DNA of 64,000 nt from positions 19,552 through 83,551 of the IMG/VR virus record IMGVR_UViG_3300020180_000015, one strand, 5' to 3'. This stretch comes from a virus. Below, piece by piece: positions 1 through 64,000 of this stretch. The position numbers and the translations under genes are program-made. Under the pieces are notes generated by a model. The model worked only from the letters and a program-made list of their open reading frames with translations, made no database searches and was not told where the DNA came from. Numbering within the stretch: position 1 is the stretch's first letter; each line of letters begins with the position of its first letter.

Positions 1-298
1 CGTTTTTCACCCCATTGCCGTCTTGCCGGATGTCGCGTAGGCTGCGGCGCACCAGTCGGCGAAACTGCCTATCGTCGATGCTGAAGACCTTGCACAGCTT
101 TTCGCGGTTGATCTTTCCCGGCTTCGTCCACCCTTCTTCCCACGCATACACGACGCTGTTACTCGTGCCGATGGCTTTCGCCAGATCGCGCTGGGACCAA
201 CGGCGGCTCTTATGGGCGCGCAGTTCGTAGATCGTATCGCCGTAGGCTTTAGCGATGATTATCACGGGACGCACCATCTTGCGGTCGCTGCGTCTCAT
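1..298 (-). CDS. XRE/Cro-CI family HTH transcriptional regulator (runs off left edge)
   Basis: Not in ORF track; hand translation from ATG at 298 gives ...IYELRAHKSRRWSQRDLAKAIGTSNSVVYAWEEGWTKPGKINREKLCKVF, a typical XRE HTH; start overlaps dUTPase stop. Confidence 0.8.
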   Translation of the reverse strand, partial: MRRSDRKMVRPVIIIAKAYGDTIYELRAHKSRRWSQRDLAKAIGTSNSVVYAWEEGWTKPGKINREKLCKVFSIDDRQFRRLVRRSLRDIRQDGNGVKN

Positions 299-738
299 CG
301 CCCCGTCCTTTCGCCGAAGCCCTTCTCGCCCCTATCGCTCGACTCTAGGTCGGCGGCATCCGGCACGTATACGATCCCCGGAGTAATATTACTCACCAGC
401 AACAGTTGGACGATGCGTTCGCGGGCGCGAAACCGGATCGGCAGCCACGCCGTGTTGTAAAGGACGACCTTCAGTTCTCCGCGATAGGACTCATCGACAA
501 TGCCGCCCAAAACAACGATCCCGCGTTTGGCGGCACTGCTCCGAGCGCCGATAAAACCAACTGTCCCTTTCGGCAGTTGGACATATACTCCTGTTTCGAT
601 CAGTTTGCGGCGCTTCGGCAAGAGCCACACGTCATCCAGCAGGTGGATGTCGTAGCCTGCGTCTCCCGACTTCGGCGGTGTGATATTGTGCTGGTCTGCG
701 CAAACCGACATCGGCTGGTCATCTCGTGAATGTGCCAT
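295..738 (-). CDS. dut: Trimeric dUTPase
   Basis: All five motifs: AGYD, RSS, GIVDESYRGE, RIVQL, RGEKGFG. Confidence 0.92.
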   Translation of the reverse strand: MAHSRDDQPMSVCADQHNITPPKSGDAGYDIHLLDDVWLLPKRRKLIETGVYVQLPKGTVGFIGARSSAAKRGIVVLGGIVDESYRGELKVVLYNTAWLPIRFRARERIVQLLLVSNITPGIVYVPDAADLESSDRGEKGFGERTGR

Positions 739-740
739 TG

Positions 741-1589
741 CTACTCCTGTGCTTGAATAAACTGAAACATCGGCAGATCGGGCAGATCGGAATCCGCCTC
801 AATGGGGTGTGGATCGAACGGCATTCGCAGTCGCCTTTGGGCGATGGCGACGTACTTTGGGTTAAGATCGCAGCCGACGTAGTGCCGTTTATGCCAACGT
901 GCGACGAGTGCTGTCGTTCCGCTACCCATAAACGGATCAAGAACAACATCCCCTTTGAAGCTGTAATAGCGGATGAGTTCGGCGGCGAGTTTGTCAGGGA
1001 AGATGGCGGGATGATCGGCACTGCTGCTCGGCGCAATGTCCCATATATTCGTTCTTTCGTACTCGCCTTCCACAAGTGACCCGGTGATAACTGCGCTGTC
1101 GTGTGAGCGGATATTCATGTCGATTAAGTGCGGACTCTTTTTGCGATAGACCATGAGGTACTCAGTGACAATGTTCGGCTTATACGCCATTGGTCGACGG
1201 TGACGGTTAAACCCTGCCGTCCGGTTAATCGCCGCCGGATCGGGTTTGCGCCAGATAATGTCGTCGATAAACCAGAAGCCCTGCCGCTCGGCGATGCTGT
1301 TGAGGTGAAACGGGATTGCCAAGCGCCGAGATTGATACTGGCGAGATTTACGCGGCACGATGACTGGCGATGTGTTCAATGCAAAGAAACAGCCCGCCTT
1401 GAGGACGCGGTTGATCTCGCCGATGATCTGCCGCATAAAACCGAGATACTCTTTGTACGTCGCCCATGTCGCATACTCAGGACGGGCGTTGAAGTACGGC
1501 GGCGAAGTGATGCAGAGATCAACGCACTCATCCGGTAGGGACCGCAAATAGGCGATGGCGTCGGCGCAGATGATCTGATCAACGTCCAT
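741..1589 (-). CDS. DNA N4-cytosine/N6-adenine methyltransferase (beta class)
   Basis: TSPPY, HPAIFP, DPFMGSGTT; start reassigned to ATG 1589 overlapping upstream stop (TGATG). Confidence 0.9.
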   Translation of the reverse strand: MDVDQIICADAIAYLRSLPDECVDLCITSPPYFNARPEYATWATYKEYLGFMRQIIGEINRVLKAGCFFALNTSPVIVPRKSRQYQSRRLAIPFHLNSIAERQGFWFIDDIIWRKPDPAAINRTAGFNRHRRPMAYKPNIVTEYLMVYRKKSPHLIDMNIRSHDSAVITGSLVEGEYERTNIWDIAPSSSADHPAIFPDKLAAELIRYYSFKGDVVLDPFMGSGTTALVARWHKRHYVGCDLNPKYVAIAQRRLRMPFDPHPIEADSDLPDLPMFQFIQAQE

Positions 1590-2941
1590 CAGGTGGACTC
1601 CTCTTTGTAGGTTAAAATGCGGCGACCTATCCACTCCAGCACAGGTACGGCGCCGCCATTGCCGCACTGTGAATACCGCTGCGCGTCGCTCTGTTCCCTG
1701 CCGTCGCCGCGCCAGCGCGTCCAGTCATCCGGCAACCCCTGCAAACGTTCTGTCTCGACGGGCGTAAAGCGGCGGATACCGAGGGGCAAAATCACACCGG
1801 ATTTATTGAGAGTAGAACGCAGTGACAGTGCTTCGCCGTGCGCGAATTTGGTTGTCGCATCACCGTTGAAAGCGATTACGGGATTCTGGTAGTTCAGACT
1901 CCATCCCCCCGTTTTCTTGCTTTGCAGAGTGCCACTGATCTCGTCATTGGTGACCATGTTGCGGACATCCAGAGTCGCCGCGATCACATCGCGGTACATG
2001 GTCGTCCCGATTAGGGTACGCTTCGGGTCTTTCGCCTCCGATTCACGCAATGTCGCGGCAGAGTCGTCCTCTACATATGTTCCAATGTCAGTGCGGCGGT
2101 ACGTGGTCGTTACTAGGAATTCATTCGCTGTGTCTGAAGAGCCTGTTCGGGAACCGCTCGCCGCCAGTGTCGGCGCGACATCGTAAAATGCCACGGACGC
2201 GGCGGCGTCGGCGTGTACGTCTTGCCCTGAAACTCTGCGACCGCTCGTAGGAGCAGTTCCTCCAGCAGCGGCGGTAGTAACTTTTTTCGCCGTTTTGCGC
2301 GGCGGTAAATGCCAGCTAAGGCTCTCACACTCAAATAGTATTTCTGCAGGACTTCCTCCGGCGGCTGCAAGATGTCCGACAACGAAGATGCGACGGCGTC
2401 GCTGCGGGACTCCGAAGTAACGAGCGTCAAGAGTTCTCCATGCCACATTGTAGAAAAGTCCGTTGGCGATGCCGCTGTTTCGCCAACCGCCGCGAGGAAT
2501 TGTCTGAACGACTCCGGTAAATCCGCTGAGGACAATTGCGAAGTCGATCCCCTTTCGTTTGTTTCCTGTAGCCGTGTCAACGGGACCGCTTGAGAGTACG
2601 CCGGGGACGTTCTCCCAGATAAACCAAGTCGGGCGATGCTCGACAAGAAGGCGGTGATATTCGTACCAGAGTTGGCTCTCGCCCTCCATGCCTTCACGTC
2701 GTCCAGCGACAGAGAAGGATTGGCAGGGGCTTCCACCAACGAGAAGATCGAAAGGGTCATCAATGCTTTCTTTTTTGACATCGTGAATATCCTTAAATTT
2801 AGGTACGTCGGGGAACTGCCGCAGCAGCACGGATTGGCAGTGGGCGTCAATTTCAATCTGGGCGACGGGCGGTTCAAACCCGGCATCCATCAATCCCTTG
2901 TCGAACATGCCGACGCCGGTAAACGCTGATAAAAAGCGCAT
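1589..2941 (-). CDS. DNA cytosine-5 methyltransferase
   Basis: FTGVG motif I, GGSPCQSFS motif IV, ENV, PQRRRR, ERLQGLPD, GNG. Confidence 0.93.
   Translation of the reverse strand: MRFLSAFTGVGMFDKGLMDAGFEPPVAQIEIDAHCQSVLLRQFPDVPKFKDIHDVKKESIDDPFDLLVGGSPCQSFSVAGRREGMEGESQLWYEYHRLLVEHRPTWFIWENVPGVLSSGPVDTATGNKRKGIDFAIVLSGFTGVVQTIPRGGWRNSGIANGLFYNVAWRTLDARYFGVPQRRRRIFVVGHLAAAGGSPAEILFECESLSWHLPPRKTAKKVTTAAAGGTAPTSGRRVSGQDVHADAAASVAFYDVAPTLAASGSRTGSSDTANEFLVTTTYRRTDIGTYVEDDSAATLRESEAKDPKRTLIGTTMYRDVIAATLDVRNMVTNDEISGTLQSKKTGGWSLNYQNPVIAFNGDATTKFAHGEALSLRSTLNKSGVILPLGIRRFTPVETERLQGLPDDWTRWRGDGREQSDAQRYSQCGNGGAVPVLEWIGRRILTYKEEST
2113..2781 (-). CDS. Nested alternative-frame ORF inside the C5 MTase (beta-subunit-like, as in M.EcoHK31I)
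   Basis: Long overlapping ORF; AAGGA RBS 8 nt before ATG 2781; SSLSDIL..KYYLS.RA..GI.RRA.RR.K.LP motif resembles alternative-frame C5-MTase partner polypeptides. Confidence 0.65.
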   Translation of the reverse strand: MSKKKALMTLSIFSLVEAPANPSLSLDDVKAWRARANSGTNITAFLSSIARLGLSGRTSPAYSQAVPLTRLQETNERGSTSQLSSADLPESFRQFLAAVGETAASPTDFSTMWHGELLTLVTSESRSDAVASSLSDILQPPEEVLQKYYLSVRALAGIYRRAKRRKKLLPPLLEELLLRAVAEFQGKTYTPTPPRPWHFTMSRRHWRRAVPEQALQTQRMNS

Positions 2942-3726
2942 CAAGTGGACTCCTCTACTGCGCGAAACATCGGCAGATCGCCTACGTAGTCCGACATAAA
3001 CATTGACCGTGTGTCAAACGGCATCCGCAGTCGGTCCCGTGCGATGAGGACGTTTTTCTCCAGCATGTCGCAGCCGACAAAGTTCCGTTTCCAGTTCCGA
3101 GCCGCGATCAGTGTTGTGCCGCTGCCCGCAAACAAGTCGACAACGAGATCGCCTTCGTTGGTGATCAGACGGATGATCCTCTCCATGAGTCCGAGTGGTT
3201 TTTGGGTAGGATGAAAACGCTGCTCCCGCGTTTGACCGATGTTCCAGACATCGTGCAGGTTCGATCCGCCGTTCATGCGCTTTGCATCGTCGGTGTTGTA
3301 TGTCCACCCCGTACCGTCCGGGCAGTACCAGAAGAACTCCTCGGTGGAGAAGGTCATCATGCGTCCGCTGAAATTGGGCGCTGGATCGGTCTTATGCCAC
3401 ACGATCCGGTTTAACGCCCTCCACCCCATCCGCCGCGCTTCGGCGTGGATAATGCCCATCGAGTCCCACGACCCGAAGGCGACGACGCTGCCGCCCGGCT
3501 TCAGCTTAGGTCGGCACAACTCCATCCACTCAATCGGCACGAACCGATCCCACTCCTCGTTGACACGGTTGTAGCGCCCGCCGGAGTCGGGATCGATGAT
3601 AACTGGCACGTTGTTCGATATGCCGTAGGGAGGATCAACGACAAAGGCATCCACACTGCTGTCGTCGAGCGCCGCGATCAGTTCCAGATCGAGGCAATGA
3701 TGTACGGTGTTCAATTCAAGCATCAC
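2941..3726 (-). CDS. DNA N6-adenine methyltransferase (beta class)
   Basis: DPPY, HPTQKP, DLFAGSGTT. Confidence 0.92.
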   Translation of the reverse strand: MMLELNTVHHCLDLELIAALDDSSVDAFVVDPPYGISNNVPVIIDPDSGGRYNRVNEEWDRFVPIEWMELCRPKLKPGGSVVAFGSWDSMGIIHAEARRMGWRALNRIVWHKTDPAPNFSGRMMTFSTEEFFWYCPDGTGWTYNTDDAKRMNGGSNLHDVWNIGQTREQRFHPTQKPLGLMERIIRLITNEGDLVVDLFAGSGTTLIAARNWKRNFVGCDMLEKNVLIARDRLRMPFDTRSMFMSDYVGDLPMFRAVEEST

Positions 3727-4559
3727 CGTGCCTCCATGCTGAATAGTGGCAAATCGGATACATCGTCGTCTCCCGCCACGATGTGCGGATCGAACGGCAG
3801 CCGAAGGCGCTCCTGCCCGATCAACACATATGGCAGCGACGTATCCCCGCAGATGAACTCGCGTTTGGCGCTACGTGCTGCAACTGCTGTTGTGCCGCTG
3901 CCGCAGCACGGATCGAACACAAGATCACCCTCGCTCGTGTACGTGCGGATTAGATACTCGAATAGCGCGACGGGCTTCTGCGTCGGATGTAATCCGCGTT
4001 CGCACGCAAACTCTACGACGCTGCTCGGCACACGGTTATCTGGATCACCGTGCCTCATATGGGTTTCGGCAGCACCGCCGTAGACCTCGCGCTTTTTAGC
4101 GTAGGGATTAACGGCGTATCGACTCCGCGATGCTCCCGACTCGGTTCGCTTCTTGGGCTGCGGGAAATAGTGCAATGTCCCCTTTCCAAACACGCAAACA
4201 TCCTCATGCTCTTTCATCGGGACATAATCGGTGTTCAGGAAATTCGATCCCATGTTTTTCACCCAGACCCACGAATAACGAAACCAGTCCAAGTTGCTCA
4301 TGACAAGTGCCGCTGTGAAGGGCTGACTCGCCGTCAATACAATCGCGCAATTCGGTTTAATCACCCGCGAAAATGCCGACCACATCAGGTCAAATGGGAT
4401 CACCGTGTCCCACGAACACGCTGTTGTACCGTAGGGCAAATCGCAGAGGATCATGTCCACGGACTCCGGCGGCAGACTGTTGGCAAGTTCGAGTGCGTCG
4501 GCGCACACGATCTGGTTGAGAGGCATATTCGACAAATTGTCGATTTTGGCATCCATCAC
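3723..4559 (-). CDS. DNA N6/N4 methyltransferase (beta class)
   Basis: DLPYGTT, HPTQKPV, DPCCGSGTT. Confidence 0.9.
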   Translation of the reverse strand: MMDAKIDNLSNMPLNQIVCADALELANSLPPESVDMILCDLPYGTTACSWDTVIPFDLMWSAFSRVIKPNCAIVLTASQPFTAALVMSNLDWFRYSWVWVKNMGSNFLNTDYVPMKEHEDVCVFGKGTLHYFPQPKKRTESGASRSRYAVNPYAKKREVYGGAAETHMRHGDPDNRVPSSVVEFACERGLHPTQKPVALFEYLIRTYTSEGDLVFDPCCGSGTTAVAARSAKREFICGDTSLPYVLIGQERLRLPFDPHIVAGDDDVSDLPLFSMEAR

Positions 4560-5356
4560 TTCACCCCCGCGAACATCGAGATCGTGGAGTCGGTTCGCGC
4601 TTTGTGCAGTGAGACCCCGGTTAATCGCTGGTTTGTCTGCGCGACGGCATCGGCATCCACGTCCCCGCCGATGTATCTACGTCCTAGTTCTTTCGCTGCA
4701 TACAGTGTTGTGCCGCTACCCGCAAATGGATCGCACACAAACCCGCCATCGTCGCTGCTGGCTTTGATCAGCATCTGCAGTAGTCGGATCGGCTTCTCAT
4801 ACGGATGTACGAGTTGAGTCGGATGCACCTTCTGCAGACGAACAATGTCCGGCAGGCGATTCCCGCGCAGCAAATGTCGCCCCTTGGATGAAAACACGAT
4901 CATCTCGTGCTGCGGAGCGTAGCTGCCCTGTAAATCACCACTGCCGTGCTGTCCTTTGTCCCAAACCAACCAATTTTTCACGTCAAAACCAGCGGCGCGA
5001 ATATGCCGCGTCCAGATGTCGATATTGACCCACTTGCAGAATACGTACAGCGCCCCACCCTCTTTGAGTGCGGCATACGCCGGGCGTATCCATGTCGCAT
5101 CGATCTGACTTGCGCCGACGATCTCGCGGAATTTCTCCTCGCGGTCGTTATGCTGGCTCACCTGAGTACCGACTCCATACGGGGGATCAGTGACAATCAG
5201 GTCGAGCGTGGCGGTACCGATCAGTTCAATCAGGCTCGTCGCGTCGTTGTGATGCACCGTATCATGCAGCGCGGACAGCGGCGGCGAGGCGCACCAGTCT
5301 GTATCCGAAGGAATGCCGAGTGAAGTGATCGGCAAACTGCCGCCCCAATCAGACAT
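4556..5356 (-). CDS. DNA N6-adenine methyltransferase (beta class)
   Basis: TDPPY, HPYEKP, DPFAGSGTT. Confidence 0.9.
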   Translation of the reverse strand: MSDWGGSLPITSLGIPSDTDWCASPPLSALHDTVHHNDATSLIELIGTATLDLIVTDPPYGVGTQVSQHNDREEKFREIVGASQIDATWIRPAYAALKEGGALYVFCKWVNIDIWTRHIRAAGFDVKNWLVWDKGQHGSGDLQGSYAPQHEMIVFSSKGRHLLRGNRLPDIVRLQKVHPTQLVHPYEKPIRLLQMLIKASSDDGGFVCDPFAGSGTTLYAAKELGRRYIGGDVDADAVAQTNQRLTGVSLHKARTDSTISMFAGVK

Positions 5357-5600
5357 GATTTCCGCCGATCAGTGCGCCGAAGGCGACTACGGCATCTTGA
5401 AAGCCGTAGACACGCTTCGGTTGACAGTTGACCGCGCCGAAAGTGAACATGTCGAGCGCATCGTTCACGCTGAAATTGAATTCGCGGTCGTCACAGGTTA
5501 GGGAGTCGAAGGCAATCGAGCATCCCTGTGCGCTGATAGTTTGACTTCTTAGCAGCGCGTTGAAAGCGATCATTTCAGGACTGCTCATGCCCACCCCCAA
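5349..5600 (-). CDS. Hypothetical protein
   Basis: Fills operon gap, overlapping neighbours. Confidence 0.5.
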   Translation of the reverse strand: MGVGMSSPEMIAFNALLRSQTISAQGCSIAFDSLTCDDREFNFSVNDALDMFTFGAVNCQPKRVYGFQDAVVAFGALIGGNHV

Positions 5601-6070
5601 CGCTTATTGAATTCCATCTCATCTTGGAGATAGGCGTTCTCGGCGGAAATCTTGCGGTCGCGCCGCGCCGCCATGCGGATCATGCCGTTCAAATTGGAGT
5701 CGAGTCTGTAGTCGGGGATGCTGCCGAGTCGATAAACCGTGTTGTGCCAGTACCCGTCCGCGCCGGGTTGTTCCTGACTAAAGTACGGCTTCTGTCGCCA
5801 GTAGCAGATTTCCGATGCCAGCGTCGGTAAATGCGCCGTTGAGTTGCGCCGGAGTTGCTCGACGCTGATGCGCCAAAACATGCGGAATGTATGCTTGATA
5901 TAGCTCGGTGCGTGGATGCTGCCGGGTGCAGCGAGGATGATCCGTGCGGTTTCGGGTGTGCCGATCACGTCGCCGGGACGTAGGTCGATAACCCGCACGG
6001 TTTGAATCTTGTTAGCTTCGATCACTTGCAGTAATGTGTTTGGAAATGTACAATTATTCATTGGATGCAC
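5585..6070 (-). CDS. Hypothetical protein, ASCH-like N-terminus
   Basis: F....QVIEANKIQTVR....RPGD resembles the ASCH GxKxxTxR motif. Confidence 0.45.
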   Translation of the reverse strand: MHPMNNCTFPNTLLQVIEANKIQTVRVIDLRPGDVIGTPETARIILAAPGSIHAPSYIKHTFRMFWRISVEQLRRNSTAHLPTLASEICYWRQKPYFSQEQPGADGYWHNTVYRLGSIPDYRLDSNLNGMIRMAARRDRKISAENAYLQDEMEFNKRWGWA

Positions 6071-6333
6071 TCGCCTGCCAGCTACTGCATTCTACAGGAA
6101 ACGTATCGTCGTTTTCTCCACCGTGCGAAGGACTGTCGGGTCTTAGCACATGCGGGTAACCGCACAGAGGGGAGCGGTTAAACCCGCTCTCTCTCTTTTT
6201 GTACACCCCACTGTAGAACAAGTTTGCGATAAACACAACTCCACTACGCTATTTTTGGACATATGGACAAATCTGCGCGGGCTGCCGGGAGTTGTTCGTT
6301 TGCCGCCGCGTCGATTTGTCCTCGATTGCTTCC

Positions 6334-6363
6334 ATCTTACCACGATAGATTATAAACTGTCAA
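6334..6363 (-). promoter_or_regulatory. Sigma70-type promoter for the MTase operon with overlapping operator
   Basis: TTGACA-N18-TAAGAT on minus strand; ATCTT-N7-TAGAT overlaps -10. Confidence 0.65.
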
Positions 6364-6470
6364 GCATCGTTCTCGCTCAATCTACGCCGATTCCAGCGTC
6401 ATCGTGCCTTGCGCCAAATACCAGACCGTATATGCTGTAAACACGGTAATTACGGTGATGGAGAGAAAGT

Positions 6471-6701
6471 ATGGATGAGCAGCAGAGTTTATTCGGTTTT
6501 ATTTTGGGAATTGTCGCTGCCGCCAACGGCGAGTGGATGACGAGGCAGCAGATCGGCGAGAAGATCGGGCGACCGAAGAATCAGCTTGTGCCGCACGACG
6601 TGAAGGTGCTAGAGGAACTTATCGCCTCTGGTTTGATCATTGGCGACCGCCGCAAAGTGGGAGCCGTCCGCACTGAATATGTTTACCGGGTGGAGGTGTA
6701 G
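6471..6701 (+). CDS. Small winged-helix DNA-binding protein
   Basis: MTRQQIGEKIG...LEELIASGLI...YVYRV pattern; GGAG RBS. Confidence 0.6.
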   Translation: MDEQQSLFGFILGIVAAANGEWMTRQQIGEKIGRPKNQLVPHDVKVLEELIASGLIIGDRRKVGAVRTEYVYRVEV

Positions 6702-6703
6702 CG

Positions 6704-7777
6704 ATGACTATTTCCAAACGTAAATCCGTAGTCGACGAACGCGAAACGGAGCCTGCGGCGTTCGTGTTAGGTTTGGATATTGGTTTCGGCGTCACCAAGG
6801 TTTATGACGGACGGAGTTCGATCATGTTCCCGTCAGTTTGGGGACCGCGCCGAGTGCTAAAGTTTCAGGAGTCCGAAATCAAAGGTCGCTATCCCGGCGA
6901 CTGGATTGTCGATGACGACGGCGAATGGTTTGTTGGTGATCTTGCGGCGAGTCAGTTGCCCACCGGGGCGCAGCGTCGCTTACGTGGACGTACTGCGGAC
7001 GATGCGGCTCTGAGTAACGCCGCACGGGTGCGATTGGCGAAAGTTGCGCTCGGCAAGTTATTCCCCAACATCCAGAACGGCGACGTTGTTCAAGTCCGAA
7101 TTGCAACGGGGCTTCCAGTCGATCACATGCGCGGGACGGGGGACTTAAAAGCAGCACTTTTGGGGCAGCACCGCATTAGTACAGATCGCGCCGATTTTGT
7201 TGCCAATGTGACCGATGTTATGGTCATGCCGCAGCCTTACGGCACGATCTACGCAAACACTCTGTTGCCGACCGGTCGATTGAATCCGCATCACGTCGCA
7301 AAGCGCACAGGCGTTTGCGACATCGGGACGTATACGATTGATGTGGCTCTCGATGATGATGGCGAATTTATCGATGCAGCCAGCGGCAGCACCGAAGCGG
7401 GCATGTATATGGCGCAGGATATGATCGCTACCCTGTACGAGCAGGAATACCGCGAGAAGCCATCGTACAAGATCATCAGCGAAGCAATGACGAAGGGTTA
7501 TCTCCGCATCAGAGGCGAAAACGAGAATATCGAGGATGACCTAGAGAGCGCGTTGGACCCGGTTCGCCAAGCCGCGATTGAATTGATGACTGATAAGTGG
7601 GGGTCGGGCGTCAGTGTGGATACCATTTACTGCAGCGGCGGCGGCGCTTCTCGTGCATTTAGAGCCATTGGCGCGGCTTTTAAACACGCCATCCTCATGG
7701 ACAACGCGCAGATGGCGAACGCGATAGGGTATCGTAATTACGCTATGAAACGCGAACTGGATCGCAACCCGCGCTAA
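6704..7777 (+). CDS. parM: ParM/StbA-family actin-like ATPase
   Basis: GLDIGFGVTK, TGLP, PQPYG, DIGTYTID, SGGGA, ANAIGY. Confidence 0.9.
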   Translation: MTISKRKSVVDERETEPAAFVLGLDIGFGVTKVYDGRSSIMFPSVWGPRRVLKFQESEIKGRYPGDWIVDDDGEWFVGDLAASQLPTGAQRRLRGRTADDAALSNAARVRLAKVALGKLFPNIQNGDVVQVRIATGLPVDHMRGTGDLKAALLGQHRISTDRADFVANVTDVMVMPQPYGTIYANTLLPTGRLNPHHVAKRTGVCDIGTYTIDVALDDDGEFIDAASGSTEAGMYMAQDMIATLYEQEYREKPSYKIISEAMTKGYLRIRGENENIEDDLESALDPVRQAAIELMTDKWGSGVSVDTIYCSGGGASRAFRAIGAAFKHAILMDNAQMANAIGYRNYAMKRELDRNPR

Positions 7778-7788
7778 TCGTGGTAGAA

Positions 7789-7819
7789 TGTCTTACAGCT
7801 GTAAGACACCTGTAAGACA
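7789..7819. repeat. Perfect 20-bp palindrome TGTCTTACAGCTGTAAGACA plus third CTGTAAGACA copy (candidate parC/operator)
   Basis: Directly visible between parM and the adaptor gene. Confidence 0.6.
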
Positions 7820-7835
7820 TATATGCGGGGCAGAT

Positions 7836-8393
7836 ATGGCAAAGGATAAGCGAGTCACTCTAACGATCAAACTACTGCCAGACGCAGACTCGGACATCAT
7901 TAAATGGTGGTCGAGTCTGCCGCTTGGCAGTAACAAAAACACCACTGGTAGTCGCAATACCTATGCCAAGACCGTGCTGCGGTATGCGATCAAAGAAGAG
8001 GATCATATCCGTGAATTAGAGGCTGAAAAGGTGGAGCTTGCGTCTCAACTCCAGCTTGAGCAGACACGGGTACACGATCTGCAAGGCGACATTGATCTGC
8101 TGCGTCGGCAGGCGACTAAGGCTTATGATCAACAGGATCGTGACATTAATGAGTTAAGAACGATATTGTCCCGACTCCCTATTATTGCCGAGAAAGCCGT
8201 GCAGCAATTTGTGCCAACGCAGTCCGACGCCGGGCGTTTAGACGATATTCAGCAGCAGCTAAATGAACTTATGGAACGTATCGAGGAAGTAGCAAAGACG
8301 CGCGGGACGGCTGAAAAGCCCACAAAAAAGCGGACACTTTCAGAGGAGGAACTTGCTGATCGTGATCGCCGGATGCAAAGAACGAACTGGTGA
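7836..8393 (+). CDS. ParR-like adaptor (RHH-like N-terminus plus coiled coil)
   Basis: Downstream of parM; RVTLTIKL beta strand then helices; long heptad region. Confidence 0.55.
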   Translation: MAKDKRVTLTIKLLPDADSDIIKWWSSLPLGSNKNTTGSRNTYAKTVLRYAIKEEDHIRELEAEKVELASQLQLEQTRVHDLQGDIDLLRRQATKAYDQQDRDINELRTILSRLPIIAEKAVQQFVPTQSDAGRLDDIQQQLNELMERIEEVAKTRGTAEKPTKKRTLSEEELADRDRRMQRTNW

Positions 8394-8409
8394 CGCCGGA
8401 ATGCTATAA

Positions 8410-8447
8410 AAAACGCGCCGCCCGGCATACACCGGGCGGCGCGTTTT
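8410..8447. terminator. Bidirectional intrinsic terminator
   Basis: AAAACGCGCCGCCCGG-cataca-CCGGGCGGCGCGTTTT between convergent genes. Confidence 0.85.
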
Positions 8448-8462
8448 CGTTTCGGTCGGCAG

Positions 8463-8771
8463 TTATTTCCTGCCGAGCAGCCGTTTCATCGCCAATCCCT
8501 CCGGCGTAATCTGGTAGGCGGCGTCGCTCCGTTCGCCTCGCTTCTCCAGCGCACCAGACATATGAAGCGCTTGGAATTGTTCGCTCAACGCACGGCTGCC
8601 GAACTCGGCAAAGCGCGGATCGCGGCTCATGTTCATAGACGGCTTGAAATCGTCCTTATTTAGATACTCAAAGATGGCACGGCGCAGCTTCCGCCGGGCA
8701 TCCTCTGGCAAGTCGATCAGCGTCGGCTTGAACTGTCCCTGTTTTTGCTCGGTTATCACCATTTTACCCAT
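8463..8771 (-). CDS. Hypothetical protein, winged-helix-like
   Basis: C-terminal YQITPEG wHTH wing. Confidence 0.55.
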   Translation of the reverse strand: MGKMVITEQKQGQFKPTLIDLPEDARRKLRRAIFEYLNKDDFKPSMNMSRDPRFAEFGSRALSEQFQALHMSGALEKRGERSDAAYQITPEGLAMKRLLGRK

Positions 8772-8778
8772 CCCTTTG

Positions 8779-9567
8779 TTATCCTCCCACTGCGACTAGC
8801 TCGACGACGTGAAGGTACTCCTTCACCTTGCCATCGGGTTGGGGTGCGTGCTGAACTTGTGCGGTAAAACGCCACTGCCCGTGTGCCTCAACCTTGCCCT
8901 CATCGACGCTCAGTCCGAGCGCCTTGAGCAGTTCTCCTGCGACACTCCAGTCTTTCGAGTCGCCGCCGCTTTTCCCCTTCACGTAAACCGTGTGAAGCGG
9001 ATACTTGACCCCGGCGGGTCCCCAAAACTGATAAGTCGGCGATCCGGCGTTCGTGCTTTTGACGATCTTATTGACTAGCCAACTCACGGTATCGCCGTTT
9101 TTGAACTGCGGGTTGTTGAGTGCCGACGCTCTTATCGAGTACTGACTGCCGTTCGGCGATTGCTGCGCCGCTGGGGGCTGCTGTGGCGTATTTACCACTG
9201 GCGGCTCACCAACGTCCCCCAACGGCGTTCCCGTCGCCAACAGCATGGCTGCGGTCATTAGCTGCTGCGGTGTGGTCGTTTCGGTTGCGATGAGCGTTAT
9301 AGATCGCCCATCGATAACCGTCGTCATTTTTGCCACGATGCTCGGCATATCCGACGGCGGCGTGATCTGACATGCGACGTTCTTCTCGTCACTCTTTTTA
9401 CCCGCCTGCAGCAATTTATCCACGTAGCGCACAACTCGCAACGTCTCTCTCAGTATCTCCGTCGTACAAAGCGGCATGACCCACACGGCATATCGCGTCT
9501 TACCTTCTGTCCACACACGTTCCCCGATGACCGCCTGCCCGGTCGCCAGTGTCGGCTGACTTTCCAT
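8779..9567 (-). CDS. Hypothetical protein (beta-rich C-terminal domain, possibly ssDNA-binding)
   Basis: GGAGG RBS and own promoter TTGACG-N18-TAGGAT. Confidence 0.55.
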   Translation of the reverse strand: MESQPTLATGQAVIGERVWTEGKTRYAVWVMPLCTTEILRETLRVVRYVDKLLQAGKKSDEKNVACQITPPSDMPSIVAKMTTVIDGRSITLIATETTTPQQLMTAAMLLATGTPLGDVGEPPVVNTPQQPPAAQQSPNGSQYSIRASALNNPQFKNGDTVSWLVNKIVKSTNAGSPTYQFWGPAGVKYPLHTVYVKGKSGGDSKDWSVAGELLKALGLSVDEGKVEAHGQWRFTAQVQHAPQPDGKVKEYLHVVELVAVGG

Positions 9568-9856
9568 TACGCTAAGCCCTCCATCCTTTATATCCTAGAT
9601 TATAAAGCTGTTACACGTCAAGAGGCGGATATTAATTCGTCGATCTCTCGGATCGCTTGTTTGCGTCCGTCTCTCTCGACACGGGTTTGAAACGGCATCG
9701 ACTCAAGGATCACCAGCGCAAGTCGTGCGATGCGTAACGACTGCCGCCGTATCAAATTCGTCAATTTGTCGAATTTCACCCTATCCCCCTTGACTTCATA
9801 TTCTTTCCATTATACATTATAACCATTGTAGGCGGGCGAGTAAAGGGACGAACGAA

Positions 9857-10198
9857 ATGAAAGCAGTTACAGCGGTAGGCGGATCGGTTATAAAGTTCTT
9901 CTGGTTCATGATTTCATCGGTTATCTACGTGGTCGCACTCGCAGCATATCACGCGCTGCGAATCGCCTTCCGGTTCTTGCAGTCGGTGCTGGTCGCCATC
10001 GCTTTCGCATTTTTAGCCTTCGCTTATTTTAACGCGACGCCAGACGGCAAGTCAAAGATCGGGCGGATCATGCAGTGGGTGGTGGGCGAGGCACCGAAGC
10101 AGGATGCCGACTCCAAGCGGAAGCTGATGGCTACCCGTGTCCGCGCTGGCGGCAAGAATAAACGCACGAAGGTTTACGACAAAGCCTTTGGGCGTTAA
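9857..10198 (+). CDS. Membrane protein
   Basis: Two hydrophobic helices, basic tail; promoter TTGACT-N17-TACATT at 9790-9818. Confidence 0.6.
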   Translation: MKAVTAVGGSVIKFFWFMISSVIYVVALAAYHALRIAFRFLQSVLVAIAFAFLAFAYFNATPDGKSKIGRIMQWVVGEAPKQDADSKRKLMATRVRAGGKNKRTKVYDKAFGR

Positions 10199-10259
10199 GA
10201 TTATCAAGACGCGAATCGACGCGCCGCAGCAATGCGGCGCTTTATCATGGGGGGTCACG

Positions 10260-10622
10260 ATGTCAGAGGGGAAAGAGGTGCTGCGAACATTGATCACATT
10301 AAAGGTGATGGCGCAGTTTTTACAGGACACTGGGAAACATCCAAGACCCCGTGATCTGTTATCGCCGGGATTTACTATCCGTGCGGAATGGGAGCGGCTC
10401 GGCATCCACAAGGAATACCCGCACCAGATGCATCTGCCGCACTTGTACGCGGCATTCTGGGATCTCAAGGGGCTTGGGTTGATCGACGACGTGGGTGATG
10501 GTCGTGTGGATCGGAACGTGCCGCAGTTTCAATTGAGTGAGCGCGGCGTGCAAGCCGCCGCGATGTTGGGTAACGATTGGCGGCAATGGAAAACGCCGGA
10601 GGAACTAGCCAATGCTGTTTAA
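10260..10622 (+). CDS. Hypothetical winged-helix-like protein
   Basis: LKGLGLI...FQLSERG; start reassigned to ATG 10260. Confidence 0.5.
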   Translation: MSEGKEVLRTLITLKVMAQFLQDTGKHPRPRDLLSPGFTIRAEWERLGIHKEYPHQMHLPHLYAAFWDLKGLGLIDDVGDGRVDRNVPQFQLSERGVQAAAMLGNDWRQWKTPEELANAV

Positions 10623-10773
10623 ACCGGAACATATTCTGCCGATCATTGAGGATCGGAAAACTCAGACGCGCCGCGAGTACCGGGAAGGGGAACACCTCGA
10701 TTCGTATTGGGGCGGGAAAGTCCGCGCATGGAAGATCGACTTTAAACGCCTGAAGGTTTCGGAGTCGACGTGA
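10612..10773 (+). CDS. 53-aa ASCH-like mini-protein or internally deleted pseudogene
   Basis: MLFKPEHILPIIEDRKTQTRR...AWKIDF; GGAGG RBS; below ORF-track cutoff. Confidence 0.5.
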   Translation: MLFKPEHILPIIEDRKTQTRREYREGEHLDSYWGGKVRAWKIDFKRLKVSEST

Positions 10774-10872
10774 AGAGCTATAGTTAAAACAGGTCGGTGT
10801 GGCAGCCGACCTATCATCGTTAATTAATGCCTCCGCCGAACACGGAGGCACAAGAAAGGTGCTGGCAGGCAG

Positions 10873-11772
10873 ATGGTTTTCGATTCTCTATCCCCCGAAC
10901 AACAGAAGCAAGTTCAAGACATTTTAGGTGAACTCAGAGTCAATAGCGGTAGGCTAGTGCGGATACGTATTGAGCAAGGGCAGCGTTTGCTGCGTCTTAA
11001 GGCAGTCGTCGGTCACGGCGGTTGGTTGTCGTGGTTGATCTCCTGCGACACAAATAGCGGCTACAAGTCGATTAAGACTGTTGAACGCGACATGATGCTG
11101 GCGGAAGCCCTGACGCCACACCTTATTGGTCTGACCGACGATATGCTCTCCGATCTAACCAACCTCACGGCGATGCGTGAACTCAGCGGCGACGAGAACG
11201 CCGATGCGCTCGACACGGCGATCCACCTGATGAAACAGGGGATCAGAGTCAACGGCGGTGCGGCGACGAAATTATCTGCCATTCACGCTGTGTCACCGGA
11301 ACTCGGCATCCGGGTGCGTGATGGCAAGATCACGGTCGACGACGCCTACGCGGTTGCTCGGCGTATTGACGAAGTGAAACCCGCGCAGAAAGTGGTCGAT
11401 CTGATTGTGCAATCGGGCGTCAAGTCGGGCGGGGTAGTGGATGCGCTGTCGTTGATGCATGATGAGCAGCGCGTGAAGTTTGAGGAAGTCGTCGCCAGTG
11501 GATCGATCTACAATGCCGCAACGGGGCAGGAAGTGCCGCTCGGCGAGGCATCCCTTGCTGACGCGACCTTAGCCGTCAACGACGAGGACGCCGAACGCGA
11601 ACGCCGCCGCCGGGAGTACATTCAGGCGTGGCGTGATGAGCAACCGGAACGCATCGCCGTGATCAGCGGTACTCGCGCCGAAGTGATCGCCCAGCTTGCC
11701 AAAGTCATCACCGCCGAAGAGTCGGTGAAGATTTATGTCTATCCCCAAGCGGTTTCGATCCCAACTGAATAG
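10873..11772 (+). CDS. DUF3102-like domain protein
   Basis: GQRLLRLKAVVGHGGWLSWL...ERDM.LA. Confidence 0.6.
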   Translation: MVFDSLSPEQQKQVQDILGELRVNSGRLVRIRIEQGQRLLRLKAVVGHGGWLSWLISCDTNSGYKSIKTVERDMMLAEALTPHLIGLTDDMLSDLTNLTAMRELSGDENADALDTAIHLMKQGIRVNGGAATKLSAIHAVSPELGIRVRDGKITVDDAYAVARRIDEVKPAQKVVDLIVQSGVKSGGVVDALSLMHDEQRVKFEEVVASGSIYNAATGQEVPLGEASLADATLAVNDEDAERERRRREYIQAWRDEQPERIAVISGTRAEVIAQLAKVITAEESVKIYVYPQAVSIPTE

Positions 11773-11888
11773 GAAGTGCAGATGGATAAGCGCATTGCCG
11801 AAATGGATCGACTGCTTTAAAACCGACGCGGGCGGCGGGGCAAGACTCGCAACCCGCGTTTTGATTGCTATTTGATCAACGCAAATGC

Positions 11889-11932
11889 TTGACTTCGATC
11901 TCTGTTTAGCTTATACTCTTTACTGTAAAGAT
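11889..11932 (+). promoter_or_regulatory. Sigma70 promoter with palindromic operator
   Basis: TTGACT-N17-TATACT then TCTTTAC-T-GTAAAGA. Confidence 0.75.
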
Positions 11933-11952
11933 TATAAAAAGGCAGGCGGGAA

Positions 11953-13038
11953 ATGGCACACGGGATTTTAGGTCAACGCTTTTTCAACAACCGGACTCAA
12001 CCAGCGTGGCACGAACTCGGCGTCAACACGGAAGAGGCACACACGGCGGAAGAGGCACTACGACGGCTTGGGCTTTACGCGGTCACCAAGCGCCCGATGT
12101 TTACACACTACGACGGCGCGATGCGTAAGACGGGTTGGTACTCGCTGATGCGCGAACCGATCCCTGAAGACCCGGAATGGCGAGCCTTCGGCACTCCGGT
12201 GAGCGAGGACTACGAACTGGTGGATCCGATGTCTTGCGTGAAAGCGTGGGACGGCGCGGTCAAGGACGCGCACGGAAAGCCTGTCTCAATTGAGACGTTC
12301 GGAGTGCTGGGGAAGGGCGAACAGATTTTCATCAGCGTCAAGCTGCCCAAGACAATCGTCGTGCGCGGCGACGAAATAGACACTTATTTGCTTTATAACA
12401 ACCCGATGTCAAACGGGTTCACCTGCGGTGGTTACACGACAGGCGTGAGGGTGGTCTGTCAGAATACGCTGAACGCGGCGCTACGTGGCACGATTCAAAG
12501 TTTCGCGGTGACACACACCAGCGGGGCGATTGAGCGATTGAGCAAGTGGCTCGGACAGATTTACGCGACTGCAATCGCCTCAACCGAAGTGCTGCAGGCG
12601 GGGTACGAAGCCCTCGCCGACAAGCGGATCAGTAACGATGCGGCGCGCTGGGTCATTGAAAAGACCTACGAACTGCCGAGGATGCCGGATCAGACTGATC
12701 CAGAGGATCGGGGGACGCTCGACATCGAAGAGCGTATGAAGCGGTACGACCGCGAACGTGACCTTATCCGCCGACTGCGGCAGAAAGCCTACAGCTTTTG
12801 GGAAGGCGAAGGCACGGGGATGGATACGCCAGCGGTTCAGGGGACCGCGTTCGGAGTGTGGAACGCGGTCACCGAACTCGAAACGTACCGCAAAGGGGAC
12901 TTGAGCAAGGCGACTGCCCAACTGCTGAATGGCGCACGGGCGGATCGCATCCGAAACTCCTACACCTTGGCGCTGCACGCGGATCGTTGGCAAACGATCA
13001 GCGACAGCGAACTGAAGCTGAAGAAAGTCCGCGTCTAA
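11953..13038 (+). CDS. DUF932-family phage/plasmid protein
   Basis: PAWHELG, ETFGVLGKG, RVVCQNTL, HT, GTAFGVWNAVTE. Confidence 0.85.
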   Translation: MAHGILGQRFFNNRTQPAWHELGVNTEEAHTAEEALRRLGLYAVTKRPMFTHYDGAMRKTGWYSLMREPIPEDPEWRAFGTPVSEDYELVDPMSCVKAWDGAVKDAHGKPVSIETFGVLGKGEQIFISVKLPKTIVVRGDEIDTYLLYNNPMSNGFTCGGYTTGVRVVCQNTLNAALRGTIQSFAVTHTSGAIERLSKWLGQIYATAIASTEVLQAGYEALADKRISNDAARWVIEKTYELPRMPDQTDPEDRGTLDIEERMKRYDRERDLIRRLRQKAYSFWEGEGTGMDTPAVQGTAFGVWNAVTELETYRKGDLSKATAQLLNGARADRIRNSYTLALHADRWQTISDSELKLKKVRV

Positions 13039-13109
13039 CAAAGTTACCCGGTGCGCCGCCTGCCGAACACAGGCAGCGCACCTTCGCAGAGATTAGTGGA
13101 GGAACGAAG

Positions 13110-13502
13110 ATGCCTTACGACAAACAAATCCCGGAAGATGAGTATGTTCTAACGGGGCGGCAAGCACCGCACATGGGGGAAGTCATCGCGCCGATGCGTT
13201 TGCTGCGCGGCGTGGCAGGGGCGTATGGCACGCTCTTCTATGATGCTGATACCGACGAATGGGGGGGGGTAGTTGAATCCCACATCAGTGACACGTATGT
13301 CCCTTGCCGCATCCGGCGAGGCGAGGACGGTAAAGCCGAAACGGTGTTTGATTTTTGCGACGAAGGTGCCGTGCCGATCCACAGCATGATCGGGGTGGAT
13401 AATACGCTGCTCGGCGCAATGTCCCGGATGGTCGCTTACCTCAATCCGCCGGATGACGATAACAGTGGCGGGAATATGCCCGTCAAAACGGAGGCGCACT
13501 GA
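13110..13502 (+). CDS. Hypothetical protein
   Basis: GGAGG RBS before ATG 13110. Confidence 0.55.
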   Translation: MPYDKQIPEDEYVLTGRQAPHMGEVIAPMRLLRGVAGAYGTLFYDADTDEWGGVVESHISDTYVPCRIRRGEDGKAETVFDFCDEGAVPIHSMIGVDNTLLGAMSRMVAYLNPPDDDNSGGNMPVKTEAH

Positions 13503-13750
13503 TGCGCCAACTAAGCCCAAAGGAGGCGGCGGCACTGCGCCGCCTCCAAGATGAGCTAATCGAAGCAGGGGTGCAGTTCGGTTGGCGACCCCATGTGCCG
13601 ATCAGCGCGGAACTGCCGCCCCATGTCACCTTAAGCTACTTAAAGAGTCAGCTTGTGCCGGAATATGCTGGCGAGTTTCGCAGTATCGTGAATACGTTGT
13701 GCGGATTCAACCCCGCCGACCTGCCAACCGAGGAGATTATCCGTGGATAA
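13502..13750 (+). CDS. Hypothetical protein
   Basis: Translationally coupled, GGAGG RBS. Confidence 0.55.
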   Translation: MRQLSPKEAAALRRLQDELIEAGVQFGWRPHVPISAELPPHVTLSYLKSQLVPEYAGEFRSIVNTLCGFNPADLPTEEIIRG

Positions 13751-14171
13751 CAAGAAGCTGAAGGCACTCCGCGAGATGGCGGGATGCCGCGCCGCCATCG
13801 GTACGCTGCAAGAAACCGTGCCGCGCCGTACCTCGGAGTTTAGTGACCTGACGGCACAGGCGCTGGCGCTTGATTCTGAACTTGCCAAGTCTGTGTCCGA
13901 ACTGCTCAATCATATAGACAGCACGGATGCGGCGCACTCGAAACTGATCTTTATGTTGGTGATGCGGCAGGGCGAACTGCGGATGGTCATCGACGATCTT
14001 GCGCCGGATCATCCGATCCTAACTCGCGTCCCTCGTTTATGGATCAACCAACTGGTCGACCACCTGCGAGAAGGGCTGATCGAGATTGCCGAACTCGACG
14101 GCAATGCGGCTGCTATAGCACGAGCGCGGTTGGATACACAGCCGCTGCCAGAGGACGCCGACGAGTCTTAA
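13743..14171 (+). CDS. Hypothetical helical protein
   Basis: Overlapping operon gene, GGAG RBS. Confidence 0.55.
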   Translation: MDNKKLKALREMAGCRAAIGTLQETVPRRTSEFSDLTAQALALDSELAKSVSELLNHIDSTDAAHSKLIFMLVMRQGELRMVIDDLAPDHPILTRVPRLWINQLVDHLREGLIEIAELDGNAAAIARARLDTQPLPEDADES

Positions 14172-14253
14172 GTGCCGCTGGGTCGTGTGTTGACCGACGC
14201 GCACGACCAGCCCATAATGTATCGTATAAAGAGTACAAAGCAACGAGGCGCAG

Positions 14254-14622
14254 ATGTTTAAGTATTATACGCCACAGAATATCCCGCACTTCGGCGAACG
14301 TCGCAGTGATCGGATCGTCGTAATCCCGATCAACAGCGGCAATGTCGTCGGCAAATGCTGGATTGCGGAATGGGCGCATATTCAGACTGAAATAGCACGA
14401 CGCGGGCAAGACGATCTCGGACTCGTCGTGATGGATGCAAAGGCGGCACTGATCGCCGCGACCTACGATGACGCAGCTGCAATGTGGGAACCAATTGTTA
14501 TCAAGTCCGACAGTGGGGCAGTGGTCGCGGTGGTGATGACGCTCGACTGCTTCACGGTCGGACTTGATTGGTTGAAATATCGACTCGAAGAAACGGGCGA
14601 ATGGGGTATCGCAGTCAAGTAG
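14254..14622 (+). CDS. Hypothetical protein
   Basis: Promoter TTGACC-N17-CATAAT at 14190-14218; GAGG RBS. Confidence 0.55.
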   Translation: MFKYYTPQNIPHFGERRSDRIVVIPINSGNVVGKCWIAEWAHIQTEIARRGQDDLGLVVMDAKAALIAATYDDAAAMWEPIVIKSDSGAVVAVVMTLDCFTVGLDWLKYRLEETGEWGIAVK

Positions 14623-14696
14623 CAGTACCGCCCACAGCGAAGCGCCGATACGCCGAGCGGGGCAATAACACATCGATGGCTTAAGCAATTGAGGAC

Positions 14697-14966
14697 ATGG
14701 CAGTGTCACAGATCACGATTCAATACTCCCAAACAGAAACAGAACAACCAGAAAAATGCTGTCAGGATTGCGGTGCGCCGCTGCGGATGGATTGGTTTCC
14801 ATCCTTCTTGGGTCGACACGGATATTGGTCGGCTACGTGCGATACGACGACGTGCGAACTCGAAGGAGTCACGCTGTCTGTTCATCGCTTCCCTCTGCCT
14901 GAAGAAACGGCAGAGAGCTACCGCCGCCCGTTTCGCAACCGAAAGGACAACCACAGCGCCGGGTAG
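14697..14966 (+). CDS. Small zinc-ribbon protein
   Basis: CQDCG...CDTTTC; GAGGA RBS. Confidence 0.5.
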   Translation: MAVSQITIQYSQTETEQPEKCCQDCGAPLRMDWFPSFLGRHGYWSATCDTTTCELEGVTLSVHRFPLPEETAESYRRPFRNRKDNHSAG

Positions 14967-15081
14967 TCTGTTAGCTCTTTCACCCGACCAATTTACCCTG
15001 ACCGGTAAATTGGTCGACCATGGGGAACGCCCGCCGCAAGGCGTCGTGCTTGGACAAATTAACTAGGGAAAGGGGATCGCC

Positions 15082-15510
15082 GTGAAATCGTTGTTCGCAC
15101 AGGTTGTGCAGTTAGATCGTCTGGTTGCCATCGTCGCCGACCAGCACATCGCTACGGCAGGGGTCGATTTGAAAGTCGTCCACGTCATTATTCTCGCCGC
15201 GTTGTATGAGCGCAACGGACGCCGCGCCAAAGACTTGGCAGCCGCCATCGGGTTTCCGGCAACATCGTTCACGCCGAGTCTTGATAGTGCTGAATCCGAC
15301 GGATTGGTTGAGCGACGCGCAGATAAACTGGATCGCCGCGCCGTCAATATTTATCTGACGCCGAAAGCCGAAGCGATGCGCGATCAGGTGCTGGCGGCGT
15401 ATGCCGCCATGGAGCATGGCATCCGTATCCAGATCGACGACTTCGTGTCGAGACTGCCCGAAATGACCGACCACGAGCTCGCCATTGCACTTGCGCGAGT
15501 GCTGGCATAA
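15082..15510 (+). CDS. MarR-family transcriptional regulator
   Basis: AKDLAAAIG...GLVERR..DRRAVNIYLTPK. Confidence 0.85.
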   Translation: MKSLFAQVVQLDRLVAIVADQHIATAGVDLKVVHVIILAALYERNGRRAKDLAAAIGFPATSFTPSLDSAESDGLVERRADKLDRRAVNIYLTPKAEAMRDQVLAAYAAMEHGIRIQIDDFVSRLPEMTDHELAIALARVLA

Positions 15511-15666
15511 GCATCGGCAAACCCGTCGCGCTGTGGCGGGTTGTGTGGAAGGAATAGGCAAGCGCCGATCCTAATGCCGTACCGACGCGGCGTTGCCCGT
15601 CGTGCGGCGATTTCGGCACATCGTTCAATTTAGCGGCGGGTACTGCGGAAACCACAGGAGAGCTTG

Positions 15667-16167
15667 ATGGCACTTTATATTTTCGATCTGGACGGCACAT
15701 TGGTACGCGGCGTGAATGGGGTGAAAGTCCCTAAACGTCACGAGCAGCAGGAAATAATCCCCGGCGTCATCGAGAAGTGCGCCACACTTCTCGCCGAAGG
15801 ACATCTACTTGCGATTGCTTCAAATCAGGGCGGAGTCGCCCATGCGCTGTGCAGTGTGCCGGACTCGGTTGATCGGGTGCGGGCTGCAAGTGAAGCGATA
15901 GGCGGCGCATCGGGTTGGATGATTTCGCTCTATCATGTGGATGGTCACGACGTGAGTCCTCTGCACATGCCGCGACACGGAATCGCCGCGACCCCATTCT
16001 ATCGCAAACCCCAGCCGGGGATGTTGCTGCATCTGATGCTCACTCTTGGGTCGACTGCGCCGAACACAGTCTTTGTCGGCGACATGCAAAGCGATGCGGA
16101 TGCGGCGCGAAACGCGGGTATCGCGTTTGAGTGGGCGGAAAAGTTTTTCGCTAGAGGGGCGACATGA
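15667..16167 (+). CDS. HAD-IIIA phosphatase
   Basis: FDLDGTL, SNQGG, RKPQPGM, VGD...D. Confidence 0.88.
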   Translation: MALYIFDLDGTLVRGVNGVKVPKRHEQQEIIPGVIEKCATLLAEGHLLAIASNQGGVAHALCSVPDSVDRVRAASEAIGGASGWMISLYHVDGHDVSPLHMPRHGIAATPFYRKPQPGMLLHLMLTLGSTAPNTVFVGDMQSDADAARNAGIAFEWAEKFFARGAT

Positions 16168-16391
16168 GCGAAAATACAGAAGAAAAACAAGAATATACCT
16201 ATCTTGATGGTACGAGCGCGGGGTTGCTGAGTGAGAGTGAGGCTGCTGATGCGGGTTTTTGTCCCGGCTGCGGCTGCTTTGTCGCGGGAACTGAACGTGA
16301 GAGTTACTCAATGCTGGTTTACGGTTTATGTGACGAGTGCGTTTACTCTTTCGACGATCACGATCAAGGCGACTTGATTGGCGAGGGATGA
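16164..16391 (+). CDS. Small acidic Cys-rich protein
   Basis: CPGCG...CDEC. Confidence 0.5.
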   Translation: MSENTEEKQEYTYLDGTSAGLLSESEAADAGFCPGCGCFVAGTERESYSMLVYGLCDECVYSFDDHDQGDLIGEG

Positions 16392-16400
16392 GGTGGGTCA

Positions 16401-16841
16401 ATGCTTGAATTGCAACCGATCAGTTATTTGGAAGCTTGTACCTTCATCAACAAAAACCATAGCCACCACCGTGCGCCGCAAGGGTGGAAGTTCGGCATTG
16501 CTGTTAATGACGGTGAAAAAGTTGTTGGTGTAATCACCGTTGGCCGTCCGGTGTCTCGGATACTTGATAACGGATGGACACTAGAGGTAACGAGGTGCTG
16601 TACCGACGGCACTAAGAACGCGGCAAGTAAACTTTATGGCGCGGCAGCGCGGGCAGCTTCCGCTTTGGGGTATAAGCGACTTATCACCTACACGCTTCAA
16701 TCGGAAACGGGTACTTCTCTATTGGCGGCGGGGTGGAAATCGCTTTATGTGACGCCGGGTCGACCATGGAATTCGGCGAGTCGTCCGCGTGTGGACACTC
16801 ACCCTTTAGGGCAAAAGACACTTTGGGAAGCTGTTCTGTAA
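16401..16841 (+). CDS. XF1762-family (Mom-like GNAT-fold) protein
   Basis: HSHH, VGRPVSR.LD.G.TLEVTR, LYGAA, ITYT...E.G.SL.A.GW. Confidence 0.8.
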   Translation: MLELQPISYLEACTFINKNHSHHRAPQGWKFGIAVNDGEKVVGVITVGRPVSRILDNGWTLEVTRCCTDGTKNAASKLYGAAARAASALGYKRLITYTLQSETGTSLLAAGWKSLYVTPGRPWNSASRPRVDTHPLGQKTLWEAVL

Positions 16842-16930
16842 GGCGGGCGAATACGACGACGAGCACGCCGACTTGTATGACTACTAAGCGGCGCGGGTCT
16901 GAACTATCAGACCCGCCAGTGCAGGGGGGC

Positions 16931-17350
16931 ATGATGAGTATGTTTGTTATCTGGCGTGTTGATCAAGCCTACGTTTGCGGACCCGGCATTGACGGCGATA
17001 TTTACGATTCAGAAGAATGGGCAAACGACGTGCGTTGGGCAACAGCACGCGAGACACCCGACTTCACCATCCTAGAATATGTCGATTGCGACCCGCCGCC
17101 CGCGCTCGATTACGCGGCGCTCTCAGACGGCGAACGCGCCGCCGTCGATATGCTCTACCACGGGGAGTTGCAGCAGTACGAACAGCGCCATATGCCCTGC
17201 ACTAAGCGCGAGATCGCCCGGCTTGTGAAGCAAGGGTGGATTGGCGAGGATAAGGAATGGTTTGACGAGCGTTGCTACCATGGAAGCGCCTATCATCCGG
17301 CGGTTTACTGGATCACGCTGGGGGGGATAGAGGCGATAAGTAGCGAGTAG
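16931..17350 (+). CDS. Hypothetical protein with C-terminal wHTH-like segment
   Basis: LVKQGWI...YWITLGG. Confidence 0.5.
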   Translation: MMSMFVIWRVDQAYVCGPGIDGDIYDSEEWANDVRWATARETPDFTILEYVDCDPPPALDYAALSDGERAAVDMLYHGELQQYEQRHMPCTKREIARLVKQGWIGEDKEWFDERCYHGSAYHPAVYWITLGGIEAISSE

Positions 17351-17446
17351 CGGGAATGGGGTAGGGGTTGCTGCCGTGTCTGGTTTACGTGGCGGTTTTA
17401 TATTACGCTAAAATCAAATTCGACAATTTGACGATTTTGAGGTCAC

Positions 17447-18742
17447 ATGTCAGACGATCCACGCATCAAACATTCAAAGCTGAAGGACTTCACCCAAGAC
17501 CTTGAAAACGCGAATTTAGGCAGCGAACGCGGACAGCAAATGATCGAGGACTCCTTCCGAGAGTTAGGCGCGGCGCGTTCGATGGTCGCGGATAAGAACC
17601 GCACACTGATCGCCGGAAACAAGTCCGCCGAGGCAGCCATCGCCGCTGGACTTGAGGACGTGATCGAAGTTCACACGACGGGTAAAGAGGTGGTGATCGT
17701 CGTGCGTGACGACGTTGACTTGCTCGATGAAAGCGACTCGAAGGGTCGCCAGATCGCGTATCGAGATAATCGCTCCGCACAGGTATCCATGACGTGGGAC
17801 GCAGCGCGGTTGCTCGTCGACATGAAAACCCGTCCGGAAATCCTAGCAAAGATATTCACAGCCGATGAATTAAAGGTGTTGATCGCTCCGGCACTCGAAG
17901 CTGGCACAGGGGATGTGCCGGATGCCAAACTGGATCAGATCGAAGAAATTCATAAGAAGTGGGGCGCGAAAGAAGGCGACCTATGGCTCATCGAGTCAAA
18001 GTCGGGTTTCGGCGATCACCGGGTATTTTGCGGCGACTCGACCAAAGATGAGGATGTGCGCCTCGCCATCGGCGCACTGCATCCGAATCTGTGCATGACC
18101 GACCCGCCGTATGGAGTTGATTACGATCCGGCATGGCGCGAGGATATGGACATCGCACGCGGCGGCACGGGCGGCAACCACGCGATTGGCAAAGTACAGA
18201 ACGACGATATTGTCGACTGGAGCGCCGCGTATCGCCTGTTCCCCGGCAACGTGCTGTATGTGTGGCACGCCGGAGTATTCGCGCCGGAGGTCGGTATTAG
18301 CATCAAGGCGAGTGGATTTGATATTCGCGGTCAGATCATCTGGCGGAAACAAGCGCCTGTGATGAGCCGGGGCGCGTACCACTGGCAACATGAGCCAGCA
18401 TTCTACTCAGTCCGGCATGGGCAGACGGCGAACTGGAAAGGGGATCGCAAACAATCCACGATCTGGGACATCGCCAACATGAGCGCCGTGCAGGGCAGCG
18501 CCGAAGATAAACCGACGGGGCATTCTACCCAAAAACCCGCATCTGTTTTTACCCGATGCTTCCTGAACCACTCCCTTGCATCAGATGCAATCTACGATCC
18601 GTTTCTCGGATCGGGGACGGCGATTGCTGCGGCTGAGTCGTTGAGCCGCATCGGGTGCGGGTTGGAGATCGATCCTCGCTATGTTTCGTTGGTCATGGAA
18701 CGACTGTCGGATATGGGATTATCACCGAGGAGAGGCGAATGA
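17447..18742 (+). CDS. ParB-like N-domain plus DNA adenine methyltransferase
   Basis: LIAGN ParB-like segment; TDPPY, HSTQKP, DPFLGSGT; typical position upstream of terminase. Confidence 0.88.
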   Translation: MSDDPRIKHSKLKDFTQDLENANLGSERGQQMIEDSFRELGAARSMVADKNRTLIAGNKSAEAAIAAGLEDVIEVHTTGKEVVIVVRDDVDLLDESDSKGRQIAYRDNRSAQVSMTWDAARLLVDMKTRPEILAKIFTADELKVLIAPALEAGTGDVPDAKLDQIEEIHKKWGAKEGDLWLIESKSGFGDHRVFCGDSTKDEDVRLAIGALHPNLCMTDPPYGVDYDPAWREDMDIARGGTGGNHAIGKVQNDDIVDWSAAYRLFPGNVLYVWHAGVFAPEVGISIKASGFDIRGQIIWRKQAPVMSRGAYHWQHEPAFYSVRHGQTANWKGDRKQSTIWDIANMSAVQGSAEDKPTGHSTQKPASVFTRCFLNHSLASDAIYDPFLGSGTAIAAAESLSRIGCGLEIDPRYVSLVMERLSDMGLSPRRGE

Positions 18743-18782
18743 ATAGCCTCATGAAATTAACGTCACCTTATGGATAATCGCC

Positions 18783-19430
18783 ATGCGCTGTGCAGCGAAG
18801 TCTAAGCAATCCGGCGAGCAATGTAAGCGCCACGCTACGCCGGGTAGAAACGTTTGCGTGATCCACGGCGGCAAGTCCCTCGCGGGACCGTTGTCGGCAA
18901 CGTATATCCACGGGCGCTATTCTAAGTACCTGCCACACGGACTCGCGGCGAAGTACGAAGAAGCCATAACCGATCCTGACTTACTGAACCTCTCCGGCGA
19001 GATCGCGCTCGTGGATGCGCGGGCGATGGAGTTGCTCTCTGCGGTGAATTCCGGCGACGCCCCGGCGCTGTGGGGCAAGTTACAAAAGGCATCGGGGGAA
19101 CTCACAGCCGCGCAACAGACGGGGGATGCGTTCAAACTAGCGATTGCGCTGAACGACATGCTCGACCTGATCCATCGGGGATCGGCGGAAGCGGCGCGTT
19201 GGCAGGAAATCTATAACCTATTTGAACGCCGCCGTAAGCTGGTGGACTCCGAGCGCCGCCGACGTGAAGCGATGCAAAACTCAGTGAACGCCGAAGGAAT
19301 GATGCTGCTTATTGCCGCAATAGCCGACTTGGTGAATCAGAATGTTACCGATCCTAAAGCCCGAACCGCCATTAGCGGAGGACTTGCTAACCTTATCTCT
19401 GCGCGAACTTCAACGACTCATCGATCCTGA
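18783..19430 (+). CDS. Putative terminase small subunit (HGGxSTG-type)
   Basis: RCAAK...C...C..HGGKS..HGRYS; precedes TerL. Confidence 0.7.
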   Translation: MRCAAKSKQSGEQCKRHATPGRNVCVIHGGKSLAGPLSATYIHGRYSKYLPHGLAAKYEEAITDPDLLNLSGEIALVDARAMELLSAVNSGDAPALWGKLQKASGELTAAQQTGDAFKLAIALNDMLDLIHRGSAEAARWQEIYNLFERRRKLVDSERRRREAMQNSVNAEGMMLLIAAIADLVNQNVTDPKARTAISGGLANLISARTSTTHRS

Positions 19431-20856
19431 TGCCGAGCAGCCGGCAGCGCCGCTATGGACGCCGTTGCCGGGTCCGCAAACGGATGCATACAATTCCCTT
19501 GCCGATGAGTTGTTCTACGGCGGCGCGGCGGGCGGCGGTAAAAGTTGGCTCGTGTTGGGGTTGGCGCTCACGGCGCATCGCCGCTCGATCATCTTCCGCC
19601 GCGAACACACGCAGTTAAGGCAATTGATCGACGACTCCCGCAAACTGCTTACAGGCAGGGGAGCGCGGTACAACGGACAGGATCACGTTTGGCGCGGCAT
19701 CCCCGGTGCGCGGATATTGGAGTTCGGCGGTGTGCCACACGAAACAAACGTGGAGCGGTATCAGGGTCGCGGTCACGACTTCAAAGCATTTGATGAAATC
19801 CCAACGTTCACCGGGCGTCAGTTCCGATTCCTGAAAGGGTGGATGCGTACCGATATGCCGGGACAGCGAACGCGCACGGTATGCACTGGCAACCCGCCGA
19901 CTGATCCAGAGGGGGAGTGGGTCGTCAAGTATTGGGCACCGTGGCTCGATGCCGATCACCCTGACTACCCCGAAATCCCCGGCAAGCTGCGCTGGTTTGC
20001 CGTCATCGGCGAGAGCGACGTTGAGGTAGAGTCAGGGTCGCCGTTCATGCACGACGGCGAAGAAATCCAACCCCAATCGCGTACTTTTATCCCTGCACGC
20101 ATTGAGGACAATCCGATCTACATGCAGACGGGGTATAAGTCTGTGCTGCAGTCCCTGCCCGAACCACTCCGCAGCAAGTTCCTATTCGGCGACTTCTCGG
20201 CTGCCGCAAATGATAACCCTTGGCAGGTGATCCCGACTGAATGGATACGGGCTGCACAAAGGCGATGGGACGGGATGGAGAAGCCCGAACTAGAACTGCG
20301 CTGCCTGAGTGCCGATGTCGCACGGGGCGGCGATGACAGCACGGTGATCGCACGGATGTTTGGGAACTGGATCGCGCCGTTGGAGAAGTTTCCCGGCAAG
20401 GACACGCCGGATGGGATCGCGGTCGCTGACTTGATCGGCAGCCGCTTGAGCGGCGATGCGGTCGCATTTATCGACGTGATCGCCGTTGGTACATCGCCGT
20501 ATGACATTCTACGGATGCGTAAGAAGCGCGTCTACGGTGTGAACTTCAGTACCGCGTCAACAGTGAAGGATAAAACGAGGACGCTTGAATTTAGCAACCT
20601 ACGCGCCGAAGTGTACTGGCGTGCGCGGGAAATGCTCGACCCCGCAAGTGAGTGGCAGATCGCGCTGCCGCCGGATCGTGAACTGCTGGTCGATCTCGCC
20701 GCACCGCGCTATTCGGCGGACGGACGCAAGGTGAAGATTGAACTGAAGGACGAGATCAAGAAGCGTATCGGCAGATCACCAGACAAGGGCGACGCTGTTG
20801 TTATGCTGCTGTGGGGGGCGTATATGGGCGCAGGGCGTTCGGTCAGGATGGTGTAA
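19342..20856 (+). CDS. terL: Terminase large subunit
   Basis: GGAAGGGKS Walker A, FDE Walker B, TGNP, DVARGGDD nuclease, RSPDKGDA; exact start uncertain. Confidence 0.93.
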   Translation: MLPILKPEPPLAEDLLTLSLRELQRLIDPDAEQPAAPLWTPLPGPQTDAYNSLADELFYGGAAGGGKSWLVLGLALTAHRRSIIFRREHTQLRQLIDDSRKLLTGRGARYNGQDHVWRGIPGARILEFGGVPHETNVERYQGRGHDFKAFDEIPTFTGRQFRFLKGWMRTDMPGQRTRTVCTGNPPTDPEGEWVVKYWAPWLDADHPDYPEIPGKLRWFAVIGESDVEVESGSPFMHDGEEIQPQSRTFIPARIEDNPIYMQTGYKSVLQSLPEPLRSKFLFGDFSAAANDNPWQVIPTEWIRAAQRRWDGMEKPELELRCLSADVARGGDDSTVIARMFGNWIAPLEKFPGKDTPDGIAVADLIGSRLSGDAVAFIDVIAVGTSPYDILRMRKKRVYGVNFSTASTVKDKTRTLEFSNLRAEVYWRAREMLDPASEWQIALPPDRELLVDLAAPRYSADGRKVKIELKDEIKKRIGRSPDKGDAVVMLLWGAYMGAGRSVRMV

Positions 20857-20911
20857 CCAAAAACCCGCCGTGCGGCGGGTGTGGGCGAACGTGGGGCGGC
20901 AGCGTCGGCGG

Positions 20912-21343
20912 CTAGTGTCCGGCGCAGATGTCGACGCGCCACACACTACCGGCAATTTGCCAGTCGATGTATCCGTCCCGTTCAAGCCGCCAGAGCGCCC
21001 ACTCGCGTTCTTTCCGATCCCGTTCTGTTGCCAAGTGATGCGATTCCGGGTAAACGTTCAGTGGCATGCCCCATTGCGGCGCATTGTTGATACTGTATCC
21101 GGAATGCGTCGCCAGTGCAGGACGCAGTATTTCAAACAAAACATCTGTCGGTAAATCGTAAACCGCAGTAAATTCCCGGCGATATTCATACTTCCCATCA
21201 ATGCGCGTCAGTATCCCGCACTCGACTGCACGTTTACGGTCTGCTTTCGATAACCGCCGCATGTCGAATGAAACGTTGTCGCGCCAAGCAGAGATCAGAT
21301 TAACAAGTGTGGTGCTCTTTAGCGGTGTGGTGACTTCAGGCAC
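20912..21343 (-). CDS. Hypothetical protein (antisense moron with own promoter)
   Basis: Minus-strand TTGACT-N17-TATCAT at 21409-21381 with operator. Confidence 0.6.
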   Translation of the reverse strand: MPEVTTPLKSTTLVNLISAWRDNVSFDMRRLSKADRKRAVECGILTRIDGKYEYRREFTAVYDLPTDVLFEILRPALATHSGYSINNAPQWGMPLNVYPESHHLATERDRKEREWALWRLERDGYIDWQIAGSVWRVDICAGH

Positions 21344-21487
21344 GGCGGCTTACCCCATTTATAATCTTTCACGTAAAGAAATGATAACTCTTGTTCGGTG
21401 TGAAGTCAAGCGGCAAACGAGCGTGTCTTGTTCAAACCAAAAGCCTCCGCTTATCCTATAGGGCAACAAAACAAGGAGATCAATCTG

Positions 21488-22015
21488 GTGACCGATGCAG
21501 CAGGGTTATTCCACATTCAGGACTTATGGCAGGAAATACTCCGGGATGCGATGCCGGATGAGCGCCGGGCGCGTGTTCACGTCGTCGGCACTGACGGAGA
21601 CGTGATCAAGGCAACTGTGACCCTTCGCACCGGGCGGGTGAGTATCGGATTTGCAGTGCCGACAGAAAGTGCCGGCGATCCGACGACGGTTGTAGTGCTG
21701 TTTAACCGAGCCGTTGCCGATGCGGGGTACGCCGGGAATATCAACGTGCGCGTGCCGCCCGTTTCGCAACTAGAGGAGTCGCCGGCGTTGACCGACGACC
21801 AGCGGCAGCAGATCGCAGCAACGCTCGGATTGCCGCCGCTTCATATCGCCGCCAGTGGCACTGTCACTGGTACTATGTTTGGCGTAGCCTACCCGTTGCC
21901 GATTGCGAATGGGGCGGTTGCTACGGCGATCTTCGAGATTGGTGACACAGACGTTAGCTCGACGCCCGATCCGGCAGTTAATCCACCCGTTGCCAAGCGG
22001 ACGCCGAAGAAATAG
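21488..22015 (+). CDS. Hypothetical protein
   Basis: AGGAG RBS, GTG start, late-type promoter upstream. Confidence 0.55.
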   Translation: MTDAAGLFHIQDLWQEILRDAMPDERRARVHVVGTDGDVIKATVTLRTGRVSIGFAVPTESAGDPTTVVVLFNRAVADAGYAGNINVRVPPVSQLEESPALTDDQRQQIAATLGLPPLHIAASGTVTGTMFGVAYPLPIANGAVATAIFEIGDTDVSSTPDPAVNPPVAKRTPKK

Positions 22016-22031
22016 CGACACTCTACAGCGG

Positions 22032-22065
22032 CTAAAGGCGGGGGTATCCCGCGCCGACTTGATGA
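22032..22065 (+). mobile_element. Isolated end remnant of the IS200/IS605-type element seen at 54610-54974
   Basis: CTAAAGGCGGGGGTATCCCGCGCCGACTTGATGA nearly matches 54944-54978. Confidence 0.65.
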
Positions 22066-22159
22066 TTTATGCACACCACTCGTTCTCGACGGTTGCAAAG
22101 TCGCTCTCTTGGTTAGGGCTATTCGTCGCTTGTTAGAACAGCGTTTCGGCGTATAATCT

Positions 22160-22362
22160 TGATCATACGGTACTCGCCCGACTTCGCGGGTATCGTTGGC
22201 GGCAGCGCACAGATAGCCCTACCGTGATGCCGTGTCGGGCAGTTGGACTTGCCGCAGTTTATGTCTGCTGCGCCCGGTTTGATAAAGACAATAGCCCCGT
22301 GCGAGCGAGCGCTCCCCCGGTTTCACTACGGGATAGCACTCTGCTTGTCGGGGTTTTTATTT
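22160..22362 (+). ncRNA. Candidate ~200-nt structured ncRNA
   Basis: TATAAT at 22152, several complementary segments, ends GGGGTTTTTATTT; no convincing ORF. Confidence 0.35.
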
Positions 22363-22434
22363 ACCGATGACTTGCTATTCATATTCTTTCACGTTAAAAT
22401 TATGGGTATCGAATTAAGTAGGACAGGGGTTGAA

Positions 22435-23325
22435 ATGGCGAACAAATCGGCGGCACTCGCTGCGGCGATCAATGGGAAATTAGCGGCGTGGCGTTTGAAC
22501 GCACCAGCGAAAGCGGACGCGGTCAAGTCGCTCGACGGATGGATACGGGACGCCGGGATTATCGGCGATGCTGCTGCAGTGGAGTATTTGAGGCAAGCCG
22601 TCGCAGCCGCCGAGAAGGTCGGCGCGGTGAAATCAGCATCGCCTTGGGGTAAAGTGATTAAGAGCGCCGCCGCCGCCGTGAAAGTACTCAAGGGCGCGAC
22701 TGTGAAAGCTGACGCGGTTACCGAGGGTCGTCGCATTGTGGGGCGGTTCCTAGCACGAAATCGCGGCACGGTACAGACGCCGGGCGACGTTGACGATCTG
22801 GTATCCAACATGCGCCGCTTGTTCGGCGGGACGCCGACGATGGTCGCATTGGGGCAGCCGCTTCAGTATCTGGATACGGTTGGCGACGATGCCGCCGCAA
22901 TCCCATATGTAGAGCGGGTACTACGCATTCTTAACCGTCTAGCGGTGAAAGCTGCGAAGGCTGAACCGACTGATGTTGACTTCTTGGTGATGTACGTGTC
23001 CAATGCGTCGGGGCAACGCCGCCAGTTAGTCGAGATAGTCAATGAAGGTGCGGAGGAGGGTGATATTCCTAAGCTACAAAGGATCGCCGACAGGGTTACG
23101 CAGAGCGCAGGGAAATTGCAGGGCGATGCTCGTGTGCAATCCGAGGGCATGGTACAGCAGATCAATGCGGCGATCACGCTTCTTCAGCGAGGGGATAAAC
23201 GCAGCGCGGAACTGCCGCTCGTGAGCGCCGAGACGTATGCCAATCGAATGCTTCTCGCGCTTGAACGACAGTTGACCGTAGCGAAGCTTGAGGCAGTGTT
23301 ACGGCGAAATCCAAGTCGCCGTTAG
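22435..23325 (+). CDS. Putative internal head protein, modular with repeated [VI]K[AS] sites
   Basis: Own promoter TTGCTA-N17-TAAAAT; AVKS, AVKS, VIKS, TVKA, AVKA separate helical blocks. Confidence 0.6.
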   Translation: MANKSAALAAAINGKLAAWRLNAPAKADAVKSLDGWIRDAGIIGDAAAVEYLRQAVAAAEKVGAVKSASPWGKVIKSAAAAVKVLKGATVKADAVTEGRRIVGRFLARNRGTVQTPGDVDDLVSNMRRLFGGTPTMVALGQPLQYLDTVGDDAAAIPYVERVLRILNRLAVKAAKAEPTDVDFLVMYVSNASGQRRQLVEIVNEGAEEGDIPKLQRIADRVTQSAGKLQGDARVQSEGMVQQINAAITLLQRGDKRSAELPLVSAETYANRMLLALERQLTVAKLEAVLRRNPSRR

Positions 23326-23411
23326 GCGAAAGCTAGTCGATCAATCCGATTCGGTGCGATTGCGATCATGACGACCATCGCTGCCGAGTTAAAAAAATAA
23401 GGGAGTCAGCG

Positions 23412-25667
23412 ATGCCATATATGGCAATTGAACGAGACGGTAAATTTATGGTGTATGTGAGGGGCGCCGACAACAAACCCAAAGGGCGATCTCGCGGCAC
23501 TTACACAGGCGATGATGCAAAGGATCAGGCGGCGGAGCAGTTAGATAACCTACGGACTGTCGAACGCGGCGAACAGCAAAACCGCCGTCGCTACAATGGG
23601 CTTGATCTAGCTCCGCCTTCCGGCGTCCGTGCTGCGTGTCAGCGAGGATTAGATCAAGAAGGCGGCACGGCGCTTCAGCGGCAAGCTGCCGAACTGATCA
23701 CGTCCGGTTCGCAGTTATCCGTTCTCGCGATTCGCACTGTTGCGCGGCAGTTTAATAAGTCGCGCAAGTCGGGTGACGACCAACAGCATCTGCTGCGCGG
23801 CGGCGATGCTGGCGCGGTGTGGTTCAAGACCATGGCGGCGGCACTCGATAATATGGACAGCGGCGTGAAGTCGGCAAAAGAAGTTGGTGAAGGCACGGAA
23901 CGACGCCGTGAACGCGATGGGCCGTCCGGCATGGGCTTCGGCAGCGGCGGCGACTTTCGTCCGATTGATTATGACGCCTTGTCTCGTGAGTCATCGCGCC
24001 TGCAAAGGATGATGACAAGCGGTGATCTCGGACTCCCTGCGGCGTTGGGCGCGTTTGAACGAACCGTGCGCGAGGCGGCGAGTTTTGCAGGGGGTAGCAA
24101 ACGACAGGCACTGTCCCGCGCCGCTGATGACATCGAGAAAGGCATTCCCCTGTTCAAGTCGCCGATGCCGTCCGATGATAACTCATCAGCAATGTCGCCG
24201 CACGAACGCGGCATCGCAATGTTGAAGAATGCATTCGTGGCAATACGAATCGTGGCGAGTGCAAAGGCGATCACGGCATCCAACGCAAGCGGCGCGGGGT
24301 TTAGCATACCGCCGGATGACGACGGACTAGGAGCGACGGTGAGTATGCGTAAGGGCATGGAGGTTTACGTGAAGTCCACTGGCGAGATCGGCACGGTGCG
24401 CGGCGTGAAGCGAGTCGGCGACGGCGTGCGTTACAAGGTCGAGACGCCGAGCGGGTTTACGATCTGCAGCCGCAAGGGGATTATGTCGGCACGGGCGAAG
24501 GCGATCAAAGAAGCTGCCGTTGCATGTGACACGATCCAGAAGGCAGCGGACGCTGAAACAGTCGATGCCGAAACAGTGAAAGCGGCGCTCAAGGCACTGG
24601 CGACCAGTTGGAAGATCGCCGATATGTCGACCCGCGAGAAGATGCAAACATCCTATGATGCGCTGATCGCCGCCCGTGCGATCCTGACGGCGTCGCCGGA
24701 TGAATCAGACTTGGCGAAAAAGTATCTGGCGATGGCGAAAGCAGGACTCGATCCTATTGCCGAAGAAGGTGTGAAGGCATCTTACGACAATGGGGTGAAG
24801 CGGGCTGTCCAACTCCTGCAGATGGTTCGGGCGAGTTTGTCAGTCGATTCTCAACCGCAGCGATTGGGGAACGTGCGACTTTTAAACAAAGTCGACGGAC
24901 TCCTTTCCCGATTGCTCACGACGGCATCGCCGAACGGACAGCGCGTGTTTCGCGGCATCCAAGAAACGCTGTCGCGGTTCACGGATAACGAGGAGTCGTG
25001 GTACCCGGCACAGACGCCGATCAGCGAGTGGGAGCAGGGGATCAGTGATGCTTTGCGGCAGATGATAGCATTTGCCGGGGGGAGGGGCATTAAGGCGGAA
25101 GGTGAAGTCGAAAAGATGCGCGAAGTATTGATCAGCGCGTACAACGACAGGATCATCACCGGAGATGAAAGTAAACAGCTTGATCAACTGCGTCACCAGA
25201 CGAAAAACCCGATCGGCGACCTCGATTACTTTGATTATTCGATCAACGCATACGGCACGAAACCTGAATATCTCGCCAAACGTAAAAAGGTACTGCAGCG
25301 ACTCAACAGCATTATTCGGAAGCGCAATCGCCTAGTCGACGAGATCAATCAGCGGGCGGCAAAACCTCAGACAAAGAATACGGCGGAAGCGGCGCTGAAG
25401 GCACTGCAGGACGTGGTCGGCGAGATCACGACCGCTGGAGCATCAACCGATGACCAGCAGGAGCGAATGCTTGAAGCCGTCGATACGTTACATCTGTACG
25501 CCGCCGCCGCCGGAGAAAAGGCGATCAAGAGCCTTGAGCCACTCGAAGAGGCGTTATACGCAGAACCTGACGACGGACTGAGCGAGTGGCAGCAGCGGGT
25601 TGTCAGCATGATCGAAGATTACCAAGCGAAGATCGCCAGTGAACCAGAACCAGAAGCGGTGACCTAA
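23412..25667 (+). CDS. Multidomain head-associated polyprotein-like protein
   Basis: Upstream of portal; small phage head-associated domains, an SH3/KOW-like segment and helical modules separated by GVKS, GVKA, GIKA, ALKA, AIKS. Confidence 0.65.
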   Translation: MPYMAIERDGKFMVYVRGADNKPKGRSRGTYTGDDAKDQAAEQLDNLRTVERGEQQNRRRYNGLDLAPPSGVRAACQRGLDQEGGTALQRQAAELITSGSQLSVLAIRTVARQFNKSRKSGDDQQHLLRGGDAGAVWFKTMAAALDNMDSGVKSAKEVGEGTERRRERDGPSGMGFGSGGDFRPIDYDALSRESSRLQRMMTSGDLGLPAALGAFERTVREAASFAGGSKRQALSRAADDIEKGIPLFKSPMPSDDNSSAMSPHERGIAMLKNAFVAIRIVASAKAITASNASGAGFSIPPDDDGLGATVSMRKGMEVYVKSTGEIGTVRGVKRVGDGVRYKVETPSGFTICSRKGIMSARAKAIKEAAVACDTIQKAADAETVDAETVKAALKALATSWKIADMSTREKMQTSYDALIAARAILTASPDESDLAKKYLAMAKAGLDPIAEEGVKASYDNGVKRAVQLLQMVRASLSVDSQPQRLGNVRLLNKVDGLLSRLLTTASPNGQRVFRGIQETLSRFTDNEESWYPAQTPISEWEQGISDALRQMIAFAGGRGIKAEGEVEKMREVLISAYNDRIITGDESKQLDQLRHQTKNPIGDLDYFDYSINAYGTKPEYLAKRKKVLQRLNSIIRKRNRLVDEINQRAAKPQTKNTAEAALKALQDVVGEITTAGASTDDQQERMLEAVDTLHLYAAAAGEKAIKSLEPLEEALYAEPDDGLSEWQQRVVSMIEDYQAKIASEPEPEAVT

Positions 25668-28636
25668 TGGGGTTGTTAAACGAGATAGGGCAAGTTTACG
25701 GCGACGGCGTGAAGGCTGCTGTGAAGTCGCTGAGTAATCTACCGCGCCGTCCGGCGGCGACACGCTACCAGCGTCAAGCGCCGTTTGTGCGCGGCGCTCC
25801 TGCTCGGCGGCAGCAGTCGTTGATCATCAATGACGAACTGCAGCACGCGGTCAAGTCCGTCTCGTATAGCGATTTCATAAACGACTTCATAAATGCCGAA
25901 GGTACGAACTGGCGGAACAATTACTCCGAACAGCAGATCGAGTCGGCGTATGCCACGTCGGTTTACCTGTTTGCGGCGATGCGCCGCGTGGCGAACCTGT
26001 TCTCCATGGTGCGCTTTGTCGCCGAAGTCGACAAGGGCGGCGATTGGCAGCGGCTGCCAGATACTCACCACTTAAATAAAATATTCACAGTCGCCGGCGC
26101 ACGGTTCATGTACCACCTGTATATGTATTACGCGCTCTACGGCACGACGCTTGTTTATAAACGCAAGACCCGTAAGGCACTCGCCGCCTACCAGCGTGGC
26201 AAACTAATCAGCGGGTATTTGGAGGGCGGGATCGCAGGATTATCGGTCATCCCTAATTCGCGCTGGGAGATATTCGAGGACGAGTATCAGGGCGAGATTC
26301 AGGGATTTAGCCTGAACGAGCCGATGGGCGAACTGAAGGCGGGGATGCGGGATCGGGACGAGTTCGTGTACATCCACGACTTTGACCCGCGCTTTTTGAA
26401 CAACGGCATCTCGATGGTAAGTCTAGCGATCAACAACGCGATCACCAATGCCGCCATCGCACGATGGGCGGCACACTACTTTATGTCCGGCGCTATGCCG
26501 CTGCTGCTCATCAGCACTGAAGAAGACCCGGCGATGCAGACCGAAGCGGACTTGATCCGGCAAAAGAATTTTATCGAGCGGGCGTGGCAAGGGTTGTTCG
26601 GCAAGTTTGCGATGCGTGCCGTATTCACGGATCGCAAACTGAACGTGCAGCAAGCCGGGATTGATGCCGAGAAAGTTCAAGCACCGGATTTGAACCGTGA
26701 CTCATTGAACGCCATCGCTTCGGTATTCCAGATCGCGCCGGATTTAATCGTCCCGCCCGAAGGCGGCAGCGACAACGCACGGCATAAGTTCCTCATGATG
26801 GATGCATTTCGTTCGGCGATCCTGCCTGTCGCATGGCAGATGACAGACGTATTCAATGCCGACATGGGGCTGCACGATGCGAACGTGCGGATCGTGGTCG
26901 CAGAAGATGAGATCACGGCGCTGGATGCAGATCGCGCCGACAATGCGACCACTGAAACAGGGCTGTTTACCTCCGGTATCCAGACGTTCGGGGAAACCCG
27001 TGACCAGATGCGCTTCAAGCCATCGCCGGGACTCAAGCTGCTGGAGAGCTTTATCAATATCAATGGGCGGCTTCAGTCGGTTGAGCGAGTCCTGCGGGAT
27101 GACCAACTGCCAAGCGACTTTATCATGCAGTACGCGCCGACTGCGTGGGATGCCGGGATCGTCAAGCGTTCCGAAGTGCGAAAGCTAATGTTTAATCTGC
27201 CGACGCCTGCCGCTGAGGACGGGTACAAGTATGAAGTAGTGCCAGACCCATCGGCGGGCGGCGGCTTCGGCGGAGGTGGTACGCCGTCACCAGAACCGCC
27301 TGAAAACGGCGGAGGTTCGCTTCCTGCGGGTGATCGTCCCCAACTGCCCGGCAAAACGCCACAGGGCGGCACGGTCGCGCCGACGGTCGCTCCGACGGAC
27401 GGTGACAAGGCAGTCGATCAAAATCGTCAAATTGTCGATTTTGCCGGGATCGAAAGCGCCGAGACGGATGGGCGGATCATCCCGGTGACTCCGGTTGCGC
27501 GTTTGACGGCGAGTGCCACACAGCAGCATTCGGCATGTGCGTTACTCATGATCGGCGACGACCCACTGATCCAGACGGTTGCCACGCAGTTAGAGATCAT
27601 GCTCGACGGCGTCCCTGCTATTTGGCAAGACCCTGAAACGTATCACTGTACCCTCGTTTACAGTGATCATGCGACGGACGACCAGATCGCGGCGGCGCAG
27701 AAACTTATGCCGGAATACATGCCGGACATCACTTTGCGCGTGGATGGGTTGATCACGTTTGAGACGCAGGATGGTTTGTGCATCGCGCTGCGTGTGGATA
27801 CGACGCAGGGATTGGAAGGGTTGCAGAGCCACACTCGCACGTCGTTCAGTAACGCGGCGCTGCCGATTTCGCCTTACTCTGCTTCGGGGGCGTATATGCC
27901 ACATATCACGCTGTGCTATGTGCCGGACGAGACTCCCGTGCCGGAATTCACCTGCGCGATCAGCGTCGTGCCGCAGTGTATCCAAGTCACCCGCGACGAG
28001 TACAAAGTGGTCTTTGAACTGCCGTCGATCCGCGAGGCAGCGGGGGACGACCCGAACCACGCGCACAACCGACAGATGCTGATCGACGACGCCGAGATTA
28101 CACGGCAGTTCGTGCAGTCGGCGCTGCGGACATGGCGCGATACGGGGGAGCCGGGTCCCGGCTTGAGCGACGCGGTCAAGAACGTGGTACGTGAAGCACT
28201 GGCGCAGGATGCGGCGATGGCGTGGGACGCCGCGCTGAAGGCGTGCGATGACGGGTACTTTGACGACAGCGCCGATTTGACGGACGGGCATAATCCGATA
28301 TTGGGTGTAATGGCAAAGGCGAAACTAGCGATGCAGGAAACACCTGAAGCCGAACTGGATGCGTGGGAACGCTCCGCGTTCCGTAATGGGGTATCGAAGG
28401 CGGCGAGTCGGTTTGAAGTGAACCTGCTACCATTGGCGCTTGAGCAGACGGTGAAGGCGAGACTTGCCGATGTCAAAACGAAAACGGAAATCAAACTCGT
28501 GTTCAATGACGCCCGTGCCGCACTCGCCGAGAGTGCGCCGAAGGCAGTGGACGAGGACTCGCTGATGGCATGGGCGGAACGGGTCGCCGGGATGGACGGG
28601 TTGGGCGACTTGCTCGACGATGACTTGACTTCCTAA
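25667..28636 (+). CDS. Portal protein fused to 2H phosphoesterase (Acb1-like)
   Basis: HK97-like portal N-half; Pro/Gly linker; YHCTLVYS (His at 27644) and PHITLCY (His at 27902). Confidence 0.85.
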   Translation: MGLLNEIGQVYGDGVKAAVKSLSNLPRRPAATRYQRQAPFVRGAPARRQQSLIINDELQHAVKSVSYSDFINDFINAEGTNWRNNYSEQQIESAYATSVYLFAAMRRVANLFSMVRFVAEVDKGGDWQRLPDTHHLNKIFTVAGARFMYHLYMYYALYGTTLVYKRKTRKALAAYQRGKLISGYLEGGIAGLSVIPNSRWEIFEDEYQGEIQGFSLNEPMGELKAGMRDRDEFVYIHDFDPRFLNNGISMVSLAINNAITNAAIARWAAHYFMSGAMPLLLISTEEDPAMQTEADLIRQKNFIERAWQGLFGKFAMRAVFTDRKLNVQQAGIDAEKVQAPDLNRDSLNAIASVFQIAPDLIVPPEGGSDNARHKFLMMDAFRSAILPVAWQMTDVFNADMGLHDANVRIVVAEDEITALDADRADNATTETGLFTSGIQTFGETRDQMRFKPSPGLKLLESFININGRLQSVERVLRDDQLPSDFIMQYAPTAWDAGIVKRSEVRKLMFNLPTPAAEDGYKYEVVPDPSAGGGFGGGGTPSPEPPENGGGSLPAGDRPQLPGKTPQGGTVAPTVAPTDGDKAVDQNRQIVDFAGIESAETDGRIIPVTPVARLTASATQQHSACALLMIGDDPLIQTVATQLEIMLDGVPAIWQDPETYHCTLVYSDHATDDQIAAAQKLMPEYMPDITLRVDGLITFETQDGLCIALRVDTTQGLEGLQSHTRTSFSNAALPISPYSASGAYMPHITLCYVPDETPVPEFTCAISVVPQCIQVTRDEYKVVFELPSIREAAGDDPNHAHNRQMLIDDAEITRQFVQSALRTWRDTGEPGPGLSDAVKNVVREALAQDAAMAWDAALKACDDGYFDDSADLTDGHNPILGVMAKAKLAMQETPEAELDAWERSAFRNGVSKAASRFEVNLLPLALEQTVKARLADVKTKTEIKLVFNDARAALAESAPKAVDEDSLMAWAERVAGMDGLGDLLDDDLTS

Positions 28637-28691
28637 TCTTTCGAGTTAAGATGTGTATCAATAGTGTGCTGAAAAGCGAAAGGGAAATACG

Positions 28692-29093
28692 ATGGTCACA
28701 AAACGGCAATTGGCAATCAAGGCGGCACGAGTGCGTAGCCTGAAAACTGCGCCAGTCACGGCGGCATGGTTTAATCGTGCGGGCATCACGGTTGCGCGGA
28801 TGCAGCGCACATGGGGTGCGCGGCAGGGGCTGGTGTGGGCGGATTTCGTTAGTATCTGGTCTCCAATTAACGGATACAGAAACGACCTACCGCCGAGCAT
28901 CGTTCGTGCAGCCGGTCAACTGTACGACGTGGCTGCAAATCTGAACGGACATCGCGCAGAGACCCAACCGCAGGGTTGGATGCCGGGGATGGTATTCCCG
29001 GCGGAAACCAGAAACTGGAAGCGGGTAGACGGATTACTCGCTCGGTTGAAGGCGGAACTTGCCGATGCCGCCGACACACTATCAAGCGGTTAA
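28692..29093 (+). CDS. Leader-tagged cassette protein (divergent member)
   Basis: Promoter CTTGACTTCC-TAATCTTTCGAGTTAAGAT like 36136; leader MVTKRQLAIKAA. Confidence 0.65.
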   Translation: MVTKRQLAIKAARVRSLKTAPVTAAWFNRAGITVARMQRTWGARQGLVWADFVSIWSPINGYRNDLPPSIVRAAGQLYDVAANLNGHRAETQPQGWMPGMVFPAETRNWKRVDGLLARLKAELADAADTLSSG

Positions 29094-29170
29094 ACCCCGC
29101 CGTTCGTGCCTGTCCCGTAACGTGAAGCCCTGCTACGCTATCAGCAGGGCTTTTATATTGGGGCGGCGGC

Positions 29171-29959
29171 ATGGACGACATAGCGGTCAAAGGCATCATC
29201 GGCGATAAGGTACGCGACATCATCCGGCGGTTGGGGCAGGGGCTGAGGAACATCCTTCCCCGCGAACCAACGCCAGAGGAGTCGGCGCGTTACCGCGAAA
29301 GTCGGCGACCCAGGTCGGAAGTCGAAGCCGAACAGCGGCAACAAGTCGCCATCGAAAAGATACGCCGATACCAAGTGGCGTTCAATGAGCAGGTGACGGC
29401 ACTCGCCGCCCAGCTTGCCGCGAAGGACATCTCGCCGCAGGAGTTTCGTGCCATGATGCTAATCGAGATTCGATTCAACCTACTCACGGCGGCGGCGGCA
29501 GCGGCGGGGAGTATCGGAAGTCTATCACCGATGGATTTAAACCGCGTCGATATGAGGGTGCGGGAACAGGCGCGGTTTCTCGACAACTGGATCGCGCAGA
29601 TCGAACGGCAGCCGGATAAAGACTGGTCGCCGGGTGCGCTCGGCGTTCGCGCGCGGATGTACGCGGGCAGCGCCGAAACCCTAGCCGCCGAAACAGTCGA
29701 CAAGAACGTGCATCGGGAGTTTCCCGATTTGCCGTTTTACCCGGCACAAAAAACGGCGTGCCGTGCGAACTGCCGCTGCCGCTGGGAGTGGCGGAGCGTG
29801 GATCGAGAGAAGGGCGACGCCGACGTGTACTGGCTGCTGGGAGTGGCGGAGCATTGCAAACAGTGCCTTGCCCGCGCCGATGTGTTCTCGCCGATGCAAA
29901 TTAGAAACTGGAAGATCGTCAACATGCCGGCGGATATTCGTGACTTAATCGTAGGGTAG
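29171..29959 (+). CDS. MuF/SPP1 gp7-like minor head protein
   Basis: P....C..NCRC and HC..C motifs; follows portal. Confidence 0.7.
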   Translation: MDDIAVKGIIGDKVRDIIRRLGQGLRNILPREPTPEESARYRESRRPRSEVEAEQRQQVAIEKIRRYQVAFNEQVTALAAQLAAKDISPQEFRAMMLIEIRFNLLTAAAAAAGSIGSLSPMDLNRVDMRVREQARFLDNWIAQIERQPDKDWSPGALGVRARMYAGSAETLAAETVDKNVHREFPDLPFYPAQKTACRANCRCRWEWRSVDREKGDADVYWLLGVAEHCKQCLARADVFSPMQIRNWKIVNMPADIRDLIVG

Positions 29960-30054
29960 GGCGGCAGATTTTCGCGTCGCGTTTGTGATAAACTGTGACA
30001 AGCCTTAACGATTAAGCGGACGATTGAGAGTGATAATCAACGAGTTTTATTGCT

Positions 30055-30675
30055 ATGTCGCGTAACAAAAATGTTATCTCTAAAAACGTTCTTGAGGTCG
30101 GCAACCCCGACTCCCTGAAAAAGGCGGCGGATCGGGTCGGGCGGCAAGCGTCCGATTTGCGGCAGCATCTGCGTGTGGCTGTGCCGCAGACGGCGGGGGT
30201 GATTAGGACGCAAGTAGTGAAGCCCATGCTGGAGAAACTCGGCATTTACCCGCCGCGCTGGATCGGCATGAAGATGCGTTGGAAGTCGGCAAAGCAGCGG
30301 CGCTACGTCATGATGAAATTACGCGCCGAAGGAAACCTGCCGCGCAAACGGACGTTCAAACTGCGGCAGGGATGGGTATCGACCGTCGAGGTCGATACCA
30401 AAAACGGGGCAATTAAGGTGACGGTTGAGAATACGGCGACCTCGCCGGACTCGCGGGGACGGATGACAAGGTATCAGCCTTTTGTATCAGGGGACATTGG
30501 ACTCGGCGTGAGCCGCAGATCGATGCAGCGTTACGACAAACCGATACAGCCATTTCACAAGGATCGGGGTTGGAATCCCGCAGCACCGATCATTCAACAA
30601 TACTACGCCTTATCAATAGACAAGGCGGAGGAGTTTCTAGGCAAGATTATCATTCGCATCATCCGGAGGCAGTGA
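30055..30675 (+). CDS. Putative neck/virion morphogenesis protein
   Basis: YPP...WKS.KQRR...RT..L..GW pattern; position in head cluster. Confidence 0.5.
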   Translation: MSRNKNVISKNVLEVGNPDSLKKAADRVGRQASDLRQHLRVAVPQTAGVIRTQVVKPMLEKLGIYPPRWIGMKMRWKSAKQRRYVMMKLRAEGNLPRKRTFKLRQGWVSTVEVDTKNGAIKVTVENTATSPDSRGRMTRYQPFVSGDIGLGVSRRSMQRYDKPIQPFHKDRGWNPAAPIIQQYYALSIDKAEEFLGKIIIRIIRRQ

Positions 30676-30676
30676 C

Positions 30677-30898
30677 ATGCAGCACACCGTTGACGACATG
30701 GCTAAACTGCTCGATACCCTACGCCGATCAACATTGGGTGAGATCAGTGCCATTGAACAAATTGATAAAGCAAACTACCCCGGCGATCTAGCCAAGTTCC
30801 TAGACGCATCGCGCCGCTCCAAACTGCAAATAGTCGCGCAGATCGACAGGATGCTCTACGGCAAACGGAAGGAGCGCCGCAAAAAGTCGAAGAATTGA
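30677..30898 (+). CDS. Small basic hypothetical protein
   Basis: GGAGG RBS. Confidence 0.5.
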   Translation: MQHTVDDMAKLLDTLRRSTLGEISAIEQIDKANYPGDLAKFLDASRRSKLQIVAQIDRMLYGKRKERRKKSKN

Positions 30899-30969
30899 TC
30901 GTGCCTTGCTGTCTTGCCCTGAATTGTAGTACTCTGGCAGAGTAGGCTCACACGTAGTTAACGTCCCAG

Positions 30970-30999
30970 CCCGCATGGAAACTTCCATGCGGGTTTTTT
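30970..30999 (+). terminator. Intrinsic terminator just upstream of the protease-capsid gene
   Basis: CCCGCATGGAA..TCCATGCGGG-TTTTTT. Confidence 0.75.
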
Positions 31000-31016
31000 G
31001 TTTTAGTCGAGGTGTC

Positions 31017-33365
31017 GTGACCGGAATTCTGCTCCATAAGGCGGGCGGCGCAATCAAATCCGTACAGCGCGGTAACGGGCTAATCGAGGGGTATTTGATC
31101 TCCTTCGGCGGACCCGCGGATACCGATCTGGAGGGGCAGTGGTTCACGCCACGCACAGACATCCGTGAGGACTATTTCCGCGACTATCCGATGCTGTTTC
31201 ATCACGGCATGGATTCGGCAGTGGGGTTAGACCCCATTGGGCGGATTTTGCGGGTCGACAAAGACAACGTGGGATGGCACGCCAAAGCCCAGCTTGATCT
31301 TCACGATCAATACGGGCGGCAGGTGAGTGAACTGCTTGATCTTTACCCGTTGGGGTGGAGTAGCGGTTCAGTGGATCACCTTGTCGTAATTGCGGACACT
31401 GGCGAAATTCTGGTGTGGCCCCTCTTTGAGGGGACTGTCACGCCGACGCCGGCGCAGTCTCGCAAAACGTCGGTGCGGGCTTTGAAAGCGGTGTTAACTC
31501 GCGGTCAAACGGGAATTCCGAGAGGGCTTCGTGCTAGAGCGGATGCCGGGATCGCTGCCAATCTCGAAAGCAGTGGAGGAACGGTCATGGCGTTGAGCGC
31601 GCGTAGAAGCACGGCTCAGTACGTGAAGAGTGTACTTAAGAAGGCGGGGTTTAAACCGACCCCCGAAGAAGAGATGGCGATTGCTGCCGATCTCGAAAGC
31701 AGTGGAGGAACGGTCATGGCGTTGAGAGCGCGTAGAAGCACGGTTCAGTACGTGAAGAGCGTACTCAAGAAGATGGGGTTTAAAGCGACCCCCGAAGAAG
31801 AGATGGCGATTGCTGCCGATCTCGAAGTACAGGATGCGATGCTGTCGGATGATGAGTTTGGCGATGCAACGTTGGCGGATGATGAGTTTGACGATGCAAT
31901 GATGTCGGATGATGAGTTCGGCGACGCGATGCTGTCGGATGATGAGTTCGGCGACGCGATGATGTCGGATGATGAGTTCGGCGACGCGATGCTGTCGGAT
32001 GATGAGTTCGGCGACGCGATGCTGTCGGATGATGAGTTCGGCGACGCGATGCTGTCGGATGATGAGTTCGGCGACGCGATGCTGTCGGATGATGAGTTCG
32101 ATCCGGCGATGCTGAGTTACCGCAAGTCGCGCCGCCGGACAGCGCGTTCGCGTCAGAAGTCGATGACTGTGGATCAGTCGCAGGAGATCAACGCCATGAG
32201 GCGGCGCATCAATGCGTTGGAATTGCAAGAAGCGCCGGGGGAGCGGATGATCGGTATGAAATCACTGCGTGTGACACGAGATCGGGCGGATCAGCCCGGT
32301 GCGTACAAGTCGGTATTCACCAAGTACATACGCTTCGGTGAGTTCCGCATGAACGACGATGATCGCCGTACTCTGCGAAAAGGGCAGGTGGATTACGGTG
32401 CAGCCGACCGGGTGACGGGCGTCAAGGCTTTGACATCCAGCACATCGGGCAGCGTCGGGTTTTCCGTGCCGGACGACTTCATTGCGGAATTGAACCGCAA
32501 CATCATGGTTGATGCAGTGACGGCGAATGAGTGTAAGCGCCGCACCACGACCAGCGATACGGTCTTGATCCCCGATCTGCAGACGACTGATGCTCGCCGT
32601 GCGTATGCCGGGCGCACCACATGGATCGGCGAAACTGCCGCAAACCAAGCGGAGACGGATGTGACGCCGATCACAATGGGGCAGATTCAACTGCCGATTC
32701 ACGTCTTACTCGTCTCGACCGTCGCATCACTTTCCAGTCTCGAAGATAGCGCGTTCGATTTACAGGCGTACATCACTGAGGCGTTCAGCGAAATGATCGC
32801 CATCGAACACGAAGAATTGATCTGGTCGGGCAACGGGCAGGGGAAGATGCGCGGCATCGTCACCGATACTCGCGTGACTGGCAGCGCGTCGACGGGTGTG
32901 TCCAGCGTGAGCGGATTCATCGCCAGCGGCAGCGCGGCGTCCATTGCCGACGCCGACAAAATCCGGTCATTGACCATGCACTTGCCGCCTCAATACCGGG
33001 CGCGTGCCAAGTGGTACATGAACAGCAACACGGCAAACATCATCATGCAGTTGAAGGACGCGAACGGGCGTTATCTGTGGGGCGATGAACAGGGTTTGAA
33101 TCAGGGTGCGCCAACCACACTCCTGAACAAGCCGATTGTGTTCAATGAATGGGCATCGGACGTGGCGGCGGGAGCATTCCCGATCTTACTCGCCGATCTC
33201 AGTCGTGGGTACACCATCGCTAATCGTGTGGAATTCAGCGTCCGCCGCTTTGATGACAGCACCTATGCGGTACAAGACAACACGCTCGTGTTGGGGCGTG
33301 CGCGTATGGGCGGCATGGTCACACAGCCCATTGCTATCAAGGCACTGAAGATCGCCGTCAGCTAA
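31017..33365 (+). CDS. Prohead protease-scaffold-major capsid protein fusion (HK97 fold)
   Basis: IEGY...D.EG..F...LFHH...WSSG..E.TVT..PA protease; VKALTSS..GFSVP, MN, LKDANGRYLW, LLNKPIV capsid; GTG start after GAGGTG. Confidence 0.92.
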   Translation: MTGILLHKAGGAIKSVQRGNGLIEGYLISFGGPADTDLEGQWFTPRTDIREDYFRDYPMLFHHGMDSAVGLDPIGRILRVDKDNVGWHAKAQLDLHDQYGRQVSELLDLYPLGWSSGSVDHLVVIADTGEILVWPLFEGTVTPTPAQSRKTSVRALKAVLTRGQTGIPRGLRARADAGIAANLESSGGTVMALSARRSTAQYVKSVLKKAGFKPTPEEEMAIAADLESSGGTVMALRARRSTVQYVKSVLKKMGFKATPEEEMAIAADLEVQDAMLSDDEFGDATLADDEFDDAMMSDDEFGDAMLSDDEFGDAMMSDDEFGDAMLSDDEFGDAMLSDDEFGDAMLSDDEFGDAMLSDDEFDPAMLSYRKSRRRTARSRQKSMTVDQSQEINAMRRRINALELQEAPGERMIGMKSLRVTRDRADQPGAYKSVFTKYIRFGEFRMNDDDRRTLRKGQVDYGAADRVTGVKALTSSTSGSVGFSVPDDFIAELNRNIMVDAVTANECKRRTTTSDTVLIPDLQTTDARRAYAGRTTWIGETAANQAETDVTPITMGQIQLPIHVLLVSTVASLSSLEDSAFDLQAYITEAFSEMIAIEHEELIWSGNGQGKMRGIVTDTRVTGSASTGVSSVSGFIASGSAASIADADKIRSLTMHLPPQYRARAKWYMNSNTANIIMQLKDANGRYLWGDEQGLNQGAPTTLLNKPIVFNEWASDVAAGAFPILLADLSRGYTIANRVEFSVRRFDDSTYAVQDNTLVLGRARMGGMVTQPIAIKALKIAVS
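31551..31826 (+). repeat. 129-bp tandem duplication containing an internal RBS and ATG
   Basis: GGAGGAACGGTCATG with in-frame ATGs at 31587 and 31716. Confidence 0.85.
31833..32117 (+). repeat. 30-bp coding tandem repeat, 9.5 copies (DAMLSDDEFG)
   Basis: Directly visible. Confidence 0.95.
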
Positions 33366-33407
33366 GGCTGGGGTGATCTTCACCTTCCGAAAGGGGAGAG
33401 TAAAACA

Positions 33408-33812
33408 ATGCGAATGAGAACCTACAGTGACGAGGTCGCACCGAAGCTGCTGGCATCGGCATCCTCATCCACCTATACCCAAGTGTGGACAACCGTACTC
33501 GCCGACTGCGAACGAGTTGTCTATACCCTGATCGCACATGCGTCCTGTGACGTGGCGTTTAACGTCCAGATTGCATCGGACTCCAGCGGCACGGGCGCGG
33601 CGTCCGTGACGACGACTATCACCGCGAACGCGGCATCCAAAATCCACACCATCGAGATCAGTCCCGGCGCACTGACGACTGCCAAACAGCACGTCTCGGC
33701 GCTGGTGACCCGCACGGCGGGATCGTACACGCTGATCGAACAGCGATTCGATATGCGTATTTCGCCGCCGACTGCCGACTCGACAGTCGGGACTCAGTCC
33801 GAGGCGTACTAA
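33408..33812 (+). CDS. Putative capsid decoration protein
   Basis: Beta-rich Ser/Thr/Ala protein right after capsid. Confidence 0.6.
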   Translation: MRMRTYSDEVAPKLLASASSSTYTQVWTTVLADCERVVYTLIAHASCDVAFNVQIASDSSGTGAASVTTTITANAASKIHTIEISPGALTTAKQHVSALVTRTAGSYTLIEQRFDMRISPPTADSTVGTQSEAY

Positions 33813-33866
33813 AGCGACAGGGCAGGGGTGTAACAACCCCTACCCCGCTTAAGGGAGGAATAAAAG

Positions 33867-34634
33867 ATGGCGAACACAAATATTGCATGGAATCAGGGCG
33901 GCAATCATGCGCTCCTCGGTGACGCGGCAGGGTTTCCGTCCGAACACATTTGGAGCGATCAGCAGGGCGTCGCTGCGAACTCCGGTGCAGAGGGGTACGT
34001 CGGCTTCTGGGATGATTTTCTCGGTGACTTGATCGTTGACGAGTGGGCGGCGAACCTGAGCAGCAGCAGCACGGCGGCGATTAACGCGCAGACTCCCGGT
34101 GTGGCGCGTTTGACCACGCACACCGACGACAACGCCAATGCCACACTGGTACTTGGACTGCACTGGCTTGTCAGCAACGGATGGACGGTGTTTAAAGCGC
34201 GTGTGAAGAACGTCACGGCGATCACTGCCCGCGCCGTCGAGATCGGTCTGTCCGACGCGCTGTCGGATGCGAATGGGCAAGCCTTCACCAGTCACGATGA
34301 GACTCCGGTTGCAGTGGCGACCAATGCCGCTTTGTTCGGATTCAACGCAGACGACTCCATGACCACGTTCAGCGCCTGTTCGGTGAACGCCGATGTAGCC
34401 GCCGTGACGGTCAGTGCGGGGACTCCAGCGGCGACTTACACGAAGTACGAAATCCGCATCAGTGCGGCTGGGACGGCGTATTTCTTTGTGAACAATGTGA
34501 GAGTAGCGACTCATGCACTGGCTGTGGCGACAACCGCCGTGCTGACGCCGTGGATCAGTGTCACTAACTTGACTGCGGCAACCGCCCGAAGCATCGACGT
34601 GGATTACGTCGGCGTGTGGGGAGTGCGAGTCTAA
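33867..34634 (+). CDS. Virion structural protein (beta-sandwich)
   Basis: FWDDF...FFVNN...IDVDYV pattern; GGAGG RBS. Confidence 0.6.
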   Translation: MANTNIAWNQGGNHALLGDAAGFPSEHIWSDQQGVAANSGAEGYVGFWDDFLGDLIVDEWAANLSSSSTAAINAQTPGVARLTTHTDDNANATLVLGLHWLVSNGWTVFKARVKNVTAITARAVEIGLSDALSDANGQAFTSHDETPVAVATNAALFGFNADDSMTTFSACSVNADVAAVTVSAGTPAATYTKYEIRISAAGTAYFFVNNVRVATHALAVATTAVLTPWISVTNLTAATARSIDVDYVGVWGVRV

Positions 34635-34982
34635 ATGGACGCCGTGACGCTGCAAGACGCAACTGCGTATAATGCGTCAACACTCACCGGAACGACATTG
34701 CCCACACGTTTGTTCAACACGGCGCTCGTCTGGTTTACGCTAGGTGCTTCCTACGACGGCACGGCGACCTTTGAGATCAGCCCCGATAACGGAACAACGT
34801 GGTTCGGTATTCAAGCCGAGGCGTTGTCTGCCATTGGGACGTATGTTTCCGCACTCGCCCCTCCGACTGCGACGCCGCTGTACCGTATCCGCGTTCCTGC
34901 GGCAAGCGTGCTGCGCGTTCGCATGAGCGGTGGGTCGGTCGGAACACTTACCGTGCAGGCATTGCTAACCTACGGACTCTAA
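34635..34982 (+). CDS. Virion structural protein
   Basis: FEISPDNGTTW jelly-roll-like motif. Confidence 0.55.
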   Translation: MDAVTLQDATAYNASTLTGTTLPTRLFNTALVWFTLGASYDGTATFEISPDNGTTWFGIQAEALSAIGTYVSALAPPTATPLYRIRVPAASVLRVRMSGGSVGTLTVQALLTYGL

Positions 34983-34988
34983 CCCACC

Positions 34989-36140
34989 ATGCTGACCTAT
35001 GCTACGCTGCAGACATTTGCCAAAGTCAAAGGGATCAGCCTCGATCTATTATCTGACGAGGATGGCAGAATGCTGCGGGAATACCTGCGGCGTGGCACAC
35101 GCGAGATTGATCGGATCACGCGGCGGCGATTCTTTCCGTTTCACATGACTCGCCGTTACAGCATCCCGATGACTTATGCCGATCTACGTAACCGCGCACT
35201 GATCCACGAGGACTTACAACTCGACGCCGATCTCATGGAAGTCGTCCGGGTACAGGTGGGTACTGGCACCGTGATCGACTCCGGCGAGGATGTGCCGCTC
35301 GGCGGACTGACGGCGATTGCGACGACCTTCACTGCAACTGATGCCGATGGGCTTGACGATCAGAACATTGATCGCTTTGCCGTCGGGGTCGTACTGCAGA
35401 TCAAGAACGAGCAATGCGTTATCCGCGCACGGGATACTGGTACCAACGTCGTCACCTTAGAGCGCGGCGCATTCGGCACAATAGCCGCAGCCCACGCCGC
35501 CGGAGTGCAAATCTCCAAGAATGTCCTGACGACACTCGAACCGGGGATCGACTTTCATCTGCTCGACTTCAACATCAACCCGAAGTTTGCTATCCGGCTT
35601 GTGTTTCCGAACACGTGGGCGGGTCGCTATACAGGCGTGGCGTGGAGGTCGCGTTATCCTCAAATCTATGTCACAGGCTTTTGGGGGTTTCACGATCAGA
35701 TGCAGGAGGCGTGGGTCAATACCAACGACCCCATTCCTTCGGGCGGGATTACTGCCGTTGCGACGACATGGAATGCCCTCGCGGTGGATGGCACGGACGC
35801 CGCGAATGAGCTTCGCTTCCTTGTGGATCACCTGTACCGCGTCGAGAATGAATTGATGTGGTTGACGGCTGCCGACGATAACACTGGCGCGTTGACGGTG
35901 CTACGCGGGCAGCATGGCACACTCGTTGCCGCGCACGCCGCCGGAACACCAGTCTATCGATTCGCCGTGTTGGAGGATATTCGGAAGTCGTGCTTCAATA
36001 TCGCCAAGACGCTACGGGACTCTGACGACAGCGTTGGCGGGCGTCAGGGCGTGACCGAAGTGAGCGTTGGGGTGAAGATCACCTATGCCGCCGATGTTGC
36101 CGAAACATTGAAGCATTACATCCGGTCGTATATCGCTTGA
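34989..36140 (+). CDS. Head-tail adaptor with two inserted repeat domains
   Basis: YATL..., IDRITRRRF, VTGFWGF; repeats RG..GT..AAHAAG twice. Confidence 0.7.
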   Translation: MLTYATLQTFAKVKGISLDLLSDEDGRMLREYLRRGTREIDRITRRRFFPFHMTRRYSIPMTYADLRNRALIHEDLQLDADLMEVVRVQVGTGTVIDSGEDVPLGGLTAIATTFTATDADGLDDQNIDRFAVGVVLQIKNEQCVIRARDTGTNVVTLERGAFGTIAAAHAAGVQISKNVLTTLEPGIDFHLLDFNINPKFAIRLVFPNTWAGRYTGVAWRSRYPQIYVTGFWGFHDQMQEAWVNTNDPIPSGGITAVATTWNALAVDGTDAANELRFLVDHLYRVENELMWLTAADDNTGALTVLRGQHGTLVAAHAAGTPVYRFAVLEDIRKSCFNIAKTLRDSDDSVGGRQGVTEVSVGVKITYAADVAETLKHYIRSYIA

Positions 36141-36220
36141 CTTCCATAATCTTTTGAGTTAAGATGGCGTTAGATTGAGTGCATAATTCCCCGCGTTGCG
36201 GGGGGGGGTGGTGGTTGGAA
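36134..36220 (+). promoter_or_regulatory. Cassette 5' module copy 1 (promoter, operator, hairpin, G-tract RBS)
   Basis: TTGACT-N17-TAAGAT; CCCCGC-GTT-GCGGGG; near-identical to 36633 and 38946. Confidence 0.85.
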
Positions 36221-36583
36221 ATGAACAGACGGCAAAAAGTGGTAATCAAAGCGGCGGTCAAGCGGGGCGTAGCAAGAAGGTTAACTGATCCAGCAGTACG
36301 CTCGACACTAGTCGCTTTTATAACAAGAATTAGATCGTCGCTCCGACGTGGGTACGTGAATAGCGATGATTCAGAGGGGCTATACCTTTACATTATCAAA
36401 CAAGGAGATGATACACCCGAATTAGGTAGGATCTGGAGAGCGGCGTGGCGTATCCGTCTAATTGTCGCCGGCTCTCCGAGCGAGGGTCAAATGAAGGAAA
36501 TTAATGCCAAGTCGAAGGCGGTGATCGAGGCTTGGATGCGGACGTTGTTAGAGCATCTTCGCTCTACCAATATTCCTTCTTGA
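36221..36583 (+). CDS. Leader-tagged cassette protein 1
   Basis: MNRRQKVVIKAAVKRG; AT-richer than neighbours. Confidence 0.8.
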   Translation: MNRRQKVVIKAAVKRGVARRLTDPAVRSTLVAFITRIRSSLRRGYVNSDDSEGLYLYIIKQGDDTPELGRIWRAAWRIRLIVAGSPSEGQMKEINAKSKAVIEAWMRTLLEHLRSTNIPS

Positions 36584-36632
36584 TGCGCCGCAGCGGATTA
36601 CGGACATGGCTTATGACTCATCGTCGCTGATC

Positions 36633-36717
36633 CGCTTGACTTCCATAATCTTTTGAGTTAAGATGGCGTTGGATTGAGTGTATAATTCCCCGCGTTGCGG
36701 GGGGGAAGTGGTTGGAA
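36633..36717 (+). promoter_or_regulatory. Cassette 5' module copy 2
   Basis: Repeat of 36134-36220. Confidence 0.85.
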
Positions 36718-37062
36718 ATGAACAGACGGCAAAAAGTGGTAATCAAAGCGGCGATCAAATTGGGCGTAGAAAAAAGGTTAACTGATCCAGCAGTACGGTC
36801 AAGAATAGCCGCTTTTATAACAAGAATTAGATCATCACTTCAACGTGGTTACGTGAACAGCCAAGATTCAAATGGGTTGTTCGACTACGTTACCGCGCAA
36901 GCAGAAAATATTCCCGGAATGCGTGCGAGTTGGAAACCGGTGACACGTATTCAGCGAATTGTCGACGATCTTCCGGGTGATGGGCAGATGAAGGAGATTG
37001 ATGCCGAGTCGAAGGCGGGCATAGAAGTTGGGCTACGGGTGTTGTTAGAGTATCTTCGATAA
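36718..37062 (+). CDS. Leader-tagged cassette protein 2 (paralog of 1)
   Basis: MNRRQKVVIKAAIKLG; about 62% identical to protein 1 by hand alignment. Confidence 0.8.
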   Translation: MNRRQKVVIKAAIKLGVEKRLTDPAVRSRIAAFITRIRSSLQRGYVNSQDSNGLFDYVTAQAENIPGMRASWKPVTRIQRIVDDLPGDGQMKEIDAESKAGIEVGLRVLLEYLR

Positions 37063-37065
37063 CCA

Positions 37066-37572
37066 ATGTTACTTCTTGATGCGCCGCAGCGGATTGCGGA
37101 TATGGCTTATGACTCATCGTCGCTGATCCGCTTCACGGCGCACCTGCGGCAGTCGTCTCTCGACAGCCTCAAGCGTCCGGCGGTACTGGTGGAGGCGAAT
37201 GATGCCGAGTATCCGCCGACTGCGGCGGGGATCGAGAAACCGACTGAGACGTTTATCCTGTCGGTTGTCGGACAGAAATACGGCGTGGGTGCGCCGGGGG
37301 CAGCCGAACTCGAACTCCGGCAGGTCGCGCACGATTTGGCGGTGTACTTTTGGCGGCGGTCTCAGCTTCAATTCAGCAATCTGCGCGGCGCAAAGTCGAG
37401 CGAACTGCCGCCACTCACCGGAGTGGAGTCGAGCCGCCTAAGCCGCCGATCCTTTGTGACAACGGTCACACGAGGAGAGGACGGGGAGGGATCGTTTTGG
37501 GGGACAGAATTCACGCTCACGCTCACGCTGGCTGCGCGTGCGCTTGAAGTACTTGTGCCGAATAGGGGGTGA
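37066..37572 (+). CDS. Putative tail terminator/completion protein
   Basis: PAVLV, final strand FTLTL; position before tail tube. Confidence 0.55.
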   Translation: MLLLDAPQRIADMAYDSSSLIRFTAHLRQSSLDSLKRPAVLVEANDAEYPPTAAGIEKPTETFILSVVGQKYGVGAPGAAELELRQVAHDLAVYFWRRSQLQFSNLRGAKSSELPPLTGVESSRLSRRSFVTTVTRGEDGEGSFWGTEFTLTLTLAARALEVLVPNRG

Positions 37573-37749
37573 AATCAAATTCGTCAAATTGTCGAATTTG
37601 GGGGGGGCGGCATGAAACAGGTCAAGTTTGTCCTTATCCGCATTGCCGACTGGATCGACGATAAGGTACGCAGTCGGCGTACCTTGTTTCCTATCGCAAT
37701 CTAATTCATACTGTGATCATATCATCTAATCGTCCGCACGATATGTCCC

Positions 37750-37786
37750 GGCGCACCAGAGAAGTTCTCTGGTGCGCCGTTTTTTT
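37750..37786 (+). terminator. Intrinsic terminator upstream of major tail gene
   Basis: GGCGCACCAGAGA-agt-TCTCTGGTGCGCC-GTTTTTTT. Confidence 0.8.
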
Positions 37787-37803
37787 GGGGAAAGGGAACA
37801 ACA

Positions 37804-38691
37804 ATGGCACAAATTGAAAGTGGTGGGCAGCACGGCTTGTATAAGATCGTCGCCCAACTCGTCGGCAGCGACGGCGTGAGCTATGGGGTTGCGGGCAGCG
37901 GCATTGCCGCCGGATCGACCAGTAACGCTTACGTGCTGGATCATCCGGTGAATGCGAATATCACCCTGCCGGACGGGGCGACGATAGATTTCACCGCGTC
38001 CGACCAATGGGTCACATCGTACCAGTATGGTCCCAGTTCGATGGGATCATTCGACTTCGAGTTAGAAAATCTTGACTCGAATTTCATCGCACTCTGCACA
38101 GGAACACTGTCAGATCAGACAACGAATGCGCTCTGGACTGAATACACACATAATGCCCACGCCGGCAATTTCCCGCAGATCAGTCTGATGTTCATTTATC
38201 GCATCCAGTCGTTTGAAGCGGCGACATTCGGCGCGACCAAGTACCTGCACACGATCTACCCGCGCAATTGGGTGCGCCCGAAGAAAAACGCGCAGCAGTA
38301 TCAGCAAAAATCGACATCGCCGTATCAGGTGACTCCGGCGGGCGGCGCTCGGCATATCAACGGTCACTTGTTCGGCACGAACTTAGCGTCGACGGATAAC
38401 CGGGTGGTGAGTTACAACATCATCACCGACAACCCGCTGCACATGGCGGTCTGTCATGTTGATGGCTCACCCGAAAGCATTATCACGGCGTATCAGCCTG
38501 TGAGCAGCGCAGTCGGCACATCGTCGAGTACCCGCAATCAACTCGTCAAGTGGATATCGCCGACGGCGACGCTCGGCGTGGCGGATACGATCACGACAGC
38601 CACTGGAACGTTTGCAGTCGGCACGGCGCTCACCGTCGCATCCGGCAACATCGTAACCGTGCTGTACGAAACAGCCTACGTGCCAGTGTAG
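37804..38691 (+). CDS. Putative major tail (tube) protein
   Basis: Size, composition and synteny. Confidence 0.6.
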   Translation: MAQIESGGQHGLYKIVAQLVGSDGVSYGVAGSGIAAGSTSNAYVLDHPVNANITLPDGATIDFTASDQWVTSYQYGPSSMGSFDFELENLDSNFIALCTGTLSDQTTNALWTEYTHNAHAGNFPQISLMFIYRIQSFEAATFGATKYLHTIYPRNWVRPKKNAQQYQQKSTSPYQVTPAGGARHINGHLFGTNLASTDNRVVSYNIITDNPLHMAVCHVDGSPESIITAYQPVSSAVGTSSSTRNQLVKWISPTATLGVADTITTATGTFAVGTALTVASGNIVTVLYETAYVPV

Positions 38692-38697
38692 CCGCCG

Positions 38698-38952
38698 ATG
38701 GACGAGCGATTAGGGCAGCGAAATGAAACAGGGGCGGTGATCCAGTATCCCGCCCTGTACGCCAACGGTGCGCCGTTCACGCCGCGCACGGGCATCACAA
38801 CGGTAAAGGTGGGGCGGGGCTATTTTTACGCGCTGCAACCCGGCATTGCGGTCGCGCCGAACCACGCCGAACTGGGCGCGCTGGCTGCGCCGCCGCCGGA
38901 AGTGGACACCGATGAGGACGGGGATTATCCAGTCGCCGCCGAAATCGCTTGA
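38698..38952 (+). CDS. Hypothetical protein
   Basis: ORF whose stop codon is part of the cassette -35 box. Confidence 0.5.
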   Translation: MDERLGQRNETGAVIQYPALYANGAPFTPRTGITTVKVGRGYFYALQPGIAVAPNHAELGALAAPPPEVDTDEDGDYPVAAEIA

Positions 38953-39028
38953 CTTCCATAATCTTTTGAGTTAAGATAGCGTTAGATTGAGTGCATAATT
39001 CCCCGCGTTGCGGGGGGGGTGGTTGGAA
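38946..39028 (+). promoter_or_regulatory. Cassette 5' module copy 3
   Basis: Repeat of 36134-36220. Confidence 0.85.
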
Positions 39029-39475
39029 ATGAACAGTCGGCAAAAAGTGGTAATCAAAGCGGCGATCAAGCGGGGCGTGCCGCGCACGAAAGACATCACC
39101 AGCGGAATACAAGAGGGCGTCGGCTCGTTGATGAGACAGGTTAGTCGCGCATCCGAACAGGGCGGTAATCCTAATTCCCCGGCGACAGATGTTTACAACG
39201 CTGCCGATCTCTACAAATTGGCGCAGGGATCGCGGTCATTACTCATGCGAGTACAGAACCTCCCCGATGGGTTTCTCAAGGACAAGGTAGGCGGCTCTTT
39301 AAACAGAGCAAACGCCGGTTTGAATAAGCTGAGTGCCAAGCTCGGACAGCGAACTGCGGGCGAGGCGAGATGGCAGTTACAAAGTATCAGCTTGACTCTT
39401 GAGGATGCCGATAAATGGCTGGCTAATCACCGCGTTATAATTGAACGGCGGCGGCTAACCAATGTTACTTCTTGA
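39029..39475 (+). CDS. Leader-tagged cassette protein 3 (unrelated payload)
   Basis: MNSRQKVVIKAAIKRGV then non-homologous helical domain. Confidence 0.8.
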   Translation: MNSRQKVVIKAAIKRGVPRTKDITSGIQEGVGSLMRQVSRASEQGGNPNSPATDVYNAADLYKLAQGSRSLLMRVQNLPDGFLKDKVGGSLNRANAGLNKLSAKLGQRTAGEARWQLQSISLTLEDADKWLANHRVIIERRRLTNVTS

Positions 39476-39489
39476 TGCGCCGCTAACCC

Positions 39490-39513
39490 AACACCCCGCA
39501 CGGGGTGTTTTTT
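39490..39513 (+). terminator. Intrinsic terminator after cassette 3
   Basis: AACACCCCG-CA-CGGGGTGTT-TTTT. Confidence 0.7.
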
Positions 39514-39590
39514 GTTCCCCAGCGTGTCTTGCTGCGAGTGCCGCGTTGCGTAGACTGTAGGTATATTCAGCGTACAGGAGAAAACGGAAC

Positions 39591-39818
39591 ATGGTTCGCG
39601 TACCCGATGAAGACCTGATCCCTACCACACCCGATGACGAAGATACCCGTGATCCAGAAGCGCCGCCTGTCGAGGATCGAATCGGCATTACGGTGACGCT
39701 GGATGATGACCCTGATTTTGACGACGCCGCCGGATTCGAGGTGTCCTCCGGTTGGGTGACTACCCGTGAGCCGATGCGCGACCCTATGGTGACCGAATTT
39801 GATGGCGTGCCGTTCTAA
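39591..39818 (+). CDS. Small acidic protein
   Basis: AGGAG RBS; D/E-rich. Confidence 0.5.
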   Translation: MVRVPDEDLIPTTPDDEDTRDPEAPPVEDRIGITVTLDDDPDFDDAAGFEVSSGWVTTREPMRDPMVTEFDGVPF

Positions 39819-39901
39819 GTATCGGCGTGTCTGTTCAGTCACTTAGCATCCTGCTACATTGTAAGCAGGATGTTTTTTGTTTACGGGGGGGGGCAGAGAC
39901 A

Positions 39902-40414
39902 ATGGTAGGTACGAATCGGGTTTCATTCCTATACGACATGATCAGCGCAGATGTTTTCCGCAGCCGAACATATTCGCTCGACGAGCGAGTCCTAGTAACC
40001 GAGGCGGCGATCACTGCCATCGTCGGCAAAGAGGACGGCTACCACTACGCGCTGTCCGAATGCGTCACTTACACGAAGGATTTAACCTTCGCGTGGATCG
40101 ACGGCGTCCCCGACGAGTTCCGGGCATTTGAAGAGTTCTGGGCGCTGTACAAACGCGGCGTCGCAGTTGACGTGTGGTTTCCCTTCTACGCGGAGCAGGT
40201 CGACAACATCGTATTGATCGGGCAGCGCGAACAAACCCGCATCGAACCGACAGTTCCCGGCGACGAGCAGTCCGCAGTCAGTCATTCTTCTTTGCCGCGT
40301 GTGATGGGATGGCACGGCGCACTTGCCGCCGGGATGAAAACGTGGTCGCCGCCGACAGCGTGGAAGCTGTTTAGCGAACTGCCGGAGGATCAGCGCAGAG
40401 ACCCTTTGGAATAA
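39902..40414 (+). CDS. Tail assembly chaperone (G)
   Basis: Position; ends in slippery C CCT TTG. Confidence 0.65.
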   Translation: MVGTNRVSFLYDMISADVFRSRTYSLDERVLVTEAAITAIVGKEDGYHYALSECVTYTKDLTFAWIDGVPDEFRAFEEFWALYKRGVAVDVWFPFYAEQVDNIVLIGQREQTRIEPTVPGDEQSAVSHSSLPRVMGWHGALAAGMKTWSPPTAWKLFSELPEDQRRDPLE

Positions 40415-40728
40415 AGGAGCATTGGCGAGTCCGGTTCGAATTCGTGGACTTGATCCGCCGCTCCGTCGTACAGAAAGATAACGGCAGGGTATTCGGCATC
40501 GGCAGCGACTGGAGACCAGACAGCCCACCCGCCAAGGCATATAAGGCGTGGGCAATCTGGCGATCTTCGGGGAAAACGCGCTACCCCACCCCGGAGGAGG
40601 TCGATGCGTTGCCCGACGACTGGATCAGTGATATTCACTTGATCGAGCAGATCGCCGAGTGGATCGGCAATAATTCGGCGCAGATGCAGTCGTTCAATAA
40701 TGATGCAAACAAAAATCCCGCCGAGTAA
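40402..40728 (+). CDS. Tail assembly chaperone -1 frameshift extension (T)
   Basis: -1 frame open from CCCTTTG (40402) into ORF 40444-40728. Confidence 0.65.
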   Translation, partial: PFGIKEHWRVRFEFVDLIRRSVVQKDNGRVFGIGSDWRPDSPPAKAYKAWAIWRSSGKTRYPTPEEVDALPDDWISDIHLIEQIAEWIGNNSAQMQSFNNDANKNPAE

Positions 40729-40774
40729 CGCCGCATCGGATTCCATGTTACACTTTACCGAAAAAGGGTGTAGC

Positions 40775-41116
40775 ATGGATGCAGAGACAAAAGACCAGTT
40801 GTCGGCAGCAAAACTCCTGATTGCTCGTAAAGACTACCGCAAAGCGCGTCTCGTTCTTGAGGATGTCGATGATCCCATTGCCGACAAGTGGCTCGACAAA
40901 CTAGACCTGATCGCGCCGGAACGCCGCTCGATCTTCCTCGGTTGGACTCCGGCGTTCACCGCGTTCGTGATCGGCATGATCATCGTGGCGGTTATTGTTG
41001 CCGTCGTCGCACTCAACACTGCGACTGCTGGTAGTCGTGCGATCCGAGAGAACGCCTGTAGTGATCGCTATGATCGATACTCCGCCGAATGGCAAAACTG
41101 CACACGTGGGTACTAG
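40775..41116 (+). CDS. Single-pass membrane protein (moron, possible exclusion protein)
   Basis: Short helical N-domain, TM helix, C-terminal Cys pair. Confidence 0.6.
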   Translation: MDAETKDQLSAAKLLIARKDYRKARLVLEDVDDPIADKWLDKLDLIAPERRSIFLGWTPAFTAFVIGMIIVAVIVAVVALNTATAGSRAIRENACSDRYDRYSAEWQNCTRGY

Positions 41117-41169
41117 TACCGTGTCTGTTTTTTAAATCCTAAATCGAATAAGCTATAAATGTCTACGCG

Positions 41170-41208
41170 ACAGCCCCGACACGAAATATCGTGTCGGGGC
41201 TGTTTTTA
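41170..41208 (+). terminator. Intrinsic terminator upstream of tape measure
   Basis: ACAGCCCCGACACGA-aata-TCGTGTCGGGGCTGT-TTTT. Confidence 0.8.
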
Positions 41209-41223
41209 TTTGGAGATCATGAC

Positions 41224-43767
41224 TTGAGCGGCGTTTCGGTTTGGGAACTCAAAGCGACAGGTGGCGAGGCTACCGCAAAGACTCTTTCCGGGATCGGAAA
41301 AGAGTTAGTTGGCGTTTCCAAAGTCACCGCCAACCTCAAGAAAGGTGGCGGTGTTTCTGCGGCGCTTGGCGACGCCAAGAACATGTCGGCAGCGAAAAAA
41401 CTCCAGTCGCAATTGACAGCCGAGATCACAAAGCAGAAACAAGCCTACGCCGAGCTTCAAAAATCAATTGACGCTTCCGACAACATAAAAACATGGCGTC
41501 AATTAAAGGTTGAGGCGTCGGATGCCCGTGACGGCATCACTTCTCTCGAAAAAGAACTCGAAACTGTTCAAAAGCGTCTACGCGGCATCCGCGTTGACTC
41601 GGAAGATGCATTTGACAATTTCGGCGGCGGCAGCGCGGGGATGGCATTCACGTCCGGCGCGAGAACCATCGGGCAGGCAGTCGGCGGATCATCCTTCGAT
41701 GGTGCTGGCGCCAAGATCGCAGCATCGGCGAATAGCGTCGCCGAGTTTGCCGATAACGCCAGTCAGTTAAAAGAAACACTCCAGTCCCTCGCCCCGGTTG
41801 TTACTGAAACTGTAGCTTCTTTCCGACCCCTCGGCACTGGCTTAAAAGGCGTTTTTGACGGTTTGAAGGCTGGCACGGCGGGACTCGCAGCATCGCTAAC
41901 AGTTGTCGGCGTGGCGGCGGTTGGTATCACCATCGCGCTCGTCGCCGTCAGTAAGATTTTTGAAGCGCTACAGGCATCCACTGATCGTGCGCGGGTAGCA
42001 ACAGAGCAATACATCGAAGCCAGCCGCACGGCAATGGAACTTGACCTCCAGATTAATGCGTTGATCGCAGCGGGCGATGCCGAGTCATTGAGGCAGCAGA
42101 TCGCCGAGCAAACGGCGCAAAGGGCGGGCTTTCAGGCTTTAATCGATGACTACAATGTAATAATTGGAATGATCGATCAAGCATATGCGAATTCCAGTAA
42201 TTGGACTGATCGTAATGAACTCGCCGAGTCCGGCAGGTTGATACGCGAAGATCTCGCTGCGACAGAGCAGCAATTCCGTGCAGTCTCCGCAACATTAAAC
42301 ACGCTTCAGTTTTCGTACCCCAATGCACAGCGTGCCGAGATAGCACGCGCTGCGGCGGAGCGGGTCACGGACGCTGAATCGGAGTTAACGCAGACTCGGT
42401 TGCAAGCACGCGACTCGACGATCCAGTTTGCCAAGTCGCTGCAAGAATTCACCGAGAACGTTACCTACGAGCGCGGCAAACTTCTCGCCGAACGTGAACG
42501 AGAGGACACGCGCTCCACGCGCGATCATCTGCGCGATCTTGCGCGACTCAACAGCGATGGCGCAAAAGCCATCGCTGGGATCAACCGCGAGTACTGGAAG
42601 TCACTCGCCGGAATCGCAAAGGAAGAACTAAAAGCCCAAGCTAACGCGCTTAAAGAGTTCGGCAAGTCAAACATCAAGATCGAGTTCGACTACAATCGTT
42701 CGGTTGTCCGCGCATACGAACAGCGGAACAAGAACCTCGCCAAAGAGCAAAGACGCGCTGACAAGGAGGCGCTGCGGCAAAAGGAAGACCTCAACGATAC
42801 GCTCTTCGATGCCGAACTCGACAACAACGTCATCTCCTTCCTACAAGCGAAGCGGGACGCCGACAAGCAAGCGAAGCGGGACGCTGAGGACAAAGCTGAA
42901 TCGGCGGCGGAGGAGCGCGAGGCATTCCAAGAGAACCTCGACGATCTGCGGACTCAGCGCGATGAGGCACGCGCCGACCTACTTACATCGTTTCGAGAGG
43001 AAGCGGCGGATCGGCGTGAAGCACTGACGGAGCGTCTCGGCGAGGAACGCGAAAGCTACATGGCGCGGCTCACCGAGCAACGACAGTCGAACTCCGAAGC
43101 ACGCGCCGAAGCACGGGCGGCATACACGTCACAGCGTGCCGACCTGATCGAGCAACGGCAGTGGGAAGATGTCCAAACCGCCGAGGCGAATCGGCGGCAG
43201 CTTGAGCAAATGACCAGCGCACACGAGGAGCAGCTTGCCGAACTCGGCGCACGAGAAGCCAATCTACTGCGCGTCATTGAAACAGGCGGCGAATGGCAGA
43301 TCGCCGAAATCACCTACCAGCAACTGGAAATGGTCGAGGTGTATCGGCGCGGCGGCATGTTGGCGGCGGCGGCGGCACGCGATGCACTCGCTGGTAGTCG
43401 TGGCACACTGCCGCGCACGGGCGCAGGTAGCGGCGGGATGCGCGGCAGACGGGGGGATGAGATTGCGTTCCCCGGTCGCCCCGGTGTATTTGCCGACAGC
43501 GGCGGCGTGTTCAATCGTCCTACGTTCGCGCTACTGGGGGAGCGCCGTCCTGAAGCCGTGATCCCATTATCGCCGTCGGGCGGGTTGGCGAACGACGTGA
43601 TGCGGTTGCTCGGCGGGGTAGGGCAGCGCATGTCTTTTGATTTCAGCGGCATGTCCATTGGCAGCGGCGTCTCAGAAGAGACGATTAAATACAACCTTCA
43701 GCTATTGGCACACACGATAGTTAAAGCGATCAGTGACTCCCGGCAGGGTGTGCCGTTCAAATACTAA
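41224..43767 (+). CDS. Tail tape measure protein
   Basis: Long Ala/Glu/Arg helical protein with TM segment and C-terminal GG...PT.ALLGE..PEAVIPL; TTG start after GGAG. Confidence 0.85.
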   Translation: MSGVSVWELKATGGEATAKTLSGIGKELVGVSKVTANLKKGGGVSAALGDAKNMSAAKKLQSQLTAEITKQKQAYAELQKSIDASDNIKTWRQLKVEASDARDGITSLEKELETVQKRLRGIRVDSEDAFDNFGGGSAGMAFTSGARTIGQAVGGSSFDGAGAKIAASANSVAEFADNASQLKETLQSLAPVVTETVASFRPLGTGLKGVFDGLKAGTAGLAASLTVVGVAAVGITIALVAVSKIFEALQASTDRARVATEQYIEASRTAMELDLQINALIAAGDAESLRQQIAEQTAQRAGFQALIDDYNVIIGMIDQAYANSSNWTDRNELAESGRLIREDLAATEQQFRAVSATLNTLQFSYPNAQRAEIARAAAERVTDAESELTQTRLQARDSTIQFAKSLQEFTENVTYERGKLLAEREREDTRSTRDHLRDLARLNSDGAKAIAGINREYWKSLAGIAKEELKAQANALKEFGKSNIKIEFDYNRSVVRAYEQRNKNLAKEQRRADKEALRQKEDLNDTLFDAELDNNVISFLQAKRDADKQAKRDAEDKAESAAEEREAFQENLDDLRTQRDEARADLLTSFREEAADRREALTERLGEERESYMARLTEQRQSNSEARAEARAAYTSQRADLIEQRQWEDVQTAEANRRQLEQMTSAHEEQLAELGAREANLLRVIETGGEWQIAEITYQQLEMVEVYRRGGMLAAAAARDALAGSRGTLPRTGAGSGGMRGRRGDEIAFPGRPGVFADSGGVFNRPTFALLGERRPEAVIPLSPSGGLANDVMRLLGGVGQRMSFDFSGMSIGSGVSEETIKYNLQLLAHTIVKAISDSRQGVPFKY

Positions 43768-43852
43768 CAACTTGACGGCGCCGCAAGCCATTCGGCGTGT
43801 CTGTTCAAACCCAAAGCCTCCGCGTACTCTGAAGTAAACGGAGGCTTTTTGT

Positions 43853-44320
43853 ATGCCTGATACAGGATGGCTTTGGGCACCGACTCATATCAGTGCGACG
43901 ACGCTAGTCGGCACATCAACAAACGACATCGGCAACTATACGCGACAGTCGGATATGTCCGTCGGTAGGGATTGGCTACGCCCCGGCAACGCGGCGGACT
44001 TGATCGATGACGACGGCGAGGTTGTCGACGGCACGAACGGGTATCGGTTCGGTTACGGCGGGGCGGCGATCAAGTGGTCGCTTCACCTGCTCACGCCGAA
44101 GATGGTCGCGTATGTCTTAAGCACAAACTTTCCCGGCGGCGTGTGGTCACACCCTGCAACGATTGCCGTGCCGTTCAGTCGATCCATCGGCGCATCGGCT
44201 AAGTATTACCAGTGCATCGCCACACGCACAAAGTTCAGCGAAGCCGAACTCGTGGCGGGCGGTTTGGATGCGTGGGTTATCGAATTTAGCGACGTGGGTG
44301 AGATCGCAGCGCCGCCATAA
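43853..44320 (+). CDS. Putative distal tail protein
   Basis: Synteny after tape measure. Confidence 0.5.
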   Translation: MPDTGWLWAPTHISATTLVGTSTNDIGNYTRQSDMSVGRDWLRPGNAADLIDDDGEVVDGTNGYRFGYGGAAIKWSLHLLTPKMVAYVLSTNFPGGVWSHPATIAVPFSRSIGASAKYYQCIATRTKFSEAELVAGGLDAWVIEFSDVGEIAAPP

Positions 44321-44367
44321 GCAGTTCTTATGTCGGGACGGCTGATTAAATTGGCGATTCTAGGGGG

Positions 44368-44817
44368 GTGATTATGGAACAGGGCATCACAGACGCACTT
44401 CGACACGCAGCGGCGAATTTCAGGCGGGTACTGCCGCAGCACGGGCTATTTCCGGCGCTCACCACACTCCTAGAAACTCTGCGACTCTACCAACGCACCG
44501 CCATAATCGCCGTTGTCGATGTCGATGTCGAGACAACAGATCAGGCGGCGATGGAGATCGAGCAGCGCGTTCGGATGCTGGTTAGCGCGGCGGCACTCCT
44601 GCTACCAGAACCTCTGACCTCGTCCTTTATCACATACAACCTCGCCGACGACTGCGTGATTGTGATCGCCGAACAAAAGAGCCGATGCAAGGTCGCAGCG
44701 TTTTATTTCAGTGCCTACTCAATCAAGGGACAGTGCGATGCCGACGCCGCGAAGTTGATCGGGCGGCGGCTGTTCAAGATGCTCTACGGTGAAACAGAGG
44801 TTGCGAGTCTAAACTGA
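44368..44817 (+). CDS. Hypothetical protein
   Basis: ORF coupled to next gene. Confidence 0.5.
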   Translation: MIMEQGITDALRHAAANFRRVLPQHGLFPALTTLLETLRLYQRTAIIAVVDVDVETTDQAAMEIEQRVRMLVSAAALLLPEPLTSSFITYNLADDCVIVIAEQKSRCKVAAFYFSAYSIKGQCDADAAKLIGRRLFKMLYGETEVASLN

Positions 44818-47800
44818 TGACTTATGTCGTAGACAGTACCAATTTAGCGCGGCTACGTGCGGCGTCCCACTCCTCGCCGATCTCTGATCTGTTGGCATGG
44901 CCACTCCGAATCGTCGCAACGGCGCTCGTCAATCAGGCGTCCTTTGCCTACCCCCTAGCGCATTTCACTGTCGACAACACATCGGCGGGGTGGGGTGATA
45001 TTCGCGTCGGGCAGATGGCGCGGGTCACCAGCGGATCAAACGTCGTCACTACAGGGATCGTCCGTAAAGCGGCGACTTCAAATACCCTGTACATTTCGGC
45101 AATGGGGCGCGGAGACCCCGGTACGGCGCAGTCAATTCACCGCGACCTCGCCGATAACCAGACGGTAACGGTTTATGATTACCTGCCGATCTGGACGCTG
45201 TTCTCGCGCATCTCCGGCGGCATATTCTACAAGCGGCACGACGAAGCCTACACGGATCAAGGCACCAGCCCTGCGCCCGTGTGTAACATCGGTGCGTGGC
45301 GGCACGCTCGATCCGTATCCGGCGTCGCGCAGTTTGCGTTCACGGCGGCGGCGGCGTTTGCGTGGGCGGGGAAAACGATCACGAATTATCTGTGGACACT
45401 GCCGAGCGGCGGCACGCTGATCAGCGGCACGTTGATCAGCGTCGCTTGTACGATTGAACTCCCTGAAGGGTTTCACCTGATCCACTGTCTCGTTACGGAC
45501 TCCGGCGGCAAGACGCGCTCGGCGACCCGTCCGATCTGGGTGACGGCATGGGATGACAGCGCCTCCGCGCCGATCTCGCACCAACGGGCAGTGAAGCAGG
45601 GCAGTGATCGGCAGGACTTGACCGGGCGCGGCGTCAGTTTTGAAATCTCCGGCGATCATGACATCTTGCAGTCGGTGATCTACGATGGCGGCGCGGTGAT
45701 GACAGTGGATCGTGCGACGCATGGCAGTAACGTGCTTGACGATGGGGTGTACATCAACCAGTACGTCGGCTTCGGCAGTGTCACCAGTCGGCGCGGCAAT
45801 CTGGAAGTTACGACCCTGAGCTATGAAACGAAGTCGCTCGTCGGCACGCTGGCGGATGTGCCGAACTCACCGCAGGCGATCATCGAAACAGCATCCCCCG
45901 GCAATTGGACTGAAGTGAGTCAAGGACTTGCTGATCCGAACTTTGTCGCATGGTATCTACTAGAGTATCACTGCCCGAACGCACTCACGCTGTTTGACTT
46001 CAACAAACTGCCGGATGCGACCCCGCCGCGCAAAAAGCGATGGGGTATCAACGCTGCGACGCTGGGCGGGCAGCTTGAAGAAGTGGCGAAAATTGCGGCA
46101 GGTGCCAACATCGGTAGCGCGTCGGACGGGTCGATCTTCTTTCATCGCAATCCTAGTGTCGAGGGTGATTCCTACCGCGCAGCAATGGAAACGCGGATTA
46201 CGCTGTCCGTTGGCGGCGGCGATACGCTGGGCGATGTCGAGTATCCGGTCAATTACCGTCCGACAGTCGGGCAGTTGAAACTCTCCGGTTTTACCGTCGA
46301 CAGCGGCACGGATGAGACAGATGCCTTCGTCGTCATCGCACACGATGTAACTCAGGGGCAGGGTGCGGGCAAGCAGGAGGAACCTGCCATCGTCGTCACC
46401 AGTCTTACCGACCTGAGAGAGCGAGTCGGCAGGTTGATCGCTATTTACAATAATCCAACGCCGGAGATCACGCTGTTGCTCAACCGGAACATGGACATCT
46501 TTGATCCGGCACGGCATTACGGAACATGGGTTAGTCTTGTGGTCCCGGCACGCTATGATCCGCGTGGCGAAGGCTTGACAATCCGCTGCTCGGTGAAGGC
46601 AGTTGAACGTGAATGGCGGGATCGGGAAGGCGGCGCGGCGAATAAACACATCCGTGTAACGTTGGTCCCAGAAACGGATGGGAAACCCGGTGTGGACATC
46701 ACTCCAGTGCGCGGCGCAGGTGAGAACGTGCCGAATGATCCAGACATTATTCCGCCAGACGATGACTGGCTCAACGTTGCATGGGCGGCAGATGATCAGG
46801 GGGGACTCGGCGGCACGGCAAACTGGCGTGACGCTTCCCCGCGCTGGCGCTCGATCAAAGGCAGCATCACAGGCACTGTCACCGATATGGCACTCGATTG
46901 GCACTCGCCCCTGCCGCGCTCCGGTTGGCGCTTCGGCGAACTTGGTGCGTGGTGCGTGTCAGTCAACGGCACGGCGCTCAAGGTCTGGTACTCGGACGAT
47001 ATTCTGCCGCGCGGGGTCGGGTGGACGGAGTCGGCGTCGATTACGATGACTGACTCAACCGTGCTGACATCGGCACGGATCGTTGCCAGCGAAAAGACCG
47101 ACGGGATCGTGTGGGCATTCTGGAGGACACGCACCGGGTCATGGTTCATTCGTACCAGTAACGGCGGCGGGACGTGGACAGCGGCGACGCTGATCGGACT
47201 GTCCTTCAGTGACTCCACGAACGACGATGCACCGCTGGGCGCGTGTATCGAGGGCGATTACGTGTTCGCCTGCGGGTATACAGGCGGCAAGTACAATCCT
47301 TATTGGGCGGCGGCATCCGTTGGCACGTTCACGCTTGCCACGACCCTCTCTGTGGTAAGCGGGAAGTATGCCGATCACCCCATTGCGTCGATCACCCGTG
47401 CAACCGATGAGGTGGTGTATATGAGCCGCGATGCGAATGCCGTCTCGGTGACGCAGACTTACGCCGCCACTGGATCAACTGCTGCGACGCTGGAGAGTTT
47501 TACCTTCGATCCGTTTGGGGCGTTCGCGTGGCCGTTCGGGCATGGGGCTGCCGCGCCGACGATCTTTGGGGTCGACGTATCCTATGCAGTCGATACCTAT
47601 TTATGCTCAATGGAGTTGAGGTACGCGCTCGGCGATCAGGCATGGCATGTCACCTCACTCGCAGCGACGTTTGAATTGCAAGACTGGAACAACAACAGCG
47701 GCGTAGGGCAGGGCATGTCATACACCGTTGATCTGCTCGACGCCGACGATAACGTGCTGCATACGCACAGCGACTCGTTCGGGTATCTACGCCCGAACTC

Positions 47801-48353
47801 GAATGTTTTATACAGCGAAGATGATTCATTTTCAGATACAGGACTCGACCTCGACGATGTGCGCTATATCCTGATCACCTGCACCATGACGGCAGACAAG
47901 ACCGACATCGATCAGCAAATCTTCGGCGGACTCTCGTCATTTGCCGTCACTGTGGATGGATCACTGATCCTTCGGAACGAGTATCGGGTTGAGAGCTACA
48001 TCAGCAGTACCCTGCGGGATTACAACATCATCACGCCGGCAGCCGATTATATTGCGCGGCGACCTTATGCAGTTGCGGCGGACTCGCAGTCGCTGGTCAT
48101 GTCGGCGCTGCTGTCAAATGGATCAACCACGAAGCTATACGAGAGCGACGATGGCGGCGAAACCCTGACGCTGGTGGATGCCAATGTGCCATATGAAGGG
48201 TTACTGCGCGGCGGCGACCGCCTGATCGCGTGGGGGGATGAGGTGATGGGATCGAGCGACGATGGCGGCGAAACGTGGGACAACAAGATCGGTAATTGGG
48301 CTGCCGCAGTCGGCACGGTAGGGCGCTTCCTGCGCGTTATGGCGGCGTTATAG
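44817..48353 (+). CDS. Large tail tip/baseplate hub protein with PKD-like and BNR/Asp-box segments
   Basis: YLWT PKD-like; S.NGG.TW and SDDGGET repeats. Confidence 0.75.
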   Translation: MTYVVDSTNLARLRAASHSSPISDLLAWPLRIVATALVNQASFAYPLAHFTVDNTSAGWGDIRVGQMARVTSGSNVVTTGIVRKAATSNTLYISAMGRGDPGTAQSIHRDLADNQTVTVYDYLPIWTLFSRISGGIFYKRHDEAYTDQGTSPAPVCNIGAWRHARSVSGVAQFAFTAAAAFAWAGKTITNYLWTLPSGGTLISGTLISVACTIELPEGFHLIHCLVTDSGGKTRSATRPIWVTAWDDSASAPISHQRAVKQGSDRQDLTGRGVSFEISGDHDILQSVIYDGGAVMTVDRATHGSNVLDDGVYINQYVGFGSVTSRRGNLEVTTLSYETKSLVGTLADVPNSPQAIIETASPGNWTEVSQGLADPNFVAWYLLEYHCPNALTLFDFNKLPDATPPRKKRWGINAATLGGQLEEVAKIAAGANIGSASDGSIFFHRNPSVEGDSYRAAMETRITLSVGGGDTLGDVEYPVNYRPTVGQLKLSGFTVDSGTDETDAFVVIAHDVTQGQGAGKQEEPAIVVTSLTDLRERVGRLIAIYNNPTPEITLLLNRNMDIFDPARHYGTWVSLVVPARYDPRGEGLTIRCSVKAVEREWRDREGGAANKHIRVTLVPETDGKPGVDITPVRGAGENVPNDPDIIPPDDDWLNVAWAADDQGGLGGTANWRDASPRWRSIKGSITGTVTDMALDWHSPLPRSGWRFGELGAWCVSVNGTALKVWYSDDILPRGVGWTESASITMTDSTVLTSARIVASEKTDGIVWAFWRTRTGSWFIRTSNGGGTWTAATLIGLSFSDSTNDDAPLGACIEGDYVFACGYTGGKYNPYWAAASVGTFTLATTLSVVSGKYADHPIASITRATDEVVYMSRDANAVSVTQTYAATGSTAATLESFTFDPFGAFAWPFGHGAAAPTIFGVDVSYAVDTYLCSMELRYALGDQAWHVTSLAATFELQDWNNNSGVGQGMSYTVDLLDADDNVLHTHSDSFGYLRPNSNVLYSEDDSFSDTGLDLDDVRYILITCTMTADKTDIDQQIFGGLSSFAVTVDGSLILRNEYRVESYISSTLRDYNIITPAADYIARRPYAVAADSQSLVMSALLSNGSTTKLYESDDGGETLTLVDANVPYEGLLRGGDRLIAWGDEVMGSSDDGGETWDNKIGNWAAAVGTVGRFLRVMAAL

Positions 48354-49192
48354 TGCCTACAGACCTGTTTGGCTCGGAATTGCTTTATACAGGCGTCCGT
48401 GCGGCAATCGGCGGGGCTTTGGAAGAGGGTATCCCCGTCACATTGGGATGGATTGACTCCAGCGACGCAATTCAGTTGAAGGTCGATCCCAATACCAATG
48501 ATGGGGTACAGAAATTCTATTACACGATCGGCGATCAGCCTCCCGGCGAAGCGCATAACATGGGTCCTAACCCGCTCGATCCGAAGTTCCTGAAAGTGGG
48601 CGCTCCGGTGTATGTCAGCCGAGCTAAGACAGGTCGGCGCGAATGGTACATCGACGGGCTGCAGCCGGGACTCGCCGAGGAGTTCTTTGGCGGGCGGGAC
48701 GCACAAGCGCCGACGCCAATTTACCTCAATCAATTCGTGCCGGGTCTTGTGAACGAGACTGCGCCGCCATCTATGCGTGTGGTTGTATTCGGCGCTCCGT
48801 ATTCACTGAACGGCGAGTTTAAATGGATTGGCACAAAATACAGCGCCGACTTCACCGCCGAAGTGCCAGCAACAGCAGGACAAGCATTGTACGCGCTGGT
48901 CGAGGTGGATTTTACCAACGACGCGATCAGTATCCAATACGGCGAGGAGTTTGACGCCGGATTGACTCACCAGCAGACGTGGGCTGCCGACGGCGGCAGC
49001 GGGACATTGTTTCCGCAGCCGGATCGGGCGAAATTTCGCGCCGGGTATGTGAAACTGGTGAGCGGCATGACGGCGATACGCCGAGCGCATATCTGGGCGG
49101 TGCAGGAAATCTATACCAAGATCGATTACACCGACATCCTGATCGCGTGCGGGGAAGTGGTGACCGTCGATGGGGAAGTGGCAACCGTCTGA
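48353..49192 (+). CDS. Minor tail protein
   Basis: GTG overlapping upstream stop; synteny. Confidence 0.55.
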   Translation: MPTDLFGSELLYTGVRAAIGGALEEGIPVTLGWIDSSDAIQLKVDPNTNDGVQKFYYTIGDQPPGEAHNMGPNPLDPKFLKVGAPVYVSRAKTGRREWYIDGLQPGLAEEFFGGRDAQAPTPIYLNQFVPGLVNETAPPSMRVVVFGAPYSLNGEFKWIGTKYSADFTAEVPATAGQALYALVEVDFTNDAISIQYGEEFDAGLTHQQTWAADGGSGTLFPQPDRAKFRAGYVKLVSGMTAIRRAHIWAVQEIYTKIDYTDILIACGEVVTVDGEVATV

Positions 49193-49294
49193 TTTGCCAA
49201 AAGCCTCGCGCTATGCGGGGCTTTTTAGTCGTGCCTGTTCTCTTGTTTCGCAACCCCATACACTGTAAACAACGGATCATAGTTTGGCGACTCC

Positions 49295-50245
49295 ATGCAA
49301 ATTAGCGATGTTCCATTTCTAAAGCGTTTTTTTGCCCGCTTCCGCATCGGCACTCGTCCGTCGACGCCGGAAGGCACTGGCGATACACACTGGGACGCGG
49401 CGGGTACAACCCTCTCGGTGAGTAATGCCGCTGGCGCAGGTTGGCTTGAGTACGATTTAAGTGACATCGGTACGTCCGGCATCTCCGGCGGCGGGACGGG
49501 CTTTAGCTCGTATACGCAAGGCGATTTACTGGTCGGCAATGCGTCGACAAATTTAGGTAAACTCGGCGTGAGCGGCGTGCCGGATGACTACGTTTTGACG
49601 AAGGATTCAGCGCAGCCGCTCAAGGTCGCATGGCAGCCGTCGGCGGTCGGGGTTGGCGGCGGCGGCACGGGGCAGAGTACCTACGCCGCAGGTGATCTCC
49701 TCGTCGGCAATGCCAGTAACGGACTAGACAAACTCGGCGTCGGCAGCGCCGGCAATGTACTCACCATTAACGCTGGCGTACCAGTCTGGGCGGCAGTTGG
49801 CGGGAGCGGGTTTACTCAAGGTTGTCATCTCATTCGTACTTCTAGTTTCTCGCTTACATCGGGTACCCAGACTGATGTGGAGTGGCATGAAGATTATGAT
49901 ACCGACACTATGTTTGACGCGGGGGTCAACGATATAGATGTCGTGATTCAGACAACCGGAAAGTATCGCTTTTTTTGTGCAATTTCGACTCAGAGATCTC
50001 CTGCTACTACTAACGTAGTCGAGTTACGTCTGTATAAAAACGGATCAATCCTCGCGTATCGCAACACTAGTTACATGGCAGGCAATTTCAGTACGTCCAT
50101 CAACCAAGTGGTGATTGAGACAGTTTCTAATTGTGTTGCCACGGATGTATTCAAGATCAGCATCCAAACAATCGGCAGTAGTTTAGTTTTAACAACCACT
50201 GCATCTCTCGGAACTACAGAGTTCGCCGTATATCGAGTTGGTTGA
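49295..50245 (+). CDS. Tail fibre/receptor-binding protein with C1q-like C-terminus
   Basis: GGTG..Y..GDLLVGNAS repeats; TTGKY, LYKNG head domain with lower GC. Confidence 0.7.
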   Translation: MQISDVPFLKRFFARFRIGTRPSTPEGTGDTHWDAAGTTLSVSNAAGAGWLEYDLSDIGTSGISGGGTGFSSYTQGDLLVGNASTNLGKLGVSGVPDDYVLTKDSAQPLKVAWQPSAVGVGGGGTGQSTYAAGDLLVGNASNGLDKLGVGSAGNVLTINAGVPVWAAVGGSGFTQGCHLIRTSSFSLTSGTQTDVEWHEDYDTDTMFDAGVNDIDVVIQTTGKYRFFCAISTQRSPATTNVVELRLYKNGSILAYRNTSYMAGNFSTSINQVVIETVSNCVATDVFKISIQTIGSSLVLTTTASLGTTEFAVYRVG

Positions 50246-50484
50246 TGACTGACTTCTGCGATCTGCCCAAAGCGATCATCAAGACGGGGGCGGCGGCGGA
50301 TGTGCCGGATGCTCCGCCGGATCGACAGTCGCTGATGTGGGATTGGGGATCGCGTAAGCTATACGGCGCGACCGAAAGCGTAGGGTGGGCGGAACTGCTG
50401 TCCCTTGCAGTGGATCGCATCATGCTCGACGAGGATGGCACGATCATGATCGACGAAGCTGGTTATCTAATGCAAACGGAGTAG
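50245..50484 (+). CDS. Small tail-associated protein
   Basis: C-terminal DEDG...DEAG motif. Confidence 0.5.
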   Translation: MTDFCDLPKAIIKTGAAADVPDAPPDRQSLMWDWGSRKLYGATESVGWAELLSLAVDRIMLDEDGTIMIDEAGYLMQTE

Positions 50485-50489
50485 GGTTG

Positions 50490-51188
50490 ATGGCTTACGC
50501 GAAAGATGCTGCGAATACCAGCTATGGTTTTGCCGTTCAGTCGGCAAATGTATCCACTCCGGGGAGTGGATTGGCACGGGTGTTCCTCAAGGAAGTGGCG
50601 GGGGTTACTGCGCCTTACATTATCCTAGACGACGCTACTGTGCTGGGTCCCTATCAGCCTGTCAGCAGCAGTTTAACTCCGGCGGGGGTGATCTACTCTC
50701 AGACTTCAAGCGGGGTCATCGGAAACACGGCACTGCAGTTGTCTCTGTGCGGCACAGGTGAAGGCACGCTAACACTGCCCGTAAATTTCCTTGTAGATGG
50801 TCGGGTGATCCGGTTAACGGCAGGCGGATTTTACTCATCGGCGGCGGCGGCAACCGATGTCACAATTCGGTTTCTAGCGGGTGCGACGGTGCTTGTGAAT
50901 ACAGGCACGTTGACGCTCCCGGTAAGCGAAGTCGATCAAATGTGGGAAGCAAGTATGGTGCTGGTTTGCCGGGTCGCCGGGGTAAGTGCGACAACGGTTG
51001 CACACGGCTCTTACGCATACAAGAGTGTCGCATCCGGCAACTTGATCACCGCGCCAATGATCGCCACAGGCGGCATCACACTGAACACGACAACCAGTCT
51101 TGCCGTTAATCTAACTGCACAGTGGGTGACTGCCGATGTCAGCAACACCATCACCGGATTCTGGGCGATAGTCGAAGTATTGAACTGA
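50490..51188 (+). CDS. Virion fibre/appendage protein
   Basis: TLPVNFL..G beta-sandwich; start at ATG 50490. Confidence 0.55.
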   Translation: MAYAKDAANTSYGFAVQSANVSTPGSGLARVFLKEVAGVTAPYIILDDATVLGPYQPVSSSLTPAGVIYSQTSSGVIGNTALQLSLCGTGEGTLTLPVNFLVDGRVIRLTAGGFYSSAAAATDVTIRFLAGATVLVNTGTLTLPVSEVDQMWEASMVLVCRVAGVSATTVAHGSYAYKSVASGNLITAPMIATGGITLNTTTSLAVNLTAQWVTADVSNTITGFWAIVEVLN

Positions 51189-51264
51189 CGCGCCGCCGTG
51201 TCTGTTCTCGCGTAGCGCAACCCCGTACACTATAAACAACGATCTACTGTTTGAGGTCAACTCG

Positions 51265-52350
51265 ATGAGCCAACCGAATAGCTTAATCGACCAGTTCTAT
51301 GCCGAATGGACGGCACGGGGCGCGGCGCTCGATGCTGAAACCAAACGCGCCGATAGCCTTGCCGTGCAACTTGCGGAAGCACTCGCACGCACACCGAAGC
51401 CTGTCCCGCCGCGAAAGCCGTTCGAGATTGACCGTCTCTTTACACCAAGCACGCTCTCACCAGATCGCCATCAGCGGTATATCCAGACATGGAGCGCAAT
51501 CTACAGCCCGCGTCCTTCCCCCAACCCGCGTGTTATTGCCGCGTCTGGTGCTGCTGATTCCGTAGGGTTTGCCGTGAAAGATTACGTGGTCGCGGTTGCT
51601 TCCGCGCTCGATGCGACGGGGGATTGCGGTTTCCTGCGCGAAATCGTATCGGTCATGGGCGTGCTGCGTGAGCGCATGGCGACGTTCGTCCTCACGCTCA
51701 CGCTCGGCAAAGACAAAGCGTTTGTTGCCAGCTTGTTCGCCTTCACCGCTTACCTATGTCATGTGAACCGCGCACACGATCCGGTGTTTGCGGCGGCGGC
51801 GGATTATTGGCTGTCGCAGTACAGGGCAATCTTCGGGGAGAGCGTGCCGACTGACGATTTGATGCACTCCTACGCGGCAAGTGTCGAAACCGCGTGGTGT
51901 CTGTGGTTGCTCACGGGCGAGGAACGCTATCAGGTAGACGCAGAGACTAAACGAATCGAACTGTTCAAGAGCATCCTTGTCGCAGAGGACGGATGCGCCA
52001 CATGGCATCACCGCCCGTTCTTCGCACGAGGGAAGCAAGAGGATACCCCAAACCCGCGCACGACTTACGCCAGTTACATCGTGCAAACGATGGTGATGCT
52101 CAATCGAGCGGGGCTGGACACCGTGCCGTTGGGGAGACTCGCCAAAACTGTGCTGAGGATCATTCGCGCCAACGGCACGATCTCCTATGCCCTCGACGGC
52201 ACGGGAGATGAAGCGCCGAGCAAGATCGCAACCCGCAATTGGGCGCTGCTCGTCCCGTATGATCCGAGCGGCGAATTGGCGAAGCGACTGGCTGCCGCGT
52301 GGACAGCGAACAGCGTTTACATTCCGGCGGGCTTATTGGGAACAGGATAG
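51265..52350 (+). CDS. Helical (alpha/alpha-barrel-like) protein with N-terminal coiled coil
   Basis: ATGD..FL and LTGEERY six-hairpin-glycosidase-like turns; own promoter. Confidence 0.5.
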   Translation: MSQPNSLIDQFYAEWTARGAALDAETKRADSLAVQLAEALARTPKPVPPRKPFEIDRLFTPSTLSPDRHQRYIQTWSAIYSPRPSPNPRVIAASGAADSVGFAVKDYVVAVASALDATGDCGFLREIVSVMGVLRERMATFVLTLTLGKDKAFVASLFAFTAYLCHVNRAHDPVFAAAADYWLSQYRAIFGESVPTDDLMHSYAASVETAWCLWLLTGEERYQVDAETKRIELFKSILVAEDGCATWHHRPFFARGKQEDTPNPRTTYASYIVQTMVMLNRAGLDTVPLGRLAKTVLRIIRANGTISYALDGTGDEAPSKIATRNWALLVPYDPSGELAKRLAAAWTANSVYIPAGLLGTG

Positions 52351-52353
52351 CTC

Positions 52354-54135
52354 ATGCCAGCATCTACCGGATTTCCCGGACTAACCCAGACGCAAATTAA
52401 TGCGCTGATTGTCGCCTATGCTGCGCCGTCGTCGCACAACCATGCGGCAAGCGCAATCACGAGCGGGCTACTCGCACTGGCGCGGGGTGGGACGGCTGCG
52501 GATTTGGCAGCGACGGGTGGGGCAACTCACTTCTTGCGCCAAGCATCAGTGGGGGCGGCGCTCACTGTAGGCGGGATTGTCAGCGCCGATTTGACAACGG
52601 CACTCACGACGCCGCCCGCGATTGGCGGGGGGACGCCAGCGGCGATTAGTGGGACGGTGATCACGGCGACCAGTAGCCTAGTCGGCGGCACTGCCATCGC
52701 TGACATCCTCAAACTTCAAGGCACAGTAGGCAACGGCACTTTAACCGCCGCAGCTATCCAAGCATTGGTTGGCAACAATGGTGCTACGATTGCGACAACG
52801 ATATTAAATAATGGGAATGTGGGGATTGGGACGATTGCTCCCGGCGCCAGACTAGAAGTAGCTGGAAGCACTGATGCTACTCAATTTATCCTTCGAGCGA
52901 ACAGTGCCCAGAGCAATTCCAATCCACTTATCAAACTACTCAGCAGTGGTGGCACAGAACTACTCAGACTCCATAGTGATAACACAAACAATGTGTTCTT
53001 AGGCACAAATGCTGGACGGGTGAACAATGTCTCGGGAGTTGCAAGTGAGGGGTTATATAACACTTTTATTGGCTCAGGTGCAGGGTATTCCAATACTACG
53101 GGAAGCTCTAACTCTGCACAGGGATGGAATGCTCTCTACTCCAACACCACCGGGAGCAACAACAATGCACAGGGAGTGAATGCCCTCCTATCCAACACCA
53201 CAGGGAGCAGCAACTCTGCACAGGGAGCGAATGCCCTCCGCTCCAACACCACAGGGAACGACAACAATGCACAGGGATTGTATGCCCTCCTATCCAACAC
53301 CACAGGGAGCAGCAACTCTGCACAGGGAAGGGATGCCCTCGCCTTCAATACCACCGGGGGCAGCAACTCTGCACAGGGAGTGAATGCCCTCCTATCCAAC
53401 ACCACAGGGAGCAGCAACTCTGCACAGGGAGCGAATGCCCTCCGCTCCAACACCACAGGGAGCAACAACTCTGCACAGGGAGTGAATGCGGGTAGATACA
53501 TCTCAGATGGCACAACTGCCAACGCCACCAGCGGAACTTCTCTCTATCTTGGAGCAGATACCAAAGCCCTTGCGAATGGCGGTGCTAATGAAATCGTCAT
53601 TGGGTACAACGCTATAGGGGTAGGGAGTAATAGCGCGGTATTTGGCAATGACAGTATTACCAAGACAGTCCTGAAAGGCAGCGTCGGGTTGGGAACGACG
53701 ACTCCTGCCGCACGGTTGCACGTCCTCGACACGACTGCGGGTTCACTTTCATCCGTCGTCAACGCCGCCGTCATCGGACGCAATGACACGGGTACGCCGT
53801 TAGCGGGATTTGGCAGCGGACTGGCGCTGCAACTGGAAAGCAGTACGACGCCAGATACCTCGATTGGTTCAATCGATTGGCTGTGGAACGTGGCGACTCA
53901 TGCCAGCCGTGCGCCCGATATGGTGTTCAATCTGACGGACAGCGCGGCGACGCGGGAAATTATGCGGATGCGGGCGAACGGGAGCGCGGGGGCGATTGGG
54001 TTTTTCGGCGCGACTCCGATTGCGCGTCCGACACTGGCGGCGAACGCGACAGATTTAGCGACCGCAATTACGCTGGTCAATGACATCAAGGCGAAATTAT
54101 CCGCCGCCGCAAGCGGCTTAGGTCTAGTGGCGTAG
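52354..54135 (+). CDS. Tail fibre protein with beta-helix-type repeats
   Basis: GNVGIGT..P motifs; 8 x 17-aa SNTTGSSNSAQG.NAL. Confidence 0.8.
   Translation: MPASTGFPGLTQTQINALIVAYAAPSSHNHAASAITSGLLALARGGTAADLAATGGATHFLRQASVGAALTVGGIVSADLTTALTTPPAIGGGTPAAISGTVITATSSLVGGTAIADILKLQGTVGNGTLTAAAIQALVGNNGATIATTILNNGNVGIGTIAPGARLEVAGSTDATQFILRANSAQSNSNPLIKLLSSGGTELLRLHSDNTNNVFLGTNAGRVNNVSGVASEGLYNTFIGSGAGYSNTTGSSNSAQGWNALYSNTTGSNNNAQGVNALLSNTTGSSNSAQGANALRSNTTGNDNNAQGLYALLSNTTGSSNSAQGRDALAFNTTGGSNSAQGVNALLSNTTGSSNSAQGANALRSNTTGSNNSAQGVNAGRYISDGTTANATSGTSLYLGADTKALANGGANEIVIGYNAIGVGSNSAVFGNDSITKTVLKGSVGLGTTTPAARLHVLDTTAGSLSSVVNAAVIGRNDTGTPLAGFGSGLALQLESSTTPDTSIGSIDWLWNVATHASRAPDMVFNLTDSAATREIMRMRANGSAGAIGFFGATPIARPTLAANATDLATAITLVNDIKAKLSAAASGLGLVA
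53086..53493 (+). repeat. 51-bp coding tandem repeat x8
   Basis: TCCAACACCACAGGGAGCAGCAACTCTGCACAGGGA... units. Confidence 0.9.
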
Positions 54136-54155
54136 TCCACAGAAGGAGTTTCACA

Positions 54156-54437
54156 ATGGCTTTAACGGCACAACAACAGAATTTTATCGGAGAATTAATG
54201 GCGTGGGCGGAAATCGAATTGCGTCAGCGTGCTACTGGACAAAACTTGGCAGCACGGTGGGAACTGAACGGTGTGCTGGCGAAACTGGATGATGCTAGTA
54301 TTCAAGCTCTGCCGTCGTTCGCTCATCTGGACGCGCAGAAGATCATTGATGGTGTGTCAGCATTACTCACCGTTAATACTGCGCTTGGTAATGATGTGAG
54401 CGGGCAAGCGGTCAACCTAATCAAGCTAAAGGGATAG
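54156..54437 (+). CDS. Hypothetical (fibre-associated) protein
   Basis: AAGGAG RBS. Confidence 0.6.
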   Translation: MALTAQQQNFIGELMAWAEIELRQRATGQNLAARWELNGVLAKLDDASIQALPSFAHLDAQKIIDGVSALLTVNTALGNDVSGQAVNLIKLKG

Positions 54438-54442
54438 AGACC

Positions 54443-54607
54443 ATGACACGCGCCGAAATCATCGCTCGTAGAGACCAATTGCAACAGCAAGCGGCAACGC
54501 TCAACAATCAGTTCCATGAGACACTTGGAGCGATTGCTGTCTATGAAGATTTCCTGAAACAATTGCCCGAAGAACCCGTTCAGGCGGAACTCCCTGCAAA
54601 GGACTAA
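54443..54607 (+). CDS. 54-aa coiled-coil protein
   Basis: Hand translation MTRAEIIARRDQLQQQAATLNNQF...; typical after fibres. Confidence 0.55.
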   Translation: MTRAEIIARRDQLQQQAATLNNQFHETLGAIAVYEDFLKQLPEEPVQAELPAKD

Positions 54608-54609
54608 TC

Positions 54610-54974
54610 GTAAGCATCCCCACGCCTAAAGGCGGGGGCTTTTAGCCCTAATGCTTACCAGACTCAGCCCGCAAGGGCTACGTTAGCGGTAAATATATAG
54701 GCACTTCGGAATACCTCACCAGTTCCGAACTCTGCGGTGAACGATTAAACAGGACGCTTGGGAAAAGCCAGTGTCGTTCACATCAAACTACCGCATAACT
54801 TTGTCGAGGTGAACGTGACACCCGCAAGGGTAGCAGGTTTGGCAGTTTTCCAGAGGTAACTCAAAAAACTGCCTCCCTTCGGGGAACTATCATTCCGACG
54901 GCTACAATTATAAGAAAGGACAAGGCGCTATCCCTCCCCATGCCTAAAGGCAGGGGGTATCCCGCGCCGATTTG
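54610..54974 (+). mobile_element. Non-autonomous IS200/IS605-type element carrying an IscB omegaRNA (HEARO-like) scaffold, no ORF
   Basis: End hairpins CCCCACGCCTAAAGGCGGGG and CCCCATGCCTAAAGGCAGGGG; CCAGACTCAG..CTACGTT..ATAGGCAC..CCAGT..CTCTGCGG..TTAAACAG..TTGTCGAGG blocks; followed by ATGA. Confidence 0.8.
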
Positions 54975-55946
54975 ATGACAGGTCAGCTTGGGCAACCCAT
55001 AGATTTCTCCGCCGTGTTCTACGATCTTGACGGGCAGCCGCGCACGGATTTGACCGTGAACGTGATTGTCGAGAACACAGACGGCACGATACTGATCCCG
55101 TCTACCAGTGCGCCACGTCTCGGAATTCGCTACACGTACCCGCTTCCGGGCGCGTCTGTAGTTACGTATGGGTATTACACAGCGAAATTCACGCCGACGG
55201 ACATCACGAATGTCACGCCCCCAATAGGGATCGTCACTGAGAATGTCGTGCAGTGGGTTGGCAATCTCGATGTTGCTGTCAGTTCACGACTTGCGACAGC
55301 GGGGTATACCGCGCCGGACAACACGACCATCGGCACAATCAATACGAACCTGACGGCACTAATTAACCGTGTCGGGGCGTTTACTGGTACGGGCGTCAAC
55401 ACTATTCTAGGATTTTTCAAAGCGTTGATGGGAAGTGCCGCGTCTACTCCTTCGGATGTGGGCGGGACATTCAGCGCGGCAACAGATAGCACAGAGGCGA
55501 TCCGAGATGAGGTTTCGGCAATCCGCAGTCGAACAGATCTGTTCACTAGTAATACGATCCCCGCGATAAGTTCGCCCTTCGTGGATGAGACAAGCACCAT
55601 ATACGTTGCTTGGGGCGGCGATTACGTGAATGGGTCACCGCTCGGTGCGTTTGACATTGGTTCGGTTGTCGATGATCTTGATCTTGTGGGTATTTTGTCG
55701 ATTACCCTGAGTGTGAAACGGCAAGACGCACGGCAGGGAAGTAAACCATTGCTGCAAATCGAAGGCGCGGCAATCAGCGCAACTAGTGCGCGGTTTGCGC
55801 CAACCGCCGCCGCGAGTCAGACAACGGCGCTGCCGCCGGGGACGTATCTTTTCGATTGCTGGGCGTGGAACGGCACATATAACACGCCGTTCCGAACCGG
55901 GACGTATGTCGTTACAGGGACGGTTACGCCGCCGACAACTACCTAA
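54975..55946 (+). CDS. Virion structural protein (Ig-like domains)
   Basis: NLDVAVSSRLA...YTAPDN motif; beta-rich. Confidence 0.6.
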   Translation: MTGQLGQPIDFSAVFYDLDGQPRTDLTVNVIVENTDGTILIPSTSAPRLGIRYTYPLPGASVVTYGYYTAKFTPTDITNVTPPIGIVTENVVQWVGNLDVAVSSRLATAGYTAPDNTTIGTINTNLTALINRVGAFTGTGVNTILGFFKALMGSAASTPSDVGGTFSAATDSTEAIRDEVSAIRSRTDLFTSNTIPAISSPFVDETSTIYVAWGGDYVNGSPLGAFDIGSVVDDLDLVGILSITLSVKRQDARQGSKPLLQIEGAAISATSARFAPTAAASQTTALPPGTYLFDCWAWNGTYNTPFRTGTYVVTGTVTPPTTT

Positions 55947-56167
55947 ACTGGAGAGGGACATCACGCCGCGCCGATTGGGAAGCCGTCGGCGGGATTGAGG
56001 TCTGGCATGTTAAAAATGGGTTCCATTCTGAAACGCCGATCTTCGTTAGTGCCAGCTATGTGGCATGTGTCGAGTGGGCGTTGGCGTGGTCGCCGTCGGA
56101 GTAGATATTCTTATTAGTAGCTTGCTTACTGGACTACTAGTGATAATGAAGTTTATCACCGAGTTAT

Positions 56168-56202
56168 CCCTTTAGGGCGCGAGAAACCCGCGCCCTAAAG
56201 GG
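56168..56202. terminator. Perfect 14-bp-stem hairpin after convergent minus-strand gene
   Basis: CCCTTTAGGGCGCG-agaaacc-CGCGCCCTAAAGGG. Confidence 0.5.
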
Positions 56203-56865
56203 CTAGTTAGGTGACTCGCCGGGTGTACTACTAATAACGGTTTGTCCCTTGCCTGAACTGAACGCCTGCTCGAATTCCAATACAACACGTCCGATTTGCC
56301 AATCCCAATCAAAAACTCGATGGAGCGGCATCTCGAAAAAGATGCGCTCGGCCCGTATCGTGATTTCTCCGTTCGACCCGGTCGCCGAAATATCTCCATT
56401 GATCTGCGGTTTATAGAATTCCGGCTGGAGTGTGATGCGATCCGATTGAGTGGCATACTTTCTCCCGTTGTGCGTGATGTATGCTGGCAGAGCCGATCCA
56501 CGCAGCTTGAAATGGAACAGCGCAAACACGCCTTCGAAGTCCGGGATATGAACATTCGAGTCAAAAGCCAGCACGTCAACATCGTCGATGACGCAGTGGT
56601 GATACAGCGAGACATCGAGCGCCGGATACCATAGGCAAATTTCAAGCGCGGTGTTTCTGATGATATCTTTACCCTTGTCGATCAGTGCGTCTCGCGCAGC
56701 CATCGAGTTGTCGTGCAGCAGCAGTCGGATTTCGCTAATCGCAGCGGTCAGCGAGTTTTTGCCTCCAATCTTACAAAGTGTAGCAGCGACATTTTCCGGC
56801 ACCGGAAAGAAGAATATACCCGGCATCCCCACTTCTTCGACAGGTTTATTCGCCATCGTCTTCAC
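56203..56865 (-). CDS. Hypothetical protein
   Basis: Longest ORF in the minus-strand block. Confidence 0.5.
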   Translation of the reverse strand: MKTMANKPVEEVGMPGIFFFPVPENVAATLCKIGGKNSLTAAISEIRLLLHDNSMAARDALIDKGKDIIRNTALEICLWYPALDVSLYHHCVIDDVDVLAFDSNVHIPDFEGVFALFHFKLRGSALPAYITHNGRKYATQSDRITLQPEFYKPQINGDISATGSNGEITIRAERIFFEMPLHRVFDWDWQIGRVVLEFEQAFSSGKGQTVISSTPGESPN

Positions 56866-57007
56866 CCCATTCCCTAAACGCCGACAACTGGTATCCGTTT
56901 TTGGTCGTTATTGCAGTACCTCCAATACGCGCCGGAAGCCCCGGCGCTGCTTCCACACATGGGCGAAAATCGGCGCTACGTGGCTCGTGGTGCGATTCGC
57001 ACACTGA

Positions 57008-57232
57008 TCACCCACTCATCGGCGTTTTTATACGTTCGGCGGAGCAGGTCGCGCAGTCCGTCAATTTCGCGTCTTCGGTGATCCGCCAATAATAATCCTC
57101 GTACAGGACATAGGCGTTTAGTATCGGCAGTTGCACCATCGCTTTTGTGCCAACCGTCTGGATTTCAATGCCGCCGCCATCCCCTACCTGCGCGATGCGA
57201 ATCTTAGAAAGCCCTACGCTATCCTGAGCCAT
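57008..57232 (-). CDS. Hypothetical protein sharing a 20-aa block with the upstream gene
   Basis: LNAYVLYEDYYWRITEDAKL. Confidence 0.45.
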   Translation of the reverse strand: MAQDSVGLSKIRIAQVGDGGGIEIQTVGTKAMVQLPILNAYVLYEDYYWRITEDAKLTDCATCSAERIKTPMSG

Positions 57233-57240
57233 ACTGTCCC

Positions 57241-57696
57241 CTAGAAAGTCGGTTTAATCGACTGTACCCGCTGCCCGTTATGGACACGCGATAGGTTTCG
57301 CGCCATCCCCTGAAAATACTCTTTGTTGATTTCCTTCCAACCGTCCTGCTGGAGCAGTTGATCGGCGAGTGCCTTATCTTGAGTCTGCAAAATAGACACG
57401 ACGCCTTCCCCGTTCCACTGCCGCAGGTAACGCCACGCTGGGAATACAAAGTGTGCTTTTGCGTGCGTCACCAGCAGCTTCGCATCTTCGGTGATCCGCC
57501 AACAATAATCCTCGTACAGGATATAGGCGTTTAGTGCCTTGCTTTGTGCGACGTTGGCGGGGAAACCCACCTTATAGGGACGGACACGGTTCTCGTCATC
57601 CGCCGCCGCGACCGCGCTCACCAGACAATCGCGCTGCGCCGGCGATAGGTTTAACCACTCTGAGTTTTTGAATGCCTCATCAAATGGGTCGCTCAT
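57241..57696 (-). CDS. Hypothetical protein
   Basis: GGAGG RBS; coupled. Confidence 0.55.
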   Translation of the reverse strand: MSDPFDEAFKNSEWLNLSPAQRDCLVSAVAAADDENRVRPYKVGFPANVAQSKALNAYILYEDYCWRITEDAKLLVTHAKAHFVFPAWRYLRQWNGEGVVSILQTQDKALADQLLQQDGWKEINKEYFQGMARNLSRVHNGQRVQSIKPTF

Positions 57697-58211
57697 GGCA
57701 AAACCTCCCCATCAATAATTCCCTCCGGCAGTAGATTCACCGACGGCAGTTGGCGCGTCTCAGCGATATACTGTCCGACCGTGCGATCGCCATCTACCAG
57801 CAGAAACTGCGTCAACGAGTCCGTTCCGGGCGCAAATACTCGCGCCGTCACCTGCGCCTTGAGCCAGTCGGCAAGGATAAGCAGTGCTTGAACGCGAACC
57901 GCCCCTATTTTAATTTCGGTTTCGGAGCGCATAGGCAATCCTGCGACCTGCATCTTTGCACGTTGCCCCATATACAGAAACCGCACGACATATCCGTAAC
58001 GGCGAGACTGCTTCGCGCCGAACCATCCGTCCTTGATTTGCACGTTGATCGCGTCTAGTTTGTCAAATTCAACCAAAACCCGTTTCCGAGCTTCTTTTAC
58101 CGACAAACTCGAACGGTAGTAAGGCGCATAATCCGCCCGTGCATCCTCAAAATAAGGAATAGGTATTTGTTCAGACTGCCCTTCACTCGGCGTAAAAACA
58201 AATCCGCTCAC
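57693..58211 (-). CDS. Conserved-type phage hypothetical protein
   Basis: QAL.IL.DWLKAQ...FL...G.RTV pattern. Confidence 0.6.
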   Translation of the reverse strand: MSGFVFTPSEGQSEQIPIPYFEDARADYAPYYRSSLSVKEARKRVLVEFDKLDAINVQIKDGWFGAKQSRRYGYVVRFLYMGQRAKMQVAGLPMRSETEIKIGAVRVQALLILADWLKAQVTARVFAPGTDSLTQFLLVDGDRTVGQYIAETRQLPSVNLLPEGIIDGEVLP

Positions 58212-58561
58212 GGCGAAACCTCCCCTTTTTGCTTTAAAGCCTCTTCGAGTGCCTCTTCAAGTTCGGCGCGAATGTCGCCGTGTATCACGCCAGCAAGTCC
58301 GGCATTCGCGCACTCAATCGCATCCTCGTACCGCTCGGCAACAATCGCCAAGCACGCCGCCGAACGATACAAGATCGAGCGAGTCGGCTCAACGTTGGCG
58401 CTCAATGGTATATTTTGCGCGGCACATCGTTCAAGCCAAAAGGCACGGGTCGCTATCCGCCGGATCGCCGCTGGAGTCCCTTTGCGACGCAGGAGTATTT
58501 GCAAGTCCTGCGCGTGTTCCATTGCGCGATTATGGAGCAGCCGCACTGATATGCCGTTCAC
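58208..58561 (-). CDS. Small TPR-like helical protein
   Basis: LHNRAM...E..AA...EPTRSILYRSAA.LA. Confidence 0.6.
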   Translation of the reverse strand: MNGISVRLLHNRAMEHAQDLQILLRRKGTPAAIRRIATRAFWLERCAAQNIPLSANVEPTRSILYRSAACLAIVAERYEDAIECANAGLAGVIHGDIRAELEEALEEALKQKGEVSP

Positions 58562-58941
58562 TGCCCGTCTAAACCGAAGCGGGCTTGATCAGCGATTCCG
58601 GCGATGCGCTCCTCTGCCGTCATGTCCCCGGCGTTCACGACGGGTCCCGCCGGATTTTCGCAGTACTCAAGAACTGCACGGAGTGCGGCGTGTGCTTTTC
58701 CACACTTGCCCTCCAAGACTGCCCAGCGATGTATTAACGCCTGCCGCTCCTCTTCGCGCCAACTGCTTATGAGATCGCGGGAAGCGAAACGAGACTTTGC
58801 TACAAGTTCCGACCACTGTGATACAGCCCGTAGTCGCTCGTTGGTGTCTGTTCGATCCGGCAGTGTGATTTGGTACGGGTAAGGCAATATAGACGAGTCC
58901 TTCGTATAACCGTTGGTGTATTCGGGATAAATATCGATCAT
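58558..58941 (-). CDS. Hypothetical protein
   Basis: AAGGAG RBS; promoter TTGCTG-N17-TAAGAT. Confidence 0.55.
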   Translation of the reverse strand: MIDIYPEYTNGYTKDSSILPYPYQITLPDRTDTNERLRAVSQWSELVAKSRFASRDLISSWREEERQALIHRWAVLEGKCGKAHAALRAVLEYCENPAGPVVNAGDMTAEERIAGIADQARFGLDGQ

Positions 58942-59057
58942 CGGGACGCTCCTTTTACTGTTTATAATCTTACTATCAAAGCCAAACGCCAGCAAGGGAC
59001 GACCATGCCTTGTTAGGAGGCGGCGGTCATCGTAGTCTGTTGAAAACGGAGCGAACG

Positions 59058-59453
59058 ATGATCCTCACCCTGCCCTACCCTATTTCGGTCAATCGAATCC
59101 ATAAGCCCAACAGTCGCGGCGGCATCTCGTCGGCGAAAGGAGTCACTGATTATAAATGGCAGGTATTAGCTCTTGCCCGGCTGCAGGGAGCGCGGGTGTT
59201 GACAGGTGAAGTGGTTGCGCGTGTGGACTTATACCGCGCACGCGATGCGGGGGACGCTGATAACGCATTAAAACTTCTCGCCGACTCGCTGATCGATGTC
59301 GCTTACGTGGATGACGATCAGATTGTCGAGTGGCAAGTGCGGCGCTTCACGCAGCCATCCAACCCGTGCGTCGTGATCGAGATCACCCCATTGGCGGGGA
59401 TACTGACGCCGCTGATCGTGCCTGTGATAATTAATTGGAGAGAGATAGAGTAG
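59058..59453 (+). CDS. rusA: RusA-family Holliday junction resolvase
   Basis: LPYPISVN, DADNALK...DSL...DDDQI. Confidence 0.88.
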   Translation: MILTLPYPISVNRIHKPNSRGGISSAKGVTDYKWQVLALARLQGARVLTGEVVARVDLYRARDAGDADNALKLLADSLIDVAYVDDDQIVEWQVRRFTQPSNPCVVIEITPLAGILTPLIVPVIINWREIE

Positions 59454-59591
59454 TATAAACCCGCGCATCTCGCCCCGGTTGTGAATCCTAGAGTACTTAG
59501 GAATGTACATGCCGGACGAGATCATCCAACCCATAATTCAACAAATAATCGATATAGCACTCTCATCTCACCCTACGGTAGAGGAAGTGCG

Positions 59592-59975
59592 ATGTTGAAA
59601 CGCCTATTTAGCGACGAATTTTTTGCTGCCATCATTATGGGTTTAATGGCTGTTGCCATTCTCGACGCTAGATCACGCGCAAGTGGCGTGACGCGATTTT
59701 TGATAGATGGGGGTTTTCCGATAGAGATACTGGTCATTGCGCTGGTTGTTTCGTCGGCGGGCTGCGTAGTGCTTGCATGGCATCCGCTCGCCCGATTTCG
59801 TCCGGTGCTGTTTACGTTACTGTCACTCCCCCTGCTGTTCTTCGTTGGTGCATCAGGCTTTTATGTTGCTGCAACACCGTCATCGCCGCGCACGACACTT
59901 GTGTTGTATTGCGGGATATATGCTTTGCTAATTGCACGGTCTTGGGAAGCGTTGATCGTCGGTGCGAGTAAATGA
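59592..59975 (+). CDS. Four-helix membrane protein (holin-like)
   Basis: Hydrophobic helices; lysis cluster. Confidence 0.55.
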   Translation: MLKRLFSDEFFAAIIMGLMAVAILDARSRASGVTRFLIDGGFPIEILVIALVVSSAGCVVLAWHPLARFRPVLFTLLSLPLLFFVGASGFYVAATPSSPRTTLVLYCGIYALLIARSWEALIVGASK

Positions 59976-60709
59976 CGGCTGAACAGATCGTTGTGCTTAT
60001 CGGTGTCCTCTTCAGCGTTGGTGGTTCGGGCGGCGCAATTGTGTCTTTCGTTATCGGTGAACTGAAAACGAAGAGTGACGTGCGGCGGCGGGCATTGCAG
60101 CGACAAGAAGATAAACAACAAATAGAGGAATCTCGTGTTGAACGACAAGTGCAGGCGAAAGAAGAAGTGCGTTTGCAAATCGGCGACCTTGTAGATTCGT
60201 ATGGACTTGAGGCGATCAGGGGGTTGCGAGAGGAAGCACAACAGGCAGAATTGCGGCAAAAAGAACTGTTAGATCGCATAAATGATCTTGAAAAACAAGA
60301 TGCGGATAAAGGGCAGCGCCTTAGTGAACTAGACGTACTTGACACGTCAAAAGCAGCAAGGATTAAGGCACTAGAGGATGCTGAACAAGAGGGTATCCGG
60401 CAGATCGGCGAGCTACAGTTACAAATCACGGTGCTGCAACAGCAAGTAGGAACGCTTAAGAAAGAAAACATGGATGCAGTGACCGAGTCACAACGGTTGA
60501 TTGTCGCTCTGGCGGAAGCACGGCAACTGATCATCGAGAGAAATACTACTATAGAGGCTGATGGCAAAACACGCACGGCGGCAGAAACCGAGTGGGCGAA
60601 AATCAAAGAGGAGCGCGACAGTCTAGAAGCCGAACGGGACGCGCTCAAGGTAGAAATTGAAGAGCTAAAGAAACTAACACTCTCCTCCCGCGTCGATGAT
60701 TCGCAGTAG
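59972..60709 (+). CDS. Membrane-anchored coiled-coil protein
   Basis: N-terminal TM plus long heptads. Confidence 0.65.
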   Translation: MTAEQIVVLIGVLFSVGGSGGAIVSFVIGELKTKSDVRRRALQRQEDKQQIEESRVERQVQAKEEVRLQIGDLVDSYGLEAIRGLREEAQQAELRQKELLDRINDLEKQDADKGQRLSELDVLDTSKAARIKALEDAEQEGIRQIGELQLQITVLQQQVGTLKKENMDAVTESQRLIVALAEARQLIIERNTTIEADGKTRTAAETEWAKIKEERDSLEAERDALKVEIEELKKLTLSSRVDDSQ

Positions 60710-60751
60710 TGGAGTCACATTGATTCACGAAATCACCCAAGGGGTTTTCCA

Positions 60752-62272
60752 ATGAGCGGCGTATTAGGACTCAACATCAGGGGACAGGGCATGTCCGCCG
60801 AGAACGTGGTCGCTTACCAGCGGCGCTTGAAAGCACACACACACCTCGTCCTCGATGAGCCGAAACTAGCGGCGCTGCTAGTGTCGGAATGTATGCGCGT
60901 TATCTACCGCCGCAGCGATGACGATCACGCGCATACAAAATTTAACCCGGTGCTGTTCGTGCGCGATCTTCATGCCGCCGCACCAGCGGGGTGCTACCTG
61001 AGTCTCGGCAATGAGCCGGGACGTGGCAGCCTCGGCGCTCTCGCTGATTGGACTGATAAAGCTCTGCGCGAATGCGAACGGTTGGGGCGTAAAGCCGTGA
61101 TCTTCAATTTCGAGACGGGCAACCCCAATCCCGACGATTGGAATACCCTCGCTCCCGTGCTTGACTATGCGAGGCGCGGCGGTCACCTACTCGGACTGCA
61201 CGCCTACTTTGACGGCAAAGTTGAGGATCAATACAAAGGCGTGCCGAACACACTCGTTCCACTTTCACGCTTCGGTGCAGCCTGTCCAGAGATCGTAATC
61301 ACCGAACTTGGCGCGGCGATAAGGATGGACCCGCATATCGGTTACGGCGGCTACATATCCTCCGAAGCCTATGCAGCGGAACTGGCAAAGTGCGCCCAAA
61401 TTTACTCGGCACTCGGCATCGCAGTCAATGTCTATATGTACGGCGTATGGCACAACTTCGGCATTCAGGACGATGAGGTTGTCAAAAACGCGCTCATCCT
61501 ATCAAACGAGCGGTATCAGGTGAAGGAGATCAGCGTGGAGTTTCGGAGCGGGATCGTCGAGTCTATGTCGGGATCATATGCGAATGTGCGTGCGGGCTAT
61601 ACGACGAGGTCGCCCGTTGTCGGCAAGCTGGTCGTAGGGGCTGCGGTTGTTTATCGCCCGACCGACATCAAACAGGATGGGTATACGTGGCTGCAGATCG
61701 ATCAGCCTGTGCGCGGCTACGTCGCGGCGGAGGTTTGCCGGATCAGGGACACGCCGCCAGCGGCGAAAGTCCTGCTCCCTGTGCCATATATGAGCCAACT
61801 TGCCGTCGATGCGGCGCAGATCAACAACGACTGTCCGGAGTCATGTGCGTGGATGCTCATCCAGTATGACCGGGTGCGGAAACAGCAACGGACGATGCCG
61901 ATGCTAACCGTCGACATGATGGTGCGGAAGCGGCAGGACGTGCCACAGCCACTGACTCACATCACAGCACTACTCGACGGCTTCGGCGTGGATGCGAAAT
62001 ATGCCCGCCCGATCACGCTCGACGTGATCGTCAAAGAACTGGATGCCGGACGCGCCGTGATCGCGCTCGTCGCCTATAAGCATATCAAGGCGGACTCTTT
62101 CACGGGCGGTCATTACGTGGTGTTTGTCGGTTACAGCGCCGACGGATATTACATCCACGATCCGTACAAAGGCGGCGCAAATTTCTACCTGCGGCGCGAA
62201 GCAGCAGAGCGGGCGCTCTCGGATGTGAGCGCGTTCGCGGCATTCTCTTATCAAGGTGTGGTTCTAGTCTAG
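60752..62272 (+). CDS. Putative endolysin: GH-A-like domain, SH3b and C39-like peptidase
   Basis: GNEP and ITELG; NVRAG..T.S.VVG; VPYMSQ..NDC..GHYVV..G...IHDP. Confidence 0.75.
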   Translation: MSGVLGLNIRGQGMSAENVVAYQRRLKAHTHLVLDEPKLAALLVSECMRVIYRRSDDDHAHTKFNPVLFVRDLHAAAPAGCYLSLGNEPGRGSLGALADWTDKALRECERLGRKAVIFNFETGNPNPDDWNTLAPVLDYARRGGHLLGLHAYFDGKVEDQYKGVPNTLVPLSRFGAACPEIVITELGAAIRMDPHIGYGGYISSEAYAAELAKCAQIYSALGIAVNVYMYGVWHNFGIQDDEVVKNALILSNERYQVKEISVEFRSGIVESMSGSYANVRAGYTTRSPVVGKLVVGAAVVYRPTDIKQDGYTWLQIDQPVRGYVAAEVCRIRDTPPAAKVLLPVPYMSQLAVDAAQINNDCPESCAWMLIQYDRVRKQQRTMPMLTVDMMVRKRQDVPQPLTHITALLDGFGVDAKYARPITLDVIVKELDAGRAVIALVAYKHIKADSFTGGHYVVFVGYSADGYYIHDPYKGGANFYLRREAAERALSDVSAFAAFSYQGVVLV

Positions 62273-62281
62273 GAGGGTTAC

Positions 62282-62689
62282 ATGTGGGAACTAGCGTTCG
62301 GGTTAGCGGTCGCAGTCAATCGGGCGACTGAAGCAATCAAGAAAACATTGGCGGCAAATTTCCCTGATATGCCGCCCCAGCAGCAATCGCTAATTGTCTA
62401 TGCATCGTCGCTAGTCATCGGCGTCCTGTTTACGGTGCTGGCGCAGATCAATGTGTTTGTCAACATACCCTACTATGGGGAACGCATCCCGGAACTTGTC
62501 GGCACGATCATTACGGGTTTCGCAGTTGGACTCGGCGCAGATTGGCTGTTCCAGTTACAGGCGCTGGTACTCGGTTTTCGTCAGCGTGTGACGCCGTCCG
62601 AAGATGCGGAGGTTAGCGAACTCGTGGTCGATGACAATGTCATCAATGAGATTGCCGCGCAGGTTGTCGTCAAACTCAACCTCAAATAA
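62282..62689 (+). CDS. Putative holin
   Basis: 2-3 TM helices after endolysin; GGAGG RBS. Confidence 0.65.
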   Translation: MWELAFGLAVAVNRATEAIKKTLAANFPDMPPQQQSLIVYASSLVIGVLFTVLAQINVFVNIPYYGERIPELVGTIITGFAVGLGADWLFQLQALVLGFRQRVTPSEDAEVSELVVDDNVINEIAAQVVVKLNLK

Positions 62690-62691
62690 TC

Positions 62692-62720
62692 GAGAGCCGG
62701 GTCTTATTGACCCGGCTTCT
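62692..62720 (+). terminator. Hairpin after holin
   Basis: AGCCGGGTC-ttatt-GACCCGGCT. Confidence 0.55.
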
Positions 62721-62735
62721 CTATAGGGAGACTCT

Positions 62736-63644
62736 ATGCAAACCATCAATCAAACGCTCTACTACCCCAGCCGTCGCTCCGTATTCCGACTTTACTATCT
62801 AACCGACCTTCACCTCGGCGCAAAAGCCTGTGATGAAAAACAACTGAAACGCGACATTGATGTGATCAAGAATGACCCGTTCGCAGTATGGATCGGCGGC
62901 GGCGATTACATCGATGCGATCTGCCAAGTCGGGGACCGCCGTTATCGCCCATCGGCACTGGCGAAGTGGGCGTTGGGGTTTGACGACGTGATGGGTGTTC
63001 AAGCACAGAAAACTGTTGAACTGCTCTCCCCCATCGCGCATAAGTGCCTTGCACTGGTCAAAGGCAATCACGAGAACAGCGCCGAGACATTCTATGCGCG
63101 GCAGGTGTATTGGGAGATCGTGAAAGGTATCGCCGACGCAGCGGGTAAAGCACCGGAGGCTCTGGCGCTCGGCGTGAATGGGTTTGTGCGTGTGCTGTTC
63201 CGTCGCGGCGTCCCTGACTCATTTGGCGGCAGTTGGCTGATGACGATCTACTGTCATCACGGTTTCGGCGGTGGACGCCTGCCGGGGGGACACGCCTTAG
63301 CGTTGGGGCGCGTGCTGGGCGATTTTGATTGTGATCTGGCACTCATGGGGCATCGGCATATCGAGATCGCGCTGCCTAAGACTGTGACCCGTGCGGGTAG
63401 CGGCGGCGGCGCTGTAATCCAGAAGCGACTGGCGGCGTTCATTCCGGGCTACTTGAACGCCTACATCAAACCGTCCGACGACGGGCATCCTACGGACAGC
63501 TACAGCGAAAACATGGGGCTGCCGCCCGTGCCGATTGGTACTCGTCCGATCCCGATCTCGCCGGATAAACGACGGTACGGCGTCGTGGTACAGAATGGCG
63601 CAGGGATCGAGGACATGGATTACGAAGCGGCGACTGTGGTTTAG
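62736..63644 (+). CDS. Calcineurin-like metallophosphoesterase
   Basis: DLH, GD..D, GNHE, HG, GHRH. Confidence 0.88.
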   Translation: MQTINQTLYYPSRRSVFRLYYLTDLHLGAKACDEKQLKRDIDVIKNDPFAVWIGGGDYIDAICQVGDRRYRPSALAKWALGFDDVMGVQAQKTVELLSPIAHKCLALVKGNHENSAETFYARQVYWEIVKGIADAAGKAPEALALGVNGFVRVLFRRGVPDSFGGSWLMTIYCHHGFGGGRLPGGHALALGRVLGDFDCDLALMGHRHIEIALPKTVTRAGSGGGAVIQKRLAAFIPGYLNAYIKPSDDGHPTDSYSENMGLPPVPIGTRPIPISPDKRRYGVVVQNGAGIEDMDYEAATVV

Positions 63645-63655
63645 TCGCCGCTTTT

Positions 63656-63680
63656 CAAATTCGACAAATTGTCGAATTTG
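63656..63680. repeat. Perfect 25-bp palindrome CAAATTCGACAA-A-TTGTCGAATTTG (six dispersed variants)
   Basis: Variants at 4524, 9753, 17415, 27419, 37576. Confidence 0.85.
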
Positions 63681-63761
63681 CGGTTGGGTAGTCTCCACTT
63701 TCTAGCGCCGTACTCATTTGTAATCTCGCCAAAAGGTGGGACTACGATGCGGTCAAGGTAT

Positions 63762-63992
63762 CTACAGTGCGGACGACTCATCGAGTCTTTTCCCCCATTT
63801 GGGGTTGCCGACTTTGCGCGGCGGCGTGTCAATCCACGCCTGAAAGTCGTCCCGCGTAACTGCCCACGCAATCCCTATTTTAGTTCCGCGTAGCCGTCCT
63901 CTCTCAATCGCACGCTTAACTTGATTCGCTGAGACAGCGCGCCCCATCGAACCAGACAGCGCGGCAGCGGTCTTTACACTGAGTATTTCCAT
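63762..63992 (-). CDS. Excisionase-like (HTH_17) DNA-binding protein
   Basis: LSVK.AA...IERGRL.G.KIG..W.V...D...W. Confidence 0.75.
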   Translation of the reverse strand: MEILSVKTAAALSGSMGRAVSANQVKRAIERGRLRGTKIGIAWAVTRDDFQAWIDTPPRKVGNPKWGKRLDESSAL

Positions 63993-64000
63993 TTGTCCCC

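Follow-up and report, generated by a model that had tools for sequence, protein, structure and literature searches.

In the T-even phages, as summarized in a review (PMC3012670, citing Repoila et al. 1994 and Mullaney & Black 1996), the polymorphic internal-protein genes encode otherwise dissimilar small basic proteins that begin with a short conserved leader, the T4 capsid-targeting sequence (CTS). The bodies of these genes vary between close relatives, and the leader holds the motif at which the head protease of the same phage cuts, after Glu. Outside the T4 group, DarB of phage P1 has an N-terminal capsid-localisation signal, and ~30 residues suffice for addressing to the capsid (PMC9024508). 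The promoter-early stem-loop (PeSL) cassettes of T4-type phages lie in hyperplastic regions; their motif runs from the stop codon of the preceding gene through a strong sigma-70-like promoter and a polyC/polyG stem-loop, which acts as a terminator, to a Shine-Dalgarno site and the start codon (Arbiol et al. 2010, PMC2839356; PMC4122927). Morons, such as gp15 of HK97 (annotated in AF069529), are extra genes between virion genes, with their own promoter and terminator and with deviating base composition, and are active in the repressed prophage state of temperate phages.

The locus described here lies in 64,000 nucleotides of viral DNA (the window), taken from the IMG/VR record IMGVR_UViG_3300020180_000015. 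By analogy, it may combine PeSL- or moron-like shuffling of genes with a putative CTS-like tag. To our knowledge, experiments have established capsid address tags only in T4-type phages and phage P1. The locus resembles the T4 system in its conserved leader on dissimilar small basic proteins and in gene bodies that vary between close relatives, and its leader holds a candidate cutting motif for the head protease. Unlike T4, the phage has an HK97-type head rather than a gp23-like capsid and a gp21-type protease, the candidate cut follows Lys rather than Glu, and the promoters belong to the sigma-70-like class and not to the late one; this genome has just two or three payload families. The sequence elements of a PeSL motif are all present, and they likewise bound insertions, deletions, and replacements between ~99%-identical phages, here with a 3' breakpoint (39486) outside the module. 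Unlike PeSL, the repeat reaches ~60 nt past the start codon and encodes a conserved peptide there, its stem-loop has no T-run, and its setting is the virion-gene region of a phage outside the T4 type. The likeness to lambdoid and HK97 morons lies in the separate promoter and terminator (cassette 3), the place between virion genes, and the base composition, but the copies here have one promoter and one N-terminal peptide in common. Also, the signal of phage P1 belongs to a single large protein and not to a shuffled family of small cassettes.

Three near-identical 5' modules of about 135-140 nt each were found, as seen in Table 1. Each runs from a promoter through a stem-loop and a G-rich ribosome site into 19-21 leader codons, and the modules stay near-identical over ~140 nt whereas the gene bodies behind them diverge. 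Exactly three matches to the 32-nt promoter core exist (36134, 36633, and 38946; chance expectation 0), all identical at 32/32 positions, including 100% of the non-coding spacer. A 36-nt leader-coding core also occurs three times (36221, 36718, and 39029). These exact matches confirm the three copies listed in an earlier note on this DNA, and the upstream stop that it had seen in TTGACT, within the -35 box, was found in copies 1 and 3. The 5' UTR was no more stably folded than shuffled sequence and matched no Rfam family.

Table 1. Features of the cassettes and of the head-gene region (window coordinates; a slash within a peptide marks the predicted cut)
Feature	Start	End	Strand	Remarks
Cassette-promoter copy 4, diverged	28625	28652	+	directly after the portal gene; no stem-loop
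P4	28692	29093	+	ORF, 133 aa, basic; leader-like start; downstream of promoter copy 4
Predicted capsid maturation site	32418	32435	+	T-G-V-K485 / A486-L, in protease-scaffold-capsid ORF 30975-33365
5' module, copy 1	36132	36270	+	
-35 box, copy 1	36137	36142		TTGACT; upstream stop codon inside the box
-10 box, copy 1	36160	36165		TAAGAT
Conserved box, copy 1	36174	36181		ATTGAGTG
Stem-loop, copy 1	36189	36203		CCCCGC/GCGGGG, then a G-run
Start codon, copy 1	36221			ATG; leader codons from here
Payload gene 1 (P1)	36221	36583	+	120 aa, pI 11.1, predicted all-helical
75-nt copy	36566	36640	+	duplicate of the 5' end of gene 37066-37572; continues into module copy 2
5' module, copy 2	36631	36767	+	
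Payload gene 2 (P2)	36718	37062	+	114 aa, paralogue of P1
28-nt 3' stretch	37060	37087	+	overlaps the P2 stop and the first 22 nt of ORF 37066-37572 (ATG 37066 as called)
Gene 37066-37572	37066	37572	+	168 aa, structural module
5' module, copy 3	38944	39078	+	stop of upstream ORF 38698-38952 inside the -35 box
Payload gene 3 (P3)	39029	39475	+	148 aa, basic
28-nt 3' stretch at cassette 3	39456	39483	+	identical to 37060-37087
Terminator-like hairpin	39490	39517	+	intrinsic type with T-run; closes cassette 3

A fourth, diverged copy lies after the portal gene and before the following head-module gene (29171-29959). Its product, P4, retains I9-K10-A11-A12 and R15 at the matching positions, and an orthologue in a JGI metagenome (83% identical) has the same start. 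A leader HMM built without P4 fails to detect it.

Near-identical relatives of the phage differ at the cassettes. Metagenome contig L005, with a backbone 99.0% and 98.8% identical to the window, has a leader-bearing gene (P0006, 431 nt) inserted between 37570 and 37579, right after gene 37066-37572. Payload 3 is replaced there from codon 20 onward by a 34%-identical homologue with the same promoter and leader, and an extra cassette follows in tandem. In one L005 cassette, homology begins only at the ATTGAGTG box. The same joints were found in sequencing run X2, likewise with a 99%-identical backbone, where homology restarts at 39486, and a third variant, on mat metagenome contigs from runs X1 and X2, matches 39048-39090 only and has a new body after K21. 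The payload breakpoints cluster right around this leader Lys, with the 5' joints at the module end and the 3' joint at 39486. These comparisons show that gene bodies are duplicated, inserted or deleted, and replaced behind a shared leader in near-identical phages. The payload exchange postulated in the earlier note is thus seen in L005, X2, and the third variant, all with other bodies behind the same leader. Its proposal that conserved flanks allow the recombination agrees with the 5' breakpoints but suffers from a relative that lacks the 3' stretch. Searching IMG/VR with DNA patterns for promoter and leader, both exact and degenerate, gave no relatives. Protein-anchored locus searches also found nothing in IMG/VR or the GTDB genomes.

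The leader copy of a relative has four synonymous and two conservative changes within its first 12 codons, and different codons encode the [VI]-K-[AS]-A and R15 that P0006 and P4 retain. On these codon comparisons, the N-terminal segment is under selection at the protein level.

Payloads 1 and 2 are paralogues, as proposed earlier, with 62% amino-acid identity. Their bodies have a dS of 0.52 and a dN/dS of 0.5, and the leader dS is 0.12. No homologue of payload 1 was found outside close relatives, and none in a set of 5.8 billion proteins. A tandem duplication of 497 nt makes up cassettes 1 and 2, with its junction on the microhomology CGCTT(G/C)AC; its footprint is the 93% identity of 36566-36640 to 37062-37136. 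The G+C content across 36001-37000, the region of these two cassettes, is 0.50 vs ~0.57. The 3' stretch is present three times, with 37062 repeated exactly at 39458 and with two mismatches at 36566 (37060-37087 is 86% identical to 36564-36591). It is missing at cassette 3 in the L005-like relative, where homology restarts only at 39486. Since the stretch overlaps the start of ORF 37066-37572, it may be left over from ectopic copying instead of marking a designed boundary. The shared 3' flank of the earlier note is therefore real as three copies and weaker as a boundary, given the relative without it. The label of tail terminator given earlier to gene 37066-37572 found no support, with no match in Pfam, PHROGs, and PDB sequence searches. 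A 295-aa neighbour had no match in a PDB sequence search, and P1-P4 and their neighbours had none in Pfam and PHROGs.

P3 belongs to a rare metagenomic family of ~140-aa basic proteins with a predicted four-helix-bundle fold, and its final five codons derive from the 3' stretch. The AF2 model has a leader helix at residues 3-14, a linker with pLDDT 56-68, and then a confident four-helix bundle. K21, in the flexible linker, is the only invariant column in an alignment with 14 homologues; K10 is not kept in homologues from other phages. In multi-module homologues, an AKAxG[VM]..K junction is repeated ahead of each module. Judged from the alignment and the model, the leader of the payload-3 family is the family's own N-terminal helix, conserved and attached by a flexible linker. 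By BLASTP, P1 and P3 are alike only up to residue 19; beyond the leader, payload 3 has no BLASTP similarity to payloads 1 and 2, and a leaderless profile comparison gave a probability of 0.3%. As described before, payload 3 shows no similarity to the other two in its body, but the wording of unrelated payloads on a common leader has to change because the leader is native to one of the families. The recommended Foldseek comparison (PDB and BFVD) and the ESM Atlas returned matches, but only to generic four-helix bundles, and so the fold gives no clue to function. P3 had no tblastn match in cultured phages. P0020 and P0021 were dropped as candidate family members because they are low-complexity repeat proteins.

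The capsid belongs to the HK97 family (PF05065), and the portal is PF04860. Cultured relatives of the capsid are distant, with identity of at most 32%, and the N-terminus of its ORF matches head-maturation-protease PHROGs. The predicted cut is in register with that between K103 and S104 of HK97 gp5, because position 2 of the Pfam model is nine residues after both HK97 S104 and A486. Four head proteins contain the motif [VI]K[SA] 20 times, vs 2.75 expected (~7-fold over-represented); the motif is present once in each of the four leader proteins and only 13 times in the other ~21,600 residues. An unbiased tripeptide scan placed VKS, GVK, AVK, and VKA on top, with repeat-derived words set aside. 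Every leader variant retains [VI]-K-[SA] despite synonymous changes, which extends to all variants the likeness noted earlier between IK-A in the leader and the presumed capsid maturation site. One such motif per ~130-aa protein is unremarkable by chance (0.15-0.2 expected), and the three main leaders repeat a single sequence. The K21 position of P1, P2, and P3 has no [VI]K[SA]. All members of the leader family are basic, with pI 9.6-11.1, and the variable bodies of the cassettes encode small, strongly basic proteins predicted to be all-helical. The leader HMM detected nothing comparable in the scaffold, the portal, or the remaining head proteins, and a resemblance to scaffold or portal N-termini was rejected. 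A Tat or Sec signal was also discarded on inspection, since the leader carries too much charge and its Arg pair varies.

The cassette promoters have their -35/-10 type and the ATTGAGTG box in common with three minus-strand units of the left, non-structural arm, which holds ORFan and replication genes. Early or constitutive expression therefore fits this promoter class better than late expression. Among public sequencing runs, no RNA run contained the stretch. The phage has an actin-like ParM/ALP gene, suggesting that a plasmid-like resident state is possible.

The reading we prefer is that these are self-expressed gene cassettes, shuffled by recombination, in the virion-gene region of an uncultured HK97-type phage from a microbial mat. 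The conserved 21-residue N-terminal segment would be a detachable address and cleavage tag that brings small proteins into the prohead, where a Lys-specific head protease would remove it between Lys and Ala or Ser of [VI]-K-[AS] and/or after K21. Freed of the tag, the basic bodies would enter the next host along with the DNA, like the T4 internal proteins, and separate strong promoters would give them a higher dosage than the virion genes nearby. The HK97-register cut, the motif enrichment, and the selection on the leader argue for head loading and injection, and promoters of the sigma-70-like class argue against head loading. We put the probability of this explanation as a whole at about 0.45. 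In a wider form, which we hold only tentatively and would not bet on, a Lys-cut tag, CTS-like but independent of T4, would load shuffled basic helical proteins for co-injection; the tag, promoter, and 5' UTR would be a portable recombination module; and the motif would punctuate the head 'polyproteins' and portal, with the head as a general cargo carrier.

A serious competitor, though doubtful, is that the cassettes are moron-like or early accessory genes for a fast-evolving family of small basic helical proteins that stay unpackaged in the cytoplasm (for example, in takeover, counter-defence, or exclusion), with transcription by host RNA polymerase early in infection or from a prophage or plasmid form. 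The leader would then be a family N-terminal helix that binds a common partner, and recombination within the module would have passed it to P1 and P2. This could account for the promoter class shared with the non-structural arm, the low G+C around cassettes 1 and 2, the promoter (38949) and predicted terminator (39490) of cassette 3, and the conservation of the leader over the whole payload-3 family; HK97 carries gp15 and terminators at similar late-operon places, and the ParM/ALP gene would permit residence as a plasmid. Left unexplained are a flexible-linker Lys as the only invariant residue, payload breakpoints right around it, a tripeptide enriched in head proteins and kept by all leader variants, and a copy between the portal and a head-module gene. 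Also, no integrase was found among the searched ORFs and no prophage copy in 185,579 representative GTDB genomes.

Other explanations concern the nucleic acid. Small regulators whose basic N-terminal helix binds the stem-loop or the ATTGAGTG box in their own and other transcripts or promoters, for autoregulation or antitermination, would suit the basic character of all members and the position of both elements just upstream of the leader codons. This is very unlikely, since P4 and P0006 carry the leader without a stem-loop, the 5' UTR gave neither a fold more stable than that of shuffled sequence nor an Rfam match, and no DNA- or RNA-binding fold was recognised. It is also very unlikely that the conserved 5' part is only a recombination homology patch with a translation-initiation region and a functionless peptide. 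The identical promoter spacer, the L005 cassette homologous only from the box on, and a leader dS four-fold below the body dS, which points to gene conversion, are consistent with such a patch, but the peptide pattern persists, with changed codons, in P0006, P4, the fourth L005 cassette, and 14 distant homologues. Finally, units of ~500 nt with one small ORF each, repeated in the genome, recall the small mobile elements of mycobacteriophages. A transposon-like or homing element is nevertheless highly improbable: transposon ends were rejected after an inverted-repeat search gave no convincing terminal repeats, no payload matches a transposase or nuclease family, and the junctions look like microhomology or homologous recombination, one of them carrying a fragment of the neighbouring gene.

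Irrespective of head loading, the near-identical variant pair documents promoter-plus-leader recombination joints outside the T4 group. If the tag does load cassette proteins into the head, the packaging of variable small proteins for co-injection would be a convergent and general phage strategy. The tag would then mark unknown metagenomic proteins as virion cargo, likely counter-defence or takeover factors of the first minutes, and would offer a compact handle for bringing foreign proteins into HK97-type capsids or related shells.

Each of the four plus-strand promoters of cassette type in the 83.5-kb virus record (IMG/VR; completeness estimate 97%; the window is bases 19552-83551 of it) was found directly 5' of one of four genes with a leader start, as seen in the table. 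Three of these are the payload genes of cassettes 1 to 3 (P1, P2, and P3), and their 5' module measures ~139 nt per copy. The fourth, P4, retains I9-K10-A11-A12 and R15 at the positions that they hold in the leader, the ~21-residue N-terminal segment common to the cassette proteins. Having both a promoter and a terminator, cassette 3 is built like a moron, and HK97 has its own moron and terminators at places comparable to those in this phage.

Coordinates of the cassettes, their promoter elements, and the neighboring head genes (window positions unless G000, the whole virus record, is named)
Feature	Position	Remarks
Large terminase	19342	
Portal, HK97-type (PF04860)	25667-28636	C-terminal 2',5'-RNA-ligase/2H-phosphoesterase-like domain, PF13563, residues 660-765
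Promoter copy 4	28625	Directly 3' of portal gene; one deletion and one substitution; precedes ORF 28692-29093 (P4)
Protease-scaffold-capsid ORF, 796 aa	30975-33365	N-terminus matches head-maturation-protease PHROGs; middle is a duplicated helical (scaffold-like) segment, then ~ten copies of an acidic decapeptide; C-terminus is HK97-family capsid, PF05065, residues 495-792
Promoter core CGC-TTGACT-N17-TAAGAT, 32 nt	36134, 36633, 38946	Exactly three copies, 0 expected by chance
Leader-coding core, 36 nt	36221, 36718, 39029	Three copies, 0 expected by chance
Module, 5' edge		Last two codons and stop of upstream ORF; TGA within the -35 hexamer in copies 1 and 3
Module, promoter		TTGACT-N17-TAAGAT
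Module, ATTGAGTG box		8 nt past the -10 hexamer
Module, stem-loop		CCCCGC/GCGGGG, continuing into G tract
Module, 3' portion		ATG and 19-21 conserved codons
ATTGAGTG boxes, cassettes	36174, 36673, 38986	
ATTGAGTG boxes, left-end units	G000 105, 2221, 5503	Minus strand

Natural variants show that the cassettes are shuffled. The earlier note had proposed payload exchange behind a shared leader, and payload diversity of this kind was found in L005, a 3.8-kb metagenome contig from a near-identical relative, and in two mat metagenome runs, X1 and X2. L005 was the single metagenome contig matched by a degenerate leader pattern, and its identity to the window is 99.0% over 36178-37570 and 98.8% over 37579-39085. 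It differs by a 431-nt insert 3' of the 168-aa gene (37066-37572), which encodes the 139-aa protein P0006, whose leader is diverged and whose gene lacks its own promoter. The body of the L005 cassette 3 is also swapped from codon 20 on for P0002 (34% identity to P3), and there is a further tandem cassette, for which homology begins at the ATTGAGTG box. Contigs from X2 reproduce the 431-nt joint and likewise continue into P0002, and homology picks up again at 39486, just 5' of the terminator. Another contig, present in X1 and X2, matches 39048-39090 only, with a P4-type ribosome site and start upstream and a different new body after K21; this connects the cassette leader with the start of P4. 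Three independent breakpoints lie right around K21.

Cassettes 1 and 2 are a tandem duplication of 497 nt. The duplicated unit carries 75 nt of the downstream gene's 5' end (36566-36640 corresponds to 37062-37136, 93% identical), and the junction falls on the microhomology CGCTT(G/C)AC. The P1 and P2 bodies are diverged (dS 0.52, dN 0.27, amino-acid identity 62%), whereas dS is only 0.12 between their leaders and all copies share an identical non-coding promoter core, so the flanks are being homogenised, or have recently been exchanged, as the bodies undergo rapid evolution. At the 3' end of cassette 3, a 28-nt stretch matches exactly the end of cassette 2 together with the first 22 nt of the 168-aa ORF as called (ATG 37066). 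The last five codons of P3 come from this stretch, and the P3 homologues are without them. For both reasons, the stretch looks like a footprint left by ectopic recombination with the locus of cassettes 1 and 2.

P1 and P2 had no homologues beyond close relatives. A profile of P3, P0002, and P0006 recovered ~14 more proteins of 135-158 aa from 1.84 billion representatives, all on short metagenome contigs. The leader of this family is a conserved N-terminal segment with two hydrophobic residues, x-x-A-K-A-x-G-V, and then Lys; K21 is the sole invariant column in the alignment. AlphaFold2 on this alignment gave a model of mean pLDDT 90, with a confident four-helix bundle after the leader helix (residues 3-14) and linker, which score 56-68. 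P1 is predicted to be all-helical (pLDDT 70), and fold searches returned generic helical bundles only. All members are strongly basic (pI 9.6-11.1). Once the leader was removed, no similarity was detectable between the profile of P1/P2 and that of P3. P0013, P0016, and P0027 are longer homologues in which two or three helical modules lie in series, each with an AKAxG[VM]..K-type junction before it, and P0027 corresponds to P0014 plus one more module of ~105 aa directly after the leader.

The capsid maturation site presumed in the earlier note gains support from comparison with HK97 gp5, which is cut between K103 and S104 to give the mature N-terminus S104. The capsid Pfam model begins at residue 113 in gp5, 9 residues past S104, and at 495 here, 9 residues past A486 in T-G-V-K/A-L-T (slash at the cut), and each protein has a Pro 15 residues past its cut. 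Given this shared register, the predicted cut between K485 and A486 is well supported. The ORF set of the genome has 37 occurrences of the motif [VI]-K-[SA], and 20 of these are in four neighboring head proteins (22243, 23412, portal, and capsid ORF; window 22243-33365) compared to 2.75 expected from composition. These proteins have 5, 6, 4, and 5 sites, respectively, against 0.5-1.0 expected; P1-P4 have one each, and just 13 fall in the other ~21,600 residues. When the tripeptides of the four head proteins were scanned without bias, VKS, GVK, AVK, and VKA came out at the top, with acidic-repeat words set aside. The 360-aa and 751-aa proteins, encoded 5' of the portal gene, are possibly polyproteins that undergo processing. 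The 262-aa protein 3' of P4 (29171-29959) has a C-x-x-N-C-R-C-type cysteine motif and presumably resembles MuF/SPP1 gp7-like minor head proteins; it had no Pfam match, and its PHROGs match was only to a PHROG of unknown function.

From the sequence, we tentatively read the leader as a detachable address and cleavage tag and the proteins as packaged, with a probability of roughly 40-45%. Such a tag would be like the T4 CTS (PMC3012670) or the P1 DarB signal (PMC9024508). Arguing for this reading are selection at the peptide level on a flexible N-terminal helix, the invariant Lys where leader and body meet, the location of breakpoints right around that junction, the basic bodies, and the position of one copy, which follows the portal gene and precedes the next gene of the head module. 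The putative head-protease motif is also conserved in the leaders, since all variants retain it (VIKA, VIKS, VVKA, or AIKA) amid synonymous changes in adjacent codons.

Another possible explanation, which we find somewhat less likely, is that the cassette proteins are accessory proteins and are not packaged. Against the tag, the homologues from other phages do not conserve K10, and leader HMMs gave no match in the scaffold or portal. Also, three minus-strand left-end units have promoters of the cassette type with the ATTGAGTG box; these units sit in an arm with ORFans, DnaB, sliding clamp, helicase, and methylases, and this suggests that cassette transcription is early or constitutive. All six of these sigma-70-like promoters (three cassette, three left-end) carry the box ~8-10 nt 3' of the -10 hexamer. 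The genome has 10 copies of the 8-mer versus 2.5 expected, and the box may mark a regulatory site or the point where transcription starts. The units at G000 144 and 2260 are near-identical repeats of >70 nt with a terminator-like tail 5' of each. Strong intrinsic-terminator-like hairpins with T-runs lie within the virion-gene region (window 30968, 37749, 39490, 39845, and 41169), so late transcription may need read-through or antitermination; terminators are annotated inside this region in HK97 too.

At least six DNA methyltransferase genes were identified (window 1589-5356 and 17447-18742, four N6/N4 and one C5; L006 13823-15289, one N6/N4), a count that suggests heavy investment against restriction. 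An actin-like ALP/ParM-family gene (window 6704-7777; PF17989, PF21522) could point to residence in a plasmid-like state or to positioning inside the cell. The ORFs searched did not include an integrase.

The 5' module works like that of the PeSL cassettes of T4-type phages (PMC2839356). Because this phage is HK97-type, its cassettes belong to neither the T4 CTS nor the PeSL family. With a leader that would be T4 CTS-like and a PeSL-like module, the cassette system joins both principles in an HK97-type phage.
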